Source: Deltaproteobacteria bacterium CG11_big_fil_rev_8_21_14_0_20_42_23
GTDB lineage: Bacteria > UBA10199 > 2-02-FULL-44-16
Length of the DNA: 64,000 nt
Assembly (NCBI GenBank): GCA_002796345.1
Contig: PCXC01000037.1
Span: forward strand, 58,276 to 122,275
Reading direction: 5' to 3'
The notes beneath the pieces are model-generated. The model was not told where the DNA came from. It did not search any database and saw only the letters and a program-made list of their open reading frames with translations. Below are positions 1 to 64,000 of the stretch, piece after piece (the first letter of the stretch is position 1; each line of letters starts with the position of its first letter). Both the position numbers and the translations under genes were made by a program.

Positions 1-236
1 GAGCCATAATCGTAAAGCGACACAATGTTGCGGTGGTGGAGTGAACACAGCAAAGTGGCTTCGTCTAAAAAGAGATTTGTAAAATGTTGATTGTCGGACC
101 AAGCTGGGAGAAGCCGCTTTAAGGCGACGTCTTGTACAAACTTATTTTCCGCATAGTAGCGCGCGTGATACACATGCGCCATTCCACCAACCCCAATTTT
201 ATTTCGAATTTCGTACTTGCCTGCATAAAGCTCCAT
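1..236 (-). CDS. Ser/Thr protein kinase (Hanks-type), N-terminal 79 residues in window; gene continues beyond position 1
   Basis: Reverse-complement translation from the ATG at 234-236 reads MELYAGKYEIRNKIGVGGMAHVYHARYYAENKFVQDVALKRLLPAWSDNQHFTNLFLDEATLLCSLHHRNIVSLYDYG. This gives a glycine loop (GVGGMAHVY), the VALK lysine (subdomain II) and an HRNIV motif. Not in the ORF track because it runs off the window edge. Confidence 0.7.
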   Translation of the reverse strand, partial: MELYAGKYEIRNKIGVGGMAHVYHARYYAENKFVQDVALKRLLPAWSDNQHFTNLFLDEATLLCSLHHRNIVSLYDYG

Positions 237-369
237 TCCCGCTTAGCAAGCAATAATAGTACCAAAAGATATTTAAGAACTTTTTTTCTTTTCTTTCAGA
301 ATTTCAGAAAACTTGTTTATTTTTTCGGATATAAGAACAAGCCTTGCTCTTTCGTGAAAGATTTTTTAT

Positions 370-885
370 ATGCGACACATGAAAAAAATACTTATCCTTC
401 TCTTTTGTTTCTTCAGTCTCCACACCTCTCTTCATGCTGAACCTGCGCAAAATGAGATGCTCAAAAAGAAATTGATAAAAGAAATGAAGCAACTTGATGC
501 GGCCATTGTTGATGTAAGGCCTGCTCGTGTTTATGAAGCAAGCCAGCCTAAGTTTGTTACCAGGTGGACACCGGCTCTCACCCTCAAACCTGGAACAAGT
601 TTGGAGCGACAAACTCAAATTGCAAAAAAGGCGGTTGCGTATGTGACTCGCTTTCAAGATGGTGTTCTTACCGATAAAGTGGAAGGTGGAATTATTGTTT
701 TTTTTGAGGGAAAAAACTGGGAGCCCGAAATTGGAAACATCGGTTATTTGGTTCCTGACTCAAAAGCAAACTCACTTCCGGTAAAAATATACCTTCGCAC
801 AAAAGATGAGCAAGGAAGAAGTAGCTGTTGCACCATGGGTGAACAAATTGGAGTGATCGAAAATAATCGATTTAAAGCGAAGTAA
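370..885 (+). CDS. hypothetical secreted protein (N-terminal signal peptide; start may be M4 at 379)
   Basis: ORF of 171 aa. N-terminus MKKILILLFCFFSLHTSLHA-EP is a typical signal peptide. No recognisable catalytic motif. Confidence 0.5.
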   Translation: MRHMKKILILLFCFFSLHTSLHAEPAQNEMLKKKLIKEMKQLDAAIVDVRPARVYEASQPKFVTRWTPALTLKPGTSLERQTQIAKKAVAYVTRFQDGVLTDKVEGGIIVFFEGKNWEPEIGNIGYLVPDSKANSLPVKIYLRTKDEQGRSSCCTMGEQIGVIENNRFKAK

Positions 886-907
886 AAAATTTCAAAGATG
901 TTTTACG

Positions 908-1020
908 TTTTGTCATCCCCGTCCCCGATAAAAACATTCGAGAATAAACTCCGGCGGGATCCAGCAATTTTAAATTTGATGAGAATTGTGGATCCCCTGG
1001 TCAAGCCAGAGGATGACAGT
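908..1020. repeat. intergenic nested palindromic repeat element, compact copy (R0) of the GTCATCC...GGATGAC family
   Basis: tttgtcatcccc...ccggcgggatccagcaatttt / aattgtggatcccctgg...agaggatgacag. The same terminal and inner inverted-repeat modules occur at 16524-16715 and 29068-29279. Confidence 0.6.
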
Positions 1021-1055
1021 GATCTACCATTTTTTATTAATTTCGTGCATCATTT

Positions 1056-1343
1056 TTATTTTGTTTCTTCTACGTCTGACATTGGCATCGACGGCATCTC
1101 TATGCGTGGACATGCTTTCCCGCCAATAGGAGAATTGCAACGCATAAGACATCTCGCAGCCATGCATGCGAGAGCAACCAGCGCTACAATCATAATTAAC
1201 CATCCCACTACTTTTCCCACAAACTTTCCTGGTTTAGAGTCTACATCGTGAGCTTTTGCACAAACGAGATAGCCCATCCCCAATGCAATCAAAATAAGTG
1301 CAAGTGCACTGTGAACTGCTTGTAAATCTATTGTCCCCATCAT
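1056..1343 (-). CDS. small membrane protein (2 predicted TM helices) with Cys/Met-rich C-terminal tail
   Basis: 95-aa ORF. Strong SD on the - strand (caAGGAGGAaacATGATG). Two hydrophobic helices. C-terminus CMAARCLMRCNSPIGGKACPRIEMPSMPMS. Confidence 0.5.
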   Translation of the reverse strand: MMGTIDLQAVHSALALILIALGMGYLVCAKAHDVDSKPGKFVGKVVGWLIMIVALVALACMAARCLMRCNSPIGGKACPRIEMPSMPMSDVEETK

Positions 1344-1423
1344 GTTTCCTCCTTGTTGAAAGCCGGAAGCTACGTAAAAGCAAACAGAAAAGCAAGCACG
1401 AAACCAATTGCTGACCTTCCTTT

Positions 1424-2233
1424 TTAACTTGAGTAAGGAGAAAAAAGTGGGATCAGTTTGTATAATGCAGATTTTTTTTGAATGGGATATTTTTCGCCTG
1501 TAATTTCTTTTACTGGAAGCAAGCCCTTGAGTGAACCGCTGATGAACACTTCAACATTATTTGGAATGGGCCATTTTATTTTTTCTTCAACAATGGGAAG
1601 TTCAATGTGTTTCAGTATTTGCTGCTCTGTAATTCCAACCAGACGCTTTCCATCTCTCGGGGGAAGAATTACTTTTTCGTTTTTGCATAACAAAATATTT
1701 GAAGTGCAACACTCTTGAACAAAGCCATCTTGCAAAAGAAGGCATTCGTCAAAATCATTCTGGAGCGCATTTGTATAAAGTGTGTTATAAGCATCGCGTC
1801 TGTTATGTTTTATCCACGCATCACCTTTTTTTAGAGGATGCTCCGCCACGCAAAGACTAATACCGCTGTGATACATACTTTCAGGAAGCGCTTCATATTT
1901 TTCTGCACTTATTCCAAGACCTACTCTTGTAGAGCGAATACGCACGCGCAAGATTTGGTTTTGAAGTTTATTTTTCTTTATGAGCTGAAGAATAATTTTT
2001 TGATAGTCAAGCGCAGACGTTGAAGGAATGGTTTTTGCCGACTCACCTGCAAAAAGTCTTGCAAGATGTTCCTGTAAAAATGCAAGGCCACTTTTGCTGT
2101 AACGGATCGTCTCAAAAACTCCTTCAGAAGTAAGAAGCGTTTGAAGCAACTTATCCTGCGAAGAATAAAACTTATCGTTAAAGAAGAAAAAAGAATCATG
2201 AGTTTGCTTCATTGATTTCTCCGGATAAGGCAC
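1424..2233 (-). CDS. pabC: aminodeoxychorismate lyase / class IV aminotransferase family
   Basis: 269 aa, fold-type IV aminotransferase-like sequence. Immediately downstream of and overlapping pabB in the same operon. Confidence 0.6.
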   Translation of the reverse strand: MPYPEKSMKQTHDSFFFFNDKFYSSQDKLLQTLLTSEGVFETIRYSKSGLAFLQEHLARLFAGESAKTIPSTSALDYQKIILQLIKKNKLQNQILRVRIRSTRVGLGISAEKYEALPESMYHSGISLCVAEHPLKKGDAWIKHNRRDAYNTLYTNALQNDFDECLLLQDGFVQECCTSNILLCKNEKVILPPRDGKRLVGITEQQILKHIELPIVEEKIKWPIPNNVEVFISGSLKGLLPVKEITGEKYPIQKKSALYKLIPLFSPYSS

Positions 2234-3560
2234 AAAATAAAGTTTCTCCCTTTACCATACTTTCGTCGTATTCTGATTTGGGATCAGAGTCGTAAACAAT
2301 ACCACTTCCCAAACCAAACGAAACTCCATCTTTGTCAACTTGAAGAGTTCGAATAGCAACATTTAAGTCGAAATTTCCGTTGAAGTCTAAGTAGCCAATG
2401 CTTCCACAATAAAATGATCTTTTATTTGGTTCAAGTTTATCAATCATTTCTATTGCGCGAAGTTTTGGGCAACCTGTTACTGAACCCGGCGGAAAGCAAG
2501 ACCTGATAAGGCTTACACTTGAGACGTGTTTTGGAATTATTGCCGAAACAACAGAGAGTGTTTGAAAAACATTTTGATATTTTTCAACAAGGCGATGTTG
2601 TTTTACTTCTACTGAATTTGGAAGTGCAAACTGGCTCACATCATTTCGCATGAGGTCTACTATCATAGAAAGTTCTGCATTTTCTTTTTTACTCTCGATG
2701 AGTTCATTCAGAAAATGCTGATCCTCAGCTTCATTTTTTCCTCTTGAACGCGTTCCTTTGACAGGTCTTGTTTCTAGAGCGTTACCACTTCGTTTCAAAA
2801 AACGTTCTGGCGATGAGCTTATCAGGCAAAGGTTTTCAGTTTCGAGATAAGCCATCATTGGCGCAGGATTCAGCTTGGCCAGTTGCAAAAAAAGCTGAAA
2901 AGGATGAAGGCAAAGTGAGGCACGGAATTGTTGAGCTAAGTTCAACTGATACACTTCACCGTTCGAAATAGCAGCTTTTATTTCTTCCACTTTTTGTTGA
3001 AATGCTTTGGCTTGAAGATTTGAATGCAAGCTTATTTCTTGGAATTTATTTTTTTCATCATGAGCAAACTCAAGAGACATAGGCTTTACATCACTTTGAA
3101 GATGAAGATGGCAAAGTGTTTTATCGTGTTCATCAAACAAAAAATAATCTTGATATAAAACCGCAATCAGGTCTGGAGTTGAAGAATGTTTTTCTTTTTG
3201 CGTTTGGTCTTCATCCACAAAATCTTTCAGCTCATATGAAAGTGCTAACAGCAAACCTCCATTGAAAAATGGATGCTGCTCTGAGCTTGCCTTCTTATAC
3301 GTTTGGGACACTTTTTCTAAAATAAAAAAAGGATTTCCTTCTTCGGTCCATTGTTTTTTTTCGGTAGTAAAATAACTTACACCTCCAAAACTTTCCACTT
3401 TCATAAGGGGATTGAAGGCAGCAAGACTATACCTATGGCCATTTTGCGGTGAACTTTTCAAAAGCGCTGAAGGAGTTTTTCCGTGAAAAGAAAAAGTAAG
3501 TGCTTCTTCATATGGAAGTGAATCATCGAAAATGATTTTTTTGAGGAGAGGAAAGCTCAT
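2196..3560 (-). CDS. pabB: aminodeoxychorismate synthase component I (chorismate-binding enzyme)
   Basis: 454 aa. Chorismate-binding core (LRAIEMIDKLEPNKRSFYCGSIGYLDFNGNFDLNVAIRTL). PVKGT motif with Lys as in PabB (TrpE has PLAGT). Flanked by pabA and pabC. Confidence 0.8.
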   Translation of the reverse strand: MSFPLLKKIIFDDSLPYEEALTFSFHGKTPSALLKSSPQNGHRYSLAAFNPLMKVESFGGVSYFTTEKKQWTEEGNPFFILEKVSQTYKKASSEQHPFFNGGLLLALSYELKDFVDEDQTQKEKHSSTPDLIAVLYQDYFLFDEHDKTLCHLHLQSDVKPMSLEFAHDEKNKFQEISLHSNLQAKAFQQKVEEIKAAISNGEVYQLNLAQQFRASLCLHPFQLFLQLAKLNPAPMMAYLETENLCLISSSPERFLKRSGNALETRPVKGTRSRGKNEAEDQHFLNELIESKKENAELSMIVDLMRNDVSQFALPNSVEVKQHRLVEKYQNVFQTLSVVSAIIPKHVSSVSLIRSCFPPGSVTGCPKLRAIEMIDKLEPNKRSFYCGSIGYLDFNGNFDLNVAIRTLQVDKDGVSFGLGSGIVYDSDPKSEYDESMVKGETLFCALSGEINEANS

Positions 3561-4111
3561 AAAGATAAAAACCTTTGAAAAATTTCATTTCCATATTCAC
3601 TCATAAATGATTCCGGATGAAACTGAACTCCAAAAACTGGCAAGCTTTTATGCTCAAATGCCATAATGGTTTCATCATCAAGCTTTGCACTCACGTGAAG
3701 ATCGTTGGAAAGCTTTCCCACTTGAAGCGAGTGGTACCTTGCCACTGAAAACGAAGAAGGAAGCCCTTCGAAAAGCTTTGCATTGGCTTCGCAGTAAACA
3801 AGCGAAGTTTTTCCATGGACGGGAATTTTGGATTTTACGGTTGTGCCACCCAACGCCTCGTTAAGAGCTTGCATGCCAAGACAAACGCCTAAGATGGGAA
3901 TTTTTCCTAAAAAGTTTTCTATAATTTTTTTATTCCACGGATGATCTGCTGGTTTTCCCGGACCCGGAGACAAAACAATGTGAGACACTTGTGAAAAATC
4001 CGCATCGGTAATGTTTTGCGGACGTCTCACCAAAAGCTTTTGCTGCAAGCCTTGCAGAGCATGCGCAATATTGAAGGTGAAGGAATCAAAGTTATCGAGT
4101 AAAAAAATCAT
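3557..4111 (-). CDS. pabA: glutamine amidotransferase component II (PabA/TrpG type)
   Basis: Class-I GATase motifs: MIFLLDNFDSFTFN, GVCLGMQAL, GVQFHPES. True start at M23 (4111), preceded by AAAGGA. The first 22 codons of the track ORF are non-conserved. Confidence 0.85.
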   Translation of the reverse strand: MIFLLDNFDSFTFNIAHALQGLQQKLLVRRPQNITDADFSQVSHIVLSPGPGKPADHPWNKKIIENFLGKIPILGVCLGMQALNEALGGTTVKSKIPVHGKTSLVYCEANAKLFEGLPSSFSVARYHSLQVGKLSNDLHVSAKLDDETIMAFEHKSLPVFGVQFHPESFMSEYGNEIFQRFLSL

Positions 4112-4387
4112 TTTTTCCTTTGAACAAAAAATGAAAAAGAAGCTGTTCATTTTTTCGAACAACAGCCGCATATGCAAGCGTAACGCTACCTAGCGAGATT
4201 TAAAATCACAAGTCAAGTCATCACTTGCTGCTTAAACAAACGACAAAATAAAGGTCAGATAACAATAAGAAAAGCTTATCGCAAGTTTTGATCTTGACTG
4301 CATCGAGGAAATATATACTAGATGTGCGTTTGCTGCCTTGCTGAACACGGCAGCATTTCACTGAACCTAAGAGAAAAGGAGATCACC

Positions 4388-6283
4388 ATGAATGCCGGAG
4401 GAAAAGTTGTACAATCAGGTTTGCCCCCCATATCAGCTGAACACTTTAATCGACTTCTTCACGCTCAAGTAGGTGAAGAAATGAGCTGGATGGACACCAG
4501 CACAAACCCCGGTACAGTTGACCCTGAAGAGCTCGTGGCAAAAGGCGAAGCAGGCGCAAAACTTCTGGCCCTTTATGTGATGAAAGATGCGAATGGAGCA
4601 CTAAGATTTTCGCCTCAGTTTTCAGATGTTTATCGAAAAGTGCTTACAACACGTTCACAAGAACTTGTTGCGGAAGAAAAAGCTAAATTTGAAATTATTC
4701 CTCTTGAGACAAAGCTAAAAGATCTTGGTCTCAACGAAACAGAAAGAGCAATTGTTCAGGATATTCGCGAAGCAGGCGCTTACCTTGAGCAAGCATATCG
4801 AGCACAGCTTGGTGCAGCTTCGTATGCTCCGAAACAAGAAGCTGGAAGTTTTTCCCTCGACGAGCTCAATCACGGACCATGGTGTAGTCAAAACACAGAT
4901 CCACTTTGCACTACAGACCCTTCTTTCCCTCCAAAAAGAACAAGCCTTTATTCAGATGCTGTACGCAACCCCGACGGAAGCCCTAACTGTGACCTCATCA
5001 CCAAAAAATTTTCTAATCCCTTCAGTGTCGTAAGAGATGGAAAAAATGGTCCAGAAGAAGTGCCTTATGCAGTAGCCTACGGCAACTTTGTTGCACCAGC
5101 AGCCGCAGCTTTAAAAAGGGCTGCTACAAAAGCAGGTGAAATTGGTGACACAGCGCTTCAAGCTTATCTTTCTCAAACGGCCGAAGGATTTTTAAGCGAA
5201 AAACCCTTTCCCTTTGCAGAAAGCGATAAGGCGTGGATTGCCATGAAGGGAAAATCAAAGTTTTTTGTCCGAGTTTCTGCCGATGAAACCTACTGGGATC
5301 CTTGCGCGCTTCATGCTGGGTACCATCTTGAGCTTGGCCTTATTGATGAAAAAGCCAACGATCGTTCTGCAAAATTTACAACCCACATCCAGAGCATGGA
5401 AGATGAAATGGCAAGACTCTCACAAGGAACCTACAAAAAGAGACCTGTAGCTGAAAACCTTGAGGTTCCTGAGTTTGTTCAAGTGATTGAATTTACCGGA
5501 AACGCACGAAGTGCAGGCTCTACCACTATTGGGCAAGCTCTTCCCAACTGGTGCGGCGAAGATGGAAAAGCTGACGACTGCGGACACAGATCTGCCGTTT
5601 ACACCAATCATCTCAACGCTGGATATAATCAAAAAGAAGCTCCTCGAATGGCGGTAATGCTTTCTGAAGCAGCGCTTCCCTTTTCAATAAACGAAGAGCA
5701 GGCTGAACGTGTTGTACTGCATGAAATTTTGCACAACACTGGACCAAATTATGGAAACGTCGTTGGCAAGGAAGGCAAAACAGCCACAGAAGTTTTTGGA
5801 AAACAAAAAGGTATGCTTGAAGAGCTAAAAGCTGAAACAGCTGCGGGTCATTTTATTTCCTGGCTAGCTCAGCACAAAGGCCTTTATTCCGATGAACAAA
5901 GAAATCAACTTTATACCCGCGGTGTCTTGTGGAATTTAAGCCATTTGAAAAAGGCATTAGAACATAAAACTGATCTCTCAAATGCTGGTGCCTATTCACG
6001 GCTTTCTGCCATTCAGTTTGGATGGATGGTTGAGCAAGGCGCTCTTCATTTTAACCCCACATCAAAAACATGGGATATCAACTACGAAAAAATGCCAAAA
6101 GCCTGGGAGAGCTTGATGTCTAAAGTAATGACCATCTATGCTTCTGGCGACAAAAAAGCACTAGACGCTCTTACCAGCCGATACTGGAAAGGTGAAGGCC
6201 TCAAACAACTTCAACTTGAGGCACTGGAAGAAAAAACCGGAAAATTTCCTGTTCGTTCTATCGTGTATAAAGTAAGTGAGTAA
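4388..6283 (+). CDS. uncharacterised cytoplasmic zinc-metallopeptidase-like protein (HExxH...EExxAE; possibly DPP-III/M49-like gluzincin)
   Basis: Start chosen at ATG 4388 with AAGGAG 7 nt upstream. HEILH at VVLHEILHNTGP, followed about 30 aa later by EELKAETAAGH. No signal peptide. Family assignment is tentative. Confidence 0.45.
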   Translation: MNAGGKVVQSGLPPISAEHFNRLLHAQVGEEMSWMDTSTNPGTVDPEELVAKGEAGAKLLALYVMKDANGALRFSPQFSDVYRKVLTTRSQELVAEEKAKFEIIPLETKLKDLGLNETERAIVQDIREAGAYLEQAYRAQLGAASYAPKQEAGSFSLDELNHGPWCSQNTDPLCTTDPSFPPKRTSLYSDAVRNPDGSPNCDLITKKFSNPFSVVRDGKNGPEEVPYAVAYGNFVAPAAAALKRAATKAGEIGDTALQAYLSQTAEGFLSEKPFPFAESDKAWIAMKGKSKFFVRVSADETYWDPCALHAGYHLELGLIDEKANDRSAKFTTHIQSMEDEMARLSQGTYKKRPVAENLEVPEFVQVIEFTGNARSAGSTTIGQALPNWCGEDGKADDCGHRSAVYTNHLNAGYNQKEAPRMAVMLSEAALPFSINEEQAERVVLHEILHNTGPNYGNVVGKEGKTATEVFGKQKGMLEELKAETAAGHFISWLAQHKGLYSDEQRNQLYTRGVLWNLSHLKKALEHKTDLSNAGAYSRLSAIQFGWMVEQGALHFNPTSKTWDINYEKMPKAWESLMSKVMTIYASGDKKALDALTSRYWKGEGLKQLQLEALEEKTGKFPVRSIVYKVSE

Positions 6284-6310
6284 AAAATAAAAATTCTTCA
6301 GATCTCAAGG

Positions 6311-6342
6311 AAAAGCGCTTCGTATTGAAGCGCTTTTTTTTG
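6311..6342 (+). terminator. rho-independent terminator after the peptidase-like gene
   Basis: aaaaGCGCTTCgtatTGAAGCGCttttttttg. 7-bp GC-rich stem, 4-nt loop, T-run of 9. Confidence 0.7.
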
Positions 6343-6611
6343 CTCATTTTTTCCTTGAACATACCCATCTAAGCTCCTGATTTTACTTATTTTGTCCAAA
6401 AAAACTCGTTGCATCCATGTCGCCTCAAGTCTAAAAATCTTTAGTATTTCTCCCCGTATAGGGAACTCTGGAGTTTGCTGCAAATGTTTGATTTTCCTTC
6501 CAACCCACCATGAAAAAGAGAAGAGCTCATTAATATTTGCATTCCATTTTCGTCCTGGATAAGGCATACGCACCTTCAGCTTCTAACCCTTTACACGTGC
6601 AGGAGAACATT

Positions 6612-6788
6612 ATGTTAGGATTTATTAAACCTGGTTTTGGAGAACTGGTCATTGTTTTGATTATTGTCTTGTTGCTTTTTGGCGCAAAACGACTTCCAGA
6701 AATTGCATCTTCAATTGGTGAAGCGATTAAAGGCTTCAAAAAAACCATGACTGACGATGACGACAAAAAAAAGAACGAGAAGAAATAA
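6612..6788 (+). CDS. tatA: twin-arginine translocase subunit TatA
   Basis: [44 protein letters not shown]. TatA/E TM segment followed by an amphipathic helix. AGGAGA 5 nt upstream of ATG 6612. Confidence 0.85.
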
Positions 6789-6803
6789 GGTTGTAGGCAA
6801 ACT

Positions 6804-7004
6804 ATGTTTGGAATTGGATCAACAGAACTCATGCTTATTTTTGGCGTTGCACTTTTTGTGCTTGGTCCCGAACGTTCCATTCAGCTTGCCAAAAAAAGCG
6901 GCGAGCTCTTGCGCAAAATTAAAACAGACTGGGCGCATGCAAAAAATCATTTCGATCTTGAAGCCAATCCTCCTCCAAAAAAATCTCCGCCAAAAGATCA
7001 ATAA
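6804..7004 (+). CDS. tatB: twin-arginine translocase TatA/TatB-family second paralog (TatB-like)
   Basis: MFGIGSTELMLIFGVALFVLGPERSIQLAKKSGELLRKIK. TatA/B fold. Located between tatA and tatC. Confidence 0.7.
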   Translation: MFGIGSTELMLIFGVALFVLGPERSIQLAKKSGELLRKIKTDWAHAKNHFDLEANPPPKKSPPKDQ

Positions 7005-7010
7005 GCTTCT

Positions 7011-7742
7011 ATGAAAGAATCTTCTTCCCAACCCTTTCTTGCTCATCTTATCGAACTTCGTTCGCGCTTATTGTATATGTTTCTTGCGCTTATTGTAGGA
7101 ACAGGACTTTCATTTCTTTTTGCTGAAGAAATTTATCACTGGCTTGCAACGCCGCTCTATCAACATTTGCCAAAAGATTCACATCTCATCACCTTAAGTA
7201 TTATGGAAGGTTGGCTTGTTTATTTTAAAACTGCTTTCATTGCTGGAGTTTGTCTTTCTGCACCTTTTTGCCTTTATCACCTTTGGGCATTTTTAGCGCC
7301 TGGACTTCTCAAACAAGAACAAAGTTTACTTATTAAAGCAGCTCTCGGTTCAAGCTTCTGCTTTTTGATTGGAATTCTTTTTTGCTATTACGTCATTATG
7401 CCAACAGGGCTTTCGGTGTTGATTGCATTTGTAAATCCAAACGACATTACGTTCATGCCGCAAATGTCTTTGTATCTTTCTTTTGTAACTCGGCTTCTCT
7501 TTTCTTTTGGCTTCGTTTTTCAACTTCCGCTGCTCATTGTCCTTTTGGTAAAATGGAGAATAGTAGAATTGGCAACGTTTAAGCGCCTTCGCCGTCATAT
7601 GGTGGTAGCTGCCTTTGTAATTGGAGCTATCCTCACCCCGCCTGATGCTCTCACACAAACGATGATGGCCCTTCCTTTCATCGTTCTCTATGAAGTTGGA
7701 ATTCTTCTTGCCCGTGGAATCAAAGTGAAAAACGAAAACTAA
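7011..7742 (+). CDS. tatC: twin-arginine translocase subunit TatC
   Basis: 243 aa, six predicted TM segments. N-terminus FLAHLIELRSRLLY is typical of TatC. Confidence 0.85.
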   Translation: MKESSSQPFLAHLIELRSRLLYMFLALIVGTGLSFLFAEEIYHWLATPLYQHLPKDSHLITLSIMEGWLVYFKTAFIAGVCLSAPFCLYHLWAFLAPGLLKQEQSLLIKAALGSSFCFLIGILFCYYVIMPTGLSVLIAFVNPNDITFMPQMSLYLSFVTRLLFSFGFVFQLPLLIVLLVKWRIVELATFKRLRRHMVVAAFVIGAILTPPDALTQTMMALPFIVLYEVGILLARGIKVKNEN

Positions 7743-7789
7743 ATTTATTTTTCCTTGCAAGACATCATTTCCTTTGGCTTATTCGAAAG

Positions 7790-9052
7790 ATGAAAAAATT
7801 CTCTGACAAACTGTTAATCATTCTCATTGTTATCGCATCACTTGCAGGAGCTTTTTGTGGCTGGTTTTACGGACCCAAAATGCTTCCCATTTCCTTCCTC
7901 GGAACGTTTTTTTTAAATGCCCTTAAGATGATGGTGGTTCCCCTTGTTATGCTTTCGGTTATCAGTGGAGTAACGAGCCTTGGCGATGTGAGAAAAATTG
8001 GGAAGCTAGGTTTTAAAACCATTTCCTATTATTTCATCACCACTATTGTTGCGGTTATTCTTGGCCTTGTCTTGGTGAATATAATTGAACCCGGAATGGG
8101 AATTACCGTTGGAGAAGATATTGGCGCTGTTGTTCCAAAGCCTATTGGCATCACCGATATTTTTCTTTCGTTTGTGCATCCCAGTATTGTTGAGGCAATG
8201 TCGAGTTCAAAAATTCTGCCCATCATTATTTTTTCTCTGCTCTTTGGTGCAATGGCAACTACCTTGGGTGAAAAAGGAAAAGCATTAATCAGCATCATTG
8301 AATCTTTGAACCAAGTGATTATGAAAATGGTACATGTGATTTTATGGATTGCACCCATTGGAATTTTTGCGCTTGTAGCTGCTAAGCTTGGTGAATCTGG
8401 AGGTGGCGAAGCATTTTTTGCCGAACTTTCAAAAGTAGGTGCTTATTCTGCAACTGTTCTGATTGGCCTTTTCATTCATGCCGCTCTTGTGCTTCCGCTC
8501 ATGCTCTTCTTCACCACAAAACGAAATCCATTTCGCTATCTTGCAGGATCGGCAGAAGCACTGGTGACAGCATTTTCCACCGCATCAAGTTCAGCAACCC
8601 TTCCGGTGACAATTCAAAACGTAAAAGAAAACAACAAAGTTTCCGAAACAAGCGCCAACTTTGTTCTTCCTCTTGGCTCCACCATCAACATGGATGGAAC
8701 TGCATTGTATGAAGCTGTGGCTGCAATGTTTATTGCACAAAGTTATGACATTCATCTTGGAGTTGCTGCGCAAGCCATCATCTTTTTTACGGCGGTGCTT
8801 GCTTCTGTTGGCGCAGCGGGAATTCCTCAAGCTGGGCTTGTGACGATGGTTCTGGTTTTAACGGCGGTGGGCTTACCACTTGAAGGCATTGGAATTATTT
8901 TAAGTGTGGATTGGTTTCTTGATCGCTTCCGAACGGTGGTGAATGTATGGGGAGACTGCGTTGGCGCAGCTGTTATTGACACACTACATTTTGGGAAAGG
9001 TAAGCCTTTTTTGTCATTCCCTCATGGTTCTAGAGGGAATCTCCTCGGTTAG
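7790..9052 (+). CDS. dicarboxylate/amino acid:cation symporter (DAACS, GltP/DctA-like)
   Basis: 420 aa polytopic protein with DAACS signature regions (SSSATLP, NMDGTALYEAVAAMFIAQ). The last ~14 codons are encoded by the palindromic repeat R1. Confidence 0.8.
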   Translation: MKKFSDKLLIILIVIASLAGAFCGWFYGPKMLPISFLGTFFLNALKMMVVPLVMLSVISGVTSLGDVRKIGKLGFKTISYYFITTIVAVILGLVLVNIIEPGMGITVGEDIGAVVPKPIGITDIFLSFVHPSIVEAMSSSKILPIIIFSLLFGAMATTLGEKGKALISIIESLNQVIMKMVHVILWIAPIGIFALVAAKLGESGGGEAFFAELSKVGAYSATVLIGLFIHAALVLPLMLFFTTKRNPFRYLAGSAEALVTAFSTASSSATLPVTIQNVKENNKVSETSANFVLPLGSTINMDGTALYEAVAAMFIAQSYDIHLGVAAQAIIFFTAVLASVGAAGIPQAGLVTMVLVLTAVGLPLEGIGIILSVDWFLDRFRTVVNVWGDCVGAAVIDTLHFGKGKPFLSFPHGSRGNLLG

Positions 9053-9195
9053 TTTTGTCATTGCGAATTTGCCAAAGGCAAATGTGGCAATCTCCTCTGA
9101 CAATTGAATGAGGAGATCCTTCGTTACACTCAGGATGACAGCAAAGTGTCTGAATTGCTAGATTCCCGACAACAACATTCGGGAATGACAAAACA
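9010..9195. repeat. nested palindromic repeat element R1 (overlaps 3' end of transporter gene; downstream of adhesin gene stop)
   Basis: gtcattccctcatgg...gggaatctcctc / ctcctctgacaattgaatgaggagatccttcgttacactcaggatgacagcaaagtgt / cccgacaacaacattcgggaatgacaaaac. Shares the 40-nt arm with R3 and R4. Confidence 0.65.
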
Positions 9196-9239
9196 AAAAA
9201 CTTTTATTTCATGTAGTTATAATATTGCGAGAACACACC

Positions 9240-12200
9240 TTAAGCCACATCTTTGTTTTTCTCTTCTGCATCAACATGCTTTTCGCGGAAGTAAATGAGA
9301 CTGGCGAAGAGAAGTCCGCAAAGCGCAAGTGGTGATATGTCCGCGTTTTCACCGGAACCCAACTGACATCCGAAGTATTTATCTGAGCCACCTGATGATC
9401 CGCCAGAACCTCCACCTACAGAACTGCTTCCTCCAACGGTATATTCGAGACCATCGCCAGAGTAGATGGATCCGCTTTTTACAAGAATGTCGGAACCAAT
9501 ATCAGCTCCACTCACAATACTTACAGAAGAACTTGAGGCAACAGAGACACTTGCTGAAATGTCTTCAGAAATATCAGCAACAACTAAGCTTGATGACAAT
9601 CCTGCCGAGCCATACACAATGTAGAGTGCATTTTCTCCGCCGATGATAATATCGGCAACGCCATCTCCGGTGATGTCACCTATTGCTGATGATCGGCAGA
9701 AGAGAGGATCGCTTACATCATTATTAATAGTAACATCAGCATCATCTAAGCTAAGCGCTACGCTTAATGAGTGTGGTCCATAAACGACGTAGGCTGTTTC
9801 ACTTGTGCAGAGCAGCATGTCTTCTTCGCCGTCGTTGTTCACATCACCAAAGGCAGTGCTTTGCAGTTCACAGTTCGTGCAATCAACCGCTAAGTCTGGA
9901 TCGCTTGTAGAAAGATTGATCGTGCTTCCTGAATCTACAATAGAGTGAGTGAAAATATAAGGGAGTTCTCCAGCTGAAAGTCCGCGGGAATCTGAGTCTG
10001 TGCCGGCATCTCCCGTTGCTGTGCTTGTGAGATTAAGCTGAGCATTTGATGAAGCATTACAATCTCCAAAGTAAATACTATCGGCATCTTCAAGCACAAA
10101 TCCGTTTTGGAATGCTGAACAGGCTGGATAGTCTAAACTTCCAAACACGCTTCCTGATAAATTTGGAGAACTTCCATCCACGAGTTCATAAATATTGATC
10201 ACTCCATTGCTTGAAGCTTCTGGTGCAGAGATATACACATAATCCCCGGCAACATTGGAACCAACGGCGTGGCCAAAGCGATCTCCTGATACAGATCCAC
10301 TTACAGAGCTAAAGTCTGACGGCGTGCTTTTGCGTTCGTTCAGTTCATACGAACCTAAAAGCGTATCGGCCGTTGAGCGTGAAACATAGCATATTCCCTG
10401 CTGCGTTAAAGCTTCTGGAAAGCACACAATCACAAAACCCGCATTGGTGATAGCAATGTTGTAATCAAGAGTTGATGCTGAGCGATTTGGAACAATGATA
10501 GTAAATGCGTTGCCATCATACGTGTAGCTTAAGGTAATACTTCCTGAACCGCGCGCAGTTTCACTAACGCTGTAATTGCTTCCACTTAACACAATTTGCT
10601 CACTTGGAAGAGCACTTGTCACCGCTTGACTGACTTGCACAATGCTTACTGTGTCTGATGCCGTTTCATTATTTTCATCTGTCACCGTGAGCGTCACAAC
10701 ACTTGTTCCCGCTCCAGCTGATGTAAACACTGGCGTTGCGTTTGTAGCACTGCTGAGACTTCCGTCGCCTGAAGTGATTGCCCAACTGTACGTCACACTA
10801 CATCCGGTTGAACTTGCTCCACTTAGCGTTACCGTGTCACTTGTGTTGATCACCACATCACTGCCGGCACTAGCTACAAGTGTAGTGCTACAGGCTTCTT
10901 CCTCTTCTGCAGAAGCTGCATCTGTAATAGTTACCGTTACACTTGAAATCGAAATACCATTGTAGCCGCTATCGGAACTTGTTGCTGTGTTGGTAACTGT
11001 TGCCGAACTTCCACTCGCCTCATCCCATGTTACGGTCACAGTTTGCGGAGTATCCCAATTTGCGGTGCTGAACGTAAGCGTTGTTGGACTTACATTTACA
11101 TCTGTTCCGCCACTTGGCGTTACCGTTACACTTGCGGTTGGTTCTGCGGTTAACACAACGGTGTAGGTATCACTTGTTCCATCAACATCAACACTGGTTG
11201 ATCCACTGCTCTCTGCAATGGTAACGCCTGCAGCATCATTATCCACTACTGTAGCACTCACACTATTCACAGCAACTCCGTCATAGTCTGCATCAACACT
11301 GCTTGCACCATGGCTAATCGTACACGTGTGATTGCCATCATCCAAATCATTATCTGATGACGTCACTGATATGGTTTGCGCTGTATTCCAATTTGCACTG
11401 GTAAACGTTACTGAACTTGGTGACACATCACATGAACTCGCTGGATTTGGCGTTACCACTACGTTTGCCGTTGGCTCACTGGTAAGCACGATGGTGTAGG
11501 TGTCTGCGGTTTCTGACCCTTCCGTTACACTCGTTGCTCCACCTGACTCGGTCACACTTACTCCTGCTGAATCATCGTCGGTAATGTTAACCGTAATGTC
11601 AGTAATACTCGTCGCATTATATCCCGAGTCTGCACTGAGCACTCCGAAGCTTATCGCCGATGTATGCGCGCCCTCTGCAATATCGTCATCTACTGGCGTT
11701 ACCGTCACGGTTTGCGCGGTGTCCCAGTTGAGATTCGTAAACGTTAAGGTGAGAACGTCCACATCACTATCGGCATCGTCTGTAAGGGAAATACTCACAT
11801 TTGCGGTTGGCTGTGAATTCAAGACAACCGTAAACGTATCGGTAGTGCTGCCTTCGGTGACGTTTGTGACACCACCTGATTCAGCTACCGTTATACCAGC
11901 AGTGTCATCATCCGTAATGGTAATGGTTTGCTGTTGGGTACCCGATTCACTTCCGTTGGTCACTCCACTAATATCTAAAATAATCGTTTCGTCACTTTCA
12001 TCGATGCTATCCGTTGATGAGAACACGGTCGTGGTACCCGTTGTACTTCCGGCGCTAATGCTAATGGAATTTGAAAAGAGCGTATAGTCAGTGCCAGAAC
12101 CTGTTGCGGTACCACTTGCAGCCAAGTCAACCGTCACGTCTTTACCTGAAGCAGTGCTTAAGGTTGCAGTTACCGTTGCAAAACCTGCTCCTTCTGAAAT

Positions 12201-15200
12201 GGTTGCACTGCTCACACTCAAGCTTACCGTTGGAGGATCGTCATCATCGGTAATGGTCACCGTTACTTGCTGCGCTCCTGATTCTGTTGCGTTGGTCACA
12301 TCACTCACATCAACGATAACGGTTTCGTTATTTTCATCCAACGTATCTAAGGCAGAACTTATACTCGCCGTGCCCGTTGTGCTTCCTGCTGAAATGGAAA
12401 TAGATGTAGTTGAAAGAGTATAATCTGTTCCCGAACCTGTTGCGGTTCCGCTTGCGGACAAGGTCACCGTTACATCTCGGCCCGAAGCTGCACTTAACGT
12501 GGCGGTAAGCGTTGAACTTCCACTTGTTTCTGAAATGCTCTCGTTATTTACGGCAATGCTCACCGTTGGCGCATCGTCATCATCGGTAATGGTGACGGTG
12601 ATTTGCTGTGTTCCCACTTCTGTTCCGTTGGTCACACTGCTGATATCAACAATCGCCGTTTCATCATCTTCATCTAATGTATCTAAGGCCGAACTGATCG
12701 TAACTGTCCCTGTTGTATTTCCTGCTGAAATGGAAATGGAACTGCCAGAAAGCGTATAGTCAGTGCCTGAACCTGTTGCCGTTCCACTTGCTGATAAGTT
12801 GATCGTCACATCTTGGCCTGATGCATCACTTAACGTTGCCGTTACCGTTGCGCTTCCACTTGTCTCGGAAATGCTAATGTTATCTACCGATAACGTCACG
12901 GATGGTGCATCGTCATCATCTGTAATGGTCACCGTTACTTGCTGTGTTCCAGACTCTGTACCATTCGTCACGCTGCTGATATCAATAATCACCGTCTCGT
13001 CAGTTTCGTCGAGTAAATCTTGTTCTGAAAAAATTGTGGCCGTGCCCGTTGTTTCTCCTGATGAAATCGTAATCGAACTTGATGAAAGCGTGTAGTCTGT
13101 TCCGCTTCCTGTCGCCGTTCCACTTGCAGACAAGTTTACCGTAACATCTCGGCCCGATGCTGCACTTAACGTGGCGGTAATGGTTGAGGTTACTGCACCT
13201 TCTCCTATTGTTGCACTATCTACCGCAATGCTCACCGTTGGAGCGTCGTCATCATCTGTAATGGTCACCGTTACTTGCTGTGTTCCAGACTCTGTACCAT
13301 TCGTCACGCTGCTGATATCAATAATCACGGTTTCATCCGCCTCATCTATTGTATCTAAGGCTGAACTTATACTCGCCGTGCCCGTTGTGTTTCCAGCTGA
13401 AATGGAAATGGAGATAGTTGAAAGCGTATAATCTGTTCCCGAACCTGTCGCTGTTCCGCTTGCGGATAAATTTACCGTTACATCTTGGCCCGAAGCTGCA
13501 CTTAACGTGGCGGTTACGGTTGAACTTCCACTCGTTTCCGAAATACTTGCATTGTTTACCGCAATGCTCACCGTTGGAGCTGCATCATCATCCGTAATGG
13601 TCACCGTTACTTGCTGCGTTCCATCTTCTGTTCCGTTGGTAACGCTATCAACATCAACAATCACTGTTTCGTTCGCTTCATCGGTTGTATCTGTAGCTGC
13701 TGTTATCGTCGCTGTTCCTGTTGTGTTTCCGGCGGTAATGGAAATTGAAGTAGTGGAAAGCGTATAGTCCGCGCCCGAACCGGTTGCGGTTCCGCTTGCT
13801 GAAATGGTTACAGTTGTAGCTAAACCTGAAGCTGCACTTAAAGTTGCGGTTACGGTGGAAACCCCGCCCGTTTCGGAAATGCTGGCATTATCCACGGCAA
13901 TACTCACCGTTGGGGCTGTGTCGTTATCCGTAATATTGACCGTAACATCAGCGATCACAATCGCATTATAATTTCCATCTGCGCTTGATGCTGTATGGCC
14001 CACAGCGCTACTATGATCGCCTTCGTACAGCGTGTCGTTTGTTGCTGTAACCGTTACCGTTTGCGGGGTATCCCAATTTCCTGTGGTGAAGGTTAACGTG
14101 GCCGGACTTGTGGTACATCCACTGTCGGTATCTTCGCAAGCTGGCGTAATCACTACATCGGCCGTTGGCAAAGCATCCAGCACCATCGTGTACGTATCGG
14201 TTGATCCACCTTCGGTGACGTCGGTTGAGGCAACTGACTGAGTAATCGTCACACCTGCAACAGCATCTGTAGCACCATTCACAATCGCCACACTTTTTAA
14301 CTCTGGCGTGTAACTGGTGCTGTCTGATTCTAAAAGTGTTTTATATTGGAAGTATTGGCTCGCAGCACAAGCAGTTAAGCCTGAAATATCAACTGAAGGA
14401 AGCGCAATGGTATTTGTAGTGGATTCTGTAAAGTACGCACTTGTGCTACTATCTGGCCCCATGAAGCTTTCGCCTAAACATGCGCTGTCATTACAACAAC
14501 GAGCTTGAAATTTTTGACGAAGAGCGCCGCGTTTGTACATGTCAAGCACTTCTGTACTAGTGAGCTCTTCATCCCAAATACTCATTTCATCAAGGGTACC
14601 ATTGAAATAAGCGCGTGAAGTTGAAATGTCTTGGTCACCAATGCGTAAAGGAGCAATGGTATCAATCATTTTTGAATAGCTATTATTCGTAGGTGTAATA
14701 TTTGCTGAAGCACCATTGATATAAAAAGTTAATCCGCCTGTTGTTTTACTTCCATCATAGGTAGCACACACATGCTGCCAAGTGCCGGTAACCACTGAAT
14801 TTGTATCCGTTTGCAAACCAAGGTAGGCTGTTCCACCACCATTACTATACAGATAAAACTGAAATTTTTTATTCGTAAGCGTACCAAACTGCCATTCATA
14901 ATATTTTGTGGAACTCACCGTTTTCATTTTAGAAGCCATCATCGCGGTTTGATCAACATCACTATTAAGCCATGTACACACACTAAACGCTGTGTCTGTC
15001 GTACCATCTGTGAATGAAAGCTCTGCCTTGTCACCGCAATCTGCATATGAAGTACTGCCATCAAAATCGATGGCATCGCTTACTTTGCTTTCAGAATGAG
15101 CATAGCTAAGTGCATTTGCAGTACAGTTAAAGTGATTTCCCGAATCATCCCGTAAATCACCCGAGGCTTCATTCATGTGGTAAAGCGCCAAAAGATTGGT

Positions 15201-16271
15201 GGGATCAAAATTACCAGTGGTATATGCACTTTCTGTATTGTTGTCTGCTGTACCAGCTGCAATGCTTGCAACTTCATTAGACGATAAAGCACGAGAAAAA
15301 ATGGCAACATCATCCATACTTCCAGTAATAGGCGTTTTGCCTGAATCTGTACTTCCAAGCATAAGAGGTTGTGTGGTGTCGTAAATGTCTGCTGGTATGG
15401 TACCTCCACAAGAAAGTGTCAGCGCTGTACCATCTCGGTATATTTTCACCTTATCGGTGTTATTCACACCGGATCCATCGTACACAACAGCAAGGTGATA
15501 CCATCTTCCTACCGTAAGATTTGCATCTGTCGTCGAGCAATAGTTCGCACCAGCATCAGATGAACTGCTTGAAGCGAAAAAAACGAGCTCATCGGAAGCT
15601 GATAAGTCTGTACGAAAGAGGATGGAATTGTTTGTTGAGTTCGTAGGATTCCATTTGGTAACAATATTTTTATCTATGGCTAAGCTCGTTTGTTTCATCC
15701 ACAACGACAGAGTAAGCGCAGTACCTTGAGACTCGGTTATATTTCCAAAATCAACTTCATCATCTACACCATCAAAACTAAGAGCAGTGTTATAGACACC
15801 AAGTGATGAATAGGTTACGCCTGTGGCAGTACCATCATAGCCATTTCCAGAGGTATCACCAATCACCCCCGAGCTTTCATTCATCAACGCACGTATTGCC
15901 AAGCCTGTTGTGTCAAAGGAATCGTCTTCAATAATGGGAGTACTTTGACTGCTGGGCAATTCTTTCCCGGCAGGTCTGTTGGGAACCCAAGCAAGTGTAG
16001 ACCACAACACATCGGCTTTAGCATCTTTGATGTCGGAAATGTACGTACCGTCAGTTCCATTTGTAGATTGTTCAACCCAGCTATTCGCAGCATCCCACTG
16101 TACGGCAACATCGTCGTCACCGGTATCGATGTTAAAGGTTCCAGAGCTGTTATCGGTGAGAGTGCTCGCTTGAGCTACAGGAGTATAGATAAGGGACGAC
16201 ATCAGATACGTCATCAGCACAAGATACGTAAATCGATGCTTGCGAAAAAAATGTTGAAACCGACTCAACAT
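9240..16271 (-). CDS. giant secreted surface protein / adhesin: signal peptide, LamG-like lectin domains, ~10 Calx-beta-like repeats, FG-GAP-like repeats, Gly/Ser linker and C-terminal Cys-containing TM sorting-signal-like tail
   Basis: Single 7 kb ORF. Start taken as ATG 16271 (GGGGGGAG 5 nt upstream); the track start at 16295 is a TTG. Signal peptide MLSRFQHFFRKHRFTYLVLMTYLMSSLIYTPVAQA. LamG-type motifs DDVAIFSRALSSNEV and LDEMSIWDEELTSTEV. Six near-identical 112-aa units ending VTVTITDDDD plus four longer Calx-beta-like units. FG-GAP-like GDITGDGVADIIIGGENALYIVYG. C-terminus ...GGGSGGSSGGSDKYFGCQLGSGENADISPLALCGLLFASLIYFREKH. Confidence 0.85.
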   Translation of the reverse strand: MLSRFQHFFRKHRFTYLVLMTYLMSSLIYTPVAQASTLTDNSSGTFNIDTGDDDVAVQWDAANSWVEQSTNGTDGTYISDIKDAKADVLWSTLAWVPNRPAGKELPSSQSTPIIEDDSFDTTGLAIRALMNESSGVIGDTSGNGYDGTATGVTYSSLGVYNTALSFDGVDDEVDFGNITESQGTALTLSLWMKQTSLAIDKNIVTKWNPTNSTNNSILFRTDLSASDELVFFASSSSSDAGANYCSTTDANLTVGRWYHLAVVYDGSGVNNTDKVKIYRDGTALTLSCGGTIPADIYDTTQPLMLGSTDSGKTPITGSMDDVAIFSRALSSNEVASIAAGTADNNTESAYTTGNFDPTNLLALYHMNEASGDLRDDSGNHFNCTANALSYAHSESKVSDAIDFDGSTSYADCGDKAELSFTDGTTDTAFSVCTWLNSDVDQTAMMASKMKTVSSTKYYEWQFGTLTNKKFQFYLYSNGGGTAYLGLQTDTNSVVTGTWQHVCATYDGSKTTGGLTFYINGASANITPTNNSYSKMIDTIAPLRIGDQDISTSRAYFNGTLDEMSIWDEELTSTEVLDMYKRGALRQKFQARCCNDSACLGESFMGPDSSTSAYFTESTTNTIALPSVDISGLTACAASQYFQYKTLLESDSTSYTPELKSVAIVNGATDAVAGVTITQSVASTDVTEGGSTDTYTMVLDALPTADVVITPACEDTDSGCTTSPATLTFTTGNWDTPQTVTVTATNDTLYEGDHSSAVGHTASSADGNYNAIVIADVTVNITDNDTAPTVSIAVDNASISETGGVSTVTATLSAASGLATTVTISASGTATGSGADYTLSTTSISITAGNTTGTATITAATDTTDEANETVIVDVDSVTNGTEDGTQQVTVTITDDDAAPTVSIAVNNASISETSGSSTVTATLSAASGQDVTVNLSASGTATGSGTDYTLSTISISISAGNTTGTASISSALDTIDEADETVIIDISSVTNGTESGTQQVTVTITDDDDAPTVSIAVDSATIGEGAVTSTITATLSAASGRDVTVNLSASGTATGSGTDYTLSSSSITISSGETTGTATIFSEQDLLDETDETVIIDISSVTNGTESGTQQVTVTITDDDDAPSVTLSVDNISISETSGSATVTATLSDASGQDVTINLSASGTATGSGTDYTLSGSSISISAGNTTGTVTISSALDTLDEDDETAIVDISSVTNGTEVGTQQITVTITDDDDAPTVSIAVNNESISETSGSSTLTATLSAASGRDVTVTLSASGTATGSGTDYTLSTTSISISAGSTTGTASISSALDTLDENNETVIVDVSDVTNATESGAQQVTVTITDDDDPPTVSLSVSSATISEGAGFATVTATLSTASGKDVTVDLAASGTATGSGTDYTLFSNSISISAGSTTGTTTVFSSTDSIDESDETIILDISGVTNGSESGTQQQTITITDDDTAGITVAESGGVTNVTEGSTTDTFTVVLNSQPTANVSISLTDDADSDVDVLTLTFTNLNWDTAQTVTVTPVDDDIAEGAHTSAISFGVLSADSGYNATSITDITVNITDDDSAGVSVTESGGATSVTEGSETADTYTIVLTSEPTANVVVTPNPASSCDVSPSSVTFTSANWNTAQTISVTSSDNDLDDGNHTCTISHGASSVDADYDGVAVNSVSATVVDNDAAGVTIAESSGSTSVDVDGTSDTYTVVLTAEPTASVTVTPSGGTDVNVSPTTLTFSTANWDTPQTVTVTWDEASGSSATVTNTATSSDSGYNGISISSVTVTITDAASAEEEEACSTTLVASAGSDVVINTSDTVTLSGASSTGCSVTYSWAITSGDGSLSSATNATPVFTSAGAGTSVVTLTVTDENNETASDTVSIVQVSQAVTSALPSEQIVLSGSNYSVSETARGSGSITLSYTYDGNAFTIIVPNRSASTLDYNIAITNAGFVIVCFPEALTQQGICYVSRSTADTLLGSYELNERKSTPSDFSSVSGSVSGDRFGHAVGSNVAGDYVYISAPEASSNGVINIYELVDGSSPNLSGSVFGSLDYPACSAFQNGFVLEDADSIYFGDCNASSNAQLNLTSTATGDAGTDSDSRGLSAGELPYIFTHSIVDSGSTINLSTSDPDLAVDCTNCELQSTAFGDVNNDGEEDMLLCTSETAYVVYGPHSLSVALSLDDADVTINNDVSDPLFCRSSAIGDITGDGVADIIIGGENALYIVYGSAGLSSSLVVADISEDISASVSVASSSSVSIVSGADIGSDILVKSGSIYSGDGLEYTVGGSSSVGGGSGGSSGGSDKYFGCQLGSGENADISPLALCGLLFASLIYFREKHVDAEEKNKDVA
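11900..13915. repeat. tandem in-frame coding repeats, six units of 336 bp, inside the adhesin gene
   Basis: Antisense + strand ORFs at 12091, 12763, 13171 and 13507 are mutually similar and offset by multiples of 336 nt. The protein shows six ~112-aa APTVSIAV(D/N)NASISET...VTVTITDDDD units. Confidence 0.8.
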
Positions 16272-16523
16272 GAAACTCCCCCCAAATCCCTTCAAAAACT
16301 GTTGTAATGATTGAAAAAAGGATACTCTCTTTTAAGACAAAAAACCACCATTATTTTCTTATTTTGATACTTGTGACAAAAATAGTGTTTTTAAACACTT
16401 ATTATTTTATCATTATGAGAATTAATTGGTAAAACACTGTTTAAAGGGATTGGGAAGGCCTTTTGGGGAAAAGAGGAAGTGGGAGGTTTCTGGGGTGGGG
16501 AGGCATCAACAGTTTTTTTTATT

Positions 16524-16715
16524 TTTGTCATCCTCTGCCTTGAGCAGGCCTGCCGGCAGGCAGGGGATCCAGAATTTTTCTTTTCTAATGCCCTTAGACA
16601 GCACATCACTTGAATTGCTGGATCCCCGCCAAAATCATGCGAGGATGACAAAAAACAAAATTGGCAGAGGAGATTGCTTCACTTCGTTCACAATGACAAT
16701 GAGTTGACTAAATTT
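16524..16715. repeat. nested palindromic repeat element R2 (between adhesin gene start and actF stop)
   Basis: tttgtcatcctctgcc...gcctgccggcaggcaggggatccagaattttt...ttgaattgctggatccccgcc...gcgaggatgacaaaaaac...cttcacttcgttcacaatgacaatgagttgactaaatttc. The tail motif is shared with R3. Confidence 0.65.
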
Positions 16716-16721
16716 CTAGCT

Positions 16722-17900
16722 CTACAGGTGATGGGCGATGCCCTCTTCTAGCCAAGGATCGCCTTTGGCCACAACCGGAATACGGCTTAAGAGTTTTAGG
16801 ACGCAGAGCAAGAAAAGAGAACCAAAGCTTAAGAACATGGCCACTTCTGTCCAGCCAAAAACTGGAGCTTCTTTGAAGAACGTGGGGAAGACTAGCCAGT
16901 ACACGTCAATCCACTGTACCAACAAAAGCCACACCGCCACAAAGAGAAGAACATTTTCTTTTTTCTTCGCCGCTTGAGAAATGAGCATGAAGAAAGGAAT
17001 GATGAATTTAATTATACCAAGTGAGATAGAGAGAGATTTCCAGCCACCGTGAAATCGCTCGATGTAGAAAAATGTTTCTTCCGGCAAGTTGGCATACCAA
17101 ATGAGCATGAACTGTGAAAAGCCGATGTACGCCCAGAAAATCACAAAAGCAAAAAGCAATTTTCCCAAGTCGAACAAATGTCTCTCGTTGATAAAATGTT
17201 GAAGGTAACCAAGTTTGCGCAACACAATGGTGAAAATGGTAAGCGTTGATAAACCCGCAAGAAATAAAATCACCCAACAGTAAATGCCAAAAATGGTACT
17301 AAACCAGTGTGGAGAAAGTGACATCATCAAGTCAAAACTTGCAAAGCTAAAGAGCCATCCAAAAAATAAAATGAATGGCGCAGAAAGATAAGAATTTCTT
17401 TTGCTGAAACGAGGATCGCGTGTTTCATCTTGTTTAAGTGAATGCTTCAACATAAAAAACCCGCAAACACCCACCAACAAAAGCAATGCGAACTGACGAA
17501 TGGTGAAGAATGGTATATTCAAGTACGATTGTTTTGCGCTGAGAATTGCATCGTTCATCACCACATCATGATGCGTCCACTCATAAAGATGATGAACTCC
17601 AAAAAGTAACACCACAAACAAAATCGCCATCACCGGAACAAAAGCTACAAATGATTCTGCGATTCTGCGAATGGGAATGCTCCACTTTGATGCAGTGATA
17701 TACTGAAGTGCAACAATGAATGTTCCCGAAAGACCAATGGCTCCCCAAAAATAATAGTTGGTCAAAAAGTTGGCCCACGCGCGAACGGGATTTGACTGAA
17801 GCATCAACACAAAACTCACAATGCCAAGAACAAACAATGCTGTAAGGATGCCTTTGAATTTGGGAGAGACTTCTAATTTTTTTACAGTTGGTATCATCAT
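16722..17900 (-). CDS. actF: Alternative Complex III subunit ActF (NrfD/PsrC-like polytopic membrane protein)
   Basis: 392 aa, ~10 TM helices. Last gene of the actABCDEF order. Confidence 0.7.
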   Translation of the reverse strand: MMIPTVKKLEVSPKFKGILTALFVLGIVSFVLMLQSNPVRAWANFLTNYYFWGAIGLSGTFIVALQYITASKWSIPIRRIAESFVAFVPVMAILFVVLLFGVHHLYEWTHHDVVMNDAILSAKQSYLNIPFFTIRQFALLLLVGVCGFFMLKHSLKQDETRDPRFSKRNSYLSAPFILFFGWLFSFASFDLMMSLSPHWFSTIFGIYCWVILFLAGLSTLTIFTIVLRKLGYLQHFINERHLFDLGKLLFAFVIFWAYIGFSQFMLIWYANLPEETFFYIERFHGGWKSLSISLGIIKFIIPFFMLISQAAKKKENVLLFVAVWLLLVQWIDVYWLVFPTFFKEAPVFGWTEVAMFLSFGSLFLLCVLKLLSRIPVVAKGDPWLEEGIAHHL

Positions 17901-17914
17901 GGTTTTTTCAGTAT

Positions 17915-18496
17915 TTACTGTTGTTGTTTCAATTTTTTCAAATGCATCTCAAGCCGTTTTACATCGCTTGGTTTTGGATCGTCAGCACGCTGCAATGCGC
18001 GAAGATAGTGAGTTATAGCCCAACGCTCTTCGGGCAAAGTTTGAGAAGCATAACTTGGCATGAGGTTTTGGCCTGTTGAAATCACGTGAAAAATTTCACC
18101 GTCTTCCCACGATTTAATTTTATCCGAAAGTAAAGATGGCGGCCGTGGAAATTTTGGAACAATCGTGCCATCTCCCTCGGCACTGTGTCCATGACAAACA
18201 ACGCAGTAGATTTCGAACGCTTTTTTTCCGCGAGCAAACACTTCAGTGGTGCGAGGCAAAGGATTGTTGAGTGCATTTTTTGCACGCTCACGTTCATCGG
18301 CTGCGTAAGGATAAACATCAACATTGCGCGCAACGGTGCCTTCTACCGCTGTTTGCGGAGCTGCTTCTTGCGCCTTCACAGAAATTTGATCCATCATGTC
18401 TGGCATGTATTCGAATGCTGGTTTATCAGCACTTGAACAAGCCACACAAAGTGAAACAAGTGAAAAACTAATCAAGATGTTTAATTTCTTGTGCAT
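17915..18496 (-). CDS. actE: Alternative Complex III subunit ActE (monoheme cytochrome c, probable lipoprotein)
   Basis: Single CVVCHGH haem motif. Start probably M18 (MHKKLNILISFSLVSLCVAC...) rather than the track start 18547. Overlaps actD 3' end. Confidence 0.7.
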   Translation of the reverse strand: MHKKLNILISFSLVSLCVACSSADKPAFEYMPDMMDQISVKAQEAAPQTAVEGTVARNVDVYPYAADERERAKNALNNPLPRTTEVFARGKKAFEIYCVVCHGHSAEGDGTIVPKFPRPPSLLSDKIKSWEDGEIFHVISTGQNLMPSYASQTLPEERWAITHYLRALQRADDPKPSDVKRLEMHLKKLKQQQ

Positions 18497-18974
18497 TGCA
18501 TTCCTTAAAAACACTGTCGATTTTTTCTTCATGATAATGAACATCACTACTATCTACAAAAAGTGCGAACTGATCATCGGTGATGCGTGGATCAAGTTTT
18601 CGCGTTTTCAATCCGTGGTGAATGATCATCGCCCACAAAATAAGCACTGTCGTGACTCCGCTGAACAAGATAGTAAGCTCAAACGTAACGGGAATAAATG
18701 AAGGCCAGCTAAAGGCCGGCTTTCCACCAATGTTGAGATGCCAGTCAACTGATTGCGTCCAATACTGAAACAAAAGCCCAAGCGATCCGCCAGTGAGGCC
18801 AAAGAAAAGTGCGGAATACGAAATCCAAGAACGCTTAATCCCCATGGCGGCTTCCATTCCGTGAATGGGAAACGGACTAAATGCATCCATCTTTTTGATA
18901 TTGAGATGGCGCAGTCTTTTTGCAGCCACCAAGACTTCATGCGGATCATTGAAAAGAGCTATTTTCCCTTTCAT
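18468..18974 (-). CDS. actD: Alternative Complex III subunit ActD (membrane subunit)
   Basis: 168 aa, two TM helices. ATGA overlap with actC stop. Confidence 0.65.
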   Translation of the reverse strand: MKGKIALFNDPHEVLVAAKRLRHLNIKKMDAFSPFPIHGMEAAMGIKRSWISYSALFFGLTGGSLGLLFQYWTQSVDWHLNIGGKPAFSWPSFIPVTFELTILFSGVTTVLILWAMIIHHGLKTRKLDPRITDDQFALFVDSSDVHYHEEKIDSVFKECNAQEIKHLD

Positions 18975-20344
18975 CAGTGACCTCCCTTATGGGCATTGGG
19001 ACTTGGCATAATTGACTTCACTTCAAACATACAAATAGTGGGAAGCACTCGACAGAAAAGGAGGAAGAACATCATGAAGAAACCAAAACTACCAATGGTA
19101 ATTCCCCAATCGTGATCTGTCATTTTATAGTATCCCCAATTTGCGGGAAGGAAATCGCGATGCAATGAAGTAACTACAATCACAAAACGCTCGAACCACA
19201 TTCCAATGTTGGCAAAGATTGATGCTACAAACATTACCGGAATGGAGCGTCGAAGTTTTTTGAACCAGAAAAGTTGTGGCACAATCATGTTGCAGCTTAC
19301 CATAATCCAGTAGGCCCAAGCATACGGCCCAGCAATACGGTTGAGGAAAGCAAAGCGTTCGTAAATATTTCCGCTATACCAAGCGGTGAAAAGCTCGATC
19401 ATGTAGGCATAGCCAACAATCATTCCCGTAACCAACATCACCTTGTTCATTTTTTCCATGTGGCCAATAGTGATGTAATCTTTGAGGTTAAACACTTCAC
19501 GAACAATAGTAAGCAACGTAACCACCATGGCAAAGCCAGAGAACACGGCACCTGCAACGAAGTATGGTGGAAAAATAGTGGTATGCCAGCCAGGCACAAC
19601 TGAAACGGCAAAGTCAAAACTTACAATTGAATGCACCGAAAGAACAAGTGGAGTACTCAAGCCTGCAAGAAGCAAATACACCATTTCATAGTGCGTCCAC
19701 TTGCGGGCGGAACCTCTCCAACCAAAGGACATAACGCCATAGATAAGTTTTCGAATCTTATTTTTTGCGCGGTCGCGAACACTTGCGATATCGGGGATTA
19801 AACCTGTGTACCAAAAGAGAAAAGAAATAGTGAAGTAGGTTGAAACCGCAAACACATCCCACAAAAGTGGTGAGTTGAAGTTCACCCAAAGGTTTCTTTC
19901 ATTGGGATAAGGAAATAACCAAAACGCAAGCCAAGGACGACCGGTGTGAATGAGCGGAAAAATTCCAGCAGTCATCACGGCAAAGATAGTCATAGCCTCA
20001 GCTGAACGGTTGATGGCTGTTCTCCACTTTTGGCGGAAGAGAAACAAAACTGCAGAAATTAATGTTCCGGCGTGACCAATACCAACCCAAAAAACGAAGT
20101 TGGTGATGAAGACTCCCCAACCAACAGGATGATTAAGACCTAAGGTTCCAAGGCCAACACGAAACATGTTCGTTGCATAACAAAGCCCCACCAAAAAAAT
20201 GAGCACCGAAAGCACAAAACAAATCCACCACTTTTTCATCGGCAAAGATTCGAGTGGCTTGCACACCCTTTGCCCAATATCAGCGTAGCTTTTCCCCGGT
20301 GTCACTAAGGGTTCTTGAACGAGTTGGTTTCCTTGAATATCCAT
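18974..20344 (-). CDS. actC: Alternative Complex III subunit ActC (NrfD/PsrC-like quinol-interacting membrane subunit)
   Basis: 456 aa polytopic membrane protein of the NrfD/PsrC type. Directly downstream of the Mo/FeS subunit. Confidence 0.75.
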
Positions 20345-20355
20345 ATCGATTTTAC

Positions 20356-23322
20356 TTACACATTTCTAATTTTGGTTAAATACGTCACCACTGGACGTGT
20401 GTTAAGCTCTGCAAGTACATGATAGCCGCGTTGTGACGCTGCCATTTTTGCCACTTGGCTTTCTTTCATGTTTAAGTCACCAAACGTAATGGCTTGCGCT
20501 GGGCAGGTTTGCTGGCAAGCGGTTTTAATTTCGCCGTCTTTTAATTCTCGTTTTTCAATAATGGCATCATTTCGTTTTTCTTGAATCCGCTGAATACAGA
20601 AGGTACATTTTTCCATCACGCCTCTGCTGCGTGTGGTGATGTCTGGGTTCAAAACCTGATTCATCGGTTCTTTTATGCTAAGCGTTTGTTCAAAAAAGTT
20701 GAAGCGTCTCACTTTGTAAGGGCAGTTGTTTGCACAATACCGGGTTCCAACGCAACGATTGTAGCTCATCATGTTCAAGCCATCATCGCTGTGGAACGTT
20801 GCTAGTGTTGGGCAAACGGTTTCGCAAGGTGCATTGCTGCACTGCTGACAAGTCATAGGCTGATGTGAAACATTTGGATTTGCAGTTTTTCCTTTTTCAC
20901 TGCTGTAGTAACGATCGATGCGAATCCAGTGCATTTCCCGTCCGCGAATCACCTGCTCTTTGCCTACGACGGGAATATTATTCTCCGCCTGACAAGCAAC
21001 TACACAAGCGCTGCAACCAGTACATGCGTTGGTATCAATCACCATTCCCCAACGGTGGCCTTCGTATTTGCGTTCTTCCCACATGCTTGGAAGTTCTGCG
21101 TGTTTTTTTATTCCAGCATGAGGATTGTGCTGAAACTCTTTCCATGTTGCATCGGAAAAAATATCGTGGGCACGGTTTTCAAGTTCATGATGTCCTTGCG
21201 TGCAAGCAAGCAGTGCCGTTTTTCCTGTTTTTTCGAGCTCAACTTTTATTCCATTCCAGCTTGGAGTTTGATGCGCGTACGATTGAAAAGGATAAACCTG
21301 CATTCCATGAGGAGCCGCAAAGCCAAGCGCAACAGCTGCTGTAGCGTCATGCAATTTTGGCTGAATGTGAACTGGAAGCTCGGCAGAAAACGTTTCACTT
21401 TTTACTTTCACTACATCACCTTCGCGAAGTGAAAGCTTTGTTGCTGTTGCAAGAGAAAGGGAAACAACATTTTCCCACGTAAGTTTTGTGACGGGATCTG
21501 GAAGTTCCAGAAGCCAGCTGTTTGTATTATTTCTTCCATCGTAGAGAGAAAGACTTGGATAAAGCGCCAAGCTAAGTTCTGCAGATGAAGAAAGTTGTGG
21601 CAAGTTTTTCAACGCTGAAGGGTTGAAGGTTTCAGCAGAAGCTATTCTGCCGTGATCGTTTCTTTTGGAAGCAAACGCATCAACAAATCCCATCTTCAAG
21701 GCATCTTTCCAAGAAAGAGAACTTGAAACTCGAGGAAGCACTTCGCTTTTCCAATTGTGCTTCAACACTTCGTGATAATTTGATTCGCTGCCAGACCAAT
21801 GCAGCAAAGAATCTTGACATGATCTACCTTGGTGAAGCGGCGCAATTACAGGCTGCACAAGGGTATAAAGTCCGCGCTCTGGATTTGCATCGCCCCAAGC
21901 TTCAAGGTAATGCGTGCCAGGACAAACGACATGGCTTTGTGCGGAGGTTGCCGTAAAATAATCTGCGCAAGAAATAACAAGCCCCACTTTTTTCAGCGCT
22001 TCTTCGCAGTTTAATTCTGCGGGAAGTGTAAAGAGAGGATCTGCATCGGCGACAATAAGCACTTCCACTTCACCAGCGTGCATTTCTGCCACAAGGTGTT
22101 TGAGTTCTTCAAACGAACTGCCCACGTAATCGCGAGGAGCAAGCGTCCAGTCTAGCGTTACACCATCATTGGCAAGTGTAGAGTTGATAAAGTTTACCGC
22201 CACTTGAAGCAGCACAGCATCTTTTGCATTTGGATTGGCTCCAACTACAAGACCTGTTCCGCGTGAAGCAACAAGTTCTTCTGCTGTTTCTACAATGTGA
22301 GATGCAGGAAAATTAATTTTGCTTTCAAGTTTTTCTGGAGCATAGCTTCGTAAAGAGCTTGCTACACTTGCATTTCCGGTTCGCCTTGCAACTTCATAAG
22401 CAAGACTTAGCGCAACAAAAATTTCATCTCCCGCTTTCACCGGAACAAACATATCTGCATTTGTACCCGTTACGGTTGGAACAGATTCAAAGGCAATGAA
22501 GCGTGACATTTTTCCCGCGTCAACATTTCTGCCTTCGGAAAATCCAGCCATATTGCGAACTGGATTCATCCAATTGCCAAGGAAATCGGCGCCAAAAGAA
22601 ACAATGACTTTTGCCTCTTCAAAACGATAGCGTGGCAAGAGTGATTTTCCGTACGAAAGCTTTGCCGCTTCAACCATTTCATTTGGAAAAACAGAATCGT
22701 ATGAAATGCTTGCTGCGTTGTAGGTATTTTCAAAACTTCGCAGTACTTTTTGCGTAGTAGGAGAGCTGCTTACACCCGTAAGCACTCTTATTTTTCCGCC
22801 TGTTTTTTTCACGGCATCAAGCTTGGCGATGATGTGCTTGTCGAGGTCTTCCCAGTTGCTTTCTTTTAGCGTTCCATTTTGCACAAAGCTTGGAGCTTTG
22901 ATTCTATCGGGATGATACAAATCCAGCAAACTGGCTTGCGCTCTGGCTGAGAGGCCCGTTGCATTGAGAGGAGCATCAACATTTGGCTCAAGTTTAACCG
23001 GACGGCCTTCGCGCGTTCTGACTAAAACTGCATAAGAGGAACTTCCATCTTCAAAACTAGAAGCGTACCAAACCGGAACACCAGGAATCACACCTTCTGG
23101 CTTGTTGATGTAAGGCATAATTTTTTCAACAGGTCTTCGTGTACAGGCAGCGCCCGCCATAGCGATACTTGCCGCCATTACCTTTAAAAAGTCGCGGCGT
23201 TCCATGCCGGACATTTCGGCTTTCTGAGGAGGCTCTGCAAACTCTTTTCCCGTACGAGCTTCAAACTCTGCCGTTTGCTCGAGCTCTTCGATGCTTTTCC
23301 AAAAGGTCACATTTTTCTTCAT
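20356..23322 (-). CDS. actB: Alternative Complex III subunit ActB (molybdopterin-oxidoreductase-like domain fused to 4Fe-4S ferredoxin domain, Tat signal)
   Basis: Start likely M16 ([20 protein letters not shown]..., typical ActB N-terminus). Twin-arginine motif [19 protein letters not shown]-terminal Cys clusters [38 protein letters not shown]. Confidence 0.85.
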
Positions 23323-23323
23323 A

Positions 23324-23851
23324 TTAATAATGACAGCTTTCACAATGCGTTGGAGCATTTTTCTCACGATGGCAATCGATACAAAATCCCATCTGTAATG
23401 TTTTTACTTGGCTAACCCGTTCCATACTTCCCACATCACCATGACACTGCGTACAATCAAGCCCAGCCGCAATATGCCGTTCGTGGGTAAACCGAACATG
23501 ATCTGGAAGATCGTGCACTTTTATCCACTCGAGAGGCTGCCCATTGGCATACATATCGCGAAGCTTTTGAATATAAGGACTGTCCAGCTTCACTACCTGG
23601 TGACAGTTCATGCAAATATTCATAGCAGGCACAACAGCGTGCTTCGATTTATCAACTCCCACATGACAATACTGGCAAGGGATTTGATTATCTCCGGCGT
23701 GAAGTTTATGGCTAAAGGGAATCGGCTGCTTTGGAGCATAACCAGTGTTGTCGCCAAGTTTCACCAAACTCCGCACTCCAAATGCCAATAAAATGACCGG
23801 AAGAGATAAAAGAGAAAGAAATAAAATTTTCTGGAAGCACTTACCCTTCAA
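23324..23851 (-). CDS. actA: Alternative Complex III subunit ActA (pentahaem cytochrome c)
   Basis: Five CxxCH motifs: CQYCH, CMNCH, CTQCH, CIDCH, CESCH. N-terminal signal/anchor. Confidence 0.85.
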   Translation of the reverse strand: MKGKCFQKILFLSLLSLPVILLAFGVRSLVKLGDNTGYAPKQPIPFSHKLHAGDNQIPCQYCHVGVDKSKHAVVPAMNICMNCHQVVKLDSPYIQKLRDMYANGQPLEWIKVHDLPDHVRFTHERHIAAGLDCTQCHGDVGSMERVSQVKTLQMGFCIDCHREKNAPTHCESCHY

Positions 23852-24122
23852 TGATTTCCCCTTGGAACAACCTCTCGTTGAAATAATGTGGGCGCTATCT
23901 ACCCTCCTTGAAAATTTCTGTCGAGGAAAAAATCGAGATCAAATGAAAAAGTCTCAAACAGGAAATAAAGGACTCTCCGCCTCTAAAAAGTCTGAAGAAA
24001 ACAAACTCTATTACGAACCCAAAAGAGGAGTTGCTTTCAAGCATACCTGTCACCTTCAACGCAAAAGAAAGCCCCCAGCTTTTTCCTTGCCTGTCCTCTA
24101 AGATCTTGTTAGAGGCCCTCAC

Positions 24123-24935
24123 ATGAAAATTCGGACTTTAACAATTTGCTTTTTTTTCGCCCTTTTTTCTCTTTTATCGCATCATCTTGTGGCCGCAGAA
24201 TCAACTCCTGTCGAGCTTAAAGACGTTGGTATAGAAGAGCACTTGGGTGAACAGATTACGCTCTCGCTTCCTTTTTTGGACCAAAATGGAAATGAAGTGA
24301 CACTTGCGGACTACTTTCACAAAGACAAAGCAGTGCTTTTTGTATTTGTTTATTATGAATGTCCGGGGCTTTGTACTTTCGTTTTAAACGGAATGATAAA
24401 TGGGCTTCGCGACGTGCAGCTCACTCCTGGAAAAGAATTTGAAATCGTGGTGGTGAGTATTGATTCCAAGGAAACTCCACTACTGGCGAAAGAAAAGTTA
24501 ACTTCGTATTTGAAAATGTATCGTGAAGGCAGCACTGAAAGTGGTTGGCACTTTCTTACTGGAAGTGACGAAAGCATTCGGCAACTCACGAAAGAAATTG
24601 GTTTCTCCTATGTTTACGATGCCGAGCAAAAGCAGTTTGCACACGCATCTGCCGTTTACGCACTCACACCAACCGGAAAAATTTCTCGCTATCTTTTTGG
24701 CATCGAGTATGCGCCCAGAGATGTGAAACTCGCTCTTCTTGAAGCAAGCGAAGGAAAATTAGGAAACCTTATTGATAAGCTTTTGCTCTACTGCTATCAC
24801 TACGACCCCAAAGGAAAAAAGTATGCCCTTCTTGCAGTGAATATTATGAAAATTGCAGGTGTCATCACCCTCCTTGGGCTTGGAATATTGATTCATCTTC
24901 TGATGAAAAAACGAAAAAAGGCGGAAAGACTATGA
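24123..24935 (+). CDS. sco: SCO1/SenC-family copper chaperone (thioredoxin-like, CxxxC)
   Basis: Signal/anchor, YYECPGLCTFVLNGM CxxxC motif. First gene of the oxidase operon. Confidence 0.75.
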   Translation: MKIRTLTICFFFALFSLLSHHLVAAESTPVELKDVGIEEHLGEQITLSLPFLDQNGNEVTLADYFHKDKAVLFVFVYYECPGLCTFVLNGMINGLRDVQLTPGKEFEIVVVSIDSKETPLLAKEKLTSYLKMYREGSTESGWHFLTGSDESIRQLTKEIGFSYVYDAEQKQFAHASAVYALTPTGKISRYLFGIEYAPRDVKLALLEASEGKLGNLIDKLLLYCYHYDPKGKKYALLAVNIMKIAGVITLLGLGILIHLLMKKRKKAERL

Positions 24936-25909
24936 TTGGAACTATAAACCTTCCTCAAGCTTCATCAATGGCGGGAAACGTTGATGCACTTTATTCTTTT
25001 ATTTTCATTATTTCACTTATTAGCTTCGCTCTTATTGTTGGCGCGTTGGTTTACTTTTCCTACAAGTACAGCAGAAAAAAATGCAACTCCGAAACGACCG
25101 CTTACATTCATGGAAACACAGCGCTTGAAGTAGGAATGAGTGCCGTTTTGTTCGTCATCGTTATGGTGATTTTTGCATGGGGTTGGATCGATTACAAAAA
25201 AATACGACTCGTTCCCGCAAATGCGCTTGAAGTCAATGTTATCGGACAGCAATGGTTGTGGAACCTCGAATATAAAAACGGAAGAAAACTTACCAACGAA
25301 CTTGTTGTTCCAAAAGATGTTCCCGTCAAATTAGTCATGGGTTCCAAAGATGTGTTGCACAGCTTTTATGTGCCTGCATTTCGTTTGAAGCAAGATCTTG
25401 TTCCTGGTCAATTCACCTATATTTCTTTCACCGCAATTGAACTTGGTGAGTTTCCCATCTTCTGCGCGGAATTCTGCGGTACAGCTCACTATGGCATGAT
25501 TGGAAAAGTGAAAGTGGTAGAAAAAGCAGCCTACGAAAAATGGCAAAACGTTTGGGAACTTGAGCAACGCTTAGGCATCAACGAAGCCGAAGCTTCAGAA
25601 AAAACAACTACGCAACTTTCACCAGTTGAACACGGAAAAGAACTCTTTACCAAACAAGGCTGCACCGCTTGTCACTCTACAGGCACCAACAAACTTGTTG
25701 GCCCTGGTTTAGCTGGCCTCTTTGGAAAAGAAACAACGCTTACAGATGGAAAAAAATTAACCGTAGACGAAAACTACATTAGAAGATCGCTTATGGAACC
25801 AAATGCTGAACTGGTAGAGGGCTTTGCTCCTCTTATGCCTACGTTTAAAGGACAATTGAGTGATGAAGAAGTCAATCATCTGATTGCATATTTGAAAAGC
25901 CTTCAATAA
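24932..25909 (+). CDS. coxB: cytochrome c oxidase subunit II with C-terminal cytochrome c domain (caa3-type)
   Basis: CuA motif HSFYVPAF...FCAEFCGTAHYGM. C-terminal CTACHS haem-c site. Confidence 0.9.
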   Translation: MIGTINLPQASSMAGNVDALYSFIFIISLISFALIVGALVYFSYKYSRKKCNSETTAYIHGNTALEVGMSAVLFVIVMVIFAWGWIDYKKIRLVPANALEVNVIGQQWLWNLEYKNGRKLTNELVVPKDVPVKLVMGSKDVLHSFYVPAFRLKQDLVPGQFTYISFTAIELGEFPIFCAEFCGTAHYGMIGKVKVVEKAAYEKWQNVWELEQRLGINEAEASEKTTTQLSPVEHGKELFTKQGCTACHSTGTNKLVGPGLAGLFGKETTLTDGKKLTVDENYIRRSLMEPNAELVEGFAPLMPTFKGQLSDEEVNHLIAYLKSLQ

Positions 25910-25945
25910 TTTAAAGTCGCACCAAAAGAAAAACGGAGAACTACC

Positions 25946-27544
25946 ATGAGTCACAGTCACGGCGCTGGAGAGAACTATCTTATTGCAAAACGAGGCATCA
26001 TGTCCTGGCTGATCACCGTCGATCACAAACGCATTGGACTTATGTACCTCATCACTACAGCCATCTTTTTTCTTGTTGGTGGGCTCTTAGCGCTTTCGGT
26101 TAGGCTGGAACTTATGCTTCCAGGCCAAACCATCATGGAACCCGATACCTATAACAAGGCGTTTACACTTCATGGCGCCATCATGATTTTTCTGTTTATC
26201 ATCCCTGCTATTCCAGCAGCACTTGGAAACTTTTTTCTTCCGCTTATGCTGGGCGCAAAAGACGTGGCGTTTCCCAAGCTAAACCTTGCAAGCTACTACA
26301 TTTTTATTTTTGGTGCACTGCTTGCCATCTTCGCCATCTTTGACGGCGGCGTTGACACAGGCTGGACATTTTACACGCCCTACAGCATCAAAACCGCTGG
26401 CAGTGTGGTTTTGACAGCACTTGGTGTTTTTGTCATGGGCTTCTCTTCTATTCTCACCGGACTTAATTTTATCGTCACCATTCACAAACTAAGAGCTCCG
26501 GGCATGGGCTTTTTCAAAATGCCGCTTTTTGTTTGGGCAACGTATTCAACAGCTATCATCCAAGTCTTGGCAACTCCTGTTATTGGAATCACCGTTTTGC
26601 TTTTGGCAATGGAACGCATTTTAGGCATCGGATTTTTTGATCCCACACTTGGTGGCGATCCTGTTCTCTTCGAACACTTTTTTTGGTTCTACTCTCATCC
26701 AGCAGTGTACATTATGATTTTGCCTGCCATGGGAATTATCAGCGAAGTCATCACAGTTTTTTCGCGCAAACATATTTTTGGATACAAGGCCATCGCCTTC
26801 TCAAGCTTGGCTATTGCGGCTATTAGCTTTTTGGTGTGGGGACATCACATGTTTGTAAGTGGTCAATCCGACTTGGCCAATTTTCTTTTCTCTTTGCTCA
26901 CCATGCTGGTTGCTATTCCCACTGCCATTAAAGTGGTGAACTGGACGGCGACGCTTTACAAAGGTTCCATCGATTTCAAAACACCAATGCTTTATGCCCT
27001 CGCTTTTATTTTTCTCTTCACCATTGGTGGATTAACAGGGCTTTTCCTGGCAGCGCTTTCTGTGGATGTCCATCTTCACGACACCTACTTTGTGGTTGCT
27101 CACTTTCACTACGTGATGATGGGCGGAACGGTTATGGGTTTTCTTGCCGGCGTTCATTACTGGTGGCCAAAAATTACAGGAAAAATGTACCACGAAAAAA
27201 GCGGGCAAATCGCTTGTTCACTCATTTTCCTTGGCTTCAACATTACTTTTATCAGCCAGTTTATTCTGGGCAGCAGAGGAATGCCGCGTCGCTACTATGA
27301 TTATTCGGCAGAATACGCACCGCTGAATATGGTTTCAACTTTTGGTTCTTGGCTCATTGGCATGGGCTTCTTGCTGGCCACTATTTATTTGATTCACTCA
27401 TGGTTTAGAGGCAAGGCAGCTTCTGCAAATCCTTGGAATGCAAAAACCTTGGAGTGGATGACGTCATCTCCGCCGCCAGAGCACAACTTTGCTGAAACTC
27501 CTCATGTCACCGAAGGGCCTTATGAGTACGGAGTAAAAGCTTAA
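25946..27544 (+). CDS. coxA: cytochrome c oxidase subunit I
   Basis: 532 aa, 12 TM helices, conserved haem-copper oxidase histidines (WAHHMF-type region GHHMFVSG). Confidence 0.95.
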
Positions 27545-27578
27545 CCGTTAACGAAAGAAAATTTTAGAAGAGGTTCCT

Positions 27579-28211
27579 ATGTCACAACATGTAGTTGCGC
27601 ATCATTTTGATTCGGCGAAACAAGAATTCGAATCATCTAAGTTGGGAATGTGGTTGTTTCTGATAACAGAAGTTCTGCTTTTCGGCGGGCTTTTTGTGGC
27701 CTACATTATTTTCCGCATTAAATATCCGGAGATGTTTCACGAAGCCAGCAAATTTCTCAATCGTCCCATGGGCGCCTTCAACACTGTTGTGCTTATCTGC
27801 TCTAGCTTCACGATGGCCATGGCGGTGAACGCAACGCAGCGCAATGATCAAAACAAAGCCAATCAATATCTCATCGTCACTTTGTTTTGTGGTCTTATTT
27901 TCATGGTGATTAAATTTTTCGAATACAGCCACAAATTTCACGAGGGATTATTCCCAGGAGCTCACTTTGCGTTTGAAGGTCAGAGCCCAGAACATTCTTC
28001 ACTTTTTTTCTCGCTTTATTTCATGATGACAGGATTGCACGGTATTCACGTGCTTGTAGGGATGGGGCTTATTCTTTGGTGCCTCATCAAATCAAACAGA
28101 GGCGCTTTTTCTAGTTCCTATTATACCCCTGTTGAGAACACCGGAATTTACTGGCATTTGGTGGATTTAATTTGGATCTACCTTTTCCCCCTTATGTATT
28201 TAATAGGATAA
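27579..28211 (+). CDS. coxC: cytochrome c oxidase subunit III
   Basis: 210 aa, subunit III-like helices (GLHGIHVLVG). Confidence 0.85.
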   Translation: MSQHVVAHHFDSAKQEFESSKLGMWLFLITEVLLFGGLFVAYIIFRIKYPEMFHEASKFLNRPMGAFNTVVLICSSFTMAMAVNATQRNDQNKANQYLIVTLFCGLIFMVIKFFEYSHKFHEGLFPGAHFAFEGQSPEHSSLFFSLYFMMTGLHGIHVLVGMGLILWCLIKSNRGAFSSSYYTPVENTGIYWHLVDLIWIYLFPLMYLIG

Positions 28212-28283
28212 TTTTTTTGTACCATTAACGTGCAGTCATCCCGAACGAGATGACAGGCTTAGAAGACATCAGCGAGAATAATT

Positions 28284-29054
28284 ATGAACGATCATCACAA
28301 TCACCATAAAGCCACTTATATAAAAATGTGGATAGCTCTGCTTATCCTTACCATTGTTACCTTTGCCGCTGCCTATGCTGATTTTGGCACGATGAACATT
28401 GTCATTGCTATGGCCATCGCTTCTGTAAAGGCAACTCTGGTTGCACTTTATTTTATGCATCTCAAAGAAAACAATCGTTTAAATCAAGTTGTGTTTGCGA
28501 GCTCTTTTTTGTGTTTGCTTATTTTTGTGGGACTCACTCTTGCTGATACCGAATATCGCGACGAAGAACTTCAATACATCAGCATTGAAAAAATTGCAGC
28601 GCCTGCAGGAAATGAAAATGCGCTTCATGAAAAATATAAAACCTCTTCACCAGAACTTCTGGCTCAAGGAAAAACAATTTTTCAACAACAGTGTGCTCTG
28701 TGTCACGGGGAAAGTGGCCAGGGTAATGGACCAGCGGGTGCTGCACTTAATCCAAAGCCAAGAGATTTTACTTCTGGAAATTGGACACAAGGTGGAGAAC
28801 CTTCACATGTGTTCCAAACAATCAGCAATGGTATTCCAGGTTCTTCCATGTCGTCATATGCAAATCTTTCAGTGAAAGACAGATGGGCGCTTGCTCATTA
28901 TGTTCGTTCGTTTGCAAGCAATCCACCAGCTGAAACAGACGAAAGCTTTGCAAGCTCAAAGCTTATCGTAAAAGAAGACGCTAGCGCAGGACAAGCAAAA
29001 GGGAAACTTCCCGTTGATTTCGCCATCGAGCTTTTGGTGGAAGAAGCGAAATAG
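28284..29054 (+). CDS. cytochrome c oxidase subunit IV (caa3/CtaF-like) fused to a C-terminal class-I cytochrome c domain
   Basis: N-terminal ~100 aa MNDHHNHHKATYIKMWIALLILTIVTF... with two TM helices, as in the bacterial subunit IV family. C-terminal domain carries CALCHGESGQGNG and a distal Met (GSSMSSY). Confidence 0.7.
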   Translation: MNDHHNHHKATYIKMWIALLILTIVTFAAAYADFGTMNIVIAMAIASVKATLVALYFMHLKENNRLNQVVFASSFLCLLIFVGLTLADTEYRDEELQYISIEKIAAPAGNENALHEKYKTSSPELLAQGKTIFQQQCALCHGESGQGNGPAGAALNPKPRDFTSGNWTQGGEPSHVFQTISNGIPGSSMSSYANLSVKDRWALAHYVRSFASNPPAETDESFASSKLIVKEDASAGQAKGKLPVDFAIELLVEEAK

Positions 29055-29067
29055 ATTTTGAGGAAAA

Positions 29068-29279
29068 TTTGTCATCCTCGCGCAGGCGGCCTGCCTGCCG
29101 GTCAGGCAGGGGATCCAGCAATTCAAACACTTTGCTGTCATCCTGAGTGGAACGAAGGATCTCCTCTGACAATTTTGCTTTTGTTATAGTCGAATGCTTA
29201 AAGTGTTTGAGGAGATCCTTCACTTCGTTCAGGATGACAAAACAGGGAATTGTTAAATGACAATGAGTTGACTGAATTC
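29068..29279. repeat. nested palindromic repeat element R3 (inside the cox/cta operon, between subunit-IV::cyt c and ctaA)
   Basis: gtcatcctcgcgcaggcggcctgcctgccggtcaggcaggggatccagcaattcaaacac tttgctgtcatcctgagtggaacgaaggatctcctc tgacaatt...gaggagatccttcacttcgttcaggatgacaaaacag...aatgacaatgagttgactgaattc. Confidence 0.7.
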
Positions 29280-29280
29280 A

Positions 29281-30141
29281 ATGAAAAAACTTTTACTCCT
29301 TCTTATCAGCCTTACTTTTCTTCTCTTCCTCTGGGGAGCAACGGTGAGGGCTTTTGGCGCGGGGATGGCTTGCCCTGATTGGCCGCTCTGTTATGGACAA
29401 GTGCTGCCGCCTCTCGATTTCCTCATTTTTCTCGAATGGGGTCACCGCAAACTTGCAGCTCTTATTGGTTTGCTGCTTCTCGCTTTTCTGGTTCTCGTCT
29501 TCAAATCTCGTGATGCTCGAAAACAATTAGGAACGCTGGCAATCGTTTCGTTTTTTCTTTTGTTGCTTCAAGTTTTTATGGGCGCACTCACTGTGTTTCA
29601 TTACAACATTCCCTATTCTGTAAGTTTACATTTTGGAGTAGGGCTTTTCTTTCTCTCCACGCTTGTCATTATGTACCGAAAATTAAGCCCAGCAGTTGAA
29701 GCCACGCGAAGCCGCGGCATTTTGCTGCTCAGCTTCTTCGGACTTGCGTTGTGTTTTGTGCAAATTCTTTTGGGAAGCTATGTAGCCTCAAGCCATGCAG
29801 GCCTTGTCTGTCCTGATTTTCCCGCCTGCTTCGGTTCTTTCTTTCCCCCATTGGAAGGAAAAATAGGGCTGCAAATGTTTCACCGTTATTTGGCTTATGC
29901 GCTCACTCTTTTTGTGGCCTGTTTCCTGCTAAAAGCCAGTAGAGAACGGTTTCCGTTGAAGTTTCGAAAACTCTTCTTGCTTCTCGCCTCAATCACGATA
30001 ATACAGGTCTTCCTCGGCATCGGGAATGTTGTTTTTGAACTGCCTTATGTCTTGAGAGTTGCCCACAATGGAGTGGCGACTCTTCTCTTTTTAACGTTTG
30101 TGACCATTACTTATGAACTCTCGCGCCTCCGATTATCTTAG
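29281..30141 (+). CDS. ctaA: haem A synthase (COX15/CtaA)
   Basis: Conserved CPDWPLC and second Cys pair CPDFPAC. 8 TM helices. Confidence 0.85.
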   Translation: MKKLLLLLISLTFLLFLWGATVRAFGAGMACPDWPLCYGQVLPPLDFLIFLEWGHRKLAALIGLLLLAFLVLVFKSRDARKQLGTLAIVSFFLLLLQVFMGALTVFHYNIPYSVSLHFGVGLFFLSTLVIMYRKLSPAVEATRSRGILLLSFFGLALCFVQILLGSYVASSHAGLVCPDFPACFGSFFPPLEGKIGLQMFHRYLAYALTLFVACFLLKASRERFPLKFRKLFLLLASITIIQVFLGIGNVVFELPYVLRVAHNGVATLLFLTFVTITYELSRLRLS

Positions 30142-30976
30142 CCTTACCAAGCCTCGCATCAGCATGCTGTTTGCCTTTAGTGGCGCAACTGCGCTTGTGC
30201 TGGAAGGAAGTGTAAAGGCAAGCTCGCTTCGCTTTTGGCTGATCACCTTTGCCATCTTCGCTGTTGGCGGAGCGGCAAATGCGCTTAACCAATACTTCGA
30301 ACGCGACATCGATAAAAAAATGAAACGCACGGCCGAAAAACGCGCACTTCCTTCCGGAAGACTTTCGCCACGTGCTGCGTTGATCTTTGCTCTTGTGTTG
30401 GGAATACTCGGCAACGTACTTTTGCTCGCAACAGGAAACCTGCTTGCCATGGGCCTTGGCGTGGCCACCATTGCTTACTACAGTTTTTACTACACGCTTT
30501 GGTTGAAGCCGCGCACACCTTACAATATTGTGATTGGCGGAGCTGCAGGTGCAACCGGTCCCCTCATTGCTTGGGCTGCGGTTGCGGGCAACATTAGCTG
30601 GCTCGCTCTCTTCATGTTTCTCATCATCTTTTTTTGGACGCCGCCACACTTTTGGGCCTTGGCACTTTGCTGCAAGCAAGATTACGCAAATGCGGGCTAT
30701 CCTATGCTGCCCAATGTTGCTGGAGACGAAGTGACAAAGAAAAATATTTTTTTCTACTCTCTCGCACTTTTGCCCATTGCGGTTGCTCCAAGTTTCTTTG
30801 GCTTGCATAAATTCTATGCCATCACCTCTAGCCTTTTGAGCTTGGCATTTCTCTACCTGGCCTTCCGCATCTCAAAAACCCAAGACCTCAAAGAAGCCTG
30901 GAAACTCTTCGGCTATTCCATTTTGTATCTCTTCCTCATTTTGCTGATGATGATTATTGATGTTGCTGTTTCGTAA
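30113..30976 (+). CDS. ctaB: protohaem IX farnesyltransferase (haem O synthase, UbiA family)
   Basis: DYLSLTKPRI N-terminal motif, UbiA-type Asp-rich motif region (NQYFERDIDKKMKRT). Confidence 0.9.
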   Translation: MNSRASDYLSLTKPRISMLFAFSGATALVLEGSVKASSLRFWLITFAIFAVGGAANALNQYFERDIDKKMKRTAEKRALPSGRLSPRAALIFALVLGILGNVLLLATGNLLAMGLGVATIAYYSFYYTLWLKPRTPYNIVIGGAAGATGPLIAWAAVAGNISWLALFMFLIIFFWTPPHFWALALCCKQDYANAGYPMLPNVAGDEVTKKNIFFYSLALLPIAVAPSFFGLHKFYAITSSLLSLAFLYLAFRISKTQDLKEAWKLFGYSILYLFLILLMMIIDVAVS

Positions 30977-31070
30977 ATGGTACGATGGAACAATAGAGCG
31001 ATCGTACAATAGGTGGGAATGACGCACTACGTCTTGCTTCACGGCCAAGTCCTCACTATAGCGCGGCATT

Positions 31071-31955
31071 ATGCCCGTAAGTATTTCTTCACTTTTATCT
31101 CCTTTTTTTGATCCCAACCTCACCTATTATGAAGGTGCGGATGGCATCGCACCTCCAGAAAAAAGAGAGCTCGATGAAAACCAAAGGGGAAGTTCTCTCA
31201 TTTCAACAGGATCAAGCTTATCAGCACCTCCTGTTCGCGAACTCAGTGCAAATATTGTGCTTCAACACATGAACTCCCAGAAAGTTGCGCGCGGAGAAGC
31301 TCTGCTGCCAGCACACATCAAACTCACTGACATTGAAGAAAACTCTGCAGTTTCGGTAGCCTGGGGAAATGCATCCAGACTTCCGGGCAATGGCCAGGTG
31401 TGCCACATGAAAGGGAGAGCGCTTCTGTTCACGAAGAAACAAATCTCTCTCGAAAAAATAAAAGAAATTTTACTCACACCTTCTTTGCATCCTGAAATTT
31501 TTTCTGGTGTGACCGATTCCAAAAATCTTTCTGTAGAAGAAAATTCAAACGCAGTTTTTCCTCTCGAGATCTTCAATCTTCAGGCCGCAGAAGATATGCA
31601 ACTACTTACACGCATCAGAGCAAAACGTTTTCCTCATGGCATTGTCGTCTTAAGAGATTTAGCTTCAGAGGATGAACAAAAATTCAATTCAGCGCAATTC
31701 TATGACAGAAGCGAGTTTCGTGACGATCAGGTGAAAGTCTTTACCGGTCAGTTTCAAGTTTTAGAAATCCATAACGGCACGGTTATTATCATGGACATTG
31801 ATCTCATTGCCGATGACATTCCAAACATTGTCAGCTGCGAAACAGCCGCGGATCCTGGCGGTTTTCTTTCTACCCTCACCGGCGGAAAAGACATCAAGCA
31901 CCAACTTGAAGCACACGCGCAACATATTTTTGAATTTGCAACGAAGGTGAAATAA
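31071..31955 (+). CDS. hypothetical protein (no recognisable domain, no signal peptide)
   Basis: 294-aa ORF in otherwise non-coding space between ctaB and repeat R4. Start uncertain. Confidence 0.4.
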   Translation: MPVSISSLLSPFFDPNLTYYEGADGIAPPEKRELDENQRGSSLISTGSSLSAPPVRELSANIVLQHMNSQKVARGEALLPAHIKLTDIEENSAVSVAWGNASRLPGNGQVCHMKGRALLFTKKQISLEKIKEILLTPSLHPEIFSGVTDSKNLSVEENSNAVFPLEIFNLQAAEDMQLLTRIRAKRFPHGIVVLRDLASEDEQKFNSAQFYDRSEFRDDQVKVFTGQFQVLEIHNGTVIIMDIDLIADDIPNIVSCETAADPGGFLSTLTGGKDIKHQLEAHAQHIFEFATKVK

Positions 31956-31962
31956 TTTTGTT

Positions 31963-32172
31963 TTTTGTCATCCTTCCGCCTAAGGTGAAGGGATCTAGGA
32001 ATTAAAACACTTTGCTGTCATCCTGAGTGTAACGAAGGATCTCCTCATACAATTTGGGTATTTGACCATAGCAAAATCAGAATTGCCCGAGGAGATCCTT
32101 CTCTTCGTTCAGGATGACACAGAATTGTGGATCTCCGCGTTCCTGCCAAAGGCAGGCAAGCGCGAGGATACA
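31963..32172. repeat. nested palindromic repeat element R4
   Basis: gtcatccttccgcctaaggtgaagggatctaggaattaaaacac tttgctgtcatcctgagtgtaacgaaggatctcctc...gaggagatccttctcttcgttcaggatgaca...cctgccaaaggcaggcaagcgcgaggat. Confidence 0.7.
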
Positions 32173-32231
32173 GCGACCTCCTCTCCCTTTTTCATTTGAG
32201 TTCTTCTTTTTGATGATCTACTTCCTTTCGG

Positions 32232-33779
32232 ATGGAAAATCTTAAACGCGTTCATTGGAAATCAAAACTTGGTTTTTTGCTTGCTGCTATTGGCTCTGCT
32301 GTGGGCCTTGGAAATATTTGGCGTTTTCCTTATGTGGCCTACAAAAATGGCGGCGGCGCGTTTCTCATTCCCTACCTCATTGCCCTCTTACTCGTGGGCA
32401 TTCCATTGTTGGTTTTAGAACATGGCTTGGGCCAGCTGAAAAAAGGTTCTGCACCCTTGGCATTCGGAAAAATCCGCAGAGGCTGGGAATACTTGGGCTG
32501 GTGGGTTTCTGTGTTTATTTGTTTTGGCTTGATGTTGTACTACAGCGCAGTGCTTTCGTGGTGCGTACATTATTTTGGGTTTTCTTTTTCTGGTGCGTGG
32601 GGAGAAAACACGCAAGCGTTTTTCTTTCAAGATTTTTTACAGCTGAGCGAATCACCTTTTGATATCGGCAGCATCAATTGGAGCATCTTTGCTGGCATTG
32701 CCGTAGTATGGTTTGTAAACTGGCTTGTCATTTCACGCGGCATTCGCAAAGGCATTGAGATTGCGAATAAAATTGGCATGCCTTTGCTGTTTGCAACATT
32801 GCTGCTTTTGCTGGTGTGGTCACTTCTTCTGCCTGGAGCTTCAACGGGAGTTGCGGCGCTGGTTGTGCCAAATCTTTCAAAGCTGCTCAGCCCAAGTGTT
32901 TGGCACGATGCCTTTGGCCAAATCTTTTTCACGCTCTCCTTAGGTTCGGGAGTAATGATTGTATTTGCCAGCTATCTTCCCGACAGAAAAAACCTCACCG
33001 GAAATGCCATAAAGACAGCGGCCGCAAATTCAACGGTAGAGCTCATTGCCGGCTTTGCGGTGTTCGCCATCATTGGTTACATCGCCACAAATGCGGGAAA
33101 GCCAATTGACCAAGCCGTGCAAAGTGGCCCTGGCCTTGCGTTTGTGGTCTATCCACAAGCTATTTCCCATCTTCCTTTTGGCAATGTTCCTTTTGGCAAT
33201 GTTCTTTTTGGCGCGCTTTTCTTTTTCACCTTGCTTTTGGCTGGTCTCACTTCATCCATTTCCATTATTGAAACGTTTATTTCTGCTGCCATCGACAAGT
33301 TCAACTGGAAACGCAAACCACTTGTGACTGTTGTGTGCCTTGTTGGCTTTGCGGGCAGCGCCATCTTTGCCACCAACGCCGGACTCTACTGGCTCGACAT
33401 CATCGATCACATGCTCACCAACATGGGCCTTTTGCTGGTAGGATTTTTTGAAATCATTTTGGTAGCGTGGATCTTTGGAGCAAAGCGTTTTATCGCGCTC
33501 ATCGACAGAGAATCAAACCTCAAACTGGGAAAATTTTGGATTGTTACCGCGAAGTACATCACACCACTTGTGCTCATCGCGCTTTTTGTCATAAGCGCAA
33601 GGCAAGACTTCATCACGCCTTACGGCGGCTATCCATGGGAAGCTATTATCGTCATTGGTTTTGGTTGGCTCGCTGCAACGTTAATTGTGGCAAAAGCCTT
33701 CAGCGAAGCAAAATGGAAAACCGATCACCTGGAACAAGAAGACACTTCCGAGGCATTGATTGTGGAAGTGATGGAATGA
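32232..33779 (+). CDS. sodium-dependent transporter, neurotransmitter:sodium symporter (NSS/SNF) family
   Basis: N-terminal signature AAIGSAVGLGNIWRFPY. 12 TM helices. Confidence 0.85.
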   Translation: MENLKRVHWKSKLGFLLAAIGSAVGLGNIWRFPYVAYKNGGGAFLIPYLIALLLVGIPLLVLEHGLGQLKKGSAPLAFGKIRRGWEYLGWWVSVFICFGLMLYYSAVLSWCVHYFGFSFSGAWGENTQAFFFQDFLQLSESPFDIGSINWSIFAGIAVVWFVNWLVISRGIRKGIEIANKIGMPLLFATLLLLLVWSLLLPGASTGVAALVVPNLSKLLSPSVWHDAFGQIFFTLSLGSGVMIVFASYLPDRKNLTGNAIKTAAANSTVELIAGFAVFAIIGYIATNAGKPIDQAVQSGPGLAFVVYPQAISHLPFGNVPFGNVLFGALFFFTLLLAGLTSSISIIETFISAAIDKFNWKRKPLVTVVCLVGFAGSAIFATNAGLYWLDIIDHMLTNMGLLLVGFFEIILVAWIFGAKRFIALIDRESNLKLGKFWIVTAKYITPLVLIALFVISARQDFITPYGGYPWEAIIVIGFGWLAATLIVAKAFSEAKWKTDHLEQEDTSEALIVEVME

Positions 33780-33785
33780 AGCAAG

Positions 33786-35018
33786 TTAATACACCTGCAC
33801 TTCCACTTCGGTCACGACGCGTTCGGTGGCTTTGAGGATGGTGATTTTGAGTTTTTTGTGGTTGAGCACTTCGCCTTTTTGTGGAATGTGGCCTGCAAGA
33901 TGCACAATGAAACCAGCTATTGTTTCGTAATCACCTTCCGGAATGCTGAGGTGTAATTTTTCGTTGGCCTCTTCTATTTCCATACGACCATTGATCACAA
34001 ATCGCTTTGCCCCAAGACGTCTATACAGTGTCAGTACTTCGTCGTGCTCATCTCCAATTTCGCCCACCACTTCTTCCAGCAAATCTTCTACTGTTACTAT
34101 TCCGGTGGCAGCGCCATATTCATCAACAACAATAGCTAAGGGTTCACCACGTTTTTTCATGGTGAACAAAAGTTCATCCAGCGGCATTTCTTCAGGAACG
34201 TAATATGGTTTTCGTGCAAGATCAGTAAGCCCTTTTTTCTCTTCATCAAATAAGAGATCAATGCTCCACAGCACTCCAACCATGTTAAAAATTTGATCAT
34301 CATACAGAGGAATGCGGGAAAATTCGTGTTCTTCAATAAGTGCAGCTGCTTCTTTTCGGCTGGCATCTTGCGGAACTGCAATTACATCAACAAGTGGTGT
34401 CATAATGTTTTCCACTTTTTTATCAGCAAGCTCAAAGATACGGCTGACAAGGGTTACCTCGGAGGGCTTCACATCACTTTTTTCCACTTCACCATGTTCC
34501 ATTAACATTTCAAGTTCTTCGCGAGAAAAATCTGAACCTTGCTTGTGAATATTTTTTTTGATTCTCTTTATCAGCAAATCGGTGAACTGAGACAAAATCC
34601 ACACAAGCGGAAAGAAAAGAATTTGGAAAAAGAAAAGAGCAGGCGCAATAACCATCACCACTTTGTTGGCATAAAACTGATACAAACTTTTGGGAACAAG
34701 TTCACCCACAATAAGCGTGATGGGCCAAAACAAAAGAGCAAATGTTGCATATCCTTCACCATAATGTTCAAAAATATACAGCGTCGTTACCACCGAACCC
34801 GTAACCGTACAGATGTTGGTGCCAAGCAAGGTGGTGGAAAAAAAGTGCGACGGCCTTTCCATCAAGTGAAGCGCAAGCTTTGCAAGACGAGAGCCTTTAT
34901 TGGCAAGCATTTTTATTTTGTACTTGTCTGCAGCAACAACCGCCATTTCACTTCCTGAAAAAAAACCTTCAAAAAGCACACAAAGCGTTAATGTAATTGT
35001 AAGATAGAGTGCCGACAT
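33786..35018 (-). CDS. HlyC/CorC-family protein: DUF21 (CNNM) membrane domain + CBS pair + CorC_HlyC C-terminal domain
   Basis: 410 aa with the typical TlyC/CorC architecture. C-terminal ...[28 protein letters not shown]. Confidence 0.8.
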
Positions 35019-35154
35019 ATTTTTCTTTCGTCAATTGCTTTTGATGAGTAGAAAATTTTCTCCCCTCTTAGGTTAAGAGGGGCTGGGGGAGTTAGCGCCT
35101 TACGGTAAAAAACAATAACCCCACCTAACCTCCCCTTAATTTAAGGGGAGGAAT

Positions 35155-36150
35155 TTACTCATCCTCAATCTCCCCAAACAAACGTTCCAAGACGTCGTGC
35201 AGAGTTGCAAGCCCTACAAGGCTTTGCTGTTTATTCAGCACCAACGCCATGTGCATTCTGTCTTGCTGAATTCGTTTCAAGAGGTCTTCAACTTTTTCGT
35301 TGCTTCGAACAAAAAGCGGAGTATGCAAAATGGACTTCAAGCTCACATTTGAATTTTCTTTTCGTTTTCGATGAAAGGAAAACAAATCTCTCACATGCAA
35401 AATCCCAATAATGTTCGTCTGCTCACCTTCATAAATGGGAATGCGTCGGTATTCGGTTGCTCGAATTTCTTCCAGCATTATTTTGTATTCCATATCAAGT
35501 GGAAGCATAAAAATTTGATCGCGCGGAGTTATAATGTTTTTCACTAATTCATCTGTGAATTCGAAAACATTGTGAATAATTTCTCGTTCTTCTTCCTCTA
35601 GCAATCCTTCATCGCGTCCCAAATCGATAAGCGATCTAAATTCTTCTTCCTTCACCATCGCGGCAGAAGCATTTGGATCTCCACCAAAACATTTGATAAA
35701 CGTATCCGCAATACTGGTCAGCACTATTCTGAACGGTGTCACACAATAATGAAACACTCTAAGAGGAATCACCATAATAGGAGCAATGGTATCTGATAAT
35801 CGTAGTGCAATATTTTTTGGAATGACTTCGCCCAAAAGTAAAAGAATCGGCGTGATAATAAGAATAGAAAGAAGCGTTCCTGTTTTTGCACTAGACGGAA
35901 AAAAATGAGAAATGAGCGTTGCTCCTACAATAGAAATGGAAACATTCATCAGCTCATTGCCCAAAAGAATTGTGGCCAAAAAATGTCTTGGCTCATCTAA
36001 GTATTCGCCAACTTTTTTGATCACCCAAATTTTTGATTCTTGAAATTTTTTAATTTGTACGCGGCTTAAAGAAAAAATAGCTGTCTCAGACGCAGAAAAA
36101 AATGCCGAGAGCAAAAGAAGAAGGACAAAGAGGAAAATGAGTGTTGTCAT
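35155..36150 (-). CDS. DUF21 (CNNM)-CBS domain membrane protein (CorC-like, no obvious C-terminal CorC domain)
   Basis: 331 aa. N-terminal four TM helices with ASETAIFSLSR (DUF21) and a CBS pair. Confidence 0.7.
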   Translation of the reverse strand: MTTLIFLFVLLLLLSAFFSASETAIFSLSRVQIKKFQESKIWVIKKVGEYLDEPRHFLATILLGNELMNVSISIVGATLISHFFPSSAKTGTLLSILIITPILLLLGEVIPKNIALRLSDTIAPIMVIPLRVFHYCVTPFRIVLTSIADTFIKCFGGDPNASAAMVKEEEFRSLIDLGRDEGLLEEEEREIIHNVFEFTDELVKNIITPRDQIFMLPLDMEYKIMLEEIRATEYRRIPIYEGEQTNIIGILHVRDLFSFHRKRKENSNVSLKSILHTPLFVRSNEKVEDLLKRIQQDRMHMALVLNKQQSLVGLATLHDVLERLFGEIEDE

Positions 36151-36153
36151 AGC

Positions 36154-37869
36154 TTAGGGCGCCGCCTGAATTTCACCATCTAAAACCGTGAGCATTCTCA
36201 TGGTACGAACAGAATCGTGTTGATCTGTTATGTCAATCACACCAGTTACTCCCGGAAAATTTTTAAGCTCTCTCAAACTTTTTGCAATTTCTTGTCTGCT
36301 GGGTGAACCACTTTTCTCTGTTGCCACCATCACCATTCGAAGAGAATCATACCCAAGCGCTTCAAGCAAAGTGGGAGAAAACTTGTAGGATTCGGTAAAA
36401 CGATCGATGAATTCTTTTGAACTCACATCTGGAAGATTGGGAGAAAACGCCGAAGTAAACAACGCACCTTCTACATATTTTCCACCGCGTTCGATGAGTT
36501 TTTGGTTATCCCAACGCGCCGTTCCCAAAAGCTGCACTTTTTTCACTCCCAGCATCGACAGAACTGGCGCTAGATAGGAGGCGACGTAAGGAGAATCTGG
36601 AATAAACAGAGCATCATAATCTAAAGTCAATTTCGAATGCAGCCTCACTTTTTTTCCACGTTTTTTCTCGCGCTGCGCATGCTGCAATTTGCGCACAAAA
36701 CCCATTTGGTCTGACGCATATTCTTGAACGCCTACTACAACACCACCCGCTTCAGTAGCTCGCGTGCGGAAAAGTTCGGCATAAGTTTTTCCAATAGAGG
36801 TTTGCGGATGCAAAATTAAAAAGCGCTTCAAGTTTCGCTTATGAAGCGCAAAGTCAATAATGGTCTTCACTTGCGACTCTGGCGTAATGCTGTTGCGAAA
36901 AACATAGTCCAAATTATTTACCACACCATCTAATTGAGAAAGCATAATCATGGGAAGATGATGATGCTCGGCTCGCTTCGCTGCTGCTGTAACCGCATTG
37001 GTGCTAAGCGGCCCAACGATCACTTGCACTCCAGCTTTTTGCAGCTCGTCTACTGCGGCAACAGCCTTTTCTGGATTCGCTTCTGAATCACGCACAAGAA
37101 GTTTTGTACCCTTCAAACTCTTGCAGGGCTTGTAAATGCCGGCAGCACACTCCACACCTTTTAACACAGCGTCACCATAAATTTTGTATTTTCCGGACAA
37201 CGGTAAAATAACTCCAACCGTAAGTGTAATATCTTTGAAGTCTTCGTTTACTTCCTGAAGCCAGAGTAAAGCTTGCGGAGTAAGTTCACTTTTTGGATAG
37301 GAACTTACGAAATCTTTTAGCAATGGCTTTGTTTTTTCTCTGTCTTCGGATCTAAATTTTTGGATTTCTTTAAACGAAAGATAGGCTTTGGATTCGTTTC
37401 CACCTTCTGTATTTTTACGAAGCCATTCCAAGTCTGCATCTGTTACCACAGCAGATGCAACCCAGGCTGAAAGCCTAGTCTTTGCTGCATCCTGTGACAC
37501 TTGAAGAGAAAAGTTTTGAACATCTCGTGGATCAAAAAAGAGATAATCATCCACCAAATGAAGCGCAGCCAACACTTGCTCTTTTTCCAAACCATCTTGA
37601 TTTGTACAGTGATAAACAAGTGAATCAAATTGAACTAAATACTTTGGAGCGTATTGATCGCGCTGCAGTTTTTTCGTGGAAGCAAGAAGTGCTGCACAGT
37701 TTTCTTGTTGGTACATATCAAGAAAACGCTTGGCTGTTGCGGAAGCTTGGGCGTCTGGAATTTTGACTTGTTCAGGAGTTTTTGCTTGTTCTTGAGGAAG
37801 AACAACTGGTTGTTTTGCACACGCAGGCATGAACACCAATAAAAACAGAAGCAAAAATAAATTCCTCAA
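36154..37869 (-). CDS. LpoA-like lipoprotein: helical N-terminal region + type-1 periplasmic-binding-protein fold
   Basis: Lipoprotein-type signal (LLVFMPAC). C-terminal half resembles Leu/Ile/Val-binding / LppC domains (LTVGVILPLSGKYKIYGDAVLKG...VIVGPLSTNAVTAAA). Translationally coupled to grpE (stop/start adjacent). Confidence 0.45.
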   Translation of the reverse strand: MRNLFLLLFLLVFMPACAKQPVVLPQEQAKTPEQVKIPDAQASATAKRFLDMYQQENCAALLASTKKLQRDQYAPKYLVQFDSLVYHCTNQDGLEKEQVLAALHLVDDYLFFDPRDVQNFSLQVSQDAAKTRLSAWVASAVVTDADLEWLRKNTEGGNESKAYLSFKEIQKFRSEDREKTKPLLKDFVSSYPKSELTPQALLWLQEVNEDFKDITLTVGVILPLSGKYKIYGDAVLKGVECAAGIYKPCKSLKGTKLLVRDSEANPEKAVAAVDELQKAGVQVIVGPLSTNAVTAAAKRAEHHHLPMIMLSQLDGVVNNLDYVFRNSITPESQVKTIIDFALHKRNLKRFLILHPQTSIGKTYAELFRTRATEAGGVVVGVQEYASDQMGFVRKLQHAQREKKRGKKVRLHSKLTLDYDALFIPDSPYVASYLAPVLSMLGVKKVQLLGTARWDNQKLIERGGKYVEGALFTSAFSPNLPDVSSKEFIDRFTESYKFSPTLLEALGYDSLRMVMVATEKSGSPSRQEIAKSLRELKNFPGVTGVIDITDQHDSVRTMRMLTVLDGEIQAAP

Positions 37870-38433
37870 CTATCCCCCCTTTTTAGAAACACTCACCATT
37901 GCTGGCCTTAACAATCTGTCGCCCAAAAAATAGCCTTTTCGATGCACAGCCACAACGGTATTGGGCTTGTGTTCATCCGACTCGATCATTGAAATGGCTT
38001 CGTGTTGATCTGGATCAAACAGCTTTTCTTCTGCATCAATTTCTTTCAGCTGAAATCGTTCTAAACTTTTCGAGAGCCCTTTTCGTATCATTTCCACACC
38101 TTGAGATAAAGACTTTACTTCTTCGGAACTGGATTCTGGAATATGATTAAGCACTCGGTCAAAATCGTCAAGCGTTGGCAGAAGCGCTTCCAAGAGCTTT
38201 TCGTTTGCGTAACGACTTTGCTCTTCTTGCTCTTTTGTCACTCGCTTTTTGAAATTTTCAAATTCGGCTAGAACGCGCAAAAGTTTTTCTTGATGTTTTT
38301 TTGCTTCGTCTTGAACTTTTTTGATTTCGGTATTCAAATCTTTTTCAATCTTTTTTTCATCTTGTTCCACAGTGTTTTGCTTTTTTGTGGCTTCATCGTT
38401 TTTTGCTTCAGTTTTTTCGTGACGGGCATTCAT
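37870..38433 (-). CDS. grpE: nucleotide exchange factor GrpE
   Basis: 187 aa. Coiled-coil N-terminus and GrpE core (LRVLAEFENFKKRVTKEQEE...VAVHRKGYFLGDRLLRPAMVSVSK). Confidence 0.9.
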   Translation of the reverse strand: MNARHEKTEAKNDEATKKQNTVEQDEKKIEKDLNTEIKKVQDEAKKHQEKLLRVLAEFENFKKRVTKEQEEQSRYANEKLLEALLPTLDDFDRVLNHIPESSSEEVKSLSQGVEMIRKGLSKSLERFQLKEIDAEEKLFDPDQHEAISMIESDEHKPNTVVAVHRKGYFLGDRLLRPAMVSVSKKGG

Positions 38434-38435
38434 AA

Positions 38436-39476
38436 TTACAACTCCTTCTGCTCAAGATAACGGCTCACAAGCTGCGATGTAAAATGTACAACAGAAACAA
38501 TGTGAGCATAATTCATACGCCTTGGGCCAATAACACCAAGCGCGCCTATAATTTTTCCATTTTTTGAATATGGAGCAGATACAACACTGGCATCAATTTG
38601 CTCTTGATGCTCATGATCTGATCCAACAAATATTTTTACCCCGTGTGCATCTTCGCAACGTTCTAACAAACTCAACATTTTTTCTTTTTCATTCAGTGAA
38701 CTTAAAAGTGCTTTTATTTTTTCAAATTCTCTAGCCTCTGCTTGTTGACACAAATTATCTGTTCCTTTGATATGAACTTCTTGATCTGGAATACTTTGAA
38801 ACAAAACATTCGAATACTGAAAACCTTTGAGCAAAAGCGCATCATATTCTTCGCGCTCACATTTTAATTCTCGAGCTATTTTTTCCTTCGCCTCTTGAAG
38901 CGTCAGCCCAATAAAAATGCGATTACAAAAATTATTTATTTTTTCTAATTGCCGAAAACTATACTGCTCTTGCACTTCGATGATGGCATTTTGCACCATA
39001 CCGCTTTGCGCCACAAAAATGCCCAGCAAGCGCGCATCAGTGAGTTGCAAAAATTCGATATGCTTAAAGCGAATATGGCTTAGGCTTGGCATCACCACCA
39101 AACCTGCAAACGACGAAAACTCTGAAAGAATGCTGGAACTCTGTTTCAACAGTTTTTCTTCGCTGCTGTTTTCTTGTGAAAACGTATTTTGAATGTTGGA
39201 TTTTTCGTGCTCGCTTAAATCAGCAACCGAAAGCAATGTCTGCACGTAATAGTTAAGCCCACTGCTGGTAGGCACACGTCCAGCTGAGGTATACGGCTGA
39301 GAAAGCAGACCCAATTCGGTAAGATCGGCCATCACATTTCTGATGGTAGCCGGGGAAAGGCTTGTGGGATGGCGTTTTGCGATGGCCCGAGAACCAACAG
39401 GACCAGCTGTGCTGATATAATCAGAGACCAAAATCTTGAGAATATCCTGGTACCGCTGGGGGAGTTCTTGCAACAT
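38436..39476 (-). CDS. hrcA: heat-inducible transcription repressor HrcA
   Basis: N-terminal winged-helix ILKILVSDYISTAGPVGSRAIAK. 346 aa. CIRCE element immediately upstream. Confidence 0.9.
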   Translation of the reverse strand: MLQELPQRYQDILKILVSDYISTAGPVGSRAIAKRHPTSLSPATIRNVMADLTELGLLSQPYTSAGRVPTSSGLNYYVQTLLSVADLSEHEKSNIQNTFSQENSSEEKLLKQSSSILSEFSSFAGLVVMPSLSHIRFKHIEFLQLTDARLLGIFVAQSGMVQNAIIEVQEQYSFRQLEKINNFCNRIFIGLTLQEAKEKIARELKCEREEYDALLLKGFQYSNVLFQSIPDQEVHIKGTDNLCQQAEAREFEKIKALLSSLNEKEKMLSLLERCEDAHGVKIFVGSDHEHQEQIDASVVSAPYSKNGKIIGALGVIGPRRMNYAHIVSVVHFTSQLVSRYLEQKEL

Positions 39477-39496
39477 AGTTTAACAATTTCAAGAGC

Positions 39497-39523
39497 TTAG
39501 CACTCTATTCCTTAGAGCGCTAA
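39497..39523 (-). promoter_or_regulatory. CIRCE operator (HrcA binding site) with candidate sigma-70 -35 TTGACA just upstream
   Basis: TTAGCACTC-tattcctta-GAGCGCTAA. This has 17/18 matches to consensus TTAGCACTC-N9-GAGTGCTAA. It lies 21-47 nt upstream of the hrcA ATG. TTGACA (- strand, 39547-39552) is 23 nt upstream of CIRCE. Confidence 0.8.
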
Positions 39524-39605
39524 GAACTACCAAGCAAGAGGGGGCTTGTCAATTGTTGAAAAAACAGGGGACGGTTCTGCCGCTTTGTGAGCTGCAAAAG
39601 TATTT

Positions 39606-40754
39606 TCACACAAGTTCGCCTGACCATAATTGCTTCAAGAAGAGTTCCCAAGGCAAAACCTGGATGTGCTCATGAACTTTTCTGGGTTCTCGTTCGCATG
39701 AAATGACAAGCTGCTTCACCGGACCATCTTCCAAAAGCGCTTTAAGTCCTTTCACATCTCCTGCATGAACCTTGTCACTGCCTTTAATTTCCAAGGCAAG
39801 TTCTTTGTCGTTTATAATAAAATCAACTTCCTGATTTGAACTTGTTCTCCAAAAGGCAATTTCCATCTCAGCCTGTCGATAAGCCTTATAGGCCATGAGT
39901 TCCATGAGGATAAATTGTTCAAAGGATTTTCCAAACTCAGGGGTTTTGTATTTCGGCTGCCGCCGTGCAAGATAATTGGTAACCCCCATATCAAAGAGAT
40001 AAAATTTTTCCGTTTGAACCATTCGACGATTTTTTGATTTTGTCCAAGGCGGAAGCCGAAACCCAAGATAGGTATCTTCCAAAATCTGAAAATAGGTGCG
40101 AACCACTTTTGCAGAAACGCCCGTTTCTCGCGCAACGTTTGTATAATTGATAAGTTCACTAGAGGTAAGTGCTGCAACTTGTAAAAAATTGTGGAAGGCT
40201 GGAATGTTTTGAGTAAGGGCCTCATCAATAATTTCTTCTTTCAGATAATCAGCCACATAGGCACGAAGATCTTCCTGAGGAGATGGGGAAAGAAAGTGTG
40301 GAGGAAGCATTCCACTTACCATCACAGATTCGAGTTCAAAACCTTCAACTTCTTGAAAACTAAGAGGCGTCATATGCCTGCGCCATGCCCTTCCCCCCAA
40401 AAGATTTGCATGACCACGTTTTAATTTTCTTGCGCTTGAACCTGTAAGCAAAAAAGAGATCCCTTTATTTTCAATGAGCCAATGCACTTCGTCCAAGAGA
40501 GCTGGAACTTTTTGCACTTCATCAATAACAATCATTCCAGAGTGATCCTGATAACGCTCTCGAAGAAGCGCCGGCCTACTTGAATATTCTGCAAAGAGGT
40601 CTGTTTTGAGAAGATCGATGAGAAGAACGTCTTTTCGTGCAAGAAGATGCTCTCGTATCCAATATGTTTTCCCTACTTTTCTGGGCCCCCACAAAAAAGC
40701 TGACTTTCCAGGTGGAAGATCGAGTGAAAAATGTCTTTTGATAATTTTACGCAT
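39606..40754 (-). CDS. AAA+ ATPase of the AAA_14 / DUF4143 family
   Basis: Walker A GPRKVGKT. Walker B VLLIDL / MIVIDEVQ. C-terminal DUF4143-like region. Confidence 0.75.
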   Translation of the reverse strand: MRKIIKRHFSLDLPPGKSAFLWGPRKVGKTYWIREHLLARKDVLLIDLLKTDLFAEYSSRPALLRERYQDHSGMIVIDEVQKVPALLDEVHWLIENKGISFLLTGSSARKLKRGHANLLGGRAWRRHMTPLSFQEVEGFELESVMVSGMLPPHFLSPSPQEDLRAYVADYLKEEIIDEALTQNIPAFHNFLQVAALTSSELINYTNVARETGVSAKVVRTYFQILEDTYLGFRLPPWTKSKNRRMVQTEKFYLFDMGVTNYLARRQPKYKTPEFGKSFEQFILMELMAYKAYRQAEMEIAFWRTSSNQEVDFIINDKELALEIKGSDKVHAGDVKGLKALLEDGPVKQLVISCEREPRKVHEHIQVLPWELFLKQLWSGELV

Positions 40755-40940
40755 AAGGGCACTTTATCAGGATAATCTTCCCTTAACAAGCAAATTTTCC
40801 TCATTCCTTAAACCGGGGACGGTTCTGGCTTTGTAACTACCTTAAATTGTTATGCTATTTTGCCACTTCAGCAGCAAGCAGCCCAGAGCTTGGCAAGCTC
40901 TGATGATCATGAGGTGAGTGAAGTTTTTTAACATTTCACA

Positions 40941-40996
40941 CAAAAAAAACACTGTCTCCCTTTTTCAAATCATTTGGAAAGACAGTGTTTTTTGAT
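40941..40996 (-). terminator. bidirectional rho-independent terminator downstream of mltD
   Basis: caaaaaaaACACTGTCtccctttttcaaatcatttggaaaGACAGTGTtttttg. 9-bp stem, A-run and T-run on either side. Confidence 0.5.
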
Positions 40997-41011
40997 TCCA
41001 CGAAGTTAACT

Positions 41012-43300
41012 CTACCGAACAATTTTCAACGTATCGCCTGGTCTTAAAGAGCTTGCGGTGATGGCGTTCCATTTTTTCAAATCAGCTACTGCAACATTGT
41101 GCTGGCGGGCGATGGCCCAGAGGGTGTCGCCTGATTTTACTTTGTACACTTTGTGATCCGTTGCAGCTGCCACTTCTGTTCCTGCAGCTGATTCAACTGC
41201 TGAGTGAGCAAGTTCTTCGGCAACCCAACCAATGCGAGATTTTTTAATTTTGAGTTTTTGTCCAGCTCTTACTTTTCTTTCATCTTTAATGTGGTTCCAT
41301 TCCATAATTTCATATGAACGAACACCATAACGTTCTGCTACGTGCCCTAAAGTTTCACCACTATTGAGCACCGCTACAACATAGCCAGTTGTTGTGTTTG
41401 CTGGCGTTGCTGCATGTTCAGCAGGGAGTGAAACCGTTTGAATGGTGTTGTCAACTGCAACTGGCGCTGCTTTCGTTTCTTCTTTTTGTGCTACTTGGAC
41501 TGAAGCTGCGTTTGTTTTTGCAGGCACCGAAAGGGTTTGGCCAGCACGAAGTGAAGATTTTTTTCCCAAGTGATTTGCTTTTTTCAATTCAGCTACACTG
41601 ATGTTGTAAGCTCTTGAAATGGACCATAATGTATCACCGCTACGCACCTTGTAGTCTGACTTTCCGGCTGCAAAAGAATTTTCATTTCCTTCATCCAAAA
41701 TAATTTCATCAGCGGCAGCAAGCGCCATTTCTTTTGGAAGTCTTGCTTTAGATTTTAACACTTTTATTTCTTGCCCAGCTTTTAATGACCGCGCATCGTT
41801 TATACCGTTCCATGCTTTTATATCTTTAATGTACACTACATATTTGTCGGCGATGTGACTTAGGGTTTCACCAGATTTTAAAGTGTGCACCATAAAATCG
41901 TCATCATTGTAGGTAGTGTTTTCAGCAAGTTCGATATTTTCTTCAACTGCTCTTTCAATTTCTTGCGTGGTTATTACTTCTGCCGCGCCATAAATTTTTA
42001 ATTTTTGTCCAGCTCGAAGAGACCTTACATTACGAATCTTGTTCCAACGTTGAAGGTCTGCAACCGTTACTCCATAACGGTTTGCGATGCCACCAAGCGT
42101 TTCTCCTCTTCCCACTTTGTGAGCGCTAAGCTTTTCAGTGCTTGAGCTTGAACGAGAAGCAACTCTCGCTTCTTGAGTACTTTTTGGTGCACGCGATGCA
42201 ATTTGCACACGAGATCCAGAAGTTGGAATAATGAGTTTTGATCCGGGATGAATACTCTTTACGTTTCTAATGTTGTTGGCACGAGCAATAACTGTAGTGC
42301 TGCTTCCATATCTTCTTGCGATTTGAGAAAGCGTATCTCCTCTTCGAACTTGATGAAAGAGAAGTCGGACACGATCATTTTCAGGAATTTTTGCATAAGC
42401 AAGACGAAACTGATCAACTTTTCCAAGTGGAATTTTGAGGCTAAAGTTTTTCACATTGTGTGGCGTTGAGCTAGAAATCAATTCTGGATTAAGGTAGCGA
42501 ACATCCTCTTCTGGAACTCCCGCACATTCTGCCACTACAGCAAGATCGGTTTGCGTTGGCACGGAAACAACTTCATATGGTACAGGTTTTTCATAATCGA
42601 TATTATGAAAGCCAAACTTTTCAGGTGATTTTGCCAAAATCATCGCAGCTATAAATTTTGGAACGTAGTCACGCGTTTCAGAATGCAACAATCTGGCTTT
42701 TGGTTGAGAAAGTTCCCAAAAATCTTTGGTGCCGGCTTTTTTAATGGCTCGGCGAACTCTTCCTTCACCTGTATTGTAAGAGGCCATGGCCAAATACCAA
42801 TCGCCAAATTCATTGTGCAACTTTTTGAAGTAAGCGGCTGCAGCATGAGTGGATTTTACAACATCTCTTCGCTCATCAACCCAAGGATCAATTTTGAGCT
42901 TGAAGATTTTTCCTGTTCCACGAATAAACTGCCAAGCTCCAACAGCTGCTGCTCTGGAATAGGCATGAGGATTGAATCCGCTCTCGATAAGAGAAATGTA
43001 CACCAAGTCTTTTGGCATTCCATTTTGCTCTAAAATGCTGGTCATAAGATCCATATATTTTCCAGAGCGTTCCAAATAACGTCTAAAATGTTTTCGTCCG
43101 GGACCTTGAAAATATTCCATCCATGCAATCACGCGATCATTGATCACCACCGGAATGCTTGATTTTGGAAGGCGAAGCAAATCGTGCTCTTTGAGGTATT
43201 CGTTTTTGTTGATGTGACGTTGCGATGTACGTTCGCGCCCAGCACAAGAAGTGACAAGAAAAACTGCAATGAGCATGAGAGATAAATGGCTTTTTTTCAT
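41012..43300 (-). CDS. mltD: membrane-bound lytic murein transglycosylase D-like lipoprotein (SLT domain + 5-6 LysM domains)
   Basis: Lipoprotein signal MLIAVFLVTSCAG. SLT catalytic region ESGFNPHAYSRAAAVGAWQFI. Repeated LysM units (GDTLSQIARRYG, GETLGGIANRYG, GDTLWSISRAYN, GDTLWAIARQHN...). Confidence 0.85.
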   Translation of the reverse strand: MKKSHLSLMLIAVFLVTSCAGRERTSQRHINKNEYLKEHDLLRLPKSSIPVVINDRVIAWMEYFQGPGRKHFRRYLERSGKYMDLMTSILEQNGMPKDLVYISLIESGFNPHAYSRAAAVGAWQFIRGTGKIFKLKIDPWVDERRDVVKSTHAAAAYFKKLHNEFGDWYLAMASYNTGEGRVRRAIKKAGTKDFWELSQPKARLLHSETRDYVPKFIAAMILAKSPEKFGFHNIDYEKPVPYEVVSVPTQTDLAVVAECAGVPEEDVRYLNPELISSSTPHNVKNFSLKIPLGKVDQFRLAYAKIPENDRVRLLFHQVRRGDTLSQIARRYGSSTTVIARANNIRNVKSIHPGSKLIIPTSGSRVQIASRAPKSTQEARVASRSSSSTEKLSAHKVGRGETLGGIANRYGVTVADLQRWNKIRNVRSLRAGQKLKIYGAAEVITTQEIERAVEENIELAENTTYNDDDFMVHTLKSGETLSHIADKYVVYIKDIKAWNGINDARSLKAGQEIKVLKSKARLPKEMALAAADEIILDEGNENSFAAGKSDYKVRSGDTLWSISRAYNISVAELKKANHLGKKSSLRAGQTLSVPAKTNAASVQVAQKEETKAAPVAVDNTIQTVSLPAEHAATPANTTTGYVVAVLNSGETLGHVAERYGVRSYEIMEWNHIKDERKVRAGQKLKIKKSRIGWVAEELAHSAVESAAGTEVAAATDHKVYKVKSGDTLWAIARQHNVAVADLKKWNAITASSLRPGDTLKIVR

Positions 43301-43310
43301 TTGTGTTACC

Positions 43311-43344
43311 CTTTGGAAAAAAACTCAGCCCCTATAAGGGCTGA
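43311..43344 (-). terminator. rho-independent terminator at the end of the dcw cluster (after ftsZ), abutting the mltD start
   Basis: - strand: TCAGCCCttatagGGGCTGAgttttttt. 7-bp stem followed by a T-run. Confidence 0.55.
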
Positions 43345-43460
43345 ATTTGTTTAAGTATTTCATTTTTTGAATCAACTTTGTTTATTGTATCATGCCACAA
43401 AACAGATTCAATGTTCGTCATCATTTTTTTCTTCAACACTCTATGCCATGCTGCCCGTTT

Positions 43461-44759
43461 TTAGTCAGCCTGTTTTCGTAAAAAAGTAGGAATATCATAT
43501 TGATCATTGTGATATTCCAAAACCCCTACTTCGCGCTCCACTTCTTTTGCTGGCGCGTCATTTAAATGTCGGCCTCCAAATGATTCTTCAATTTTCTCTG
43601 GCTCTGGAGCATGACGAGTAGCCGCCACAGGATACGAAGGTGCTGCATCTAAACCAGGAATTTCGCTCTGACGCTGTTCTTGCATTTGTGGTGCATGTGC
43701 TCTGTGTTGGCTTGCATAGCTTGGGCGTGAACCTGCACTATGATGTGTGTGCACTCTTGAACCTGAAAGCCCCACGCCAACTTTTCCATTGATGCGTTGA
43801 AGTGGTTTATCAAATCCAGTCGCGATTACTGTTACACGAACTTCATCTTCCATGGTTTCGTCTATCACAGCACCAAACAAAATGTTGGCATCTTCATGCG
43901 CTTCTTCTTGAATAATTTTTGAAGCTTCGCTGATTTCGTGAAGTGTAATATTGGCTCCACCCGTAACGTTGATAAGAATTCCTGTTGCACCTTTAATAGA
44001 CACATCTTCAAGAAGTGGCGAAGAGATTGCTCTGGTTGCAGCATCGATGGCACGGCCTTCTCCGCTGGACACACCAGTTCCCATGAGCGCCATTCCCATT
44101 TCATTCATCACCGTTCTCACATCGGCAAAGTCGAGGTTAATAAGACCGTGCACGGTAATGAGATCTGAAATACCTTTCACCGCTTGGTACAAAACGTGGT
44201 CGGCTTGCTTAAATGCAGCCACCATCGTGACATCGCGATCTACGATATCGAGTAATTTTTCGTTTGGAATAGTGATGAGAGTATCCACCACATCGCGAAG
44301 TTCAGCTACACCTCGATCTGCTTGAAGCATGCGTTGTCTTCCTTCGAAGGCAAACGGCTTTGTAACCACACCAACCGTAAGTGCACCAATTTCACGCGCA
44401 ATCTTCGCAATGATGGGAGCCGCGCCAGTTCCCGTTCCGCCGCCCATGCCTGCGGTAATGAAAACCATGTCAGCACCTTGCAACTGCTCCATCAAAATAC
44501 GCTGATCTTCGATGGCTGCATTTTTTCCTACTTCGGGATTTGCACCTGCTCCAAGACCTTTGGTTAACTCGCGGCCAATTTGAATTTTGTTTGGCGCAAT
44601 GTTATTCCGAAGTGCTTGAATATCGGTGTTTGCCGCGATAAAATCTACACCATCCAAACCCGCTTCCATCATTGTGTTTACTGCGTTTCCGCCGCTTCCT
44701 CCAACACCTACTACTTTTATTTTAGCATCTTGTGCCAGTGATTCTACAAGTTCAAACAT
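43461..44759 (-). CDS. ftsZ: cell division GTPase FtsZ
   Basis: GGGTGTG tubulin signature ([16 protein letters not shown]). 432 aa. Confidence 0.95.
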
Positions 44760-44865
44760 ATGGACCTCCTCGATTAAGATCAGTTTCTCGTTTCTAGTTC
44801 CTAGTTTCGAGTTAAAAATTTAAAAATCTTAACTACAAACTAGTAACCACAAAGTTAAAACTGGT

Positions 44866-46092
44866 TTAAAAAATTTCCCCAAGCCATTCTCTCATTCTGC
44901 TTCTTACTTTGGTGTAAGCGTTTCGCTCACGTACTTTGAAACGCTTGTTGGTTTGCTCTTTTGCTGCAGAAAGTACCAAGCCAACTCCTGTGGAATACAT
45001 TGGGCTTCTGACCACATCTACTAGACCTCCAATACCTCTTGGCACTCCTCTTCTTACTGGTAAGCTAAAGATTTGCTCGGCCAACTCAGTTGCACCTTCA
45101 ATGATTGAGCTTCCGCCCGTCAGCACAATGCCTGCGGCCGCAACATCTTCGCAACCTGCTCTAATAATTTCTTGCTGAATGAGGCTAAAAATTTCTTCCA
45201 TACGCGGCTCAGTTATCTCTGCCAAAATTTGCCGAGGCAACACACGTGGATTTCGTCCGCCTACCGAAGGCACTTCGATGGTTTCATCTTTGTGCACCAT
45301 GCCTGTCATGCAACATCCATATTTTTGCTTAATTTTTTCTGCTTCATGTGTGGGAGTGCGAAGGCCAACGGCAATGTCATTGGTAAGATGATTACCACCA
45401 ACCGAAAGCACTGCGGTGTGAATTAAGCTTCCGCCGGAAAAGATGGCTATATCAGTAGTTCCGCCGCCGATATCAACCAAAATCACCCCAAGCTCTGATT
45501 CATCATTCGAAAGAACAGCTTTACTCGACGCAAGTTGCTGCAAAATAATATCGTTCACATTGAGGCCAGCGCGATTGCAGCACTTGATGATGTTCTGCGC
45601 AGAAGTAACAGCGCCCGTTACAATATGCACTTTCGCTTCAAGGCGAACACCACTCATGCCAACCGGGTCATTTACACCATCTTGATCATCTACAATATAT
45701 TGTTGGGGGATAACATGAATCACTTCTCGATCAAGAGGGATGGAAACCGCTTGCGCAGCATCAATCACTCTTTCCACGTCGGTGGCTTTCACTTCTTTAT
45801 CTTTAATGGCGACAATACCGTGACTGTTCATTCCTTTAATGTGCCCGCCCGCAATTCCAGCACTCACCGAAGTAATTTCGCATCCAGCCATGAGCTCTGC
45901 TTCTTCGATGGCTTTTTGAATGGAAGAAACGGTGCTTTCAATATTTACCACCACTCCTTTCCTTAAGCCCTTCGACGGATGCGTTCCGATGCCCACGATA
46001 TCGATTCCATCGTTGCTTATTTCACCAACGATGGCGCAAATCTTTGTGGTACCGATATCTAAGCCCACTATCATTTCATCTTTTTTTGCCAT
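44866..46092 (-). CDS. ftsA: cell division protein FtsA (actin-like ATPase)
   Basis: MIVGLDIGTTKICAIVGE, DIGGGTTDIAIF motifs. Confidence 0.95.
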   Translation of the reverse strand: MAKKDEMIVGLDIGTTKICAIVGEISNDGIDIVGIGTHPSKGLRKGVVVNIESTVSSIQKAIEEAELMAGCEITSVSAGIAGGHIKGMNSHGIVAIKDKEVKATDVERVIDAAQAVSIPLDREVIHVIPQQYIVDDQDGVNDPVGMSGVRLEAKVHIVTGAVTSAQNIIKCCNRAGLNVNDIILQQLASSKAVLSNDESELGVILVDIGGGTTDIAIFSGGSLIHTAVLSVGGNHLTNDIAVGLRTPTHEAEKIKQKYGCCMTGMVHKDETIEVPSVGGRNPRVLPRQILAEITEPRMEEIFSLIQQEIIRAGCEDVAAAGIVLTGGSSIIEGATELAEQIFSLPVRRGVPRGIGGLVDVVRSPMYSTGVGLVLSAAKEQTNKRFKVRERNAYTKVRSRMREWLGEIF

Positions 46093-46126
46093 ATTATTCC
46101 CCCTTTTTGCCCAATCATTTTCAAAG

Positions 46127-46951
46127 TTAAGTGTCTAAAGAAGTGCGGTACTTCACAATTACTTGTCCGCCTTCATACATCACAATGTACTGAGGATCTG
46201 TTCCCCTTTGTTGAATCGCATTCGAAAAATCTCTTAGTCTGGTTACGCCTTCTTGCAATTGTTCATGTCCCAACACAATCTGCAAAGGCCTATCATCGGT
46301 AATAATGGAGTAGCCTCGAATGAGATGATAATTCACTTCAGCAATTTTTTTGGCTAAGCGAATTTTATTTTTTCGAAATTCTTTGATAATTGAAATGGAC
46401 TGCAAAACTTTTTCTTTGCCTTCATATTTATCAAGTGGAAGCTGTAGTTCATCATTGATATCTGAAACAGAACCGGTGATGACGGGAAAATGTTTAGAGT
46501 CTTTTGCTTCCACTTTTTTGCATAACGTTCCATCGTCGGTAACGAAATATAAATGCTTTGCGGAAACAATAGCCACAGGTTTAAATTCTTCAGCATAGAT
46601 CATCACCGTTCCTGGCGGGCTTTTGCGGACGGCTACTGTTTTGATCCATGGATGATTGAGCACTCTTTGATAAACACCACCCAGATCAAGCCAGAAAAGA
46701 TTATCACCTTGAGATAAACCTGATAGTTCAAGAATTTGATCTTCACTTACAGCTTTGCGATCACCAACAATGTGAATGGACTGAAGCGAAAGATAAGGCC
46801 CAAAGAAAAGCAGAAGATAGATGCCATACACAAGCACCAAGCCAAGGCTTGCAAAAAGCAGCGAAAGAAAAAGGCGCTCGCACTTTTTCAGCAGCCAAAA
46901 TCTGGGCTTCTTCTCACGCTGGATATGTTGTTCTCTCAAACAACGATTCAT
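46127..46951 (-). CDS. ftsQ: cell division protein FtsQ/DivIB (TM + POTRA)
   Basis: 274 aa. Single N-terminal TM. Position between ddl and ftsA. Confidence 0.8.
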   Translation of the reverse strand: MNRCLREQHIQREKKPRFWLLKKCERLFLSLLFASLGLVLVYGIYLLLFFGPYLSLQSIHIVGDRKAVSEDQILELSGLSQGDNLFWLDLGGVYQRVLNHPWIKTVAVRKSPPGTVMIYAEEFKPVAIVSAKHLYFVTDDGTLCKKVEAKDSKHFPVITGSVSDINDELQLPLDKYEGKEKVLQSISIIKEFRKNKIRLAKKIAEVNYHLIRGYSIITDDRPLQIVLGHEQLQEGVTRLRDFSNAIQQRGTDPQYIVMYEGGQVIVKYRTSLDT

Positions 46952-46973
46952 ACTCCCCCTTGATACAAATCTA

Positions 46974-47903
46974 CTACTTTACTTTTTCTTTCACACGAGC
47001 CGAAAGCAACATTCGTTCGCAAACATCTAAAAAAGACATCCCGTTAAACGCTGCAGCCTTTGGAACCAGCGAGGTTTCAGTCATTCCTGGAATAGTATTT
47101 ACTTCCAAAAAGTACGGAACACCTTTTTCATCTACAATGTAATCTGCACGCGCAGCACCTTCAATGCGAAGTGCTTTCATGAGCGCAACTGTCTGCTTTT
47201 GAATTTCTTTTGTGAGCGCATCCGAAATACGCGCTGGCAAAATATATTCTGTTTTTCCTTTTGTATATTTTGCTTCGAAATCATAGAACCCGCTTGCAGG
47301 CACTACTTCTATAAGTGCAAGCGCTTCACCGCACAAAACACTTGCTGTCACTTCAGTTCCTTTGATGAATTCTTCCAGCAAAATTCTTTCATCGGACAGC
47401 AAAGCCTTTTCAACAGCAGGTTTCAGCTCGTCTTCAGTTTTTACAATGCTCATATTAATAGTTGAACCTTCGCAAACCGGCTTCACCACAAGAGGATAAG
47501 AAAGCGAATGCGAAAGTTTTCCACTGCACTCTTCAACTGAGAGGCAAACACTTTTTGCAACGGCTAAACCATGATCGGCGGCAAAAAGTTTGCATACATC
47601 TTTATCCATGGCCAACGCAGAAGGAAGCACACCGCTTCCGGTGTAAGGTATGTGCATGCACTCCAGTAACCCTTGCACGCATCCGTCTTCACCAAATTTT
47701 CCATGAAGCGCAATAAACGCAATATCGGGCTTTTGCTCGGTGAGAACACGCGCAACATGTTCATCCACATCAATCGCAATCACATTATAACCAGCGGTTT
47801 GAAGAGATGAAAAAATGGCATTTCCTGTTTTAAGCGAAATATCTCGCTCTCGAGACAAGCCACCCATCAATACTGCAATTTTTTTCTGTTTTATGTTTTT
47901 CAT
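46974..47903 (-). CDS. ddl: D-alanine--D-alanine ligase
   Basis: KIAVLMGGLSRERDISLKTG N-terminus. ATP-grasp core. Confidence 0.9.
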   Translation of the reverse strand: MKNIKQKKIAVLMGGLSRERDISLKTGNAIFSSLQTAGYNVIAIDVDEHVARVLTEQKPDIAFIALHGKFGEDGCVQGLLECMHIPYTGSGVLPSALAMDKDVCKLFAADHGLAVAKSVCLSVEECSGKLSHSLSYPLVVKPVCEGSTINMSIVKTEDELKPAVEKALLSDERILLEEFIKGTEVTASVLCGEALALIEVVPASGFYDFEAKYTKGKTEYILPARISDALTKEIQKQTVALMKALRIEGAARADYIVDEKGVPYFLEVNTIPGMTETSLVPKAAAFNGMSFLDVCERMLLSARVKEKVK

Positions 47904-47905
47904 TT

Positions 47906-49060
47906 TTATTTTTCTTCACCAAGAATAAAAATTTCATTTTCAAGTACCACGCCCGAATGCTGACGAACTCTATCGCGAACCAAACCCATCAACACAATAA
48001 CATCTCTAGCGCTGGCATTTGCCTCATTTACAATATAATTCGCATGCACATCAGAAATTCTAGCCCCTCCAACGCGCACACCTTTCAATCCTGCTTCGTC
48101 AATCAGTTTTGCCGCAGCTTGTTTTCCATCGTTCTTAAACATGCATCCACTCGACTTTTGCGAGATGGGCTGCGTTTCTCTTCTTCGTTCCATCAACTCT
48201 TTGAAATGCTGCGCAGCTTTTCCTTCGGGATCTTTTTGTAATTTCAACAAAGCCTTCAACACAATGGTGCCGCGCGGAAGCTTGCAACGTCTGTATTCAA
48301 ACGGAATCGACTTTACTTTTTGCGTCATTTCTTTTCCGTGCTTATCCAGCATGGTCACTTCTTCAACGATTTCATCAATAGAACCTATATGCGTTCCTGC
48401 ATTGGTTAAAATATTTCCGCCAAGTGTTCCCGGCACACCACTTAAACGTTCTATCCCAGCAAGATGTTGTTCATTTGCCCAGCGCACCAACTTTAGAGTG
48501 CTCACACCTGCACCAACCGAAACAAAAACATCATCGCCAGATTCTTGTTCCACCTTATACTCTTGAAAATCGCCAAGCAGCTGAATCACCACACCCTTTA
48601 CACCACCATCGCGAACAAGAGTGTTACTTCCTTTCCCAATCAGGTAGTACGGGATGTTGCTGTCTTTCAGAAATTCAAAAAGCGATTTCAACATTTCCAC
48701 ACTTTGAACTTCTACGTACGCTTCTGCTTTTCCGCCCACACCCAAAGTGGTGTGTGCCTTCATAGATTCTTGAAAGCGAATTGCAGGAAATGCCTTTTCA
48801 AGTTCGCGTTTTTGTTCCGAGCTTAAACCAGTAAACTCAGTTTGCTCTTCTTTCAAAAAACGCGCACGTTCGCGAGGGCTTAAGAACGAGAGGTCAAGGT
48901 CTTGCAAAACTGCCTTGCCGTCTTCGTTATATCCCCCGCTCCCAGAAACATCACCAGATCCTGATTCGTGCACCACGGTTTCAGAGCTGTCATCACTTCC
49001 TCTGTCTTCGCTGCATGCGTAATCATTTTCTTCGGATATTTGAGCATGAGGCTCTTGCAT
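47906..49060 (-). CDS. murB: UDP-N-acetylenolpyruvoylglucosamine reductase MurB, with unusual acidic/Gly-Ser-rich N-terminal extension (start uncertain: ATG 49060 with strong SD, or internal TTG 48856)
   Basis: FAD-binding N-terminus ...AFPAIRFQESMKAHTTLGVGGKAEAYVEV, C-terminal MurB core. caGGAGAaaaactATG at 49060 overlaps murC 3' end by ~180 nt. Confidence 0.8.
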   Translation of the reverse strand: MQEPHAQISEENDYACSEDRGSDDSSETVVHESGSGDVSGSGGYNEDGKAVLQDLDLSFLSPRERARFLKEEQTEFTGLSSEQKRELEKAFPAIRFQESMKAHTTLGVGGKAEAYVEVQSVEMLKSLFEFLKDSNIPYYLIGKGSNTLVRDGGVKGVVIQLLGDFQEYKVEQESGDDVFVSVGAGVSTLKLVRWANEQHLAGIERLSGVPGTLGGNILTNAGTHIGSIDEIVEEVTMLDKHGKEMTQKVKSIPFEYRRCKLPRGTIVLKALLKLQKDPEGKAAQHFKELMERRRETQPISQKSSGCMFKNDGKQAAAKLIDEAGLKGVRVGGARISDVHANYIVNEANASARDVIVLMGLVRDRVRQHSGVVLENEIFILGEEK

Positions 49061-50256
49061 AGTTTTTCTCCTGTCCATTTTGGATTCCTTTTTTCTCCAG
49101 CTGCGTAAACATCCATCACAATAACTGCATCTGCTTTTTTAGATGCGCTTACAAAATCATCAAACAATTGCTCTAAGCGCGAATAGCGATGCGGCTGCAT
49201 CACCATAATCACACGCCTTTCTTCCCAGCCTTTTTTTGCGGCATCTAAAGTTGCTGCAATTTCAACCGGGTGGTGCGCGTAATCGTCCACCACCACTGGG
49301 CCTGCGCGGTGAAGGATTTCGAAACGTCTTGCTACTCCCTTAAATTTCGCCAAACCTTGTTTCACTTTTGCCACAGAAATTTCAGCTTCTCTGGCTACAG
49401 CTATAGTTGCCAAGGCGTTAAGCGCGTGATGTTCTCCCGACATATTTATTTTAAATTCACCCAATTTTTTCCCGTAGGCTTCAACCGAAAAATAAACCCA
49501 GTCTTCTTCTTGTCGCACATTTTTTGCCATGTAATCAGCTTGCTGAAAACCATAGCTCACTACTTTTCGTTTCATTTGTGGCATCAAGCTTTTCACTACA
49601 GGATGATCGCTGCACACAATAACAGAACCATAAAAAGGAACCTTGTTTGCAAAATCAACAAAGGCACGTTTCAGATCGGCAAAGTCTTTATAGCGTTCGA
49701 GATGCTCGGGGTCGATGTTGGTGATCACCCCAATAGTAGGAGTGAGCTTCAGAAATGAGCCGTCAGACTCATCGGCTTCTGCGATGAGAAAATCACCTTT
49801 TCCCAGTTTTGCATTTGTTCTGAGGCTATTCACTTTTCCACCAATCACCATGGTGGGGTCCAAACCTGCGCCGTGAAAAACAGTGGAAATCATAGCCGTT
49901 GTTGTCGTTTTCCCATGCGAACCAGCAACGGCAATGCCCCATTTCAAGCGCATCAGCTCGGCAAGCATTTCTGCGCGAGGCACAACAGGAACGCCCAATT
50001 CTTTTGCAGCTTTTACTTCGGGATTTTTTTCATCAACCGCTGAAGACGTCACCACAACATGAGCACCTTCAACGTGCTTTGATTTGTGGCCGTAAGAAAT
50101 AGTAGCGCCGCGGCGTTTCAAACGTTTTGTGGTTTCGCTTGATTTCAAATCTGAACCACTCACCTGATAGCCTAAAGTAAGCAGCACATCAGCGATTCCG
50201 CTCATGCCAATACCACCGATGCCGACAAAATGAATGTGTTGATATTTTTTAAACAT
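48880..50256 (-). CDS. murC: UDP-N-acetylmuramate--L-alanine ligase
   Basis: IHFVGIGGIGMSGIA, GSHGKTTTTAMI Mur ligase motifs. Confidence 0.95.
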   Translation of the reverse strand: MFKKYQHIHFVGIGGIGMSGIADVLLTLGYQVSGSDLKSSETTKRLKRRGATISYGHKSKHVEGAHVVVTSSAVDEKNPEVKAAKELGVPVVPRAEMLAELMRLKWGIAVAGSHGKTTTTAMISTVFHGAGLDPTMVIGGKVNSLRTNAKLGKGDFLIAEADESDGSFLKLTPTIGVITNIDPEHLERYKDFADLKRAFVDFANKVPFYGSVIVCSDHPVVKSLMPQMKRKVVSYGFQQADYMAKNVRQEEDWVYFSVEAYGKKLGEFKINMSGEHHALNALATIAVAREAEISVAKVKQGLAKFKGVARRFEILHRAGPVVVDDYAHHPVEIAATLDAAKKGWEERRVIMVMQPHRYSRLEQLFDDFVSASKKADAVIVMDVYAAGEKRNPKWTGEKLCKSLMLKYPKKMITHAAKTEEVMTALKPWCTNQDLVMFLGAGDITKTARQFCKTLTSRS

Positions 50257-50284
50257 AATCTTTTTTATATCCTTTGATCTTCTC

Positions 50285-51415
50285 TCAAAAACAATGAGCT
50301 CTTTTTATCTGCGGTTTTTGCTCTGTAAAAAGATGAACGCATTCTTCTGCAATATGAGCCGCTGCGTTTTGTTCTTGCTCACGTCCAAAACTCATTTCCA
50401 TTTTTTCTAGCAATGCTGGCGATGAGAAAAGCCGGTTCATATGCATCGCAAGCACATCTCCTGTCAATTGCTCTTGTGGAATAATAATTGCTGCGCCTTT
50501 TTTTTCGAGGTGCACTGCATTTTCGTGTTGATGGTTATCAGCCGCAAATGGATACGGAACCAAGATTGCCGGCTTTTTGAAAAGCTTCAATTCTGCAATG
50601 GTACCAGCTCCACTTCTGGCCAACACAAGACTGGCTTGTTGATAGACACTTGCAATGTCATCAATAAACTCAAGCACTGTCGCCTCTTGTTGATAGCGTT
50701 TATATTCAGCTTCTATTTGCTGCAGGTTTTCAGCTTTTCCTACTTGATGCACAATACGTATTGTTTTTGCGGCGCCAGTGAGCAAAGGCAGAGAAGCAAG
50801 CAAAGCTTGGTTGAGTGACTTTGCTCCAAGCGAACCGCCAAAACAGAAGAGGGTAAAAGGATTTTTCTCATTTTTCTGAAAAGCACTCGCCTCGCGCAAA
50901 GCCTTCCGGAGCGGATTTCCGCTCATCATACATTTTTTTGCTTCGAAATATTTTTCGGCTTCAGGAAATGCCAAGAAGATGCGTCTCGCTATTTTTGAAA
51001 GCATGCGGTTGGACAAACCCGGCACCGCGTTGGGCTCTATGATGGCAACTGGTTTTCCCAGTAAGAAGGCTGCAATACTGACGGGCCAGGCTAAGTAACC
51101 GCCTATGCCAATCACCAGATCTGTGCTTGTTTTTTGCAACAAAAGTGCAGCCTTCACCATTGCAGACGGCAATTTTATCAAGGCAAGGAGCTTGTCTTTT
51201 TTCCCTTGGCCTTTTATTTTTGGAACCGCAAGTGCGAAAAATGGCCACGGCGTTTTGCTTAAGGTTTTTTCTTCTAGCCCTCGCGTTGTTCCTACAAACG
51301 AAATCTGCACATCAGGATAGAGCTCTTGAAAAGCTTCAGCCACAGCAATACCTGGAAACAAGTGCCCACCTGTTCCACCCGAAGCAATCAAAACATTTTT
51401 CCTTTTTTCACTCAC
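50285..51415 (-). CDS. murG: UDP-GlcNAc:undecaprenyl-PP-MurNAc-pentapeptide GlcNAc transferase
   Basis: VLIASGGTGGHLFPGIAVAEAF N-terminus. GT28 architecture. Confidence 0.9.
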   Translation of the reverse strand: MSEKRKNVLIASGGTGGHLFPGIAVAEAFQELYPDVQISFVGTTRGLEEKTLSKTPWPFFALAVPKIKGQGKKDKLLALIKLPSAMVKAALLLQKTSTDLVIGIGGYLAWPVSIAAFLLGKPVAIIEPNAVPGLSNRMLSKIARRIFLAFPEAEKYFEAKKCMMSGNPLRKALREASAFQKNEKNPFTLFCFGGSLGAKSLNQALLASLPLLTGAAKTIRIVHQVGKAENLQQIEAEYKRYQQEATVLEFIDDIASVYQQASLVLARSGAGTIAELKLFKKPAILVPYPFAADNHQHENAVHLEKKGAAIIIPQEQLTGDVLAMHMNRLFSSPALLEKMEMSFGREQEQNAAAHIAEECVHLFTEQKPQIKRAHCF

Positions 51416-51423
51416 GCTTACTC

Positions 51424-52539
51424 CTAAGCTCGTTTATATGATGAAACATTTAAAACTAGTCCAACTGCTATCAACGAAATCACCAGCGATGATCCGCCGT
51501 AACTAATAAAAGGAAGCGCCAAACCTTTTGTGGGCAACAACCCCATCACCACCGCCATGTTGAGCATGGCTTCAAGCCCAATCAGCAAAGTGCAGCCCAA
51601 AGCTAAATAGCGGCCGAAGAGATCTGGCGCATTCAAGGCAACTTTGAAACCACGGTAACAAAACAAGAGAAACAAAATGATAACCGCGAACACTCCAACA
51701 AGACCAAGCTCTTCTCCAATAACTGAAAAAATAAAATCGGTATGCGCCTCGGGGAGATAAAAAAGTTTTTGTTGTCCTTGCCCCAGGCCTTTTCCAAACC
51801 AGCCTCCTTCATTGAAGGCCACAAAAGATTGGATCATTTGAAACCCTGATCCATATTGATCATCCCAAGGATTCAAAAACGCCATTATTCTTCTTCTTCT
51901 GTAAGGCGTGCCCGCCACCAACTTGAAAGCAATGGGAGCTAGAAGAAAAACAATGCCAAACAAATATCGTTTTCGAGCGCCAGCTGCAAAAAGCATAAAC
52001 CAAGTGATTGCAGCTATGATTGCAGCGGAGCCAAAATCTTTTTGATATAAAATGGTTCCTGAAACGACCGTCATCACGACAAAATGAGGAATAATTCCAA
52101 GCGTAAAACTTCGAATACGATTCGTCTTTTTTTCAAGAGAGTAAGCAAGAAAAAGAATGAGTGCAATTTTTGCAAACTCTGATGGTTGAAAATTCACCAC
52201 ACCTAAGCTGAGCCAGCGAGTAGCTCCACCAATGGTTTTGCCGACACCAGGAACCAAAACAAGAATCACAAGACCAAGCGCAAGCAAAAGTGCGGGATAG
52301 GCAAACGCTTTCAAGCGGTGATAGCAAAAACTCAGCATGCACATCATCAACACAAAACCAATCCCAGCAAAAAGAGCAGAACGTTTCAAAAAGAAATAAC
52401 TGTCACTAAACTTTTCTAAAGCAAACACAGCACTTGAGCTGTACACCATGGTAATGCCACAGCCAACAAGCACAATCACCGTGAAGAGAAGCCAGACATC
52501 AAAATGTTGTTTTTGTACATCGCTATACTTCATGAACAT
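51424..52539 (-). CDS. ftsW: peptidoglycan glycosyltransferase FtsW (SEDS family)
   Basis: 371-aa polytopic SEDS protein. Position between murD and murG. Confidence 0.9.
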   Translation of the reverse strand: MFMKYSDVQKQHFDVWLLFTVIVLVGCGITMVYSSSAVFALEKFSDSYFFLKRSALFAGIGFVLMMCMLSFCYHRLKAFAYPALLLALGLVILVLVPGVGKTIGGATRWLSLGVVNFQPSEFAKIALILFLAYSLEKKTNRIRSFTLGIIPHFVVMTVVSGTILYQKDFGSAAIIAAITWFMLFAAGARKRYLFGIVFLLAPIAFKLVAGTPYRRRRIMAFLNPWDDQYGSGFQMIQSFVAFNEGGWFGKGLGQGQQKLFYLPEAHTDFIFSVIGEELGLVGVFAVIILFLLFCYRGFKVALNAPDLFGRYLALGCTLLIGLEAMLNMAVVMGLLPTKGLALPFISYGGSSLVISLIAVGLVLNVSSYKRA

Positions 52540-52542
52540 CCT

Positions 52543-53934
52543 TTATGAACGTGAGCAAGCTGTCGACTTCTCACGACTTGAGCAAACTTGCTGATGCTTT
52601 ATTTCTTTTTCCAAATTTAGAAATGCAGCCTTAAAACTGTTTCCTCTTTCTGCGTAATGAGCAAAAAGATCAAAGCTGGCACACGCCGGCGAAAGCAAAA
52701 CAGACTCGCCCGGAAAAGCGAGAGAGTATGCGACTTTCACGGCTTCATCCATGGAGCTTGCCATGTGTAAAACGGTGTGCTTTCCAAGTTGATCTGCAAT
52801 AATTTTTGCTGAAGTTCCCAACAAAACGAGATGAGAAACTTTATCTTTCACCAAAGAAACAAGAGGGCTGAAATCATCTTCTTTTGGAATTCCACCTGCA
52901 ATCAAAACAAGTTTATGCGAAAAACTTTGCAACGCAGCAACAGCAGCTGCAACGTTAGTTGCCTTTGAATCATTGTAATAGCTCACCGCATTCAAGGTGC
53001 CCACATATTGCAAACGGTGTTCTAAACCTTTGAACGAACACACAGCATCATGAAGAAAATCTTCATCATCAATTCCACAAGCTTCAAGCGCAAGACAAGC
53101 TGCCATAATATTTTCGTAATTATGTTTTCCTCTTATTTTGAGATTGGAAGCAGAAAAGGTTAAATGCTTTTTATTGAAAAGGTGGAACGAAAAGTGTTGG
53201 GAATCCGAAACTTCAAGAGTGTAAGGAACAAGGTTCACTTGTTTTTTCTGTTCTTGAATTGGAGCTAGAAAACGTAGCAAATTTTCATCAGCGGCGTTGT
53301 AAATGATGGTGCCGGCAGTTTTGGTTTGAATCAACAAACGTGCTTTCAAGTGGGCATATTCTTCAAAGCTATGTCTATCAAGGTGATCTGGAGCAAGGTT
53401 AAGCCAGATGCTTACAAGCGGTTCGAGTGATGGTGAAAACTCCATTTGAAAACTTGAAATTTCTAAAACAAAAAAATCGATCTCACCTACCTTTTCCACA
53501 TAGTTGATAAGAGGATCACCAACATTTCCAACAAGCACAACTTTTTTTCCAGCTTCTTTCAAAAGATGTGCAATCAAACTCACCGTTGTTGTTTTTCCGT
53601 TTGTCCCCGTTACTGCAACAAGAGGAAAGTGAGCATTTTTCACCGCAAGCTCAATTTCACTCAATATCGGCACGTTCATTTCTTGCGCCTTTAGCAAAAG
53701 AGGAAGTTTGGAATCCACGCCTGGACTGACCACAATAAAATCGAAAGCAGTGGGATCAAGATCATGATTTCCCCAGTGCGTTGAAACCTTTTCTCCATCG
53801 AAAAACGTTTCATCTTCAGGGCGTTTTACATCATTCACGGTAATGAATGCCGAGCGTGAAAGGAGAAATGAAAAAACAGCTCTTCCTGTTTTTCCCATTC
53901 CTATAATCAGCACTTTTTTTCCAGCGTAGTTCAT
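52543..53934 (-). CDS. murD: UDP-N-acetylmuramoylalanine--D-glutamate ligase
   Basis: VLIIGMGKTGRA, GTNGKTTT motifs. Confidence 0.9.
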   Translation of the reverse strand: MNYAGKKVLIIGMGKTGRAVFSFLLSRSAFITVNDVKRPEDETFFDGEKVSTHWGNHDLDPTAFDFIVVSPGVDSKLPLLLKAQEMNVPILSEIELAVKNAHFPLVAVTGTNGKTTTVSLIAHLLKEAGKKVVLVGNVGDPLINYVEKVGEIDFFVLEISSFQMEFSPSLEPLVSIWLNLAPDHLDRHSFEEYAHLKARLLIQTKTAGTIIYNAADENLLRFLAPIQEQKKQVNLVPYTLEVSDSQHFSFHLFNKKHLTFSASNLKIRGKHNYENIMAACLALEACGIDDEDFLHDAVCSFKGLEHRLQYVGTLNAVSYYNDSKATNVAAAVAALQSFSHKLVLIAGGIPKEDDFSPLVSLVKDKVSHLVLLGTSAKIIADQLGKHTVLHMASSMDEAVKVAYSLAFPGESVLLSPACASFDLFAHYAERGNSFKAAFLNLEKEIKHQQVCSSREKSTACSRS

Positions 53935-53937
53935 TAT

Positions 53938-55014
53938 TTACCTAAGCTTCAACGTGGCAAGACTCGCCAACGCAAGCAAAATTGAAATGATCCAAAAACG
54001 TACAATCACCTTCGACTCTTTCCATCCTTTAAGTTCAAAGTGATGGTGGATGGGAGCCATTCTAAAAATTCTTTTCCCGGTAAGTTTAAATGAAACAACT
54101 TGGGTAATGACAGAAACCGTTTCGAGTACAAAAATGCCCCCAATAATCAAAAGCAACATTTCTTGTTTCGCCACCAATGCCACATAACCCAGCAAAGCCC
54201 CAAGTGGCAACGATCCTACGTCACCCATAAAAATGCTAGCAGGGTGAGCGTTGTACCAAAGAAAAGCAAGCACTGCGCCAACAACCGATCCACACACCAC
54301 TGCCAACTCTCCACAACCAGGAACAAAAGAAACCTGAAGATACGAAGCAATAAGCGCATGACCTGCAATGTAGGTAAGTACTGCATAAGCCGCATATGAA
54401 ACAATGGAAGGAAAACTGACTAAACCATCAAGCCCATCGGTAAGGTTTACCGCGTTTGATGCACCAACAATAACAACGGTAGCAAACGGAATGTACCACA
54501 TTCCAAGATCGGGTCTTAAGCCTTTGAAGAATGGCACCGAAAGCTCAGTGCCAAGTTGCATAACATCAAAAAGAAAAAGTGAAGCAATAAGACCAAAGAG
54601 TAACTGAAAGAGAAATTTGTATCGCGACGCTAATCCTTTGGCATCTTTCAAGATTACTTTTCGGTAGTCATCAACAAAACCAATCGCTCCAAAACCAATG
54701 AGAACAAAAAGAGAACCTAAGACGAAAAAATTATCTAGCCTTGCGCAAAGCAGTGTAGAAATAATGATTGCTGCAAGAATTAGCACACCACCCATCGTGG
54801 GAGTGCCACGTTTATCAAGGTGTTGCACAGGTCCATCATCGCGAACGGTTTGCCAAAATTGTTTTTTCGAAAGCATTGCAATTAATTTTTTGCCAAACAG
54901 AAAATAAATGGAAAGCGCAATGAAGAATGACACAAACGCACGAACTGTGATGTACTTGAAAATATTCAGCGCGCCAAAAAGATGAACATAATGTGTGTAA
55001 AGGTAATAAAGCAT
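53938..55014 (-). CDS. mraY: phospho-N-acetylmuramoyl-pentapeptide transferase
   Basis: 358 aa, 10 TM helices. MraY motifs (PTMGG, NAVNLTDGLDGL). Confidence 0.95.
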   Translation of the reverse strand: MLYYLYTHYVHLFGALNIFKYITVRAFVSFFIALSIYFLFGKKLIAMLSKKQFWQTVRDDGPVQHLDKRGTPTMGGVLILAAIIISTLLCARLDNFFVLGSLFVLIGFGAIGFVDDYRKVILKDAKGLASRYKFLFQLLFGLIASLFLFDVMQLGTELSVPFFKGLRPDLGMWYIPFATVVIVGASNAVNLTDGLDGLVSFPSIVSYAAYAVLTYIAGHALIASYLQVSFVPGCGELAVVCGSVVGAVLAFLWYNAHPASIFMGDVGSLPLGALLGYVALVAKQEMLLLIIGGIFVLETVSVITQVVSFKLTGKRIFRMAPIHHHFELKGWKESKVIVRFWIISILLALASLATLKLR

Positions 55015-55025
55015 TCTTCTCCTCG

Positions 55026-56420
55026 TTAATCCGTTCCCACTGCGCGTTTAATATAGGTGACCATTTTTTCCATTTGCATTCCACGCGAACCTTTTACAAG
55101 CCAGACATCTCCAGCTGCAATTTCGCCATGCGCTTGCTCTGAAAGATCATCCAGCGAAGTGAAAACTCGAACTTTCTTTTCATCCAAGCCACCATCAATG
55201 GCACCTCTGGCAACGTCTTGCGCATGATCACCATAAAGATAGAGCAAATCCACGTGATACTTTGCGGCTTCAAATCCAATTTGACGATGCAAATCTGAAG
55301 CTTCGGTTCCAAGCTCAAGCATTTCACCTAGCACCACGGCAAAGCGCCCAGTTCTATCTGCAGCACTTATAGTTCGCAGCGCTGCTCGAACTGATTCTGG
55401 ATTTGCATTGTAGGCATCATTAATCAGTCTTGCTCCGTTACGAAGCTGAACACGCTCAAATCTCATTTTCATTGGCTGGCAACTTGAAAAATTTTTCGCC
55501 ATCTCCTCAACACTTAAGCCAAGCGCAGATCCGCATGCCAAGGCTGCAAGCGCGTTCATGATATTATGAGCTCCCACAAAAGGAAGATGGAATGTCATTT
55601 CTTTTCCAAACACATTTGCAGTGAGGTCAGTAGAATCCAAAGCAAAGGTATGTGCATGAGCGAAGGAAACATCAGCATCGTGATGAAGACCAAAAGAAAT
55701 TTTCTTGCCCGCAAATGCTTTACTGAGCTGCATAATGCGAGGATCATCTCGATTTACGATAATCGTTTTATCTGATGCGATCGTTTCAAACAATTCACCT
55801 TTTGCTTTTGCAACGGCATCAATACTTCCAAGATAATGGAGGTGAGCTGCGGTAACGTTGGTGATCAATCCAAAATCTGGCTTCGAAATTTCGGTGAGTC
55901 GTTTTATCTCGCCTGGTGCATTCATGCCCAACTCAAGCACAAGCGCTTTATGAGAAGCCTCAAGTTTGAAAAGAGTAAGAGGCAGTCCAATAAGATTGTT
56001 AAAATTGCCTTCGGTTTTATGCACAGCACCCAAACTGGAAAGCACACTGGCTACCATTTCTTTGGTGGTCGATTTTCCATTGCTTCCCGTGATGGCAACA
56101 ACCGGCAAGGCATGCAAAGAGCGCCAATAGGCAGCTAGATCACCAAGGGCTGCAAGCGTATCGCTGACTACAATTTGAAAACGTTTCTCAATGGAAGGAA
56201 TTTCTTCTTGCACCACACAAGCAACAGCGCCTTTTTCAAGAGCTAGCTTGCAGTAGTGATGTCCATCAAAGTGAGGCCCTTTCAAGGCTACAAAGAGTTG
56301 CCCCTTTTGCGGAAGACGCGAATCGGTATTAACTCCATTCACCACTGCATGAAGATCTGCACTTGATTTTGCAGCCGTTGCAGCACAAATTTTTTCTACA
56401 GAAAGATTCATAGTTTTCAC
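55026..56420 (-). CDS. murF: UDP-MurNAc-tripeptide--D-Ala-D-Ala ligase
   Basis: Mur ligase GSNGKSTTKEM. Position between murE and mraY. Confidence 0.9.
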   Translation of the reverse strand: MKTMNLSVEKICAATAAKSSADLHAVVNGVNTDSRLPQKGQLFVALKGPHFDGHHYCKLALEKGAVACVVQEEIPSIEKRFQIVVSDTLAALGDLAAYWRSLHALPVVAITGSNGKSTTKEMVASVLSSLGAVHKTEGNFNNLIGLPLTLFKLEASHKALVLELGMNAPGEIKRLTEISKPDFGLITNVTAAHLHYLGSIDAVAKAKGELFETIASDKTIIVNRDDPRIMQLSKAFAGKKISFGLHHDADVSFAHAHTFALDSTDLTANVFGKEMTFHLPFVGAHNIMNALAALACGSALGLSVEEMAKNFSSCQPMKMRFERVQLRNGARLINDAYNANPESVRAALRTISAADRTGRFAVVLGEMLELGTEASDLHRQIGFEAAKYHVDLLYLYGDHAQDVARGAIDGGLDEKKVRVFTSLDDLSEQAHGEIAAGDVWLVKGSRGMQMEKMVTYIKRAVGTD

Positions 56421-56432
56421 ACGAGTTTTTTC

Positions 56433-57941
56433 TTATGCAACAAGTCTATTTTTTCTCTTTTTTTTTAGCGCTTCCATCACTTCTTCACGGTCGTCGAAGT
56501 GATGTTTTGTGTTGCCTATAATTTGATATTGTTCGTGACCTTTTCCAGCTACAACCAAAATGTCATTTTCAGTCATGTGCATCACTGCTGTTTCAATCGC
56601 TTTTTTTCTGTCCACTTCTTGAATGAATCCACAGCTTCCATTGAAAGCCTTCATCTTTTTACGCAAGCCCGGAAACACTTGTTCCATAATGCTTAGCGGA
56701 TTTTCAGTTCTAGGGTTATCGCTGGTGAGCACTACAAGATTTGCATATTTTGCGGCTACTTCTCCCATCACTGGTCGTTTCTGTTTGTCTCTGTCTCCAC
56801 CGCAACCAAACACAAGCAACAATCTTCCTTCTGTAATATCTCTTAGCGTTGAAAGAATATTTTCGAGAGCATCAGGAGTATGAGCATAATCTACATAAAC
56901 AGCATAAGCAGAATCGGCACACACACGCTCAAGCCTTCCCGGTATGGGATGAACATGTGAAAGCGAATGAAGAATATTTTTTGACGAGACACCAAGTGCA
57001 TGTGCCGCAAGAAAAGCAGCAGCAACATTATACGCATTGAAGCTTCCAACCAAAGGAACTGTGAAAGAAAATGATTTTCCTAAAAAAGAAAACCAAAGCT
57101 TACTGCCACTTTCACTTTTTTCACATGAAACCAGAGACAAATCTGCTGTTTGATTTTTTCCATATCGAAAACACTCAACCGTTTTGGCTGGAGAAATTTT
57201 CTTTCCGTATTCATCATCGTCATTAACAACAGCAAAAGTTTTCTTTGAAGAACTTGAAAGTAAATGCGTGAACAAAATGTTTTTTGCCTCAAAATAATCA
57301 TGCATATGGTGATGATAATCAAGATGCTCTTGAGTGAGATTGGTGAAGACTGCGACATCAAAGTCACAACCCTCTAAGCGAGACTGGGTCAGCGCATGCG
57401 ACGAAACCTCCATCACACAAACATCAACGTTGTGCGCCAGCATATCTGCTAAATGTTTCTGCAAAACAAACGCATCTGGAGTAGTGTGACTTGCCTCAAA
57501 CGTTTTTCCTGCATAGCGATATGATACTGTGCCTATCACCCCAGGCCGATGACCTGCTTCACGCAAAATGGACTCAAGCAAATACGTAATACTTGTTTTT
57601 CCATTGGTGCCCGTAACACCAACTAGCTTCAGCTTTTGCGAAGGATCGCCAAAAAAACGTGATGCACATCGTGCATATATTTTTCTCACATCCTCCACCA
57701 CAATACCAAGCACATGCTCTGGCAACACGCAGGGACGAGACATCACCACAACCTGTGCACCTGCTTCAATTGCTTCAGGAATAAAATCATGACCATCATG
57801 CTTAAGACCAGCAACGGCAAAGAAGCATGTAGCGGGCATCACCTGTTGGTGAGACATTGTCAGATGCTCAACATGAATTCCTTCAAGCAGTTTTTTCTGC
57901 TGATTTGAAAGAGAATCAAAAATGTCGAAAAATCGTTTCAT
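56433..57941 (-). CDS. murE: UDP-MurNAc-L-Ala-D-Glu--2,6-diaminopimelate ligase
   Basis: GVTGTNGKTS motif. C-terminal DNPR (DAP-specific) motif in LTSDNPRTENP. Confidence 0.9.
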   Translation of the reverse strand: MKRFFDIFDSLSNQQKKLLEGIHVEHLTMSHQQVMPATCFFAVAGLKHDGHDFIPEAIEAGAQVVVMSRPCVLPEHVLGIVVEDVRKIYARCASRFFGDPSQKLKLVGVTGTNGKTSITYLLESILREAGHRPGVIGTVSYRYAGKTFEASHTTPDAFVLQKHLADMLAHNVDVCVMEVSSHALTQSRLEGCDFDVAVFTNLTQEHLDYHHHMHDYFEAKNILFTHLLSSSSKKTFAVVNDDDEYGKKISPAKTVECFRYGKNQTADLSLVSCEKSESGSKLWFSFLGKSFSFTVPLVGSFNAYNVAAAFLAAHALGVSSKNILHSLSHVHPIPGRLERVCADSAYAVYVDYAHTPDALENILSTLRDITEGRLLLVFGCGGDRDKQKRPVMGEVAAKYANLVVLTSDNPRTENPLSIMEQVFPGLRKKMKAFNGSCGFIQEVDRKKAIETAVMHMTENDILVVAGKGHEQYQIIGNTKHHFDDREEVMEALKKKRKNRLVA

Positions 57942-57950
57942 GTTTTCCTT

Positions 57951-59945
57951 TTATAACAGTGAACCAAAACTTAACTTCAACTGCTGCCCTTCTGAAATAA
58001 TAGCTCCGGATTTTGGATATTGAGAGATCACCAAACCACTTCCTTCAACTTCCAATTTTATATCGCTGTCTTTCAACGTGTCCAACACTCCACGCATGGT
58101 AAGCCCTTGTAAACTGGGCACTTCCCATTTTCCTTCTTGCACCTTTTTCATTTTGGCATGAGCATACGAAGACTGCGGAACCGGCTTTTTGTTGGAAAGC
58201 GCATCTGCCGTAATTACCGGCAAATCATCGTCAAGCTCTGAAGGAACTTTCAAATAGCGAAGTGAAGCTTCTACAATATTTTTGAAAACGGGCCCAGCTA
58301 CTTGACCACCGTAATATTCACCAGCGCCGGGCTCATCGATGCCCACGTAAACCACTATCTTCGGATCATCGGCAGGAGCAAAGCCGATAAATGAAGAAAA
58401 ATATTTTCCCGTCGCGTACCCACCCGTGTGTGGGTCTGCTTTTTGAGCGGTGCCCGTTTTTCCTGCAACAGGATATTCTTGACTTGCGGCCAAGACACCG
58501 GTGCCTTCGGCAAGGGTGACGCTTTTCAGCATTTCCGTCACCAACTGAGCTGTCTTAGGTTGAATGGGACGTGAAACCACTTCCCGCTTCGCCTCATACA
58601 CCAGCTCACCCTCTTCGGAGATAATGCGCTTCACCACATTTGGCTTGAGAAGTTCACCGCCATTTGCAACCGCAGCAAATGCCATTGCCATCTGAAGTGG
58701 GGTTGTACTCACCCCCTGACCAAATGCAACAGTAACGTGCTTTATCTCGGGCCAGCTTTTGTAACTTGCTAAAATACCCACTGATTCCGCTGGCAAACCA
58801 ACTCCAGACTGCCTTCCAAACCCCCATGCCTGGAAGACAGTATAGAGCTCATCTGGAGAAAATTTTTTGCCTACTTTTGCGGCTCCAATATTGCTGGAAA
58901 AACGCAAAATATCGAAGACACTCAAGTTGCCATACGCATGAGTGTCCCGCACCACCCTTTTGCCAACTGCCATTCGTCCATTTTCGCAGTCGAACACAGA
59001 ACGAGAAGTGACCAAATTTCGCTCAAGTGCCGAAGCAATCACCATCACCTTCATCGTGGAGCCGGGTTCATAGGCATCGGTGATAGCACGATTTTTCCAA
59101 AACTCTGGCTTGTAGTGACGGTATTCATTGGGATCGAAAGAGGGATTGTTGGCCATGGCTAGCAAGTCACCTGTATGAGGATCAAGCACAAGTGCAATAC
59201 CACCTTTTGCCTTTTGCTTTTCTACCATCTGCGAAAGTTCTTTTTCGGCAATGTACTGCAAGGTCTTGTCAATAGTGAGTCGCAGCTCACTGACACCAGA
59301 AGTAGTATCCATGACATCAGAAGAAAAATAGAGCTGACCTCGGGCATCGCGACGATATGAGTTGGAAGTGGAAGAAGAAGTGAGATAGTCGTTGTACTGC
59401 AATTCAACTCCACCCAAAGCCTGCGCATCCAAGCCAACGGCTCCAAGCAAAGTTGAAGCAAGTTTTTGATTTGGATATTGCCGCTTGCTTTCCTCCAGCT
59501 CACCAAGACCCGCAATATGAAGAGCGCGCACTTCTTTGGCAACAGCTGGATCGACAAGGCGCTTCACCCACACAAATTTTCGTTTTGAACGGAAGCGATC
59601 GTAAAGTTTTTCTTCACTTACTCCCAGCAAGCGAGAAAGTTTTTGTGCAGCTTCAAGTGGTTTTTCAATTTTACGAGGATCGGCATAAAAAGATTTGGCC
59701 TGCACATTCACCGCAAGTTCACGTCCAGTAACATCTAAGATCTTTCCTCTTTTGGTGCTTTCCTTTACCAAGGTTTGATATTGCCGCATAGCGACTTTTT
59801 CCAACTTAGCATTGTCTTTCAAATGGAATAAAATAGCGCGACACATTACCGCACCATAAGCACACACCAAAAAAGACCCAATGCACAAAATGCGCAAAGC
59901 CTGTCGGCGCTTACTTTCATCTCCATTTGATTGAAACCGCGGCAT
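57951..59945 (-). CDS. ftsI: peptidoglycan D,D-transpeptidase FtsI (PBP3), with C-terminal PASTA-like domain
   Basis: Transpeptidase motifs STMK (EPGSTMKV), SSN, KTGT. C-terminal ~60 aa domain resembles PASTA. Confidence 0.9.
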   Translation of the reverse strand: MPRFQSNGDESKRRQALRILCIGSFLVCAYGAVMCRAILFHLKDNAKLEKVAMRQYQTLVKESTKRGKILDVTGRELAVNVQAKSFYADPRKIEKPLEAAQKLSRLLGVSEEKLYDRFRSKRKFVWVKRLVDPAVAKEVRALHIAGLGELEESKRQYPNQKLASTLLGAVGLDAQALGGVELQYNDYLTSSSTSNSYRRDARGQLYFSSDVMDTTSGVSELRLTIDKTLQYIAEKELSQMVEKQKAKGGIALVLDPHTGDLLAMANNPSFDPNEYRHYKPEFWKNRAITDAYEPGSTMKVMVIASALERNLVTSRSVFDCENGRMAVGKRVVRDTHAYGNLSVFDILRFSSNIGAAKVGKKFSPDELYTVFQAWGFGRQSGVGLPAESVGILASYKSWPEIKHVTVAFGQGVSTTPLQMAMAFAAVANGGELLKPNVVKRIISEEGELVYEAKREVVSRPIQPKTAQLVTEMLKSVTLAEGTGVLAASQEYPVAGKTGTAQKADPHTGGYATGKYFSSFIGFAPADDPKIVVYVGIDEPGAGEYYGGQVAGPVFKNIVEASLRYLKVPSELDDDLPVITADALSNKKPVPQSSYAHAKMKKVQEGKWEVPSLQGLTMRGVLDTLKDSDIKLEVEGSGLVISQYPKSGAIISEGQQLKLSFGSLL

Positions 59946-59965
59946 GCTTTTCCTTTGTTAATCTC

Positions 59966-60040
59966 TGTTGTCATCCTGAACGTAGTGAAGGATCTCCTCG
60001 CAAATACAGTAGATTCTTCGCTTTGCTCAGAATGACAAGA
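59966..60040. repeat. palindromic repeat element R5 (short copy) between ftsL and ftsI inside the dcw cluster
   Basis: ttgtcatcctgaacgtagtgaaggatctcctcg...cttcgctttgctcagaatgacaag. Same GTCATCCTGA / GAAGGATCTCCTC modules as R1, R3 and R4. Confidence 0.6.
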
Positions 60041-60059
60041 AGCTAATTATCCACTCACT

Positions 60060-60407
60060 CTAGTCAACTTTAACAAATTCGATCGCACTTCCTTTGGGAA
60101 GCGCCATTGAAAAATACTTCGAAGCAATTTTTTCAAGACGAGCTGGCGCTTTTAGTTGCGCCACTTTTACTTCCAAGTGTGAGCGTTTTTTTTCGAGCTT
60201 CTCTATATTATAGTGAATTTTGCTTACTTCGTATCCAAGCGTCACCACTTCAATGCGAATCCAGACAAAGACGATGGCAAAAACAGCAAGCGTCACCACA
60301 ATCACCGAAACTTTTCTGATGTGGCGATTACGCATGGCAACCGATTTGGAAGAAATGTGCTGCTGCTTCACAGCACTAGAGACAACAGATGGGCTTAGAA
60401 TTTTCAT
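60060..60407 (-). CDS. ftsL: cell division protein FtsL
   Basis: 115 aa, single TM, coiled-coil (YNIEKLEKKRSHLEVKVAQL). Between rsmH and ftsI. Confidence 0.75.
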   Translation of the reverse strand: MKILSPSVVSSAVKQQHISSKSVAMRNRHIRKVSVIVVTLAVFAIVFVWIRIEVVTLGYEVSKIHYNIEKLEKKRSHLEVKVAQLKAPARLEKIASKYFSMALPKGSAIEFVKVD

Positions 60408-61294
60408 CAGCTCTTCCTTTCTAACACACGCAACTTTGCGCTTCGCGCTCTTGGATTTGCTGCAATTTCTTCGTCACAAGGAATGAGGACTCTTCGCAAA
60501 GGAAGAGAGTATTCGCCCTCTTTTTCTAAGTCACGAAAAGCTCGCTTCACCAACCTGTCTTCTAAAGAATGATAACTGAGCACTACAAAACGTCCTCCAG
60601 CGGAAAGATAGGCCGGCGCCGTCTTTAAGAGATGCTCCAACTGATCAAGTTCTCCATTAATGTAAATGCGAATAGCTTGAAACACTCTGGTTGCAGGATG
60701 AATTTTGTTTTTTCTTCTCCACGAAGCAGGAAAAACACTTTCGATACATTCAGCCAAAGCGCGAGTAGTCAAAAAGGGTGAAACCTCTCTTTGCTCACAG
60801 ATTTTTTTTGCAATTTTTCGGGAGAAGCGTTCTTCACCGTAGTGAAAAAAGACATCAGCCATTTCTTCTTCGTCTACGCTGTTGATCCAATCTGCTGCAC
60901 TCATTTCAGATGACTGATCCATCCGCATATCAAGAGGCGCATCGTTTCTAAAACTGAAGCCTCGCTCCGCTTCATCAAGCTGAAAACTGGAAACTCCAAG
61001 ATCTGCAAAAATGCCTTCAACTTTTTTCCATGAAATACTCTCAAGGGCTTTTTCGAGGTCCAAAAAACTACCGTGAAAAAAATGCGCGCGCGAAGCAAAT
61101 GCGCTGAGCACTTTTTGTGAACGAAGAATGGCGGGCCTGTCTCTATCAATCCCAAGCAATTCGCTTGAAGCCGAAGTTTCAAGAAGAGCATGTGCATGAC
61201 CAGCGCCACCTAATGTCATATCAACAAACCTCCCACCTCGTTTTGCGTTTAGGAATTCCAAGACTTCTTGCATTAAAACTGGAACGTGACTCAT
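60407..61294 (-). CDS. rsmH: 16S rRNA (cytosine1402-N4)-methyltransferase RsmH (MraW)
   Basis: MSHVPVLMQEVLEFL N-terminus. SAM-binding DMTLGGAGH. Confidence 0.95.
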   Translation of the reverse strand: MSHVPVLMQEVLEFLNAKRGGRFVDMTLGGAGHAHALLETSASSELLGIDRDRPAILRSQKVLSAFASRAHFFHGSFLDLEKALESISWKKVEGIFADLGVSSFQLDEAERGFSFRNDAPLDMRMDQSSEMSAADWINSVDEEEMADVFFHYGEERFSRKIAKKICEQREVSPFLTTRALAECIESVFPASWRRKNKIHPATRVFQAIRIYINGELDQLEHLLKTAPAYLSAGGRFVVLSYHSLEDRLVKRAFRDLEKEGEYSLPLRRVLIPCDEEIAANPRARSAKLRVLERKS

Positions 61295-61333
61295 AACCTA
61301 CTTTCAAATCTTCATCGTAAACAGCGATCCATT

Positions 61334-61774
61334 TTACAGACCAAGGTCTGCCAATTTTAACCCCAATCCTTCGAGAGTATTTTGTGCTTTGTGGAAAACT
61401 TCTTCCCATTTTTCGGCCGACCATAATTCGATGCGCTTGGTCATCCCCACGATGACCAGCTCTTTTTCGATGCCAGCATATTGTCGTAATTCTGGTGGGA
61501 GTAAAATTCTACCCGACTTATCAAGTGGACATTCAACGGCTGCTGAAATGAAAACTCGCTGCAATGCTTTCACCTCTTCAAGAAATTGTGGGAGGGCTGA
61601 AACTTTTTGTTCCAAGGCTTGCCATTCCGAAACGGGGTAGCCCCAAAGGCATCCATCGAAGTTGGTCACAATGAGCCGTTCGTCATAATTGGTGTTCAAG
61701 ATCTCCCGAAATTTGGAAGGAATTGAAAGGCGACCTTTTTCATCAATTGTGTGTCGAAAACGTCCTCGGAACAT
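61334..61774 (-). CDS. mraZ: transcriptional regulator MraZ
   Basis: MFRGRFRHTIDEKGRLSIPSKFRE. Duplicated MraZ fold. 146 aa. Confidence 0.95.
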   Translation of the reverse strand: MFRGRFRHTIDEKGRLSIPSKFREILNTNYDERLIVTNFDGCLWGYPVSEWQALEQKVSALPQFLEEVKALQRVFISAAVECPLDKSGRILLPPELRQYAGIEKELVIVGMTKRIELWSAEKWEEVFHKAQNTLEGLGLKLADLGL

Positions 61775-61787
61775 AATTTTTCTCGTT

Positions 61788-61816
61788 TCCCTTCTATTTC
61801 TCCCACTTTATCCCAC
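61788..61816 (-). promoter_or_regulatory. candidate MraZ operator: GTGGGA direct repeats at 10-bp spacing upstream of mraZ
   Basis: - strand: GTGGGAtaaaGTGGGAgaaataGAAGGGA, 14-42 nt upstream of the mraZ ATG. MraZ in E. coli binds GTGGG direct repeats with ~10-bp periodicity. Confidence 0.3.
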
Positions 61817-62117
61817 CTTCCTCCAAAGTACGTTAATAGATAGCCTCCCGTCAAGAACTATCATTCCCTAATACCTTGAAATATCGAAGTTTTTTCGAAA
61901 CTTCCGTGTTTCGAACAGTTTTTAAAAGACATTTAAAATTAAGGGGTTACCCAAAAGAGCGAAAGTAAATGCTTGATATCTTTCCTAAACACCTGATAAA
62001 AAAGTCTTTGTCGAAACGCTTTAGAAACAACACACACAATGAACAGCAAACCCTTTTCCAACAAGCGTTTGCTGCCAACCAACAAACAAATTTCAACTTA
62101 AGGGGAGAAAACCGCAC

Positions 62118-62975
62118 ATGAAACACTGCAAGCTAAGTGTACTCGAAACAGGAACTTTTGCTCTGGATGGCGGCGCCATGTTTGGCGTTGTTCCCAAAGT
62201 TTTGTGGCAAAACCTCCTGCCACTTGATGATATAAATAGAGTAACACTTCACTTACGATGTCTGCTGGTTCAAGTTGATGGGAAGAACATTTTGATCGAC
62301 ACTGGCATTGGCAGCAAGAGTTCCGAAAAATTTTCCCACATGTTTCACATCGATCATTCTCAACACTCACTTCGCACTTCACTGGCCAAACATCAGCTCA
62401 CAGAAGATGATATCACGCATGTCATCCTCACCCATTTGCACTTCGATCATGCTGGTGGAGCTACGAAAAAAAACAAGAGCGGTGAAATTGTACCCACATT
62501 TAAAAACGCAAAATATTACGTTCAGAAAAAAAATTATGACTGGGCAACTCATCCCAAAGAGAAAGACAAGGCAAGTTATCTTGGTGAAAATTTCCTCTCG
62601 CTTCAAGCACACAATCAACTTCATTTTCTGGAAGGCGAGCAAGAGCTTTTTGAAGGAATTCGCTTGAAATGTTTTCATGGTCATACTGCTGGCCAACAAC
62701 TTCCACTCATTACTCTGGGCCAGCAATCTTACTTCTTTTGCGCAGATTTAATTCCCACAAGCGCACACATTTCTTTGCCTTGGATTATGGCTTACGACAA
62801 CGAACCGCTCAAAACCCTGGAAGAAAAGAGAACACTGCTAGCAGAAGCCGTTCAAAATAAGTGGATTTTGATTTTTGAACATTGCCCGCTTCTTCAAGCT
62901 GCACGCGTTGAACACACCGAAAAGGGATTTGCGCTCACTGAAAAAATGGCAAAACTAGACACGCAGGAAGTTTAA
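62118..62975 (+). CDS. MBL-fold metallo-hydrolase
   Basis: HLHFDHAGG motif (HxHxDH). 285 aa. Confidence 0.8.
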   Translation: MKHCKLSVLETGTFALDGGAMFGVVPKVLWQNLLPLDDINRVTLHLRCLLVQVDGKNILIDTGIGSKSSEKFSHMFHIDHSQHSLRTSLAKHQLTEDDITHVILTHLHFDHAGGATKKNKSGEIVPTFKNAKYYVQKKNYDWATHPKEKDKASYLGENFLSLQAHNQLHFLEGEQELFEGIRLKCFHGHTAGQQLPLITLGQQSYFFCADLIPTSAHISLPWIMAYDNEPLKTLEEKRTLLAEAVQNKWILIFEHCPLLQAARVEHTEKGFALTEKMAKLDTQEV

Positions 62976-63748
62976 GAAGAATGGCTTAGCTTCCAAAATA
63001 TTCTGGCTGAAAAAAGAACCAGAAGCGATGCAAGCGCCATAATAAAAAGGTCTTCCGAAGAAGTGAAGCCCAAGACTGGAAAGTGAATTTGCCGCGCGTG
63101 AAAAGTGAGCGTAAACGCATTATTCAGCACATGCGCGAAGATGGGATAGACAAGGTTGTTGCTGCTTCCCATCAAAAACGAAAACATCACTCCCAACAGA
63201 AGATACAGATGAAAGTACCAAGGATTTTGATGGAGCAAGGCAAAAATAAATGCCGCTATCAAAATGCCGCGTCTTAATCCATAACGGGCTTGAAGTGACA
63301 CTTGGCAATATCCACGCACCAAGATTTCCTCACAAAAACCAGGCAAGAGCGAAAGAATCAAAAGCTTCAGCACAAAATCTGTTTGAGAGTGAATGGTGAG
63401 TGCAGTTTCCATCGCTTGTCTTGCCAAATTTTCCGCCGGCAAAAATAAATCGGTGAACGAAGTGAGATACTCCATCAAAATATCGGCTGAAAAAGTGAAG
63501 AGAAGCGTTAACAGCAAAAGCTTGATCTGCGGCCTTTTGAAGGGAAAGAGAAAAGCGAAGTCAAATTTTTTCCAAGCCGAAATCAACAAAGGAAACAAAA
63601 GCACCACTCCCACTTCATTCAGCAAAACACCCCACAAAAAAGAATGCTTATGAACGAAAAATGAAATGGGATACTGCAACAAACTCACACCCACGATAGT
63701 GAGCCAGATAAGATTTCTACTGGGGAAACGTTTGGAGGGAAAAAACAT
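62972..63748 (-). CDS. CPBP-family (CAAX/Abi) intramembrane metalloprotease
   Basis: EEILVRGY (EExxxR), FALLH (FxxxH) and HVLNN (HxxxN) motifs. Multi-TM. Confidence 0.8.
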   Translation of the reverse strand: MFFPSKRFPSRNLIWLTIVGVSLLQYPISFFVHKHSFLWGVLLNEVGVVLLFPLLISAWKKFDFAFLFPFKRPQIKLLLLTLLFTFSADILMEYLTSFTDLFLPAENLARQAMETALTIHSQTDFVLKLLILSLLPGFCEEILVRGYCQVSLQARYGLRRGILIAAFIFALLHQNPWYFHLYLLLGVMFSFLMGSSNNLVYPIFAHVLNNAFTLTFHARQIHFPVLGFTSSEDLFIMALASLLVLFSARIFWKLSHSS

Positions 63749-63759
63749 CTTGAGCCGCC

Positions 63760-64000
63760 TTATCCATGACGTCTACTTTTTTGAAGCATAAAAATACCAA
63801 GCACAATTAAGGCCGAAGAAGCAAAAATAGCCAGAACATCAATCCACACTCCAGCGCCGCCAACAGGAAAACCCAAACCATATTGCTGCACGATCAGCAC
63901 AAAAGTATTATTGATCATGTGGCACAAAATGGGCGTACGAAGTGTTCGTGTTTTGGCCGAAATCCAAGAAAGCGTTAGCCCCAAAATGAAGTAGAGATGC
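63760..64000 (-). CDS. second CPBP-family protease, C-terminal part only (gene continues past window end)
   Basis: HMINNTF (HxxxN) motif and terminal TM helix. Tandem paralog of the preceding gene. Confidence 0.5.
   Translation of the reverse strand, partial: HLYFILGLTLSWISAKTRTLRTPILCHMINNTFVLIVQQYGLGFPVGGAGVWIDVLAIFASSALIVLGIFMLQKSRRHG

Follow-up and report, generated by a model that had tools for sequence, protein, structure and literature searches.

A probably native giant surface-protein gene between ordinary clusters of a hairpin-module repeat family in a groundwater deltaproteobacterial lineage

The REP/BIME elements of enterobacteria and pseudomonads are short imperfect palindromes with a conserved GT[AG]G head that form intergenic clusters of alternating orientation at gene 3′ ends; REPs flank the gene of their REP-associated tyrosine transposase (RAYT), an IS200/IS605-like TnpA. 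The NIMEs, Correia elements and 'minimal mobile elements' of Neisseria are mosaic intergenic arrays bounded by dRS3-like inverted repeats, lie near variable surface genes and have been implicated in recombination. The NTS/dRS3 repeats and the Ssn-related motifs (SRM) pair with SsnA, a GIY-YIG single-strand DNA nuclease (cd10448), and the published SRM pattern, HGTCWYN(0-2)YYVSBRHN(0-5)WNVSBRGN(0-2)RNCYNB, describes an oriented motif that runs from a conserved GTC(A/T)(C/T) head through a hairpin to an R-N-C-Y tail (PMC11893778, Nat Commun 2025). The same paper, which also discusses the REP/BIME elements, reports clusters of Neisseria NTS around membrane, surface-protein and virulence genes (PMC11893778). 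Repeats of the SRM kind are numerous in a genome and are cut site-specifically, as single-stranded DNA, by the cognate Ssn protein; the small single-domain ssn gene of that genome typically has copies of the motif on its own flanks.

The window, the whole 64-kb stretch of DNA analysed here, contains a giant surface-protein gene with a repeat cluster on each flank (R1 and R2). The hairpin modules that make up these clusters resemble the Neisseria NTS/SRM in being oriented, in their conserved GTCAT head, AT-initiated stem and ...ATC tail, in their many intergenic copies and in the placement of copies on both sides of genes, surface-protein genes included; a near-canonical GTCATTCCCGCGTAGGCGGGAATCCAG occurs in the relative L037. 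They differ from them in loop length (9-30 nt against 3-5 nt) and in the coexistence of several stem types. Rapid turnover of content at a conserved site and service as substrates for rearrangements are shared with REP/BIME, but the head of every module is GTCAT and not GT[AG]G, and the gene associated with the modules in metagenomes encodes a GIY-YIG nuclease and not an IS200/IS605-like TnpA; no transposase-like family recurs beside them in 120 metagenome loci, and none is present among the Pfam-scanned genes in or beside the interval between R1 and R2. The mosaic of short repeat units in intergenic arrays is likewise reminiscent of NIMEs, Correia elements and minimal mobile elements, whereas here no replacement of the bracketed gene between strains is seen and the flanking arrays are too dissimilar to promote exchange. 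The window's arrays are not known to serve as phage integrase targets. Taken as a whole, the locus is probably best read as a native, lineage-specific giant gene flanked by ordinary clusters of a genome-wide hairpin-module family, not by the ends of a cassette.

The giant gene and its flanking clusters

The giant gene (9240..16271, minus strand; ATG at 16271, stop codon 9240-9242) encodes a secreted or surface protein of 2343 aa in which Pfam and sequence features delimit a signal peptide (an N-terminal Sec signal), two Laminin_G_3 (LamG) domains, a Calx-beta array matched in six stretches, a PKD domain, FG-GAP repeats and a Gly/Ser linker, followed at the C-terminus by a GC motif, a hydrophobic transmembrane helix and a basic tail. 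The array is encoded by six to eight tandem units of 336 nt (112 aa) on the minus strand at 11572..13946, which fall into direct-repeat families (one of 300 nt with six copies, 11873-13852; shorter ones reaching eight copies, 11572-13946) whose copies are 66-80% identical. A multi-kb gene, a Calx-beta array of ~112-aa units, LamG lectin-like domains and FG-GAP repeats are also features of the giant surface proteins of environmental bacteria, from which this putative adhesin differs by its N-terminal Sec signal combined with an unclassified C-terminal anchor. Neither the whole protein nor its C-terminal 86 residues matched NCBIfam, and no named signal for C-terminal sorting or secretion is therefore recognised. 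No full-length homologue was listed from a database of 5.8 billion proteins among the 8000 word-sharing candidates scored, a word-based selection with limited recall, as the protein's own cluster and the fragment from a sister species were also unlisted; the matches that were obtained are restricted to the Calx-beta array. Upstream of the ATG, between it and R2, lies an AT-rich region (16350..16433, minus strand) holding four of the five sigma-70-like promoter matches in the scanned region (1.1 expected), and this region has a recognisable orthologue in the sister-species locus (L035). The giant gene is probably transcribed alone from this region.

R1 (~9007-9200) consists of four hairpin modules, 9013-9041(+), 9057-9092(+), 9115-9139(-), which is of the A-module type, and 9161-9189(-). 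It occupies the gap between the convergent giant gene and a gene for a sodium:dicarboxylate symporter (SDF; 7790..9052, plus strand; PF00375, 1.5e-124), with its plus-strand modules adjoining the plus-strand gene and its minus-strand modules adjoining the minus-strand gene. The predicted RNA fold of R1 reaches -64.8 kcal/mol (z = -4.4). The first module supplies the last ~15-16 codons of the SDF gene (KPFLSFPHGSRGNLLG) as well as its stop codon (9050-9052), and six SDF homologues, 401-406 aa in length, stop some 16 residues short of the end of the window's protein; the C-terminus of the transporter has been rewritten by a repeat module. R2 (~16516-16700) has three modules, 16527-16569(+), 16621-16649(-) and ~16672-16697(-), and a fold of -68.1 kcal/mol (z = -4.5). 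One of its edges is 22 nt past the stop codon of an actF-like gene (16722..17900, minus strand; 392 aa), the last gene of an alternative complex III (act) operon in which it adjoins ActE, ActD, ActC and ActB. It has 6755 homologues, with an act operon in every context checked, and served as the anchor for the comparison of loci. The initial annotation had placed R1 ~45 nt past the adhesin stop, overlapping the last codons of the transporter, and R2 ~250 nt upstream of the adhesin start; both placements were borne out, with distances of about 40-50 nt and 245 nt.

A module family at gene 3′ ends

The modules have a common anatomy, are enriched over chance and sit at gene 3′ ends. A single frame, GTC-[AT..stem]-loop-[stem'..AT]-C, is common to all 17 intergenic modules, each with the GTCAT head, the AT..../....AT stem and the 3′ C. 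These modules occur at six intergenic sites in 64 kb, every one of which adjoins the 3′ end of a gene (the module count covers the window plus ~35 kb of extra flanks of the same genome). The head motif TTTGTCATYCC has 14 matches against 3.5 ± 1.8 in shuffles, and 20 structural modules (17 intergenic and three in coding sequence, the latter likely chance) compare with 6.9 ± 2.3; within the window, copies are therefore well above the shuffled expectation, as in the definition of SRM. Besides R1 and R2, family copies are located at 900..1017 between convergent genes (modules 912-961(+) and 991-1017(-)), at 29068..29240 between a COX4/cytochrome c gene and ctaA (29071-29115(+), 29137-29161(+) and 29214-29238(-); z = -6.6), at 31964..32170 (31967-31995(+), 32017-32041(+), 32094-32118(-) and a degenerate ~32128-32170(-); z = -7.6) and at 59963..60040 between ftsL and ftsI in the dcw cluster (59970-59994(+) and 60012-60036(-)). 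R1 and R2 are thus members of a set of six or more clusters in this region, probably belonging to a family spread through the genome. Its modules appear to collect, mostly in inverted sets, into mosaics within those intergenic gaps where a gene 3′ end lies.

The only close relative available is a sister species (ActF 91% identical) represented by one 2.9-kb contig (SRR26387399), and the comparison with it covers the R2 side of the locus. In that species, the R2 site is occupied as well, with a different module content, and an extra module is present between actE and actF. Between the two species, then, the site persists and its module content turns over.

The clusters' constant position beside a gene 3′ end, never in purely divergent gaps, and the high stability of the predicted folds (z-scores of -4.4 to -7.6 for four clusters) fit a role at the RNA level, in which 3′ stem-loops terminate transcription or keep exonucleases off the SDF, giant-gene and act mRNAs in the manner of enterobacterial REP/BIME. 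Against this, T-runs precede the hairpins where a terminator would have them follow, the terminator scan produced no convincing intrinsic terminator in R1 or R2, and Rfam at the gathering threshold had no match anywhere in the window. As the principal explanation, such a role is rather unlikely; it is compatible with the native-gene reading and not exclusive of it.

Repeats on both flanks of the adhesin had been taken to suggest a hotspot of recombination or mobilisation. Among gaps of at least 40 nt, 6 of 19 are occupied (2/2 convergent, 4/13 tandem and 0/4 divergent), and random placement makes it about even, or better, that some gene will be bracketed: P = 0.48 with six occupied junctions of 51, and 0.56-0.79 when only gaps able to host an element are counted. 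The probability that the giant gene itself is bracketed is 0.012-0.14 for a gene chosen post hoc, and, as an a priori value, this is association evidence that is not negligible. The copies at 29068 and 31964 also bracket ctaA, ctaB and one hypothetical gene, with inverted arms of 113 nt (pair I1), so that housekeeping genes are enclosed by a better-matched repeat pair than that of the giant gene. Because the same repeats flank such genes, the bracketing of the giant gene is ordinary and no sign of a mobile or switchable cassette; the gene is bracketed because it is a monocistronic unit with a module-type gap on either side. Within the window there is additionally no surface-protein bias, since the remaining occupied sites are found beside ctaA/ctaB, ftsL/ftsI and small hypothetical genes. 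Hairpin repeats that flank a long monocistronic gene are consequently no grounds for inferring an adhesin cassette that is mobile or phase-variable, and the presence of the same repeat family around ctaA/ctaB calls for caution in repeat-based 'island' inference generally.

Links to GIY-YIG nucleases

One module of R2, 16618-16650(-), matches the SRM pattern exactly (0.11 expected), while 16 of the 17 modules, the A-module included, fail the literal pattern and have longer loops or other stems. The pattern of the A-module, the commonest and most conserved module type, recurs in metagenomes, on at least 120 contigs whose GC ranges from 0.28 to 0.76. In six of the metagenome loci a single-domain GIY-YIG gene lies beside it at a median distance of 9 nt, within 80 nt in five of the six and with modules on both sides of the gene in L151. 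Across the 120 metagenome loci no other real family of neighbouring genes recurs, the remaining recurrent ORF groups being translations of the module; a PDB search with a module-adjacent GIY-YIG protein returned only a weak UPF0213 match. The occurrence of this 25-nt module across contigs of 28-76% GC, beside small GIY-YIG genes and missed by the SRM pattern, suggests that the Ssn-repeat partnership may exceed the current catalogue. In the organism itself, a motif regular expression and tblastn with GIY-YIG sequences, metagenome-derived ones included, found no GIY-YIG/Ssn gene in the ~100 kb of genome read (the 64-kb window and ~35 kb of extra flanks), and any cognate nuclease is therefore hypothetical here. 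By analogy with Neisseria, the genome may encode, at some other locus, a single-strand DNA nuclease of Ssn type that recognises the modules and perhaps also spreads them. Repeats of NTS/Ssn architecture are abundant in this poorly known groundwater lineage.

A stronger form of the same analogy is that the bracketing has been selected, as an NTS-gene-NTS arrangement in which single-stranded DNA, incoming or exposed, would be cleaved at the flanking modules by an Ssn nuclease, with specific modulation of allelic replacement or repair of the surface-protein gene by transformation. The modules occur in both orientations at each flank, so either strand would be cut, and the architecture, with its one exact SRM match, is that of clusters found around membrane and virulence genes in Neisseria (PMC11893778). 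Such control by a GIY-YIG nuclease encoded elsewhere could uncouple the giant gene from its conserved neighbours in recombination and permit faster divergence, and the giant gene does evolve faster than actF (dN of 0.246 against 0.054 and dN/dS of 0.18 against 0.04 between the sister species), although faster protein evolution is expected of any surface protein. The distribution of occupied sites in the window and the result of the ssn gene search also weigh against selected insulation, which we regard as improbable. If true, the recently described NTS-gene-NTS control of gene flow would reach further, taking in both an uncultivated deltaproteobacterial lineage of groundwater and a cosmopolitan module (GTCATCCTGAGCGAAGCGAAGGATC) outside the published SRM pattern.

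Equally improbable is that the modules are MITE-like non-autonomous transposons, two-module units with TTTGTCAT...ATGACAAA inverted ends that would be moved by a transposase, would be unrelated to Ssn and would have landed neutrally. MITEs are units of fixed length with terminal inverted repeats, target-site duplications and a related autonomous element. Inverted TTTGTCAT heads do stand at the outer ends of every cluster, an 81-nt two-module copy of the 59963-60040 element recurs with 96% identity in an unrelated metagenome context (L110), and the element in the actE-actF gap is present in one sister species and absent from the other. Yet no target-site duplications are evident around the clusters, length and internal content differ at every site, and each half behaves independently, the halves of one element parting at a rearrangement junction (L026, below); in the 120 metagenome loci, no transposase is found near the modules, whereas GIY-YIG genes are.

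Native or acquired

The initial annotation had suggested that the adhesin might be horizontally acquired, and comparison of the composition of 9240-16271 with other genes points instead to a native gene: GC3 is 0.373 against 0.391 ± 0.065 for the other genes, few genes lie nearer to the window mean in synonymous codon usage, and the excess GC of the giant gene is confined to codon position 2. Moreover, in the sister species this junction is likewise occupied, immediately past actF, by an orthologue of the giant gene (a BLASTP match of 73% amino-acid identity across 405 residues), whose dS of 1.34 is similar to the 1.47 of actF, both values being near saturation. None of this supports recent acquisition.

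The region between tatC and actF has a longer history. In the relative L170 the order is tatC-actA...actF-SCO1-cox; the SDF gene, the giant gene and the repeats are all missing, and there is no gap at the position matching the 29068 copy. In L037 a different gene is inserted at the tatC-act junction; in both L036 and L168, actF is followed by SCO1. A large gene adjoining the act operon in L036 is unrelated to the giant one. A scan of species-representative genomes with the SDF protein found no close relative (best 58% identity), and a further search for it returned no sister-species orthologue (next best 65%). With tatC placed directly before the act operon in L170, the junction in the window represents an old remodelling; we infer that entry of the SDF and giant genes into it, and inversion of the act operon, predate the divergence of the two sister species. 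Between tatC and actF, the interval is empty only at family-level distance, in L170, and filled otherwise in L037; the gene is present in the sister species and in all of the at least 24 public contigs, from many samples, in which it is 100% identical. Three NCBI MAGs, GCA_002793395.1 among them, carry this locus (protein accessions PIR25648.1, PJA18860.1 and PJC65071.1).

The empty and differently filled intervals, the inverted matches between R1 and R2 (pairs I1, I3 and I4) and the lack of a listed full-length homologue outside the species pair could be taken to indicate a recently acquired or mobilisable 7-kb cassette ending in R1 and R2, similar to a composite element or to a minimal mobile element of Neisseria. 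Its ends do not match as such a unit would have them: similarity between R1 and R2 is only 75-85% over stretches of 26-64 nt, exact identity reaches at most 10 nt in direct and 13 nt in inverted orientation, and the best partner of R1 is the distant copy near 32000, its core at 9102-9166 being 92% complementary to 31990-32054. Neither the open reading frames nor the Pfam-scanned genes in or beside the R1-R2 interval include a transposase or integrase, the composition is native, and neither the public contigs nor the sister species show presence/absence polymorphism. The proposed mobilisation as a repeat-bounded unit is thereby largely refuted, and a cassette is very unlikely.

Phase or antigenic variation of the adhesin, by inversion between the flanking repeats or by slippage in the tandem 336-nt units or in a T7 run in codons 6-8, is effectively refuted at the level of assemblies and has almost no remaining likelihood, as gene orientation, Calx-beta unit number and the T7 run are constant in all of these public contigs (with no variation in any between 989 and 19052), the tandem units are only 66-80% identical, and the T7 run recurs in the sister species, where it encodes Phe-Phe.

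What stands of the suggested recombination hotspot is that the tat-act interval is a remodelled, accessory-type junction and that the repeat family is recombinogenic in this population; the mobile or variable cassette does not. In sample ERZ27293412, from the Crystal Geyser series, two long contigs (L026 and L158) carry the two reciprocal junctions of one rearrangement, and the crossover sequence in both is the 31-nt module at window position 989-1017, which is thus the breakpoint of a large population-level inversion. The junction in L026 splits the two halves of the 900..1017 element.

The giant gene and the modules at its flanks

The giant gene is most likely a native surface-protein gene with an unremarkable cluster of NTS/SRM-type hairpin modules on either side, elements that appear to settle at gene 3' ends. 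Its interval holds a single long minus-strand open reading frame (9240-16295); translation probably begins with the ATG at 16271, giving 2343 aa, and public gene calls use the same product. The protein carries a signal peptide, two Laminin_G_3 domains, a Calx-beta array (coded by tandem 336-nt units, 66-80% identical), a PKD-like domain, FG-GAP repeats, a Gly/Ser linker and a C-terminal hydrophobic helix with a basic tail. The tail (...GGSGGSSGGSDKYFGCQLGSGENADISPLALCGLLFASLIYFREKH..., window 9240-9440) has the look of a tripartite sorting signal, with motif, hydrophobic helix and basic cluster, and matched none of the curated NCBIfam sorting-signal models. Upstream, on the plus strand, are tatA, tatB, tatC and the sodium:dicarboxylate symporter gene (SDF, 7790-9052); on the other side of the giant gene the alternative complex III operon (actF to actA) occupies the minus strand, and past that operon come the cox/ctaA/ctaB genes. 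Clustered small genes with HTH_17, HTH_3, Peptidase_S24 (repressor-like) and DUF1376 domains (contig L159:1-3800), some 6-10 kb to the left of position 1, point to a possible prophage remnant beyond the window edge.

The two repeat clusters were found where the initial annotation had placed them. R1 (about 9007-9200) runs from within the SDF gene to a point 40-50 nt short of the giant-gene stop codon, and R2 (about 16516-16700) starts 22 nt after the actF stop and ends 245 nt upstream of the giant-gene ATG. Both are mosaics of short modules, not single repeats, built on a frame of GTC, an AT-initial stem, a 9-30-nt loop, a complementary stem with terminal AT, and C. A structural scan of the window identified 17 modules across six intergenic clusters (900-1017, R1, R2, 29068-29240, 31964-32170 and 59963-60040), along with three further matches inside coding sequence that are probably chance. 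That makes 20 in all, where shuffled sequence gave 6.9 +/- 2.3, and the head motif is enriched over shuffles as well. Modules occur on both strands in most clusters, the cluster folds are very stable (z-scores -4.4 to -7.6), and an Rfam search returned no match. A gene 3' end is present in the gap of all six clusters, with occupancy of 2/2 convergent, 4/13 tandem and 0/4 divergent gaps, and in convergent gaps the modules are oriented away from the gene that they follow. The last ~16 codons and stop codon of SDF come from the first R1 module (window 9005-9052), yielding a C-terminal extension of 16 residues, KPFLSFPHGSRGNLLG; six homologues stop about 16 residues earlier.

Ancestry and stability of the locus

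The initial annotation had proposed a horizontally acquired or phase-variable cassette. Recent acquisition finds no support in the composition of the giant gene, whose elevated GC (0.46) derives from codon position 2 only, because the protein is rich in Thr, Ser, Gly and Ala; its GC3 (0.373 vs 0.391 +/- 0.065 for other genes) is typical, and few genes come closer to the window mean in synonymous codon usage. Nor is the gene absent from the only close relative, the sister species represented by a 2.9-kb Logan contig (L035; ActF 91% identical), where an ortholog immediately follows actF (BLASTP, 73% identity over 405 residues) and the promoter region is recognisably orthologous. Synonymous divergence between the two is similar in both genes (actF, 1.47; start of the giant gene, 1.34), while non-synonymous divergence is higher for the latter (0.246 vs 0.054), which argues that the giant gene was co-inherited under less constraint. 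Phase variation finds no support either, as the exact SDF protein was present on at least 24 contigs (ENA, JGI, Logan and NCBI); throughout the locus every one of them matches the window at 100% identity, and repeat number and orientation are unchanged.

The element at the R2 site is present in the sister species with the same head at its start and other module content; thus, sites persist and modules turn over. The sister contig has an extra hairpin module in the actE-actF gap (L035:1-58), a gap of just 14 nt in the window (17901-17914); on this comparison, it is a within-operon gain or loss between close species. In L037, a Rifle relative, hairpin modules (9186-9286 and 9881-9964) likewise fill the actE-actF gap and are also located within the called ActE-like cytochrome c gene, and that public gene call is probably over-extended across them.

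Relatives at about 57% ActF identity likely show the older arrangement. Locus L170 has the order pabB-pabC-tatA-tatB-tatC-actA...actF-SCO1-cox-ctaA-ctaB, all on one strand, without the SDF gene, the giant gene or modules (and with no intergenic gap before ctaA). In L036 and L168 actF is likewise followed by SCO1, and in L037 another gene sits between tatC and actA. The act operon of the window (16722-24122) is inverted relative to L170 (2146-9967), L036 and L168, and in the window actA faces SCO1 divergently. By comparison with these loci, the act operon appears to have been flipped in the window lineage, and the tatC-act junction to have received SDF and the giant gene. The initial idea thus holds in an older sense, with the junction a site of ancient remodelling where accessory genes were gained, but not a current cassette.

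Bracketing and recombination

Repeat bracketing of the giant gene is not unusual. With six of 51 junctions occupied, the probability that some single gene is bracketed under random placement is P = 0.48, rising to 0.56-0.79 when eligible gaps must span 40 nt or more, or must also contain a 3' end; for the giant gene specified in advance, P = 0.012-0.14. The clusters at 29068-29240 and 31964-32170 bracket the core respiratory genes ctaA (COX15) and ctaB (UbiA) plus a 294-aa hypothetical gene, and their 113-nt inverted arms (77% complementary) are better matched than R1 and R2. R1 and R2 do not form a pair, as they share no exact stretch longer than 10 nt in direct or 13 nt in inverted orientation, and R1 has 42 nt in common with the copy at about 32000.

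The module family is recombinogenic. In one sample (ERZ27293412), contig L026 matches the window exactly from 989 rightwards but has an unrelated left flank (OmpA, BamD, TsaD, KsgA). Contig L158 retains the left flank of the window plus the entire element, and unrelated sequence begins just after the module. These reciprocal junctions (window 900-1017; L026:3130-3235; L158:10530-10660) have in common the 31-nt module GTGGATCCCCTGGTCAAGCCAGAGGATGACA (window 989-1017), lie on long contigs (116 and 151 kb), and come from a k=141 assembly, which a 31-nt repeat should not confuse; all other samples have the window arrangement. Most simply, they reflect inversion between inverted copies of the module. 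An 81-nt two-module unit in contig L110 (1782-1862) is 96% identical to the ftsL-ftsI element (window 59968-60048) in an unrelated gene context on a contig of 39% GC, suggesting that whole composite units may move or be exchanged. Recombinogenic repeats and a historically plastic junction therefore survive from the initial interpretation; recent acquisition, mobilisation and phase variation of the giant gene are without evidence.

Likeness to the Neisseria NTS and its nuclease

A literature search on module sequence strings led to the Neisseria NTS, CGTCATTCCCGCGMAVGCGGGAATCYRG, in which dRS3 is embedded, and to the degenerate 'Ssn-related motif' (SRM); beside these hairpins cuts SsnA, a small GIY-YIG single-strand DNA nuclease that modulates transformation (PMC11893778). 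The window modules have the same oriented architecture. NTS-gene-NTS arrangements surround membrane and virulence genes (PMC11893778); a functional role of this kind for the repeats around the giant gene seems rather unlikely.

One window module (16618-16650, minus strand) matches the published SRM expression, with 0.11 expected, and a near-canonical GTCATTCCCGCGTAGGCGGGAATCCAG occurs in L037 (56% ActF identity). The best-conserved module in the window, the A-module (GTCATCCTGA..GAAGGATCTCCTC), falls outside that expression. A metagenome scan (L038-L157) recovered it in at least 120 contigs from many environments, with GC from 0.28 to 0.76 and the consensus GTCATCCTGAGCGAAGCGAAGGATCTCCTC. When open reading frames within 1.5 kb of the A-module on these contigs were clustered without prior bias, the sole genuine recurrent neighbour family was a single-domain GIY-YIG protein (~77 aa, Pfam PF01541); the remaining recurrent groups proved to be the module's own sequence in translation. 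As its only real recurrent neighbour is of this type, the module family behaves, by genomic context, like an Ssn partner. Neither the window nor a further ~35 kb of flanking sequence from this genome contains a GIY-YIG gene. In the metagenomes, the gene adjoins the A-module in six loci (e.g., L151:471-888, L099:1548-1817 and L068:311-603) at a median distance of 9 nt, one of them with an A-module on both sides.

Follow-up and report, generated by a model that had tools for sequence, protein, structure and literature searches.

The stretch of 64,000 nucleotides analysed here is referred to as the window, and all positions follow its numbering. On the minus strand, an open frame without interruption spans 9240..16295 and encodes, from an ATG at 16271, a protein of 2,343 amino acids (aa) that we describe as adhesin-like (Table 1). 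The same start was chosen by the gene callers of three archives (ENA, NCBI, and JGI), and a TTG at 16295 provides an alternative that would add 8 aa. The identical 2,343-aa product is present in 9 contigs from ENA, NCBI (GCA_002793395.1), and JGI, which represent independent assemblies. Given that about 5% of random codons are stops, an open frame of 2,343 codons is not explicable by chance, and this is a real gene. It is adjoined by genes for ActF of ACIII and for an SDF symporter, and a promoter-like site upstream of the start weakly suggests that it forms its own transcription unit after the ACIII operon. On either side of the gene lies one copy of a repeat, the two being direct repeats; we considered a mobile cassette and set this reading aside, as further members of this repeat family are dispersed over the window. 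A literature search found no publications on the assembly accession.

Table 1. Features of the adhesin-like gene and of its product, in window coordinates.
Feature	Residues (aa)	Position	Strand	Basis or remark
Promoter-like site, TTGTCA-18-AATAAT (10/12)		16350..16379	-	Consensus scan alone, weak; ~80 nt upstream of start
Shine-Dalgarno-like sequence GGGGGGAG		16276..16283	-	4 nt 5' of ATG 16271; sequence inspection
Coding sequence, 2,343-aa protein	1-2343	9240..16271	-	ORF list; stop codon 9240-9242
Putative Sec signal peptide	1-35	16167..16271	-	Translation, by eye: basic n-region (RKHR), hydrophobic core, AQA/ST cleavage site
Laminin_G_3 module 1 (ConA-like lectin/glucanase fold)	167-335	15267..15773	-	Pfam PF13385, 83.4 bits, profile 1-151/151
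Laminin_G_3 module 2	422-575	14547..15008	-	Pfam PF13385, best stretch
Divergent beta-sandwich repeat "type B" (NW..PQTVTVT motif)	672-784	13920..14258	-	Calx-beta E 0.034, 14.6 bits vs cut-off 27
Six tandem 112-aa Calx-beta domains	785-1456	11904..13919	-	Pfam PF03160, 164 bits, 6 stretches
Three more divergent "type B" beta-sandwich repeats	1457-1784	10920..11903	-	Sub-threshold Calx-beta/fn3_6; DNA repeat family D4
K319L-like PKD domain	1802-1877	10641..10868	-	Pfam PF22352, 39.9 bits vs cut-off 27
Two FG-GAP repeats	2138-2211	9639..9860	-	Pfam PF01839; DxNxDGxxD-type loops FGDVNNDGEED, IGDITGDGVAD
Gly/Ser-rich linker GGSSSVGGGSGGSSGGS	2280-2296	9384..9434	-	Translation; 53% identity to ortholog
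Pre-membrane motif Y-F-G-C-Q-L-G-S-G-E-N-A-D-I-S-P-L-A	2299-2316	9324..9377	-	14/18 residues identical in ortholog P0002
Hydrophobic segment ISPLALCGLLFASLIYF	2312-2328	9288..9338	-	Predicted single transmembrane helix; Kyte-Doolittle mean 2.2-2.3
Short cytoplasmic end (predicted), REKH (2329-2332) + VDAEEKNKDVA	2329-2343	9243..9287	-	Translation

A sequence-only reading of this DNA had described a secreted protein headed by LamG lectin-like modules and continuing with Calx-beta and FG-GAP repeats, and profile searches back it at the level of domains, with Pfam Laminin_G_3, Calx-beta, and FG-GAP all above their gathering scores. The signal peptide that it had proposed can be recognized in the translation, and both of its ConA/LamG-like modules are matched (Laminin_G_3, 142 bits in 2 stretches over the whole protein vs a cut-off of 27.6). 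Its ten Calx-beta-like repeats stand only in part. Six exceed the Pfam threshold (in total 164 bits vs 27, with a full-length profile match, 1-119/119); each of these terminates in (V/I)T(V/I)TITDDD, and at the DNA level they form a 336-nt tandem repeat with 65-80% identity. The other four, one ahead of this array and three behind it, are divergent and below threshold (Calx-beta E 0.03-0.06 or no match), the last three giving Calx-beta E 0.057 and fn3_6 E from 2e-4 to 0.07. These are followed by a PKD domain that the earlier reading did not mention, and by the FG-GAP region it had predicted, where two repeats are recognizable (aa 2138-2157 and 2193-2211; 29.1 bits for the whole protein vs a cut-off of 22.1, and 17.2 and 21.0 bits for the single repeats). 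With a mean pLDDT of 38.9, the AlphaFold model obtained for the last 463 aa was unusable for deciding whether a full FG-GAP propeller is formed. Homology is limited at both ends of the protein: the N-terminal 755 aa share at most 31% identity with any LamG relative, apart from a few matches of 46-54% over 13-16% of the query, and the C-terminal 466 aa have one ortholog only (P0002) in the homolog search.

The elements assigned earlier to the C-terminal tail (linker, Gly-Cys, transmembrane stretch, and REKH) are all present in the translation. Between the Gly/Ser-rich linker and the 17-residue hydrophobic stretch lies YFGCQLGSGENADISP, which carries the Gly-Cys pair at aa 2301-2302 (Cys2302 codon at 9366-9368), and the hydrophobic segment is modelled, with low confidence, as a helix in the structure model of the C-terminal part. 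The tail does not end at REKH, as had been assumed, but runs on with 11 mostly acidic residues (VDAEEKNKDVA), so that the post-membrane segment carries a net charge near -1 and lacks a basic, Arg-rich cluster; the counterpart of this end in P0002 is RIKSTNHASEDAA. Cys2302 is separated from the hydrophobic segment by a charged, hydrophilic spacer of 11 residues (QLGSGENADIS). Published Haft-type signals have an Arg cluster and no hydrophilic spacer between Cys and helix; thus, the tail departs from them in its spacer, its lack of an Arg cluster, and its acidic C-terminal extension. A second cysteine within the hydrophobic stretch (Cys2318) is not kept in the ortholog, so that Cys2302 alone is conserved, in two sequences.

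The sequence-only reading had likened this tail to the MYXO-CTERM, GlyGly-CTERM, and PEP-CTERM class. None of the NCBIfam sorting-signal models matched at E<=10, whether the query was the full-length protein, the tail by itself (three tail fragments included), the ortholog tail, or a tail ended with RRRR, whereas in the same scan an authentic PEF-CTERM tail and peptides close to the MYXO, GlyGly, and PEP-CTERM consensus scored above cut-off. Membership of the tail in any of these three classes is not supported, and, as judged by profile comparison, it belongs to no described sorting-signal family.

We then considered the enzymes encoded nearby, in the ~85 kb of contig that comprise the window and 10 kb on each side. 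No exosortase, rhombosortase, EPS locus, or rhomboid-family gene of any kind was found in this contig. The sole intramembrane proteases are two generic, tandem Rce1-like CPBP paralogs, 47 kb from the adhesin-like gene. The first (62972-63748, in the window) has no Mrt_core match. The second lies immediately beyond the window end and came to light when the flanks were extended by 10 kb, an extension that yielded no exosortase, rhombosortase, or second tail; it scores 47 bits with MrtS (cut-off 130), 46 with MrtJ (75), and 34 with Mrt_core (100). Other myxosortase models gave 24 bits for MrtC (cut-off 195) and 20 for MrtP (250). No sorting enzyme is adjacent to the gene, and the ~85 kb hold only these two sub-cut-off CPBP proteases; over the models and the contig searched, this and the silent profiles count against the sorting-signal reading. 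The same contig encodes an Omp85/POTRA protein (BamA- or TamA-type) and TamB, which argues for a diderm envelope. The nearest relatives of the encoded FtsZ (62-69% over full length, 76% in one partial match) come from MAGs labelled Myxococcales, Deltaproteobacteria, and Pseudobdellovibrionaceae.

These observations bear on two readings in which a known type of enzyme would cleave the tail. One would place the tail within the PEP-CTERM family as a divergent member (compare the VPLPA, IPTL, and PEF variants), with a signature D-[IM]-S-P-L-A abutting the helix and cleavage by an exosortase. Its Ser-Pro, where the hydrophobic segment begins, is kept in the ortholog; the signals of exosortases and archaeosortases as a rule have a proline-containing signature next to the helix; and a true PEF-CTERM tail is found on P0004, a distant FG-GAP homolog. 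However, no PEP-CTERM family model (TIGR02595 family) matches the tail at E<=10 while the consensus-like control matches 20 models, the Arg cluster is absent, and neither exosortase nor EPS locus is encoded in the contig; we regard this as very improbable. An origin as a GlyGly-CTERM signal, in which a rhombosortase would cleave at the G-S-G motif and glycerophosphoethanolamine would be attached, appears more improbable still: although LGSG is conserved upstream of the helix, its glycines lie 5-7 residues before the helix with charged residues after them, TIGR03501 is silent on the tail (28 bits for the consensus-like control), and the inspected contig has no rhomboid-family gene.

Nor is the tail shared beyond the ortholog in the sets searched. 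In an exhaustive HMMER search of 1.84e9 representative proteins (E<=0.001), the tail profile found that of the ortholog P0002 and no other; four further matches were internal and multi-stretch, and were rejected as tails. Querying a word-indexed protein set with the alignment of the two tails gave zero candidates, and a scan of GTDB-representative genomes with tail patterns returned 49 matches, none of which was confirmed (0/49). No similar tail occurs in 82 LamG relatives and 7 FG-GAP relatives; the transmembrane tails of P0024, P0026, P0064, and P0091 are unrelated. Closer to the gene, the window encodes no other large secreted protein with such a C-terminal tail, and no second copy of the tail occurs in about 140 kb of this organism and its relatives. 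This covers the window of 64 kb, its flanks (~20 kb), and ~64 kb of contigs from the same or related populations (8 loci), which were collected from JGI metagenomes using the dispersed intergenic repeat as a tag.

The locus of P0002 has other neighbours than the gene described here. An in-frame TGA stands at the position of Cys2051; it was considered as a selenocysteine codon, and this was dismissed because no hairpin exceeding chance expectation follows it (z=0.30). As the 5' part of the ortholog is moreover cut off, adjoining a transposase-like start, P0002 is more likely a pseudogene, judging by these sequence features. Between the two sequences, identity is 78% in the pre-membrane motif, 53% in the linker, and 41% in the helix.

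A third reading takes the tail as a lineage-private, Cys-containing sorting signal resembling MYXO-CTERM or JDVT-CTERM. After Sec export, Cys2302 would be modified, probably lipidated, and a CPBP glutamic intramembrane protease would cut off the helix; the lipid-anchored adhesin would then travel to the surface through a type II secretion system. In favour of this, the protein is probably too long to be housed in the periplasm. The layout is tripartite-like, with a Gly/Ser linker ahead of it and a Gly-Cys that the ortholog keeps while losing the second Cys; yet the 11-residue hydrophilic spacer and the missing Arg cluster are both contrary to the published description. Likewise, the pre-membrane motif is more conserved than the linker and helix beside it, but no more so than the folded domains (Fisher p=1). 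The labels of the FtsZ relatives would suit such a signal, as would the lineage sensitivity of the MYXO-CTERM models and the precedent of JDVT-CTERM, typically a one-client system. Against this, TIGR03901 and TIGR03382 (MYXO-CTERM; 35.7 and 30.1 bits for the control peptide) and NF033191 and TIGR04564 (the RRRR-ended variant included) are as silent at E<=10 as all other models, with controls above cut-off, and the searched proteins and contigs contain no second client. The candidate protease would be one of the two tandem CPBP genes, the second of which is weakly similar to MrtS, MrtJ, and Mrt_core; its scores are nevertheless far under the Mrt cut-offs, and the genes are 47 kb away, whereas single-client systems have an adjacent enzyme in 16/17 cases. 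On balance, we consider a signal of this kind unlikely.

A bolder form of this idea, which we rate as rather improbable, is that the tail, written as Y-x-G-C-Q-L-G-S-G-x-N-x-D-x-S-P-(helix)-R-x-K, would found a new type of single-client sorting signal with a Cys, in an uncultured, deeply branching relative of Myxococcota and Bdellovibrionota. It would be cut by an as yet unassigned intramembrane protease, possibly one of the tandem CPBP paralogs, and would deliver a 250-kDa lectin-headed adhesin to the surface.

We favour a simpler explanation, to which we give an even chance: the product may be an adhesin that has a lectin-like head, is exported by Sec and stiffened by Ca2+, and is held by an unclassified C-terminal transmembrane tail. 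From the translated sequence and its domain matches we infer that the protein has a signal peptide, binds Ca2+, serves as an adhesin or lectin, and takes the topology given here. The protein would be a very long, modular component of the cell envelope, Sec-exported by an uncultured groundwater diderm of a delta-proteobacteria-like lineage. Its two ConA/LamG-fold modules would form a distal head, probably ligand-binding and with a glycan as the likely ligand, carried on a rod of about ten beta-sandwich domains, six of them apparently bona fide Ca2+-binding Calx-beta domains and four divergent. The rod would lead through the PKD domain and a short FG-GAP region into a flexible Gly/Ser linker and on to a single C-terminal transmembrane helix. 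Acting as a stop-transfer anchor, this helix would keep the exported protein in place at the cytoplasmic membrane, which is the most economical mechanism. To our knowledge, every tripartite C-terminal signal must likewise pass first through such a membrane-held state.

Several features of the protein sit uneasily with a plain anchor. The roughly 14 beta-sandwich and lectin modules would be far longer than the width of the periplasm, so an inner-membrane anchor in a diderm would leave the reach of the head to the outside unexplained. The Gly/Ser linker, conserved Gly-Cys, transmembrane helix, and membrane-proximal R-x-K together have the look of Cys-type sorting signals, and the pre-membrane motif is better conserved than its flanks. 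The anchor reading also draws on a small part of the genome, and paralogous tails and a cognate enzyme may lie elsewhere.

Environmental bacteria commonly encode giant modular adhesins, and to these the present protein adds little more than a new arrangement of familiar modules, from a groundwater lineage that has been poorly sampled. The tail is the one point of wider interest. If it is a processed signal, the recently established Cys-dependent, CPBP-processed systems (myxosortases) would extend to another lineage and take in a new motif; should it serve only as a membrane anchor, then "Cys + helix + basic residue" at a C-terminus would be insufficient to call a sorting signal.

Among known systems, the MYXO-CTERM proteins of Myxococcota (e.g., TraA), which are sorted by MrtX, MrtC, or MrtP, likewise include large secreted surface or adhesion proteins. 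They share with the protein described here a Gly-Cys (conserved here in two sequences), a charge-free transmembrane helix (predicted here) with basic residues directly after it, and a diderm host of a delta-proteobacteria-like lineage. In contrast to MYXO-CTERM signals, the tail has a charged 11-residue spacer from Cys to helix, and R-E-K-H with an acidic extension replaces the Arg cluster. MYXO-CTERM genomes encode several to dozens of unrelated clients, whereas the regions examined here contain no other, and no CPBP protease on this contig attains the myxosortase cut-offs. The tail resembles that of the JDVT-CTERM/MrtJ system in having one conserved Cys with Asp at +9 and Pro at +12, near the helix start, and in being borne, apparently, by one protein. 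It differs in having D-I-S-P in place of the DP dipeptide and no NF033191 match, in CPBP genes that are not adjacent (adjacent in 16/17 JDVT-CTERM cases), and in a best CPBP score of 46 bits vs the MrtJ cut-off of 75. Unlike in GlyGly-CTERM, no GG abuts the helix, the glycines being set back from it by 5-7 residues and followed by charged residues.

For the remainder of the protein, the closest likeness is to giant modular Ca2+-dependent adhesins, with which it shares a ConA-like head, tandem Calx-beta, PKD, and FG-GAP domains, acidic DDD and DExDE motifs, DNA-level variation of the tandem array, and a gene standing alone amid housekeeping genes. Where those adhesins carry a T1SS, T9SS, PEP-CTERM, or GlyGly-CTERM signal, the predicted anchor here is an unclassified transmembrane tail. 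Finally, the six central repeats match the full Calx-beta profile and are weakly similar to NCX1 (CBD1/CBD2, PDB 3us9; 20 bits, marginal), and the Calx-beta domains of NCX1 belong to a cytoplasmic regulatory loop whereas the tandem array described here would be extracellular.

The giant gene (window 9240-16271, minus strand), whose product supplies the residue numbering used here, is real and intact. Window 9240..16295 on the minus strand forms a single uninterrupted reading frame, the ATG at 16271 has GGGGGGAG upstream with a spacer of 4 nt, and on weak evidence a promoter-like site is placed about 80 nt upstream of the start. An identical 2,343-aa product is recorded in ENA ERZ27293414 (a 139-kb contig), NCBI GCA_002793395.1 (PFQD01000191) and JGI contigs, with the same start across independent gene callers. 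What the sequence-only reading described is borne out with minor corrections. It lies after the alternative complex III operon (ActA-F) and before an SDF-family symporter gene and tatABC, none of which shows a relation to protein sorting. The operon itself is complete (ActABCDEF, minus strand), with the adhesin gene immediately after ActF. Together with the cytochrome c oxidase cluster that it faces back to back (SCO1, COX2, COX1, COX3-like, COX4-cytochrome c fusion, CtaA, CtaB), it occupies window 16722-31000. Copies of a dispersed intergenic repeat, with a TGTCATCCTGAGTGTAACGAAGGATCTCC core, often in close inverted pairs, and a GGGATCCAGCAATTCA arm, occur at window 9102-9190, 16597-16676, 29109-29265, 31990-32128 and 59963-60000. 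They lie on both sides of the giant gene, and at other places in the window too. The element looks like a REP or MITE and has exact matches in 8 JGI metagenome contigs.

The product is a Sec-exported modular protein in which a ConA-like pair is followed by a rod rich in Calx-beta domains, then by PKD and FG-GAP, and a single hydrophobic helix closes the chain. HMM searches upheld the proposed LamG pair, FG-GAP and Calx-beta domains, but of the "ten Calx-beta-like repeats" six are certain and four are look-alikes, since these divergent beta-sandwich (type B) repeats score E 0.03-0.06 against Calx-beta, or weakly against fn3_6. The K319L-like PKD domain had been overlooked. In the DNA, the Calx-beta array has a 336-nt period, with 65-80% identity between repeats. 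Judging by what is known of these families, Ca2+ binding by the Calx-beta domains, which contain acidic DDD and DExDE motifs, is probable, and the LamG pair makes a plausible glycan- or ligand-binding head. The sole PDB sequence match was NCX1 CBD12, a marginal one, and for the last 463 residues AlphaFold gave no usable model (pLDDT 38.9).

Features of the 2,343-aa protein and the CPBP protease genes
Feature	Position	Strand	Remark
Signal peptide	aa 1-35		ends AQA, then S; inferred by eye
Segment without any match	aa 36-166
Two Laminin_G_3 modules	aa 167-335 and 422-575
Cys-containing segment without match	~aa 586-671
One divergent beta-sandwich repeat	aa 672-784
Six tandem 112-aa Calx-beta domains	aa 785-1456		full profile matched, 164 bits
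Three further divergent repeats	aa 1457-1784
K319L-like PKD domain	aa 1802-1877
Segment without match	~aa 1880-2130
Two FG-GAP repeats	aa 2138-2211
G/S linker	aa 2280-2296
Tail	aa 2298-2343		KYFGCQLGSGENADISPLALCGLLFASLIYFREKHVDAEEKNKDVA
CPBP protease 1	window 62972-63748	(-)
CPBP protease 2	L007 9183-9989		next gene, just past window end

The protein belongs to a well-known kind, but its tail (a conserved GC at Cys2302, the hydrophobic helix, REKH and 11 further residues) is an orphan. Neither the whole protein nor three tail fragments matched a sorting-signal model at E<=10 in NCBIfam, whose collection includes those of TIGRFAM as well as its own. As positive controls for short peptides we used the real PEF-CTERM tail of a distant FG-GAP homolog and consensus-like MYXO-CTERM, GlyGly-CTERM and PEP-CTERM peptides, each of which exceeded the curated cut-off of the model for its class; in the same run the window tail, the ortholog tail and an RRRR-ended window tail had no match. 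Judged by these models, the tail is no known sorting signal, and its earlier placement in the MYXO-/GlyGly-/PEP-CTERM class is wrong or at least unproven. A PEP-CTERM-like tail is very improbable and a GlyGly-CTERM tail even more so.

Searches with the C-terminal 466 aa found one tail-bearing relative only, P0002 from JGI groundwater metagenomes (66% identity), which ends ...NYLGCQLGSGGNLDMSPLAVFAFFLTGLIFFRIKSTNHASEDAA. It keeps Y-x-G-C-Q-L-G-S-G-x-N-x-D-x-S-P-L-A and F-R-x-K and lacks the second Cys (C2318). The pre-helix motif is identical at 14 of 18 positions, exceeding the linker (53%) and helix (41%) but not the folded domains (74%; Fisher p=1). When 1.84 billion representative proteins were searched exhaustively by HMMER with a two-tail profile, P0002 alone was recovered, four other matches being rejected as internal and multi-stretch, not tails. 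No such tail was confirmed in GTDB representative genomes, a similar tail is absent in all 82 LamG relatives and in the FG-GAP relatives, and no second one was seen in the window, 20 kb of added flanks or 64 kb of metagenome contigs obtained with the dispersed repeat as tag. As short signals reach low scores and the sequence covered is only a small fraction of the genome, this is absence of evidence, not proof.

The ortholog is likely a pseudogene. An in-frame TGA aligns to window Cys2051 (L003, the ortholog locus, 1960-1990; JGI Ga0210005_1000473); the fragment is recorded from 11 contigs, the two-ORF split is identical in all four loci shown, and the 5' part stops at a contig break, adjoining a divergent ORF starting MELTKAQYERIRDLLPTQRGNVRV that looks like an IS5-type transposase. 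That the TGA encodes Sec, forming a Cys/Sec pair with Cys2051, is unlikely, as no SECIS-like hairpin beyond chance follows it (z=0.30).

About 6-10 kb upstream of the window start, the contig carries a cluster of small prophage-like genes (L011 1-3800), which encode HTH_3 and HTH_17 regulators, an S24 LexA-like repressor and DUF1376. Also upstream is a gene for a 700-aa protein with no Pfam match and weak YD-repeat/RHS-core likeness (L011 6240-8342, minus strand), which adjoins the Ser/Thr kinase gene running off the window start. Two same-population assemblies (L010 and L011) have their sequence in common as far as the 171-aa gene and diverge completely from locus ~10,520 (window ~900), with a HATPase_c protein in one and pabABC-like genes in the other; this is a strain-level rearrangement or insertion point. 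At window 39606-40754 (minus strand), an AAA_14 + DUF4143 ATPase gene, flanked by hrcA-grpE and an MltD/LysM lytic transglycosylase, weakly matched the anti-phage GapS1 model (18.6 bits, cut-off 320).

After Sec export, the tail helix must at least work as a stop-transfer anchor. Such a membrane anchor is the best-supported mechanism, at roughly an even chance, and is preferred because no test placed the tail in a known sorting class. The main rival, less likely, is a private signal of the Cys type with processing as for MYXO-CTERM (PMC11980579; Haft 2023 preprint); the linker-GC-helix-RxK layout, the argument that a ~14-module rod would exceed the length of a periplasm and the host lineage speak for it. 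A modest share of the probability falls to none of the readings considered. Over its full length, the window FtsZ shares 62-69% identity with its closest relatives among GTDB species representatives (76% in one partial match); these are MAGs that carry the labels uncultured Myxococcales, Deltaproteobacteria, Pseudobdellovibrionaceae or Pseudomonadota, which places the organism in a poorly represented, delta-proteobacteria-like lineage.

The matching sortase-like protease sought on the earlier suggestion was not found nearby: about 85 kb of contig holds no exosortase, rhomboid or archaeosortase gene, and two tandem Rce1-like CPBP (intramembrane protease family) proteases, 47 kb from the giant gene, fall far under every myxosortase-type cut-off (Mrt_core, 34 bits for one and no match for the other, cut-off 100; MrtJ, 46 and 28, cut-off 75; MrtS, 47 and 29, cut-off 130). 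In NCBIfam, they come closest to NF041647, an ABC-permease/CPBP fusion, in its CPBP half. The pair adjoins genes for an LD-carboxypeptidase (S66), a beta-lactamase-fold protein, a Mur ligase, TamB and an Omp85/POTRA (BamA- or TamA-type) protein; the last two indicate a diderm envelope. The ortholog's gene neighbourhood is wholly different from the window's, which leaves no partner gene conserved between them.

We regard a new single-client Cys-type sorting signal as improbable. The protease gene is adjacent in 16 of the 17 published single-client systems, whereas here no such enzyme lies beside the giant gene and the CPBP pair is 47 kb off. Unlike published intramembrane-protease signals, the tail has its conserved Cys and hydrophobic segment 11 residues apart, separated by a hydrophilic spacer with E, N and D, and its basic cluster is merely R-E-K-H, followed by 11 mostly acidic residues for a net charge of about -1.

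Follow-up and report, generated by a model that had tools for sequence, protein, structure and literature searches.

The nested palindromic repeats dispersed through the window (the whole 64-kb stretch of DNA analyzed here) are in all likelihood mosaics of short, oriented, CGTC/TGTC-tagged hairpin repeats of the NTS/SRM type, which are the putative partners of the stand-alone GIY-YIG nucleases termed Ssn. The six elements and the single mini-hairpin reported in the first-pass annotation were recovered with the same coordinates and arm sequences, and a repeat search of the window returned both the shared arms and the inverted repeats within the elements. The arms of the two proposed modules, X and Y, are likewise real, but the basic unit is smaller than either module, with the elements and the mini-hairpin together comprising 18 hairpin units and one collapsed remnant (29243-29261). 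Coding sequence fills 93.7% of the window; all the elements lie between genes and account for about 25% of the intergenic DNA. Exact GTCATCC/GGATGAC heptamers are strongly concentrated within them, with 13 of the 16 falling inside the seven elements that cover 1.6% of the window, and the 25-nt Y core has seven matches at ≤3 mismatches against an expectation of 0 from 100 dinucleotide shuffles.

The units share a common plan, namely an unpaired TGTC tag, a hairpin that opens with A-T and then T-A, and finally a C with a short tail. The tag takes the form TGTCAT(T/C) in 17 of the 18 units and the degenerate form GTATCC in the remaining one, and ATC follows the stem in every unit. The X units end in ATCCAG, ATCTAG or ATCCAC and the Y units in ATCTCC. 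The former are NTS-like (GTCAT-YCC...GGR-ATCYAG), those of the window ending in GGGGATCCAG or GGGAATCTAG, and their loops, up to 49 nt, are branched and much longer than those of the published motifs, with branched interiors of 20-35 nt in the X units other than the right unit of R0 and those of R1 (see below). The latter follow the consensus GTCATCCTGA-RYGNARYG-AAGGATC, which can be read as GTC-ATCCT-GA-RY-GNA-RY-GA-AGGAT-C, where a 5-bp stem is followed by two G.A mismatches in tandem and then by 2 bp, and is capped by a GNA triloop. In all 10 units that were folded separately the stem register was identical, starting at the A after TGTC.

By nearest-neighbor energy a single Y unit folds only weakly (-1.6 to -2.7 kcal/mol, z ~0), and its hairpin structure is instead argued from covariation and from the known behavior of its core in DNA. 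In a set of 61 distinct Y units from other genomes, chosen with no constraint on the stem positions, Watson-Crick pairing at 4-24, 5-23, 6-22, 7-21, 8-20, 11-17 and 12-16 is found in 80-92% of cases, as against 34-82% in shuffled controls; pair 6-22, for instance, occurs as CG in 24, TA in 18 and GC in 12 units. In DNA, GCGNAGC mini-hairpins are exceptionally stable, as are tandem G.A pairs, and we take the Y core, GCGNAGC with tandem G.A pairs, to be a mini-hairpin of this DNA type.

The elements differ in how these units are combined, although in all of them the tags of an inverted pair face outward, and Y pairs are nested within X pairs. R0 (908..1020) is an inverted X-type (NTS-like) pair with units at 912-969 (plus strand) and 984-1017 (minus strand), of which the right unit, GTCATCCTCTGGCTTGACCAGGGGATCCAC, folds with a 9-bp stem and a 5-nt loop. 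The loop sequence GCTTGAC of this unit is also seen in a Rhizobium SRM situated beside an ssn gene. R1 (9010..9195) contains four units: one of the GTCATTCCC type (9013-9046, plus), one of the GTCATTGC type (9057-9097, plus), one of the Y type (9110-9139, minus) and an NTS-like unit, GTCATTCCCG...CGGGAATCTAG (9153-9189, minus); when folded, its units show 8-bp stems and 9-nt loops. R2 (16524..16715) combines X units at 16527-16576 (plus) and 16613-16649 (minus) with a solo Y-variant, GTCATTGTGAACGAAGTGAAGCAATC, at 16667-16697 (minus). R1 and R2 bracket a gene for a 2351-aa Calx-beta/FG-GAP protein. The mini-hairpin GTCATCCCGAACGAGATGAC (28235..28254) comprises the two tag-bearing outer ends of a pair with hardly any intervening sequence, and may be read as a collapsed pair. 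A Spirosoma plasmid carries a comparable mini-hairpin, TTTTGTCATCCTTCCTGTCGTCAGGATGACAAAA, immediately downstream of its ssn homologue.

The fully nested plan (X Y / Y' X') is displayed by R4 (31963..32172), in which X (31967-32003, plus) and Y (32017-32046, plus) face Y (32089-32118, minus) and an X unit with the degenerate tag GTATCC (32123-32171, minus). R3 (29068..29279) has the same plan with an internally deleted right X arm: X at 29071-29123 (plus) and Y at 29137-29166 (plus) are followed by a 42-nt spacer, Y at 29209-29238 (minus) and the minus-strand X remnant at 29243-29261, beyond which the conserved upstream flank extends to 29279. The tail AATGACAATGAGTTGACT(A/G)AATT that had been described as common to R2 and R3 is genuine, and represents the 5' end and upstream flank of a minus-strand unit. 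The X-to-Y junction of R1 recurs identically in R3, R4 and contigs L280 and L235, forming a 47-nt sequence invariant across five copies. R5 (59966..60040) is a plain Y-type inverted pair (59970-59999, plus; 60007-60036, minus) between ftsL and ftsI, within the dcw operon.

The expectation in the first-pass annotation that the elements fold into long stem-loops is borne out for R3, which reaches -92.9 kcal/mol as RNA (z = -6.4); folded as DNA it gives -49.9 kcal/mol (z = -7.0). Together with the location of the elements at gene ends or between co-transcribed genes, the strong RNA fold might suggest that these are primarily RNA elements, such as intrinsic terminators, mRNA-stabilizing stem-loops or small-RNA genes, which are only incidentally repeated. 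However, the Rfam covariance models had no match at gathering score anywhere in the window, the terminator scan placed no site on R3 or R4, the hairpins are not followed by a T-run, and R5 is located in an operon where termination would be harmful. Moreover, the pairs are strand-symmetric and their core is presumably the DNA-type mini-hairpin mentioned above. The one protein shown to recognize repeats of this kind, SsnA, is active on ssDNA but on neither dsDNA nor RNA (Chenal et al. 2025, PMC11893778). A primary role as RNA is thus very unlikely, and of the earlier proposal of stable RNA stem-loops the folding stands, whereas action as RNA stem-loops or terminators would be no more than a side effect, given the lack of a terminator on R3 or R4, the position of R5 in the dcw operon and the indifference of SsnA to RNA. 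The tRNA/tmRNA scan of the window was also without a match.

Further copies in the same genome, whose absence the first-pass annotation had named as a refutation, were found on contigs L280 and L298, which were assigned to this genome because their proteins and those of the window carry accessions from one and the same set of three NCBI MAG series. The whole R5 pair recurs with 94-96% identity at other loci, on L298 of the same organism (96%) and on L325. An orthologue of R3 is present upstream of ctaA in a relative (contig L350), where the CtaA protein is 88% identical. In the comparison of insertion sites this one close relative thus has the element at the orthologous position, and its contig L350 begins inside the repeat. 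Near-identical copies at unrelated loci, inverted termini, small size and the presence of the unit in viral contigs would be compatible with MITEs derived from a DDE-type IS, i.e. elements with terminal inverted repeats and a target-site duplication whose transposase is encoded elsewhere. Yet no target-site duplication is visible at the element ends, each supposed terminal repeat folds on itself as an oriented hairpin that shows compensatory changes, and in other genomes the gene lying between or next to ends of this kind encodes a 95-aa GIY-YIG nuclease rather than a DDE transposase. About 2.1 Mb of motif-selected loci contained no full-length IS combining these ends with a DDE transposase, and we regard a MITE origin of this kind as highly improbable. 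The contigs of the source organism are essentially identical to the window (≤1 mismatch each), and no empty insertion site was found among them.

The family, unrecognized in the first-pass annotation, which had itself set a match to a named repeat family against its proposal, does have such matches in the CGTC-REP superfamily (Di Nocera 2013, PMC3733652) and in the NTS/Ssn-related motifs (SRM), the name given by Chenal et al. 2025 (PMC11893778) to repeats of this sort, which stand-alone GIY-YIG nucleases (Ssn) recognize as ssDNA. CGTC-REPs were described as having an unpaired CGTC tag, often "changed to TGTC", a stem whose positions 1-2 are A-T, a short tail resembling CCA, and a tendency to form dimers with mostly outward tags; the families CGTC-1 to CGTC-4 have 8-9-bp stems with 4-5-nt loops, CGTC-1 corresponds to the dRS3 repeat of Neisseria, and the superfamily, for which that survey listed five phyla, also includes RPE-4 and RPE-6 of Rickettsia (PMC3733652). 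The tag, the AT start, the tail and the tags-outside dimers are all present in the window units, and the 8-9-bp stem with a 4-5-nt loop is found only in the right unit of R0 (9 bp, 5 nt). The NTS of Neisseria has the sequence CGTCATTCCCGCGMAVGCGGGAATCYRG, and the SRM is defined by an oriented 5' flank, (H)GTC(A/T)(T/C), directly upstream of an imperfect palindrome of 20-50 nt, with an ATCYRG-like 3' end in which the C right after the palindrome is the base most important for SsnA binding; hundreds of intergenic copies flank genes (PMC11893778). The flank, the palindrome and the post-stem C are likewise all seen in the window units. On these sequence features we assign the units to the TGTC-tagged members of the CGTC-REP superfamily, which is equivalent to NTS/SRM.

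The Y variant lies inside this already described bacteria-wide family and is missed by the published search sequence. That sequence, HGTCWYN(0-2)YYVSBRHN(0-5)WNVSBRGN(0-2)RNCYNB, is a heuristic drawn from 29 genomes and not a functional definition, and it matches just one of the 18 window units (in R2, 16618-16650, minus strand; 0.16 expected by chance) and none of 400 Y-type units from other genomes. It does match two units on L280, from the same genome, and one on L235, from a close relative, and on these contigs the motif-positive TGTCATTCCCGCGAAGGCGGGAACCCAC and TGTCATCCTCGCGAACGCGGGGATCCAG are fused to Y units. This fusion of NTS-like and Y units into a composite element within one genome argues for a shared mechanism. 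The Y unit as a text string retrieved only primers and unrelated matches from the literature, and the unit strings searched for are absent from the supplementary files of PMC3733652.

The phyletic distribution of the Y unit is wide. Among the matches listed in a scan of species-representative genomes, the 25-nt Y motif occurs in more than 120 stretches from over 15 phyla, against an estimated chance expectation of ~0.07, and 48-64% of units elsewhere have a convergent partner within 200 nt (median spacer 26-36 nt). It is also carried by 76 viral contigs in IMG/VR; these contigs lack a GIY-YIG ORF, and no relative of the GIY-YIG proteins was confirmed in IMG/VR.

The connection to Ssn genes emerges from both directions of search. 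De novo ORF clustering combined with HMM searches of loci chosen by the Y motif identified GIY-YIG ORFs in four instances among 120 genome loci, 16-172 nt from a Y unit, and in seven among 120 metagenome loci, each adjoining or overlapping a Y unit; theirs is the sole ORF cluster restricted to unit-adjacent positions. Conversely, Ssn homologues selected solely by protein sequence have TGTC/CGTC-tagged units on both sides in all seven cases, namely a Hymenobacter-like bacterium, Pedobacter soli, a member of Chloroflexia, plasmids of Spirosoma, Planktothrix and Rhizobium, and N. gonorrhoeae; the published figure for Ssn genes that have such repeats at their flanks is 71%. Over 90% of its length, the Y-flanked Hymenobacter protein shows 37% identity (E = 7e-8) to the N. 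gonorrhoeae ORF, which is surrounded by eight canonical NTS repeats and is therefore the published ssnA locus. For each of three homologues that were looked up, the gene context is fixed across several samples. A compact cassette of about 420 bp, in which a unit, a 95-aa GIY-YIG gene and an inverted unit follow one another, is intact in genomes ranging from 28% to 76% G+C. Pfam places the unit-associated proteins in GIY-YIG (PF01541) only, and NCBIfam has no matching model for them. A YhbQ/UPF0213-type partner was considered and rejected: among solved structures the closest are UPF0213 proteins, which match no better than E = 3e-7, and the published Ssn family is cd10448, which is separate from UPF0213 (PMC11893778).

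These associations also bear on whether the elements are classical REP/REPIN/BIME repeats moved by a RAYT, i.e. a Y1 tyrosine transposase of the IS200/IS605 type. Tagged palindromes, spaced inverted pairs, mosaic clusters, intergenic location and retention at an orthologous locus in a relative are all features that such repeats would share. However, the tag is TGTC and not GTAG (or GTGG), CGTC repeats were not seen by Di Nocera et al. to flank any gene for a tyrosine transposase (PMC3733652), the ORFs beside 144 units yielded on de novo clustering no transposase family and only GIY-YIG, and the annotated parts of the window contain no transposase domain. Consequently, we give mobilization by a RAYT very little credence.

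A GIY-YIG/ssn ORF is absent from the window together with 10 kb on either side (84 kb), as well as from contigs L280, L298 and L235. This raises the alternative that the elements are orphaned relics, being Ssn-type repeats that are kept and reshuffled by homologous recombination and gene conversion alone after loss of the nuclease. Such a history would be in keeping with the degenerate tags and collapsed arm in R3 and R4, the mosaic exchange of modules, the departure of one contig from the path of the window exactly at R0, and the finding that 19% of SRM-rich genomes have no detectable Ssn homologue (PMC11893778). Against this, many units are intact and some, such as the 47-nt X-Y junction, are identical between loci, which argues for recent copying or selection, and the search covered a small part of the genome. 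We therefore consider it unlikely, though deserving of more weight than the alternatives discussed above, that the repeats are mere relics.

The preferred reading, that of tagged hairpins partnered with an Ssn-type nuclease, allows a mechanism to be proposed by analogy with the characterized proteins. Ssn proteins (~95 aa) of Neisseria and Wolbachia bind the folded ssDNA unit in one orientation only, with the cut falling a few nucleotides upstream of the tag (PMC11893778). In the source organism, an Ssn-type nuclease, if present, might accordingly cut or mark ssDNA at the repeats during replication or repair, or in incoming DNA. Each strand of an inverted pair would then bear one cleavable unit, positioned at the outer edge of the element. 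The repeats could spread and be retained as non-autonomous elements that rely on a single-copy ssn gene, in the way that REPINs rely on RAYTs, with modules being reshuffled through recombination between copies and RNA stem-loops in transcripts arising as a by-product.

A bolder and distinctly tentative extension is that the Y unit and the GIY-YIG gene form a bacteria-wide mobile pair, in which the cassette is autonomous and gene-less pairs such as R3-R5 are non-autonomous. Were this true, an ssDNA-specific GIY-YIG nuclease would act as a transposase, a transposition chemistry not yet described, and the occurrence of an identical 25-nt sequence across more than 15 phyla would be accounted for. 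A likeness to insertion sequences was raised as a hypothesis by Chenal et al. (PMC11893778), to which the present data contribute the compact cassettes, statistics on doublets, and a class of unit that escapes their motif.

Beyond the mechanism itself, these repeats are of practical concern for annotation, since about a quarter of the non-coding DNA of the window is repeat-derived and accompanied by spurious ORFs. The suspicion that the elements generate such ORFs held true for 898-1251 and 16426-16707, both without a Pfam match, and for a 72-aa "gene" called on R0 in contig L218. The 3' end of one real gene runs into a repeat element, and metagenome contigs break or switch path at the repeats. 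The published SRM motif under-counts the family, as it entirely misses the most widespread unit class. The Ssn system was first described in 2025; the elements and cassettes provide concrete substrates and hosts for asking whether the repeats are generated or maintained by Ssn nucleases or are simply exploited by them. They also show that REPIN-like doublets and NIME-like mosaics occur in an uncultured, free-living deltaproteobacterium from groundwater.

Among known systems, the closest likeness is to NTS/SRM, with which the units share an oriented hairpin preceded by GTCAT and followed directly by a C (the window X units having the form GTCAT...GGGRATCYAG), and whose partner gene in other genomes is a repeat-flanked, stand-alone GIY-YIG of ~94-100 aa. 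The differences are that the search motif misses 17 of the 18 window units and all Y units, that the X loops are much longer and branched, and that no nuclease gene was found in the available sequence of the organism. As the host is a free-living groundwater bacterium rather than a competent pathogen or a symbiont, the role in restricting transformation seen in Neisseria may not carry over. With respect to CGTC-REPs, the X tails (C-CAG, C-CAC) are near CCA and there is no associated transposase, but the Y unit, with its 5 bp, G.A/G.A, 2 bp, 3-nt loop and TCC tail, departs from their geometry, most X loops are larger, and the Y unit is found in many more than five phyla. The NIMEs, in which dRS3 repeats flank RS spacers and which were in 2007 said to be absent outside Neisseria (Bentley et al. 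2007, PMC1797815), similarly alternate tagged hairpins with repeated spacer modules in recombining mosaics, often beside surface-protein genes; their arrays can be far longer, whereas here an element has at most four units in a nested palindromic order. REP/REPIN/BIME elements (PMC3116915, PMC2817692) resemble the present ones in the tagged hairpin, the inverted doublet forming a long hairpin and the non-autonomous copies, and the single-copy cognate nuclease gene flanked by repeats follows the logic of RAYTs, but the tag is TGTC instead of GTAG and the GIY-YIG nuclease is unrelated to the HUH Y1 transposase. The first-pass comparison with MITE, REP or Correia-type elements was apt as regards dispersed, REP/MITE-like nested palindromes, with Correia elements and other bacterial MITEs also being small palindromic intergenic repeats that can be co-transcribed. 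However, Correia elements proper (100-150 bp, fixed 26-bp TIRs, TA duplication, Neisseria only) show no resemblance in sequence or structure, and the Neisseria counterpart of the repeats described here is dRS3/NIME.

Direct reading of the regions found the sequences claimed in the first-pass annotation, namely six composite repeat elements, R0 (908-1020), R1 (9010-9195), R2 (16524-16715), R3 (29068-29279), R4 (31963-32172) and R5 (59966-60040), and a mini-hairpin at 28235-28254. A repeat search recovered their shared arms both in direct orientation (families D8, D10-D12) and in inverted orientation (pairs I1-I9, I12, I13). The 25-nt core of the Y-type hairpin has 7 matches in the window at up to 3 mismatches, with 0 expected from 100 dinucleotide-preserving shuffles, and the window has 16 exact GTCATCC/GGATGAC heptamers, 13 of them within these seven elements, whose combined span is 1.6% of the window. 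All the elements are intergenic and account for roughly one quarter of the DNA between genes, the coding fraction of the window being 93.7%. The suspicion that they generate spurious ORFs was borne out at 898-1251 (on R0) and 16426-16707 (on R2), neither of which has a Pfam match; a public assembly likewise has a 72-aa "gene" called on R0 (contig L218, 10529-10747). The transporter ORF 7790-9052 runs 40 nt into R1, implying that its last codons are repeat-derived.

The two modules, X and Y, into which the elements had been divided do have real shared arms, but the true repeating object is smaller, being a unit of four parts: an unpaired TGTC tag 5' of the stem, a hairpin, a C directly after the stem, and a short tail. 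The stem opens with A-T and then T-A, formed by the two AT dinucleotides of GTC-AT...AT-C, and its register is identical in all 10 units that were folded one by one. The sequence, structure, orientation and copy number of these units are matters of observation, the window containing 18 of them and one collapsed remnant. Class X reads GTCAT(C/T)C...GG(G/A)ATC(C/T)AG with a variable, often branched interior and the tail (C)AATT, and class Y reads GTCATCCTGA-RYGNARNG-AAGGATC with the tail TCCTC. Units are arranged as inverted pairs with the tags outward: R0 is an X pair alone, R5 a Y pair alone, R3 and R4 an X pair around a Y pair, and R1 a mixture of four different units. R3 shares the plan of R4, with its right X arm devoid of the interior (29243-29261), and the tail that R2 and R3 had been noted to share is real, a minus-strand unit contributing it as its 5' end together with the flank upstream. 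No base differs over the 47 nt that span the X-to-Y junction in R1, R3, R4 and two further loci, L280 from the source genome and L235 from a close relative, while the hairpin interiors and spacers vary, a pattern which suggests that modules are exchanged between element copies.

For the analysis of covariation, units were gathered by anchors outside the proposed pairs, thereby avoiding circularity, which provided 61 distinct units not matching the search patterns. Among these, the Watson-Crick share is 80-92% at pairs 4-24, 5-23, 6-22, 7-21, 8-20, 11-17 and 12-16, as against 34-82% in shuffled controls, and several pair types occur at single positions (pair 6-22: CG 24, TA 18, GC 12). Given this covariation at seven pairs, the Y unit reads GTC-[ATCCT-GA-GC-GNA-GC-GA-AGGAT]-C. 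GCGNAGC is a classic DNA mini-hairpin of unusual stability and stacking of tandem G.A pairs is favourable in DNA; together these features would explain why a lone Y unit scores weakly under a nearest-neighbour model despite its strong conservation. The stable stem-loops expected of the elements are borne out for R3, whose folding energy is -92.9 kcal/mol for RNA (z = -6.4) and -49.9 kcal/mol for DNA (z = -7.0). An RNA role as the primary function of the elements is nevertheless unsupported, given that there is no match in Rfam, that R3 and R4 are without a terminator-like site, and that R5 is located between ftsL and ftsI. The genomic context of R3 is of ordinary respiratory content: an alternative-complex-III-like cluster (18974-28211; NrfD, molybdopterin/Fe-S and cytochrome c7 proteins) adjoins SCO1 and caa3-type oxidase genes (COX2, COX1, COX3).

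Proteins of the window are identical to those of the NCBI metagenome-assembled genomes (MAGs) Deltaproteobacteria bacterium CG11_big_fil_rev_8_21_14_0_20_42_23 and CG_4_10_14_0_2_um_filter_43_8, and numerous assemblies from JGI, ENA and Logan contain the sequence as well. Scanning metagenomes for the Y unit followed by its tail yielded, among others, L280 and L298, whose protein accessions belong to the same three NCBI MAG series; both carry more composite elements, confirming the expectation of further copies in the source genome. On these contigs the whole R5 pair recurs at an unrelated locus with 96% identity. Contigs of the source organism differ from the window by at most one mismatch each. 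One of them, L218, matches the window as far as 1018, where R0 ends on its right side, then runs on into unrelated genes from its own position 10649, L219 and L220 stay with the window, and L223 and L224 terminate within R5 (window 59985 and 60022). These switches and ends may be genuine recombination at the repeats, or the repeats may have produced them as an artefact of assembly. The first 3800 nt of L219 (1-3800), 6-10 kb left of the window start, hold a run of small ORFs whose products include HTH-domain proteins, a repressor of the S24-peptidase type and DUF1376, and look like a prophage or integrated element; no repeat units were found in this segment. In a relative with 88% identical CtaA, an orthologous element lies upstream of ctaA (L350 1-125 versus window 29137-29283), with the left Y unit and spacer as in the window and a differing right-arm stem (GTCATTGC...GCAAG versus GTCATCCT...AGGATC in the window). 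This suggests that the element is old at the ctaA site and that its units turn over, the difference in the right arm being due either to replacement of the unit or to compensatory changes within a single locus.

Beyond the source lineage, the pattern GTCATCCTGARYGNARYGAAGGATC was detected in more than 120 stretches, among the matches listed, in contigs sampled at one genome per species, against a chance expectation that we estimate at ~0.07. The hosts among these listed matches span Acidobacteriota, Chloroflexota, Bacteroidota, Bacillota, Patescibacteria, Planctomycetota, Nitrospirota, Omnitrophota, Gemmatimonadota, Verrucomicrobiota, Calditrichota and several proteobacterial classes, and include the cultured Hymenobacter glaciei and Dysgonomonas termitidis. 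A convergent partner is present within 200 nt for 48-64% of the units from these matches, with a median spacer of 26-36 nt. The 25-nt Y unit is also found in 76 viral contig stretches from IMG/VR, often as inverted pairs; none of the 76 has a GIY-YIG ORF near the units.

When ORFs within 300 nt of a unit were clustered across 120 genome loci selected by motif, the sole family confined to unit-adjacent positions was a ~95-aa protein, found at four loci 16-172 nt from a unit, and an HMM of this family detected no additional copy over the same 0.9 Mb. Its only Pfam domain is GIY-YIG. The 120 metagenome loci added seven more GIY-YIG ORFs, each with an adjacent or overlapping Y unit, on contigs of 28%-76% G+C. 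In the reverse direction, three homologues picked on protein sequence alone (Hymenobacter-like, Pedobacter soli and Chloroflexia) have units on both sides, as do plasmid homologues from Spirosoma, Planktothrix and Rhizobium. One inverted pair encloses the gene in Chloroflexia and several metagenome contigs, forming a compact ~420-bp cassette, and in Bacteroidota a complete pair stands on each side of it; those homologues that were looked up in more than one sample kept the same gene context in each. Such cassettes share the same Y core in L227 (28% GC), L256, L287, L339 and L335 (76% GC), and the ORF of L287 begins directly after the unit tail and stops within the other unit. The Planktothrix agardhii plasmid p1 (NZ_LR882964.1 18256-19707) has its homologue amid Y-type arrays with the GAGTGAAACGA loop seen in the window; an MmeI-type restriction-modification gene on one side and DISARM drmA on the other make this a defence-island context. 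On a Spirosoma oryzicola plasmid, the mini-hairpin TTTTGTCATCCTTCCTGTCGTCAGGATGACAAAA, which resembles the one at 28235-28254, lies ~40 nt downstream of the gene; collapsed pairs of this kind may be a regular by-product of the repeat family.

Repeats of this family have been published: about half of the dRS3 repeats of Neisseria belong to a longer oriented motif, NTS (CGTCATTCCCGCGMAVGCGGGAATCYRG), and related "Ssn-related motifs" (SRM) flank homologues of ssnA, a 94-aa stand-alone GIY-YIG gene, in many phyla, at least one SRM being near 71% of the homologues (Chenal et al. 2025, PMC11893778). The Hymenobacter protein that Y units flank shares 37% identity, over 90% of its length (E = 7e-8), with the product of an N. 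gonorrhoeae ORF that lacks annotation. As many as 8 canonical NTS copies lie within 2.2 kb of that ORF, which is hence the published ssnA locus. Y-type units are linked to Ssn-family genes both statistically and by homology. In other organisms it is established that the Ssn nuclease recognises such units as a folded single strand, SsnA binding the motif as ssDNA only and in one orientation only, and cuts a few nucleotides upstream, ahead of the tag; cutting is governed by bases upstream of the palindrome and binding by the C after it (PMC11893778). By extension, the source organism would have, or have had, an Ssn-type nuclease, and no such gene was found in the window, 10 kb on either side, or the other same-organism contigs fetched. 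An inverted pair would present one cleavable unit per strand at the outer edge of the element, gene-less pairs could be non-autonomous partners of the single-copy gene, as REPINs are to RAYTs, and the mosaics might have arisen by recombination between copies. That cassette and gene-less pairs constitute a mobile element driven by the GIY-YIG ssDNA nuclease is conceivable, but we regard it as rather improbable.

In N. meningitidis the SsnA system restricts transformation by NTS-carrying DNA, and the authors remarked on a likeness to insertion sequences and the REP-RAYT pair, leaving the role elsewhere open (PMC11893778). The same repeats had earlier been defined as the "CGTC-tagged" REP superfamily, with a CGTC, often TGTC, tag, a stem whose positions 1 and 2 are A-T pairs, a tail similar to CCA and dimers with tags mostly outside; it includes dRS3 as family CGTC-1 and Rickettsia RPE-4/6, and a dedicated transposase was not found (Di Nocera et al. 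2013, PMC3733652). Arrays in which dRS3 repeats and spacers form mosaics had been described as NIMEs (Bentley et al. 2007, PMC1797815). The window units resemble these repeats in tag, hairpin register, C after the stem, tails and dimer orientation; X units have both ends in common with NTS, and in L280 and L235 TGTCATTCCCGCGAAGGCGGGAACCCAC and TGTCATCCTCGCGAACGCGGGGATCCAG are fused to Y units. Between R1 and R2, a minus-strand ORF (9240-16295, 2351 aa) with Calx-beta, FG-GAP and Laminin_G_3 domains and at least six tandem 336-nt (112-aa) repeats (11873-13946) creates a "repeat-gene-repeat" layout comparable to NTS clusters at Neisseria surface-protein genes. The published degenerate SRM search sequence, however, finds only one of the 18 units in the window and none of 400 Y-type units of other genomes, and the stem/loop sizes of CGTC-1 to CGTC-4 are fit by one window unit only. 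On their sequence features, the window elements are therefore best filed under the known CGTC/TGTC-tagged REP, or NTS/SRM, superfamily, with the Y unit counting as a variant class outside both published definitions as far as the search motif and stem/loop sizes express them. The first-pass reading was thus right in kind, but the family it did not recognise had already been named, the very outcome it had set as its refutation; what is new here is limited to the host lineage, the nesting of units into composite elements, and a unit class of wide distribution that the published search motif overlooks.
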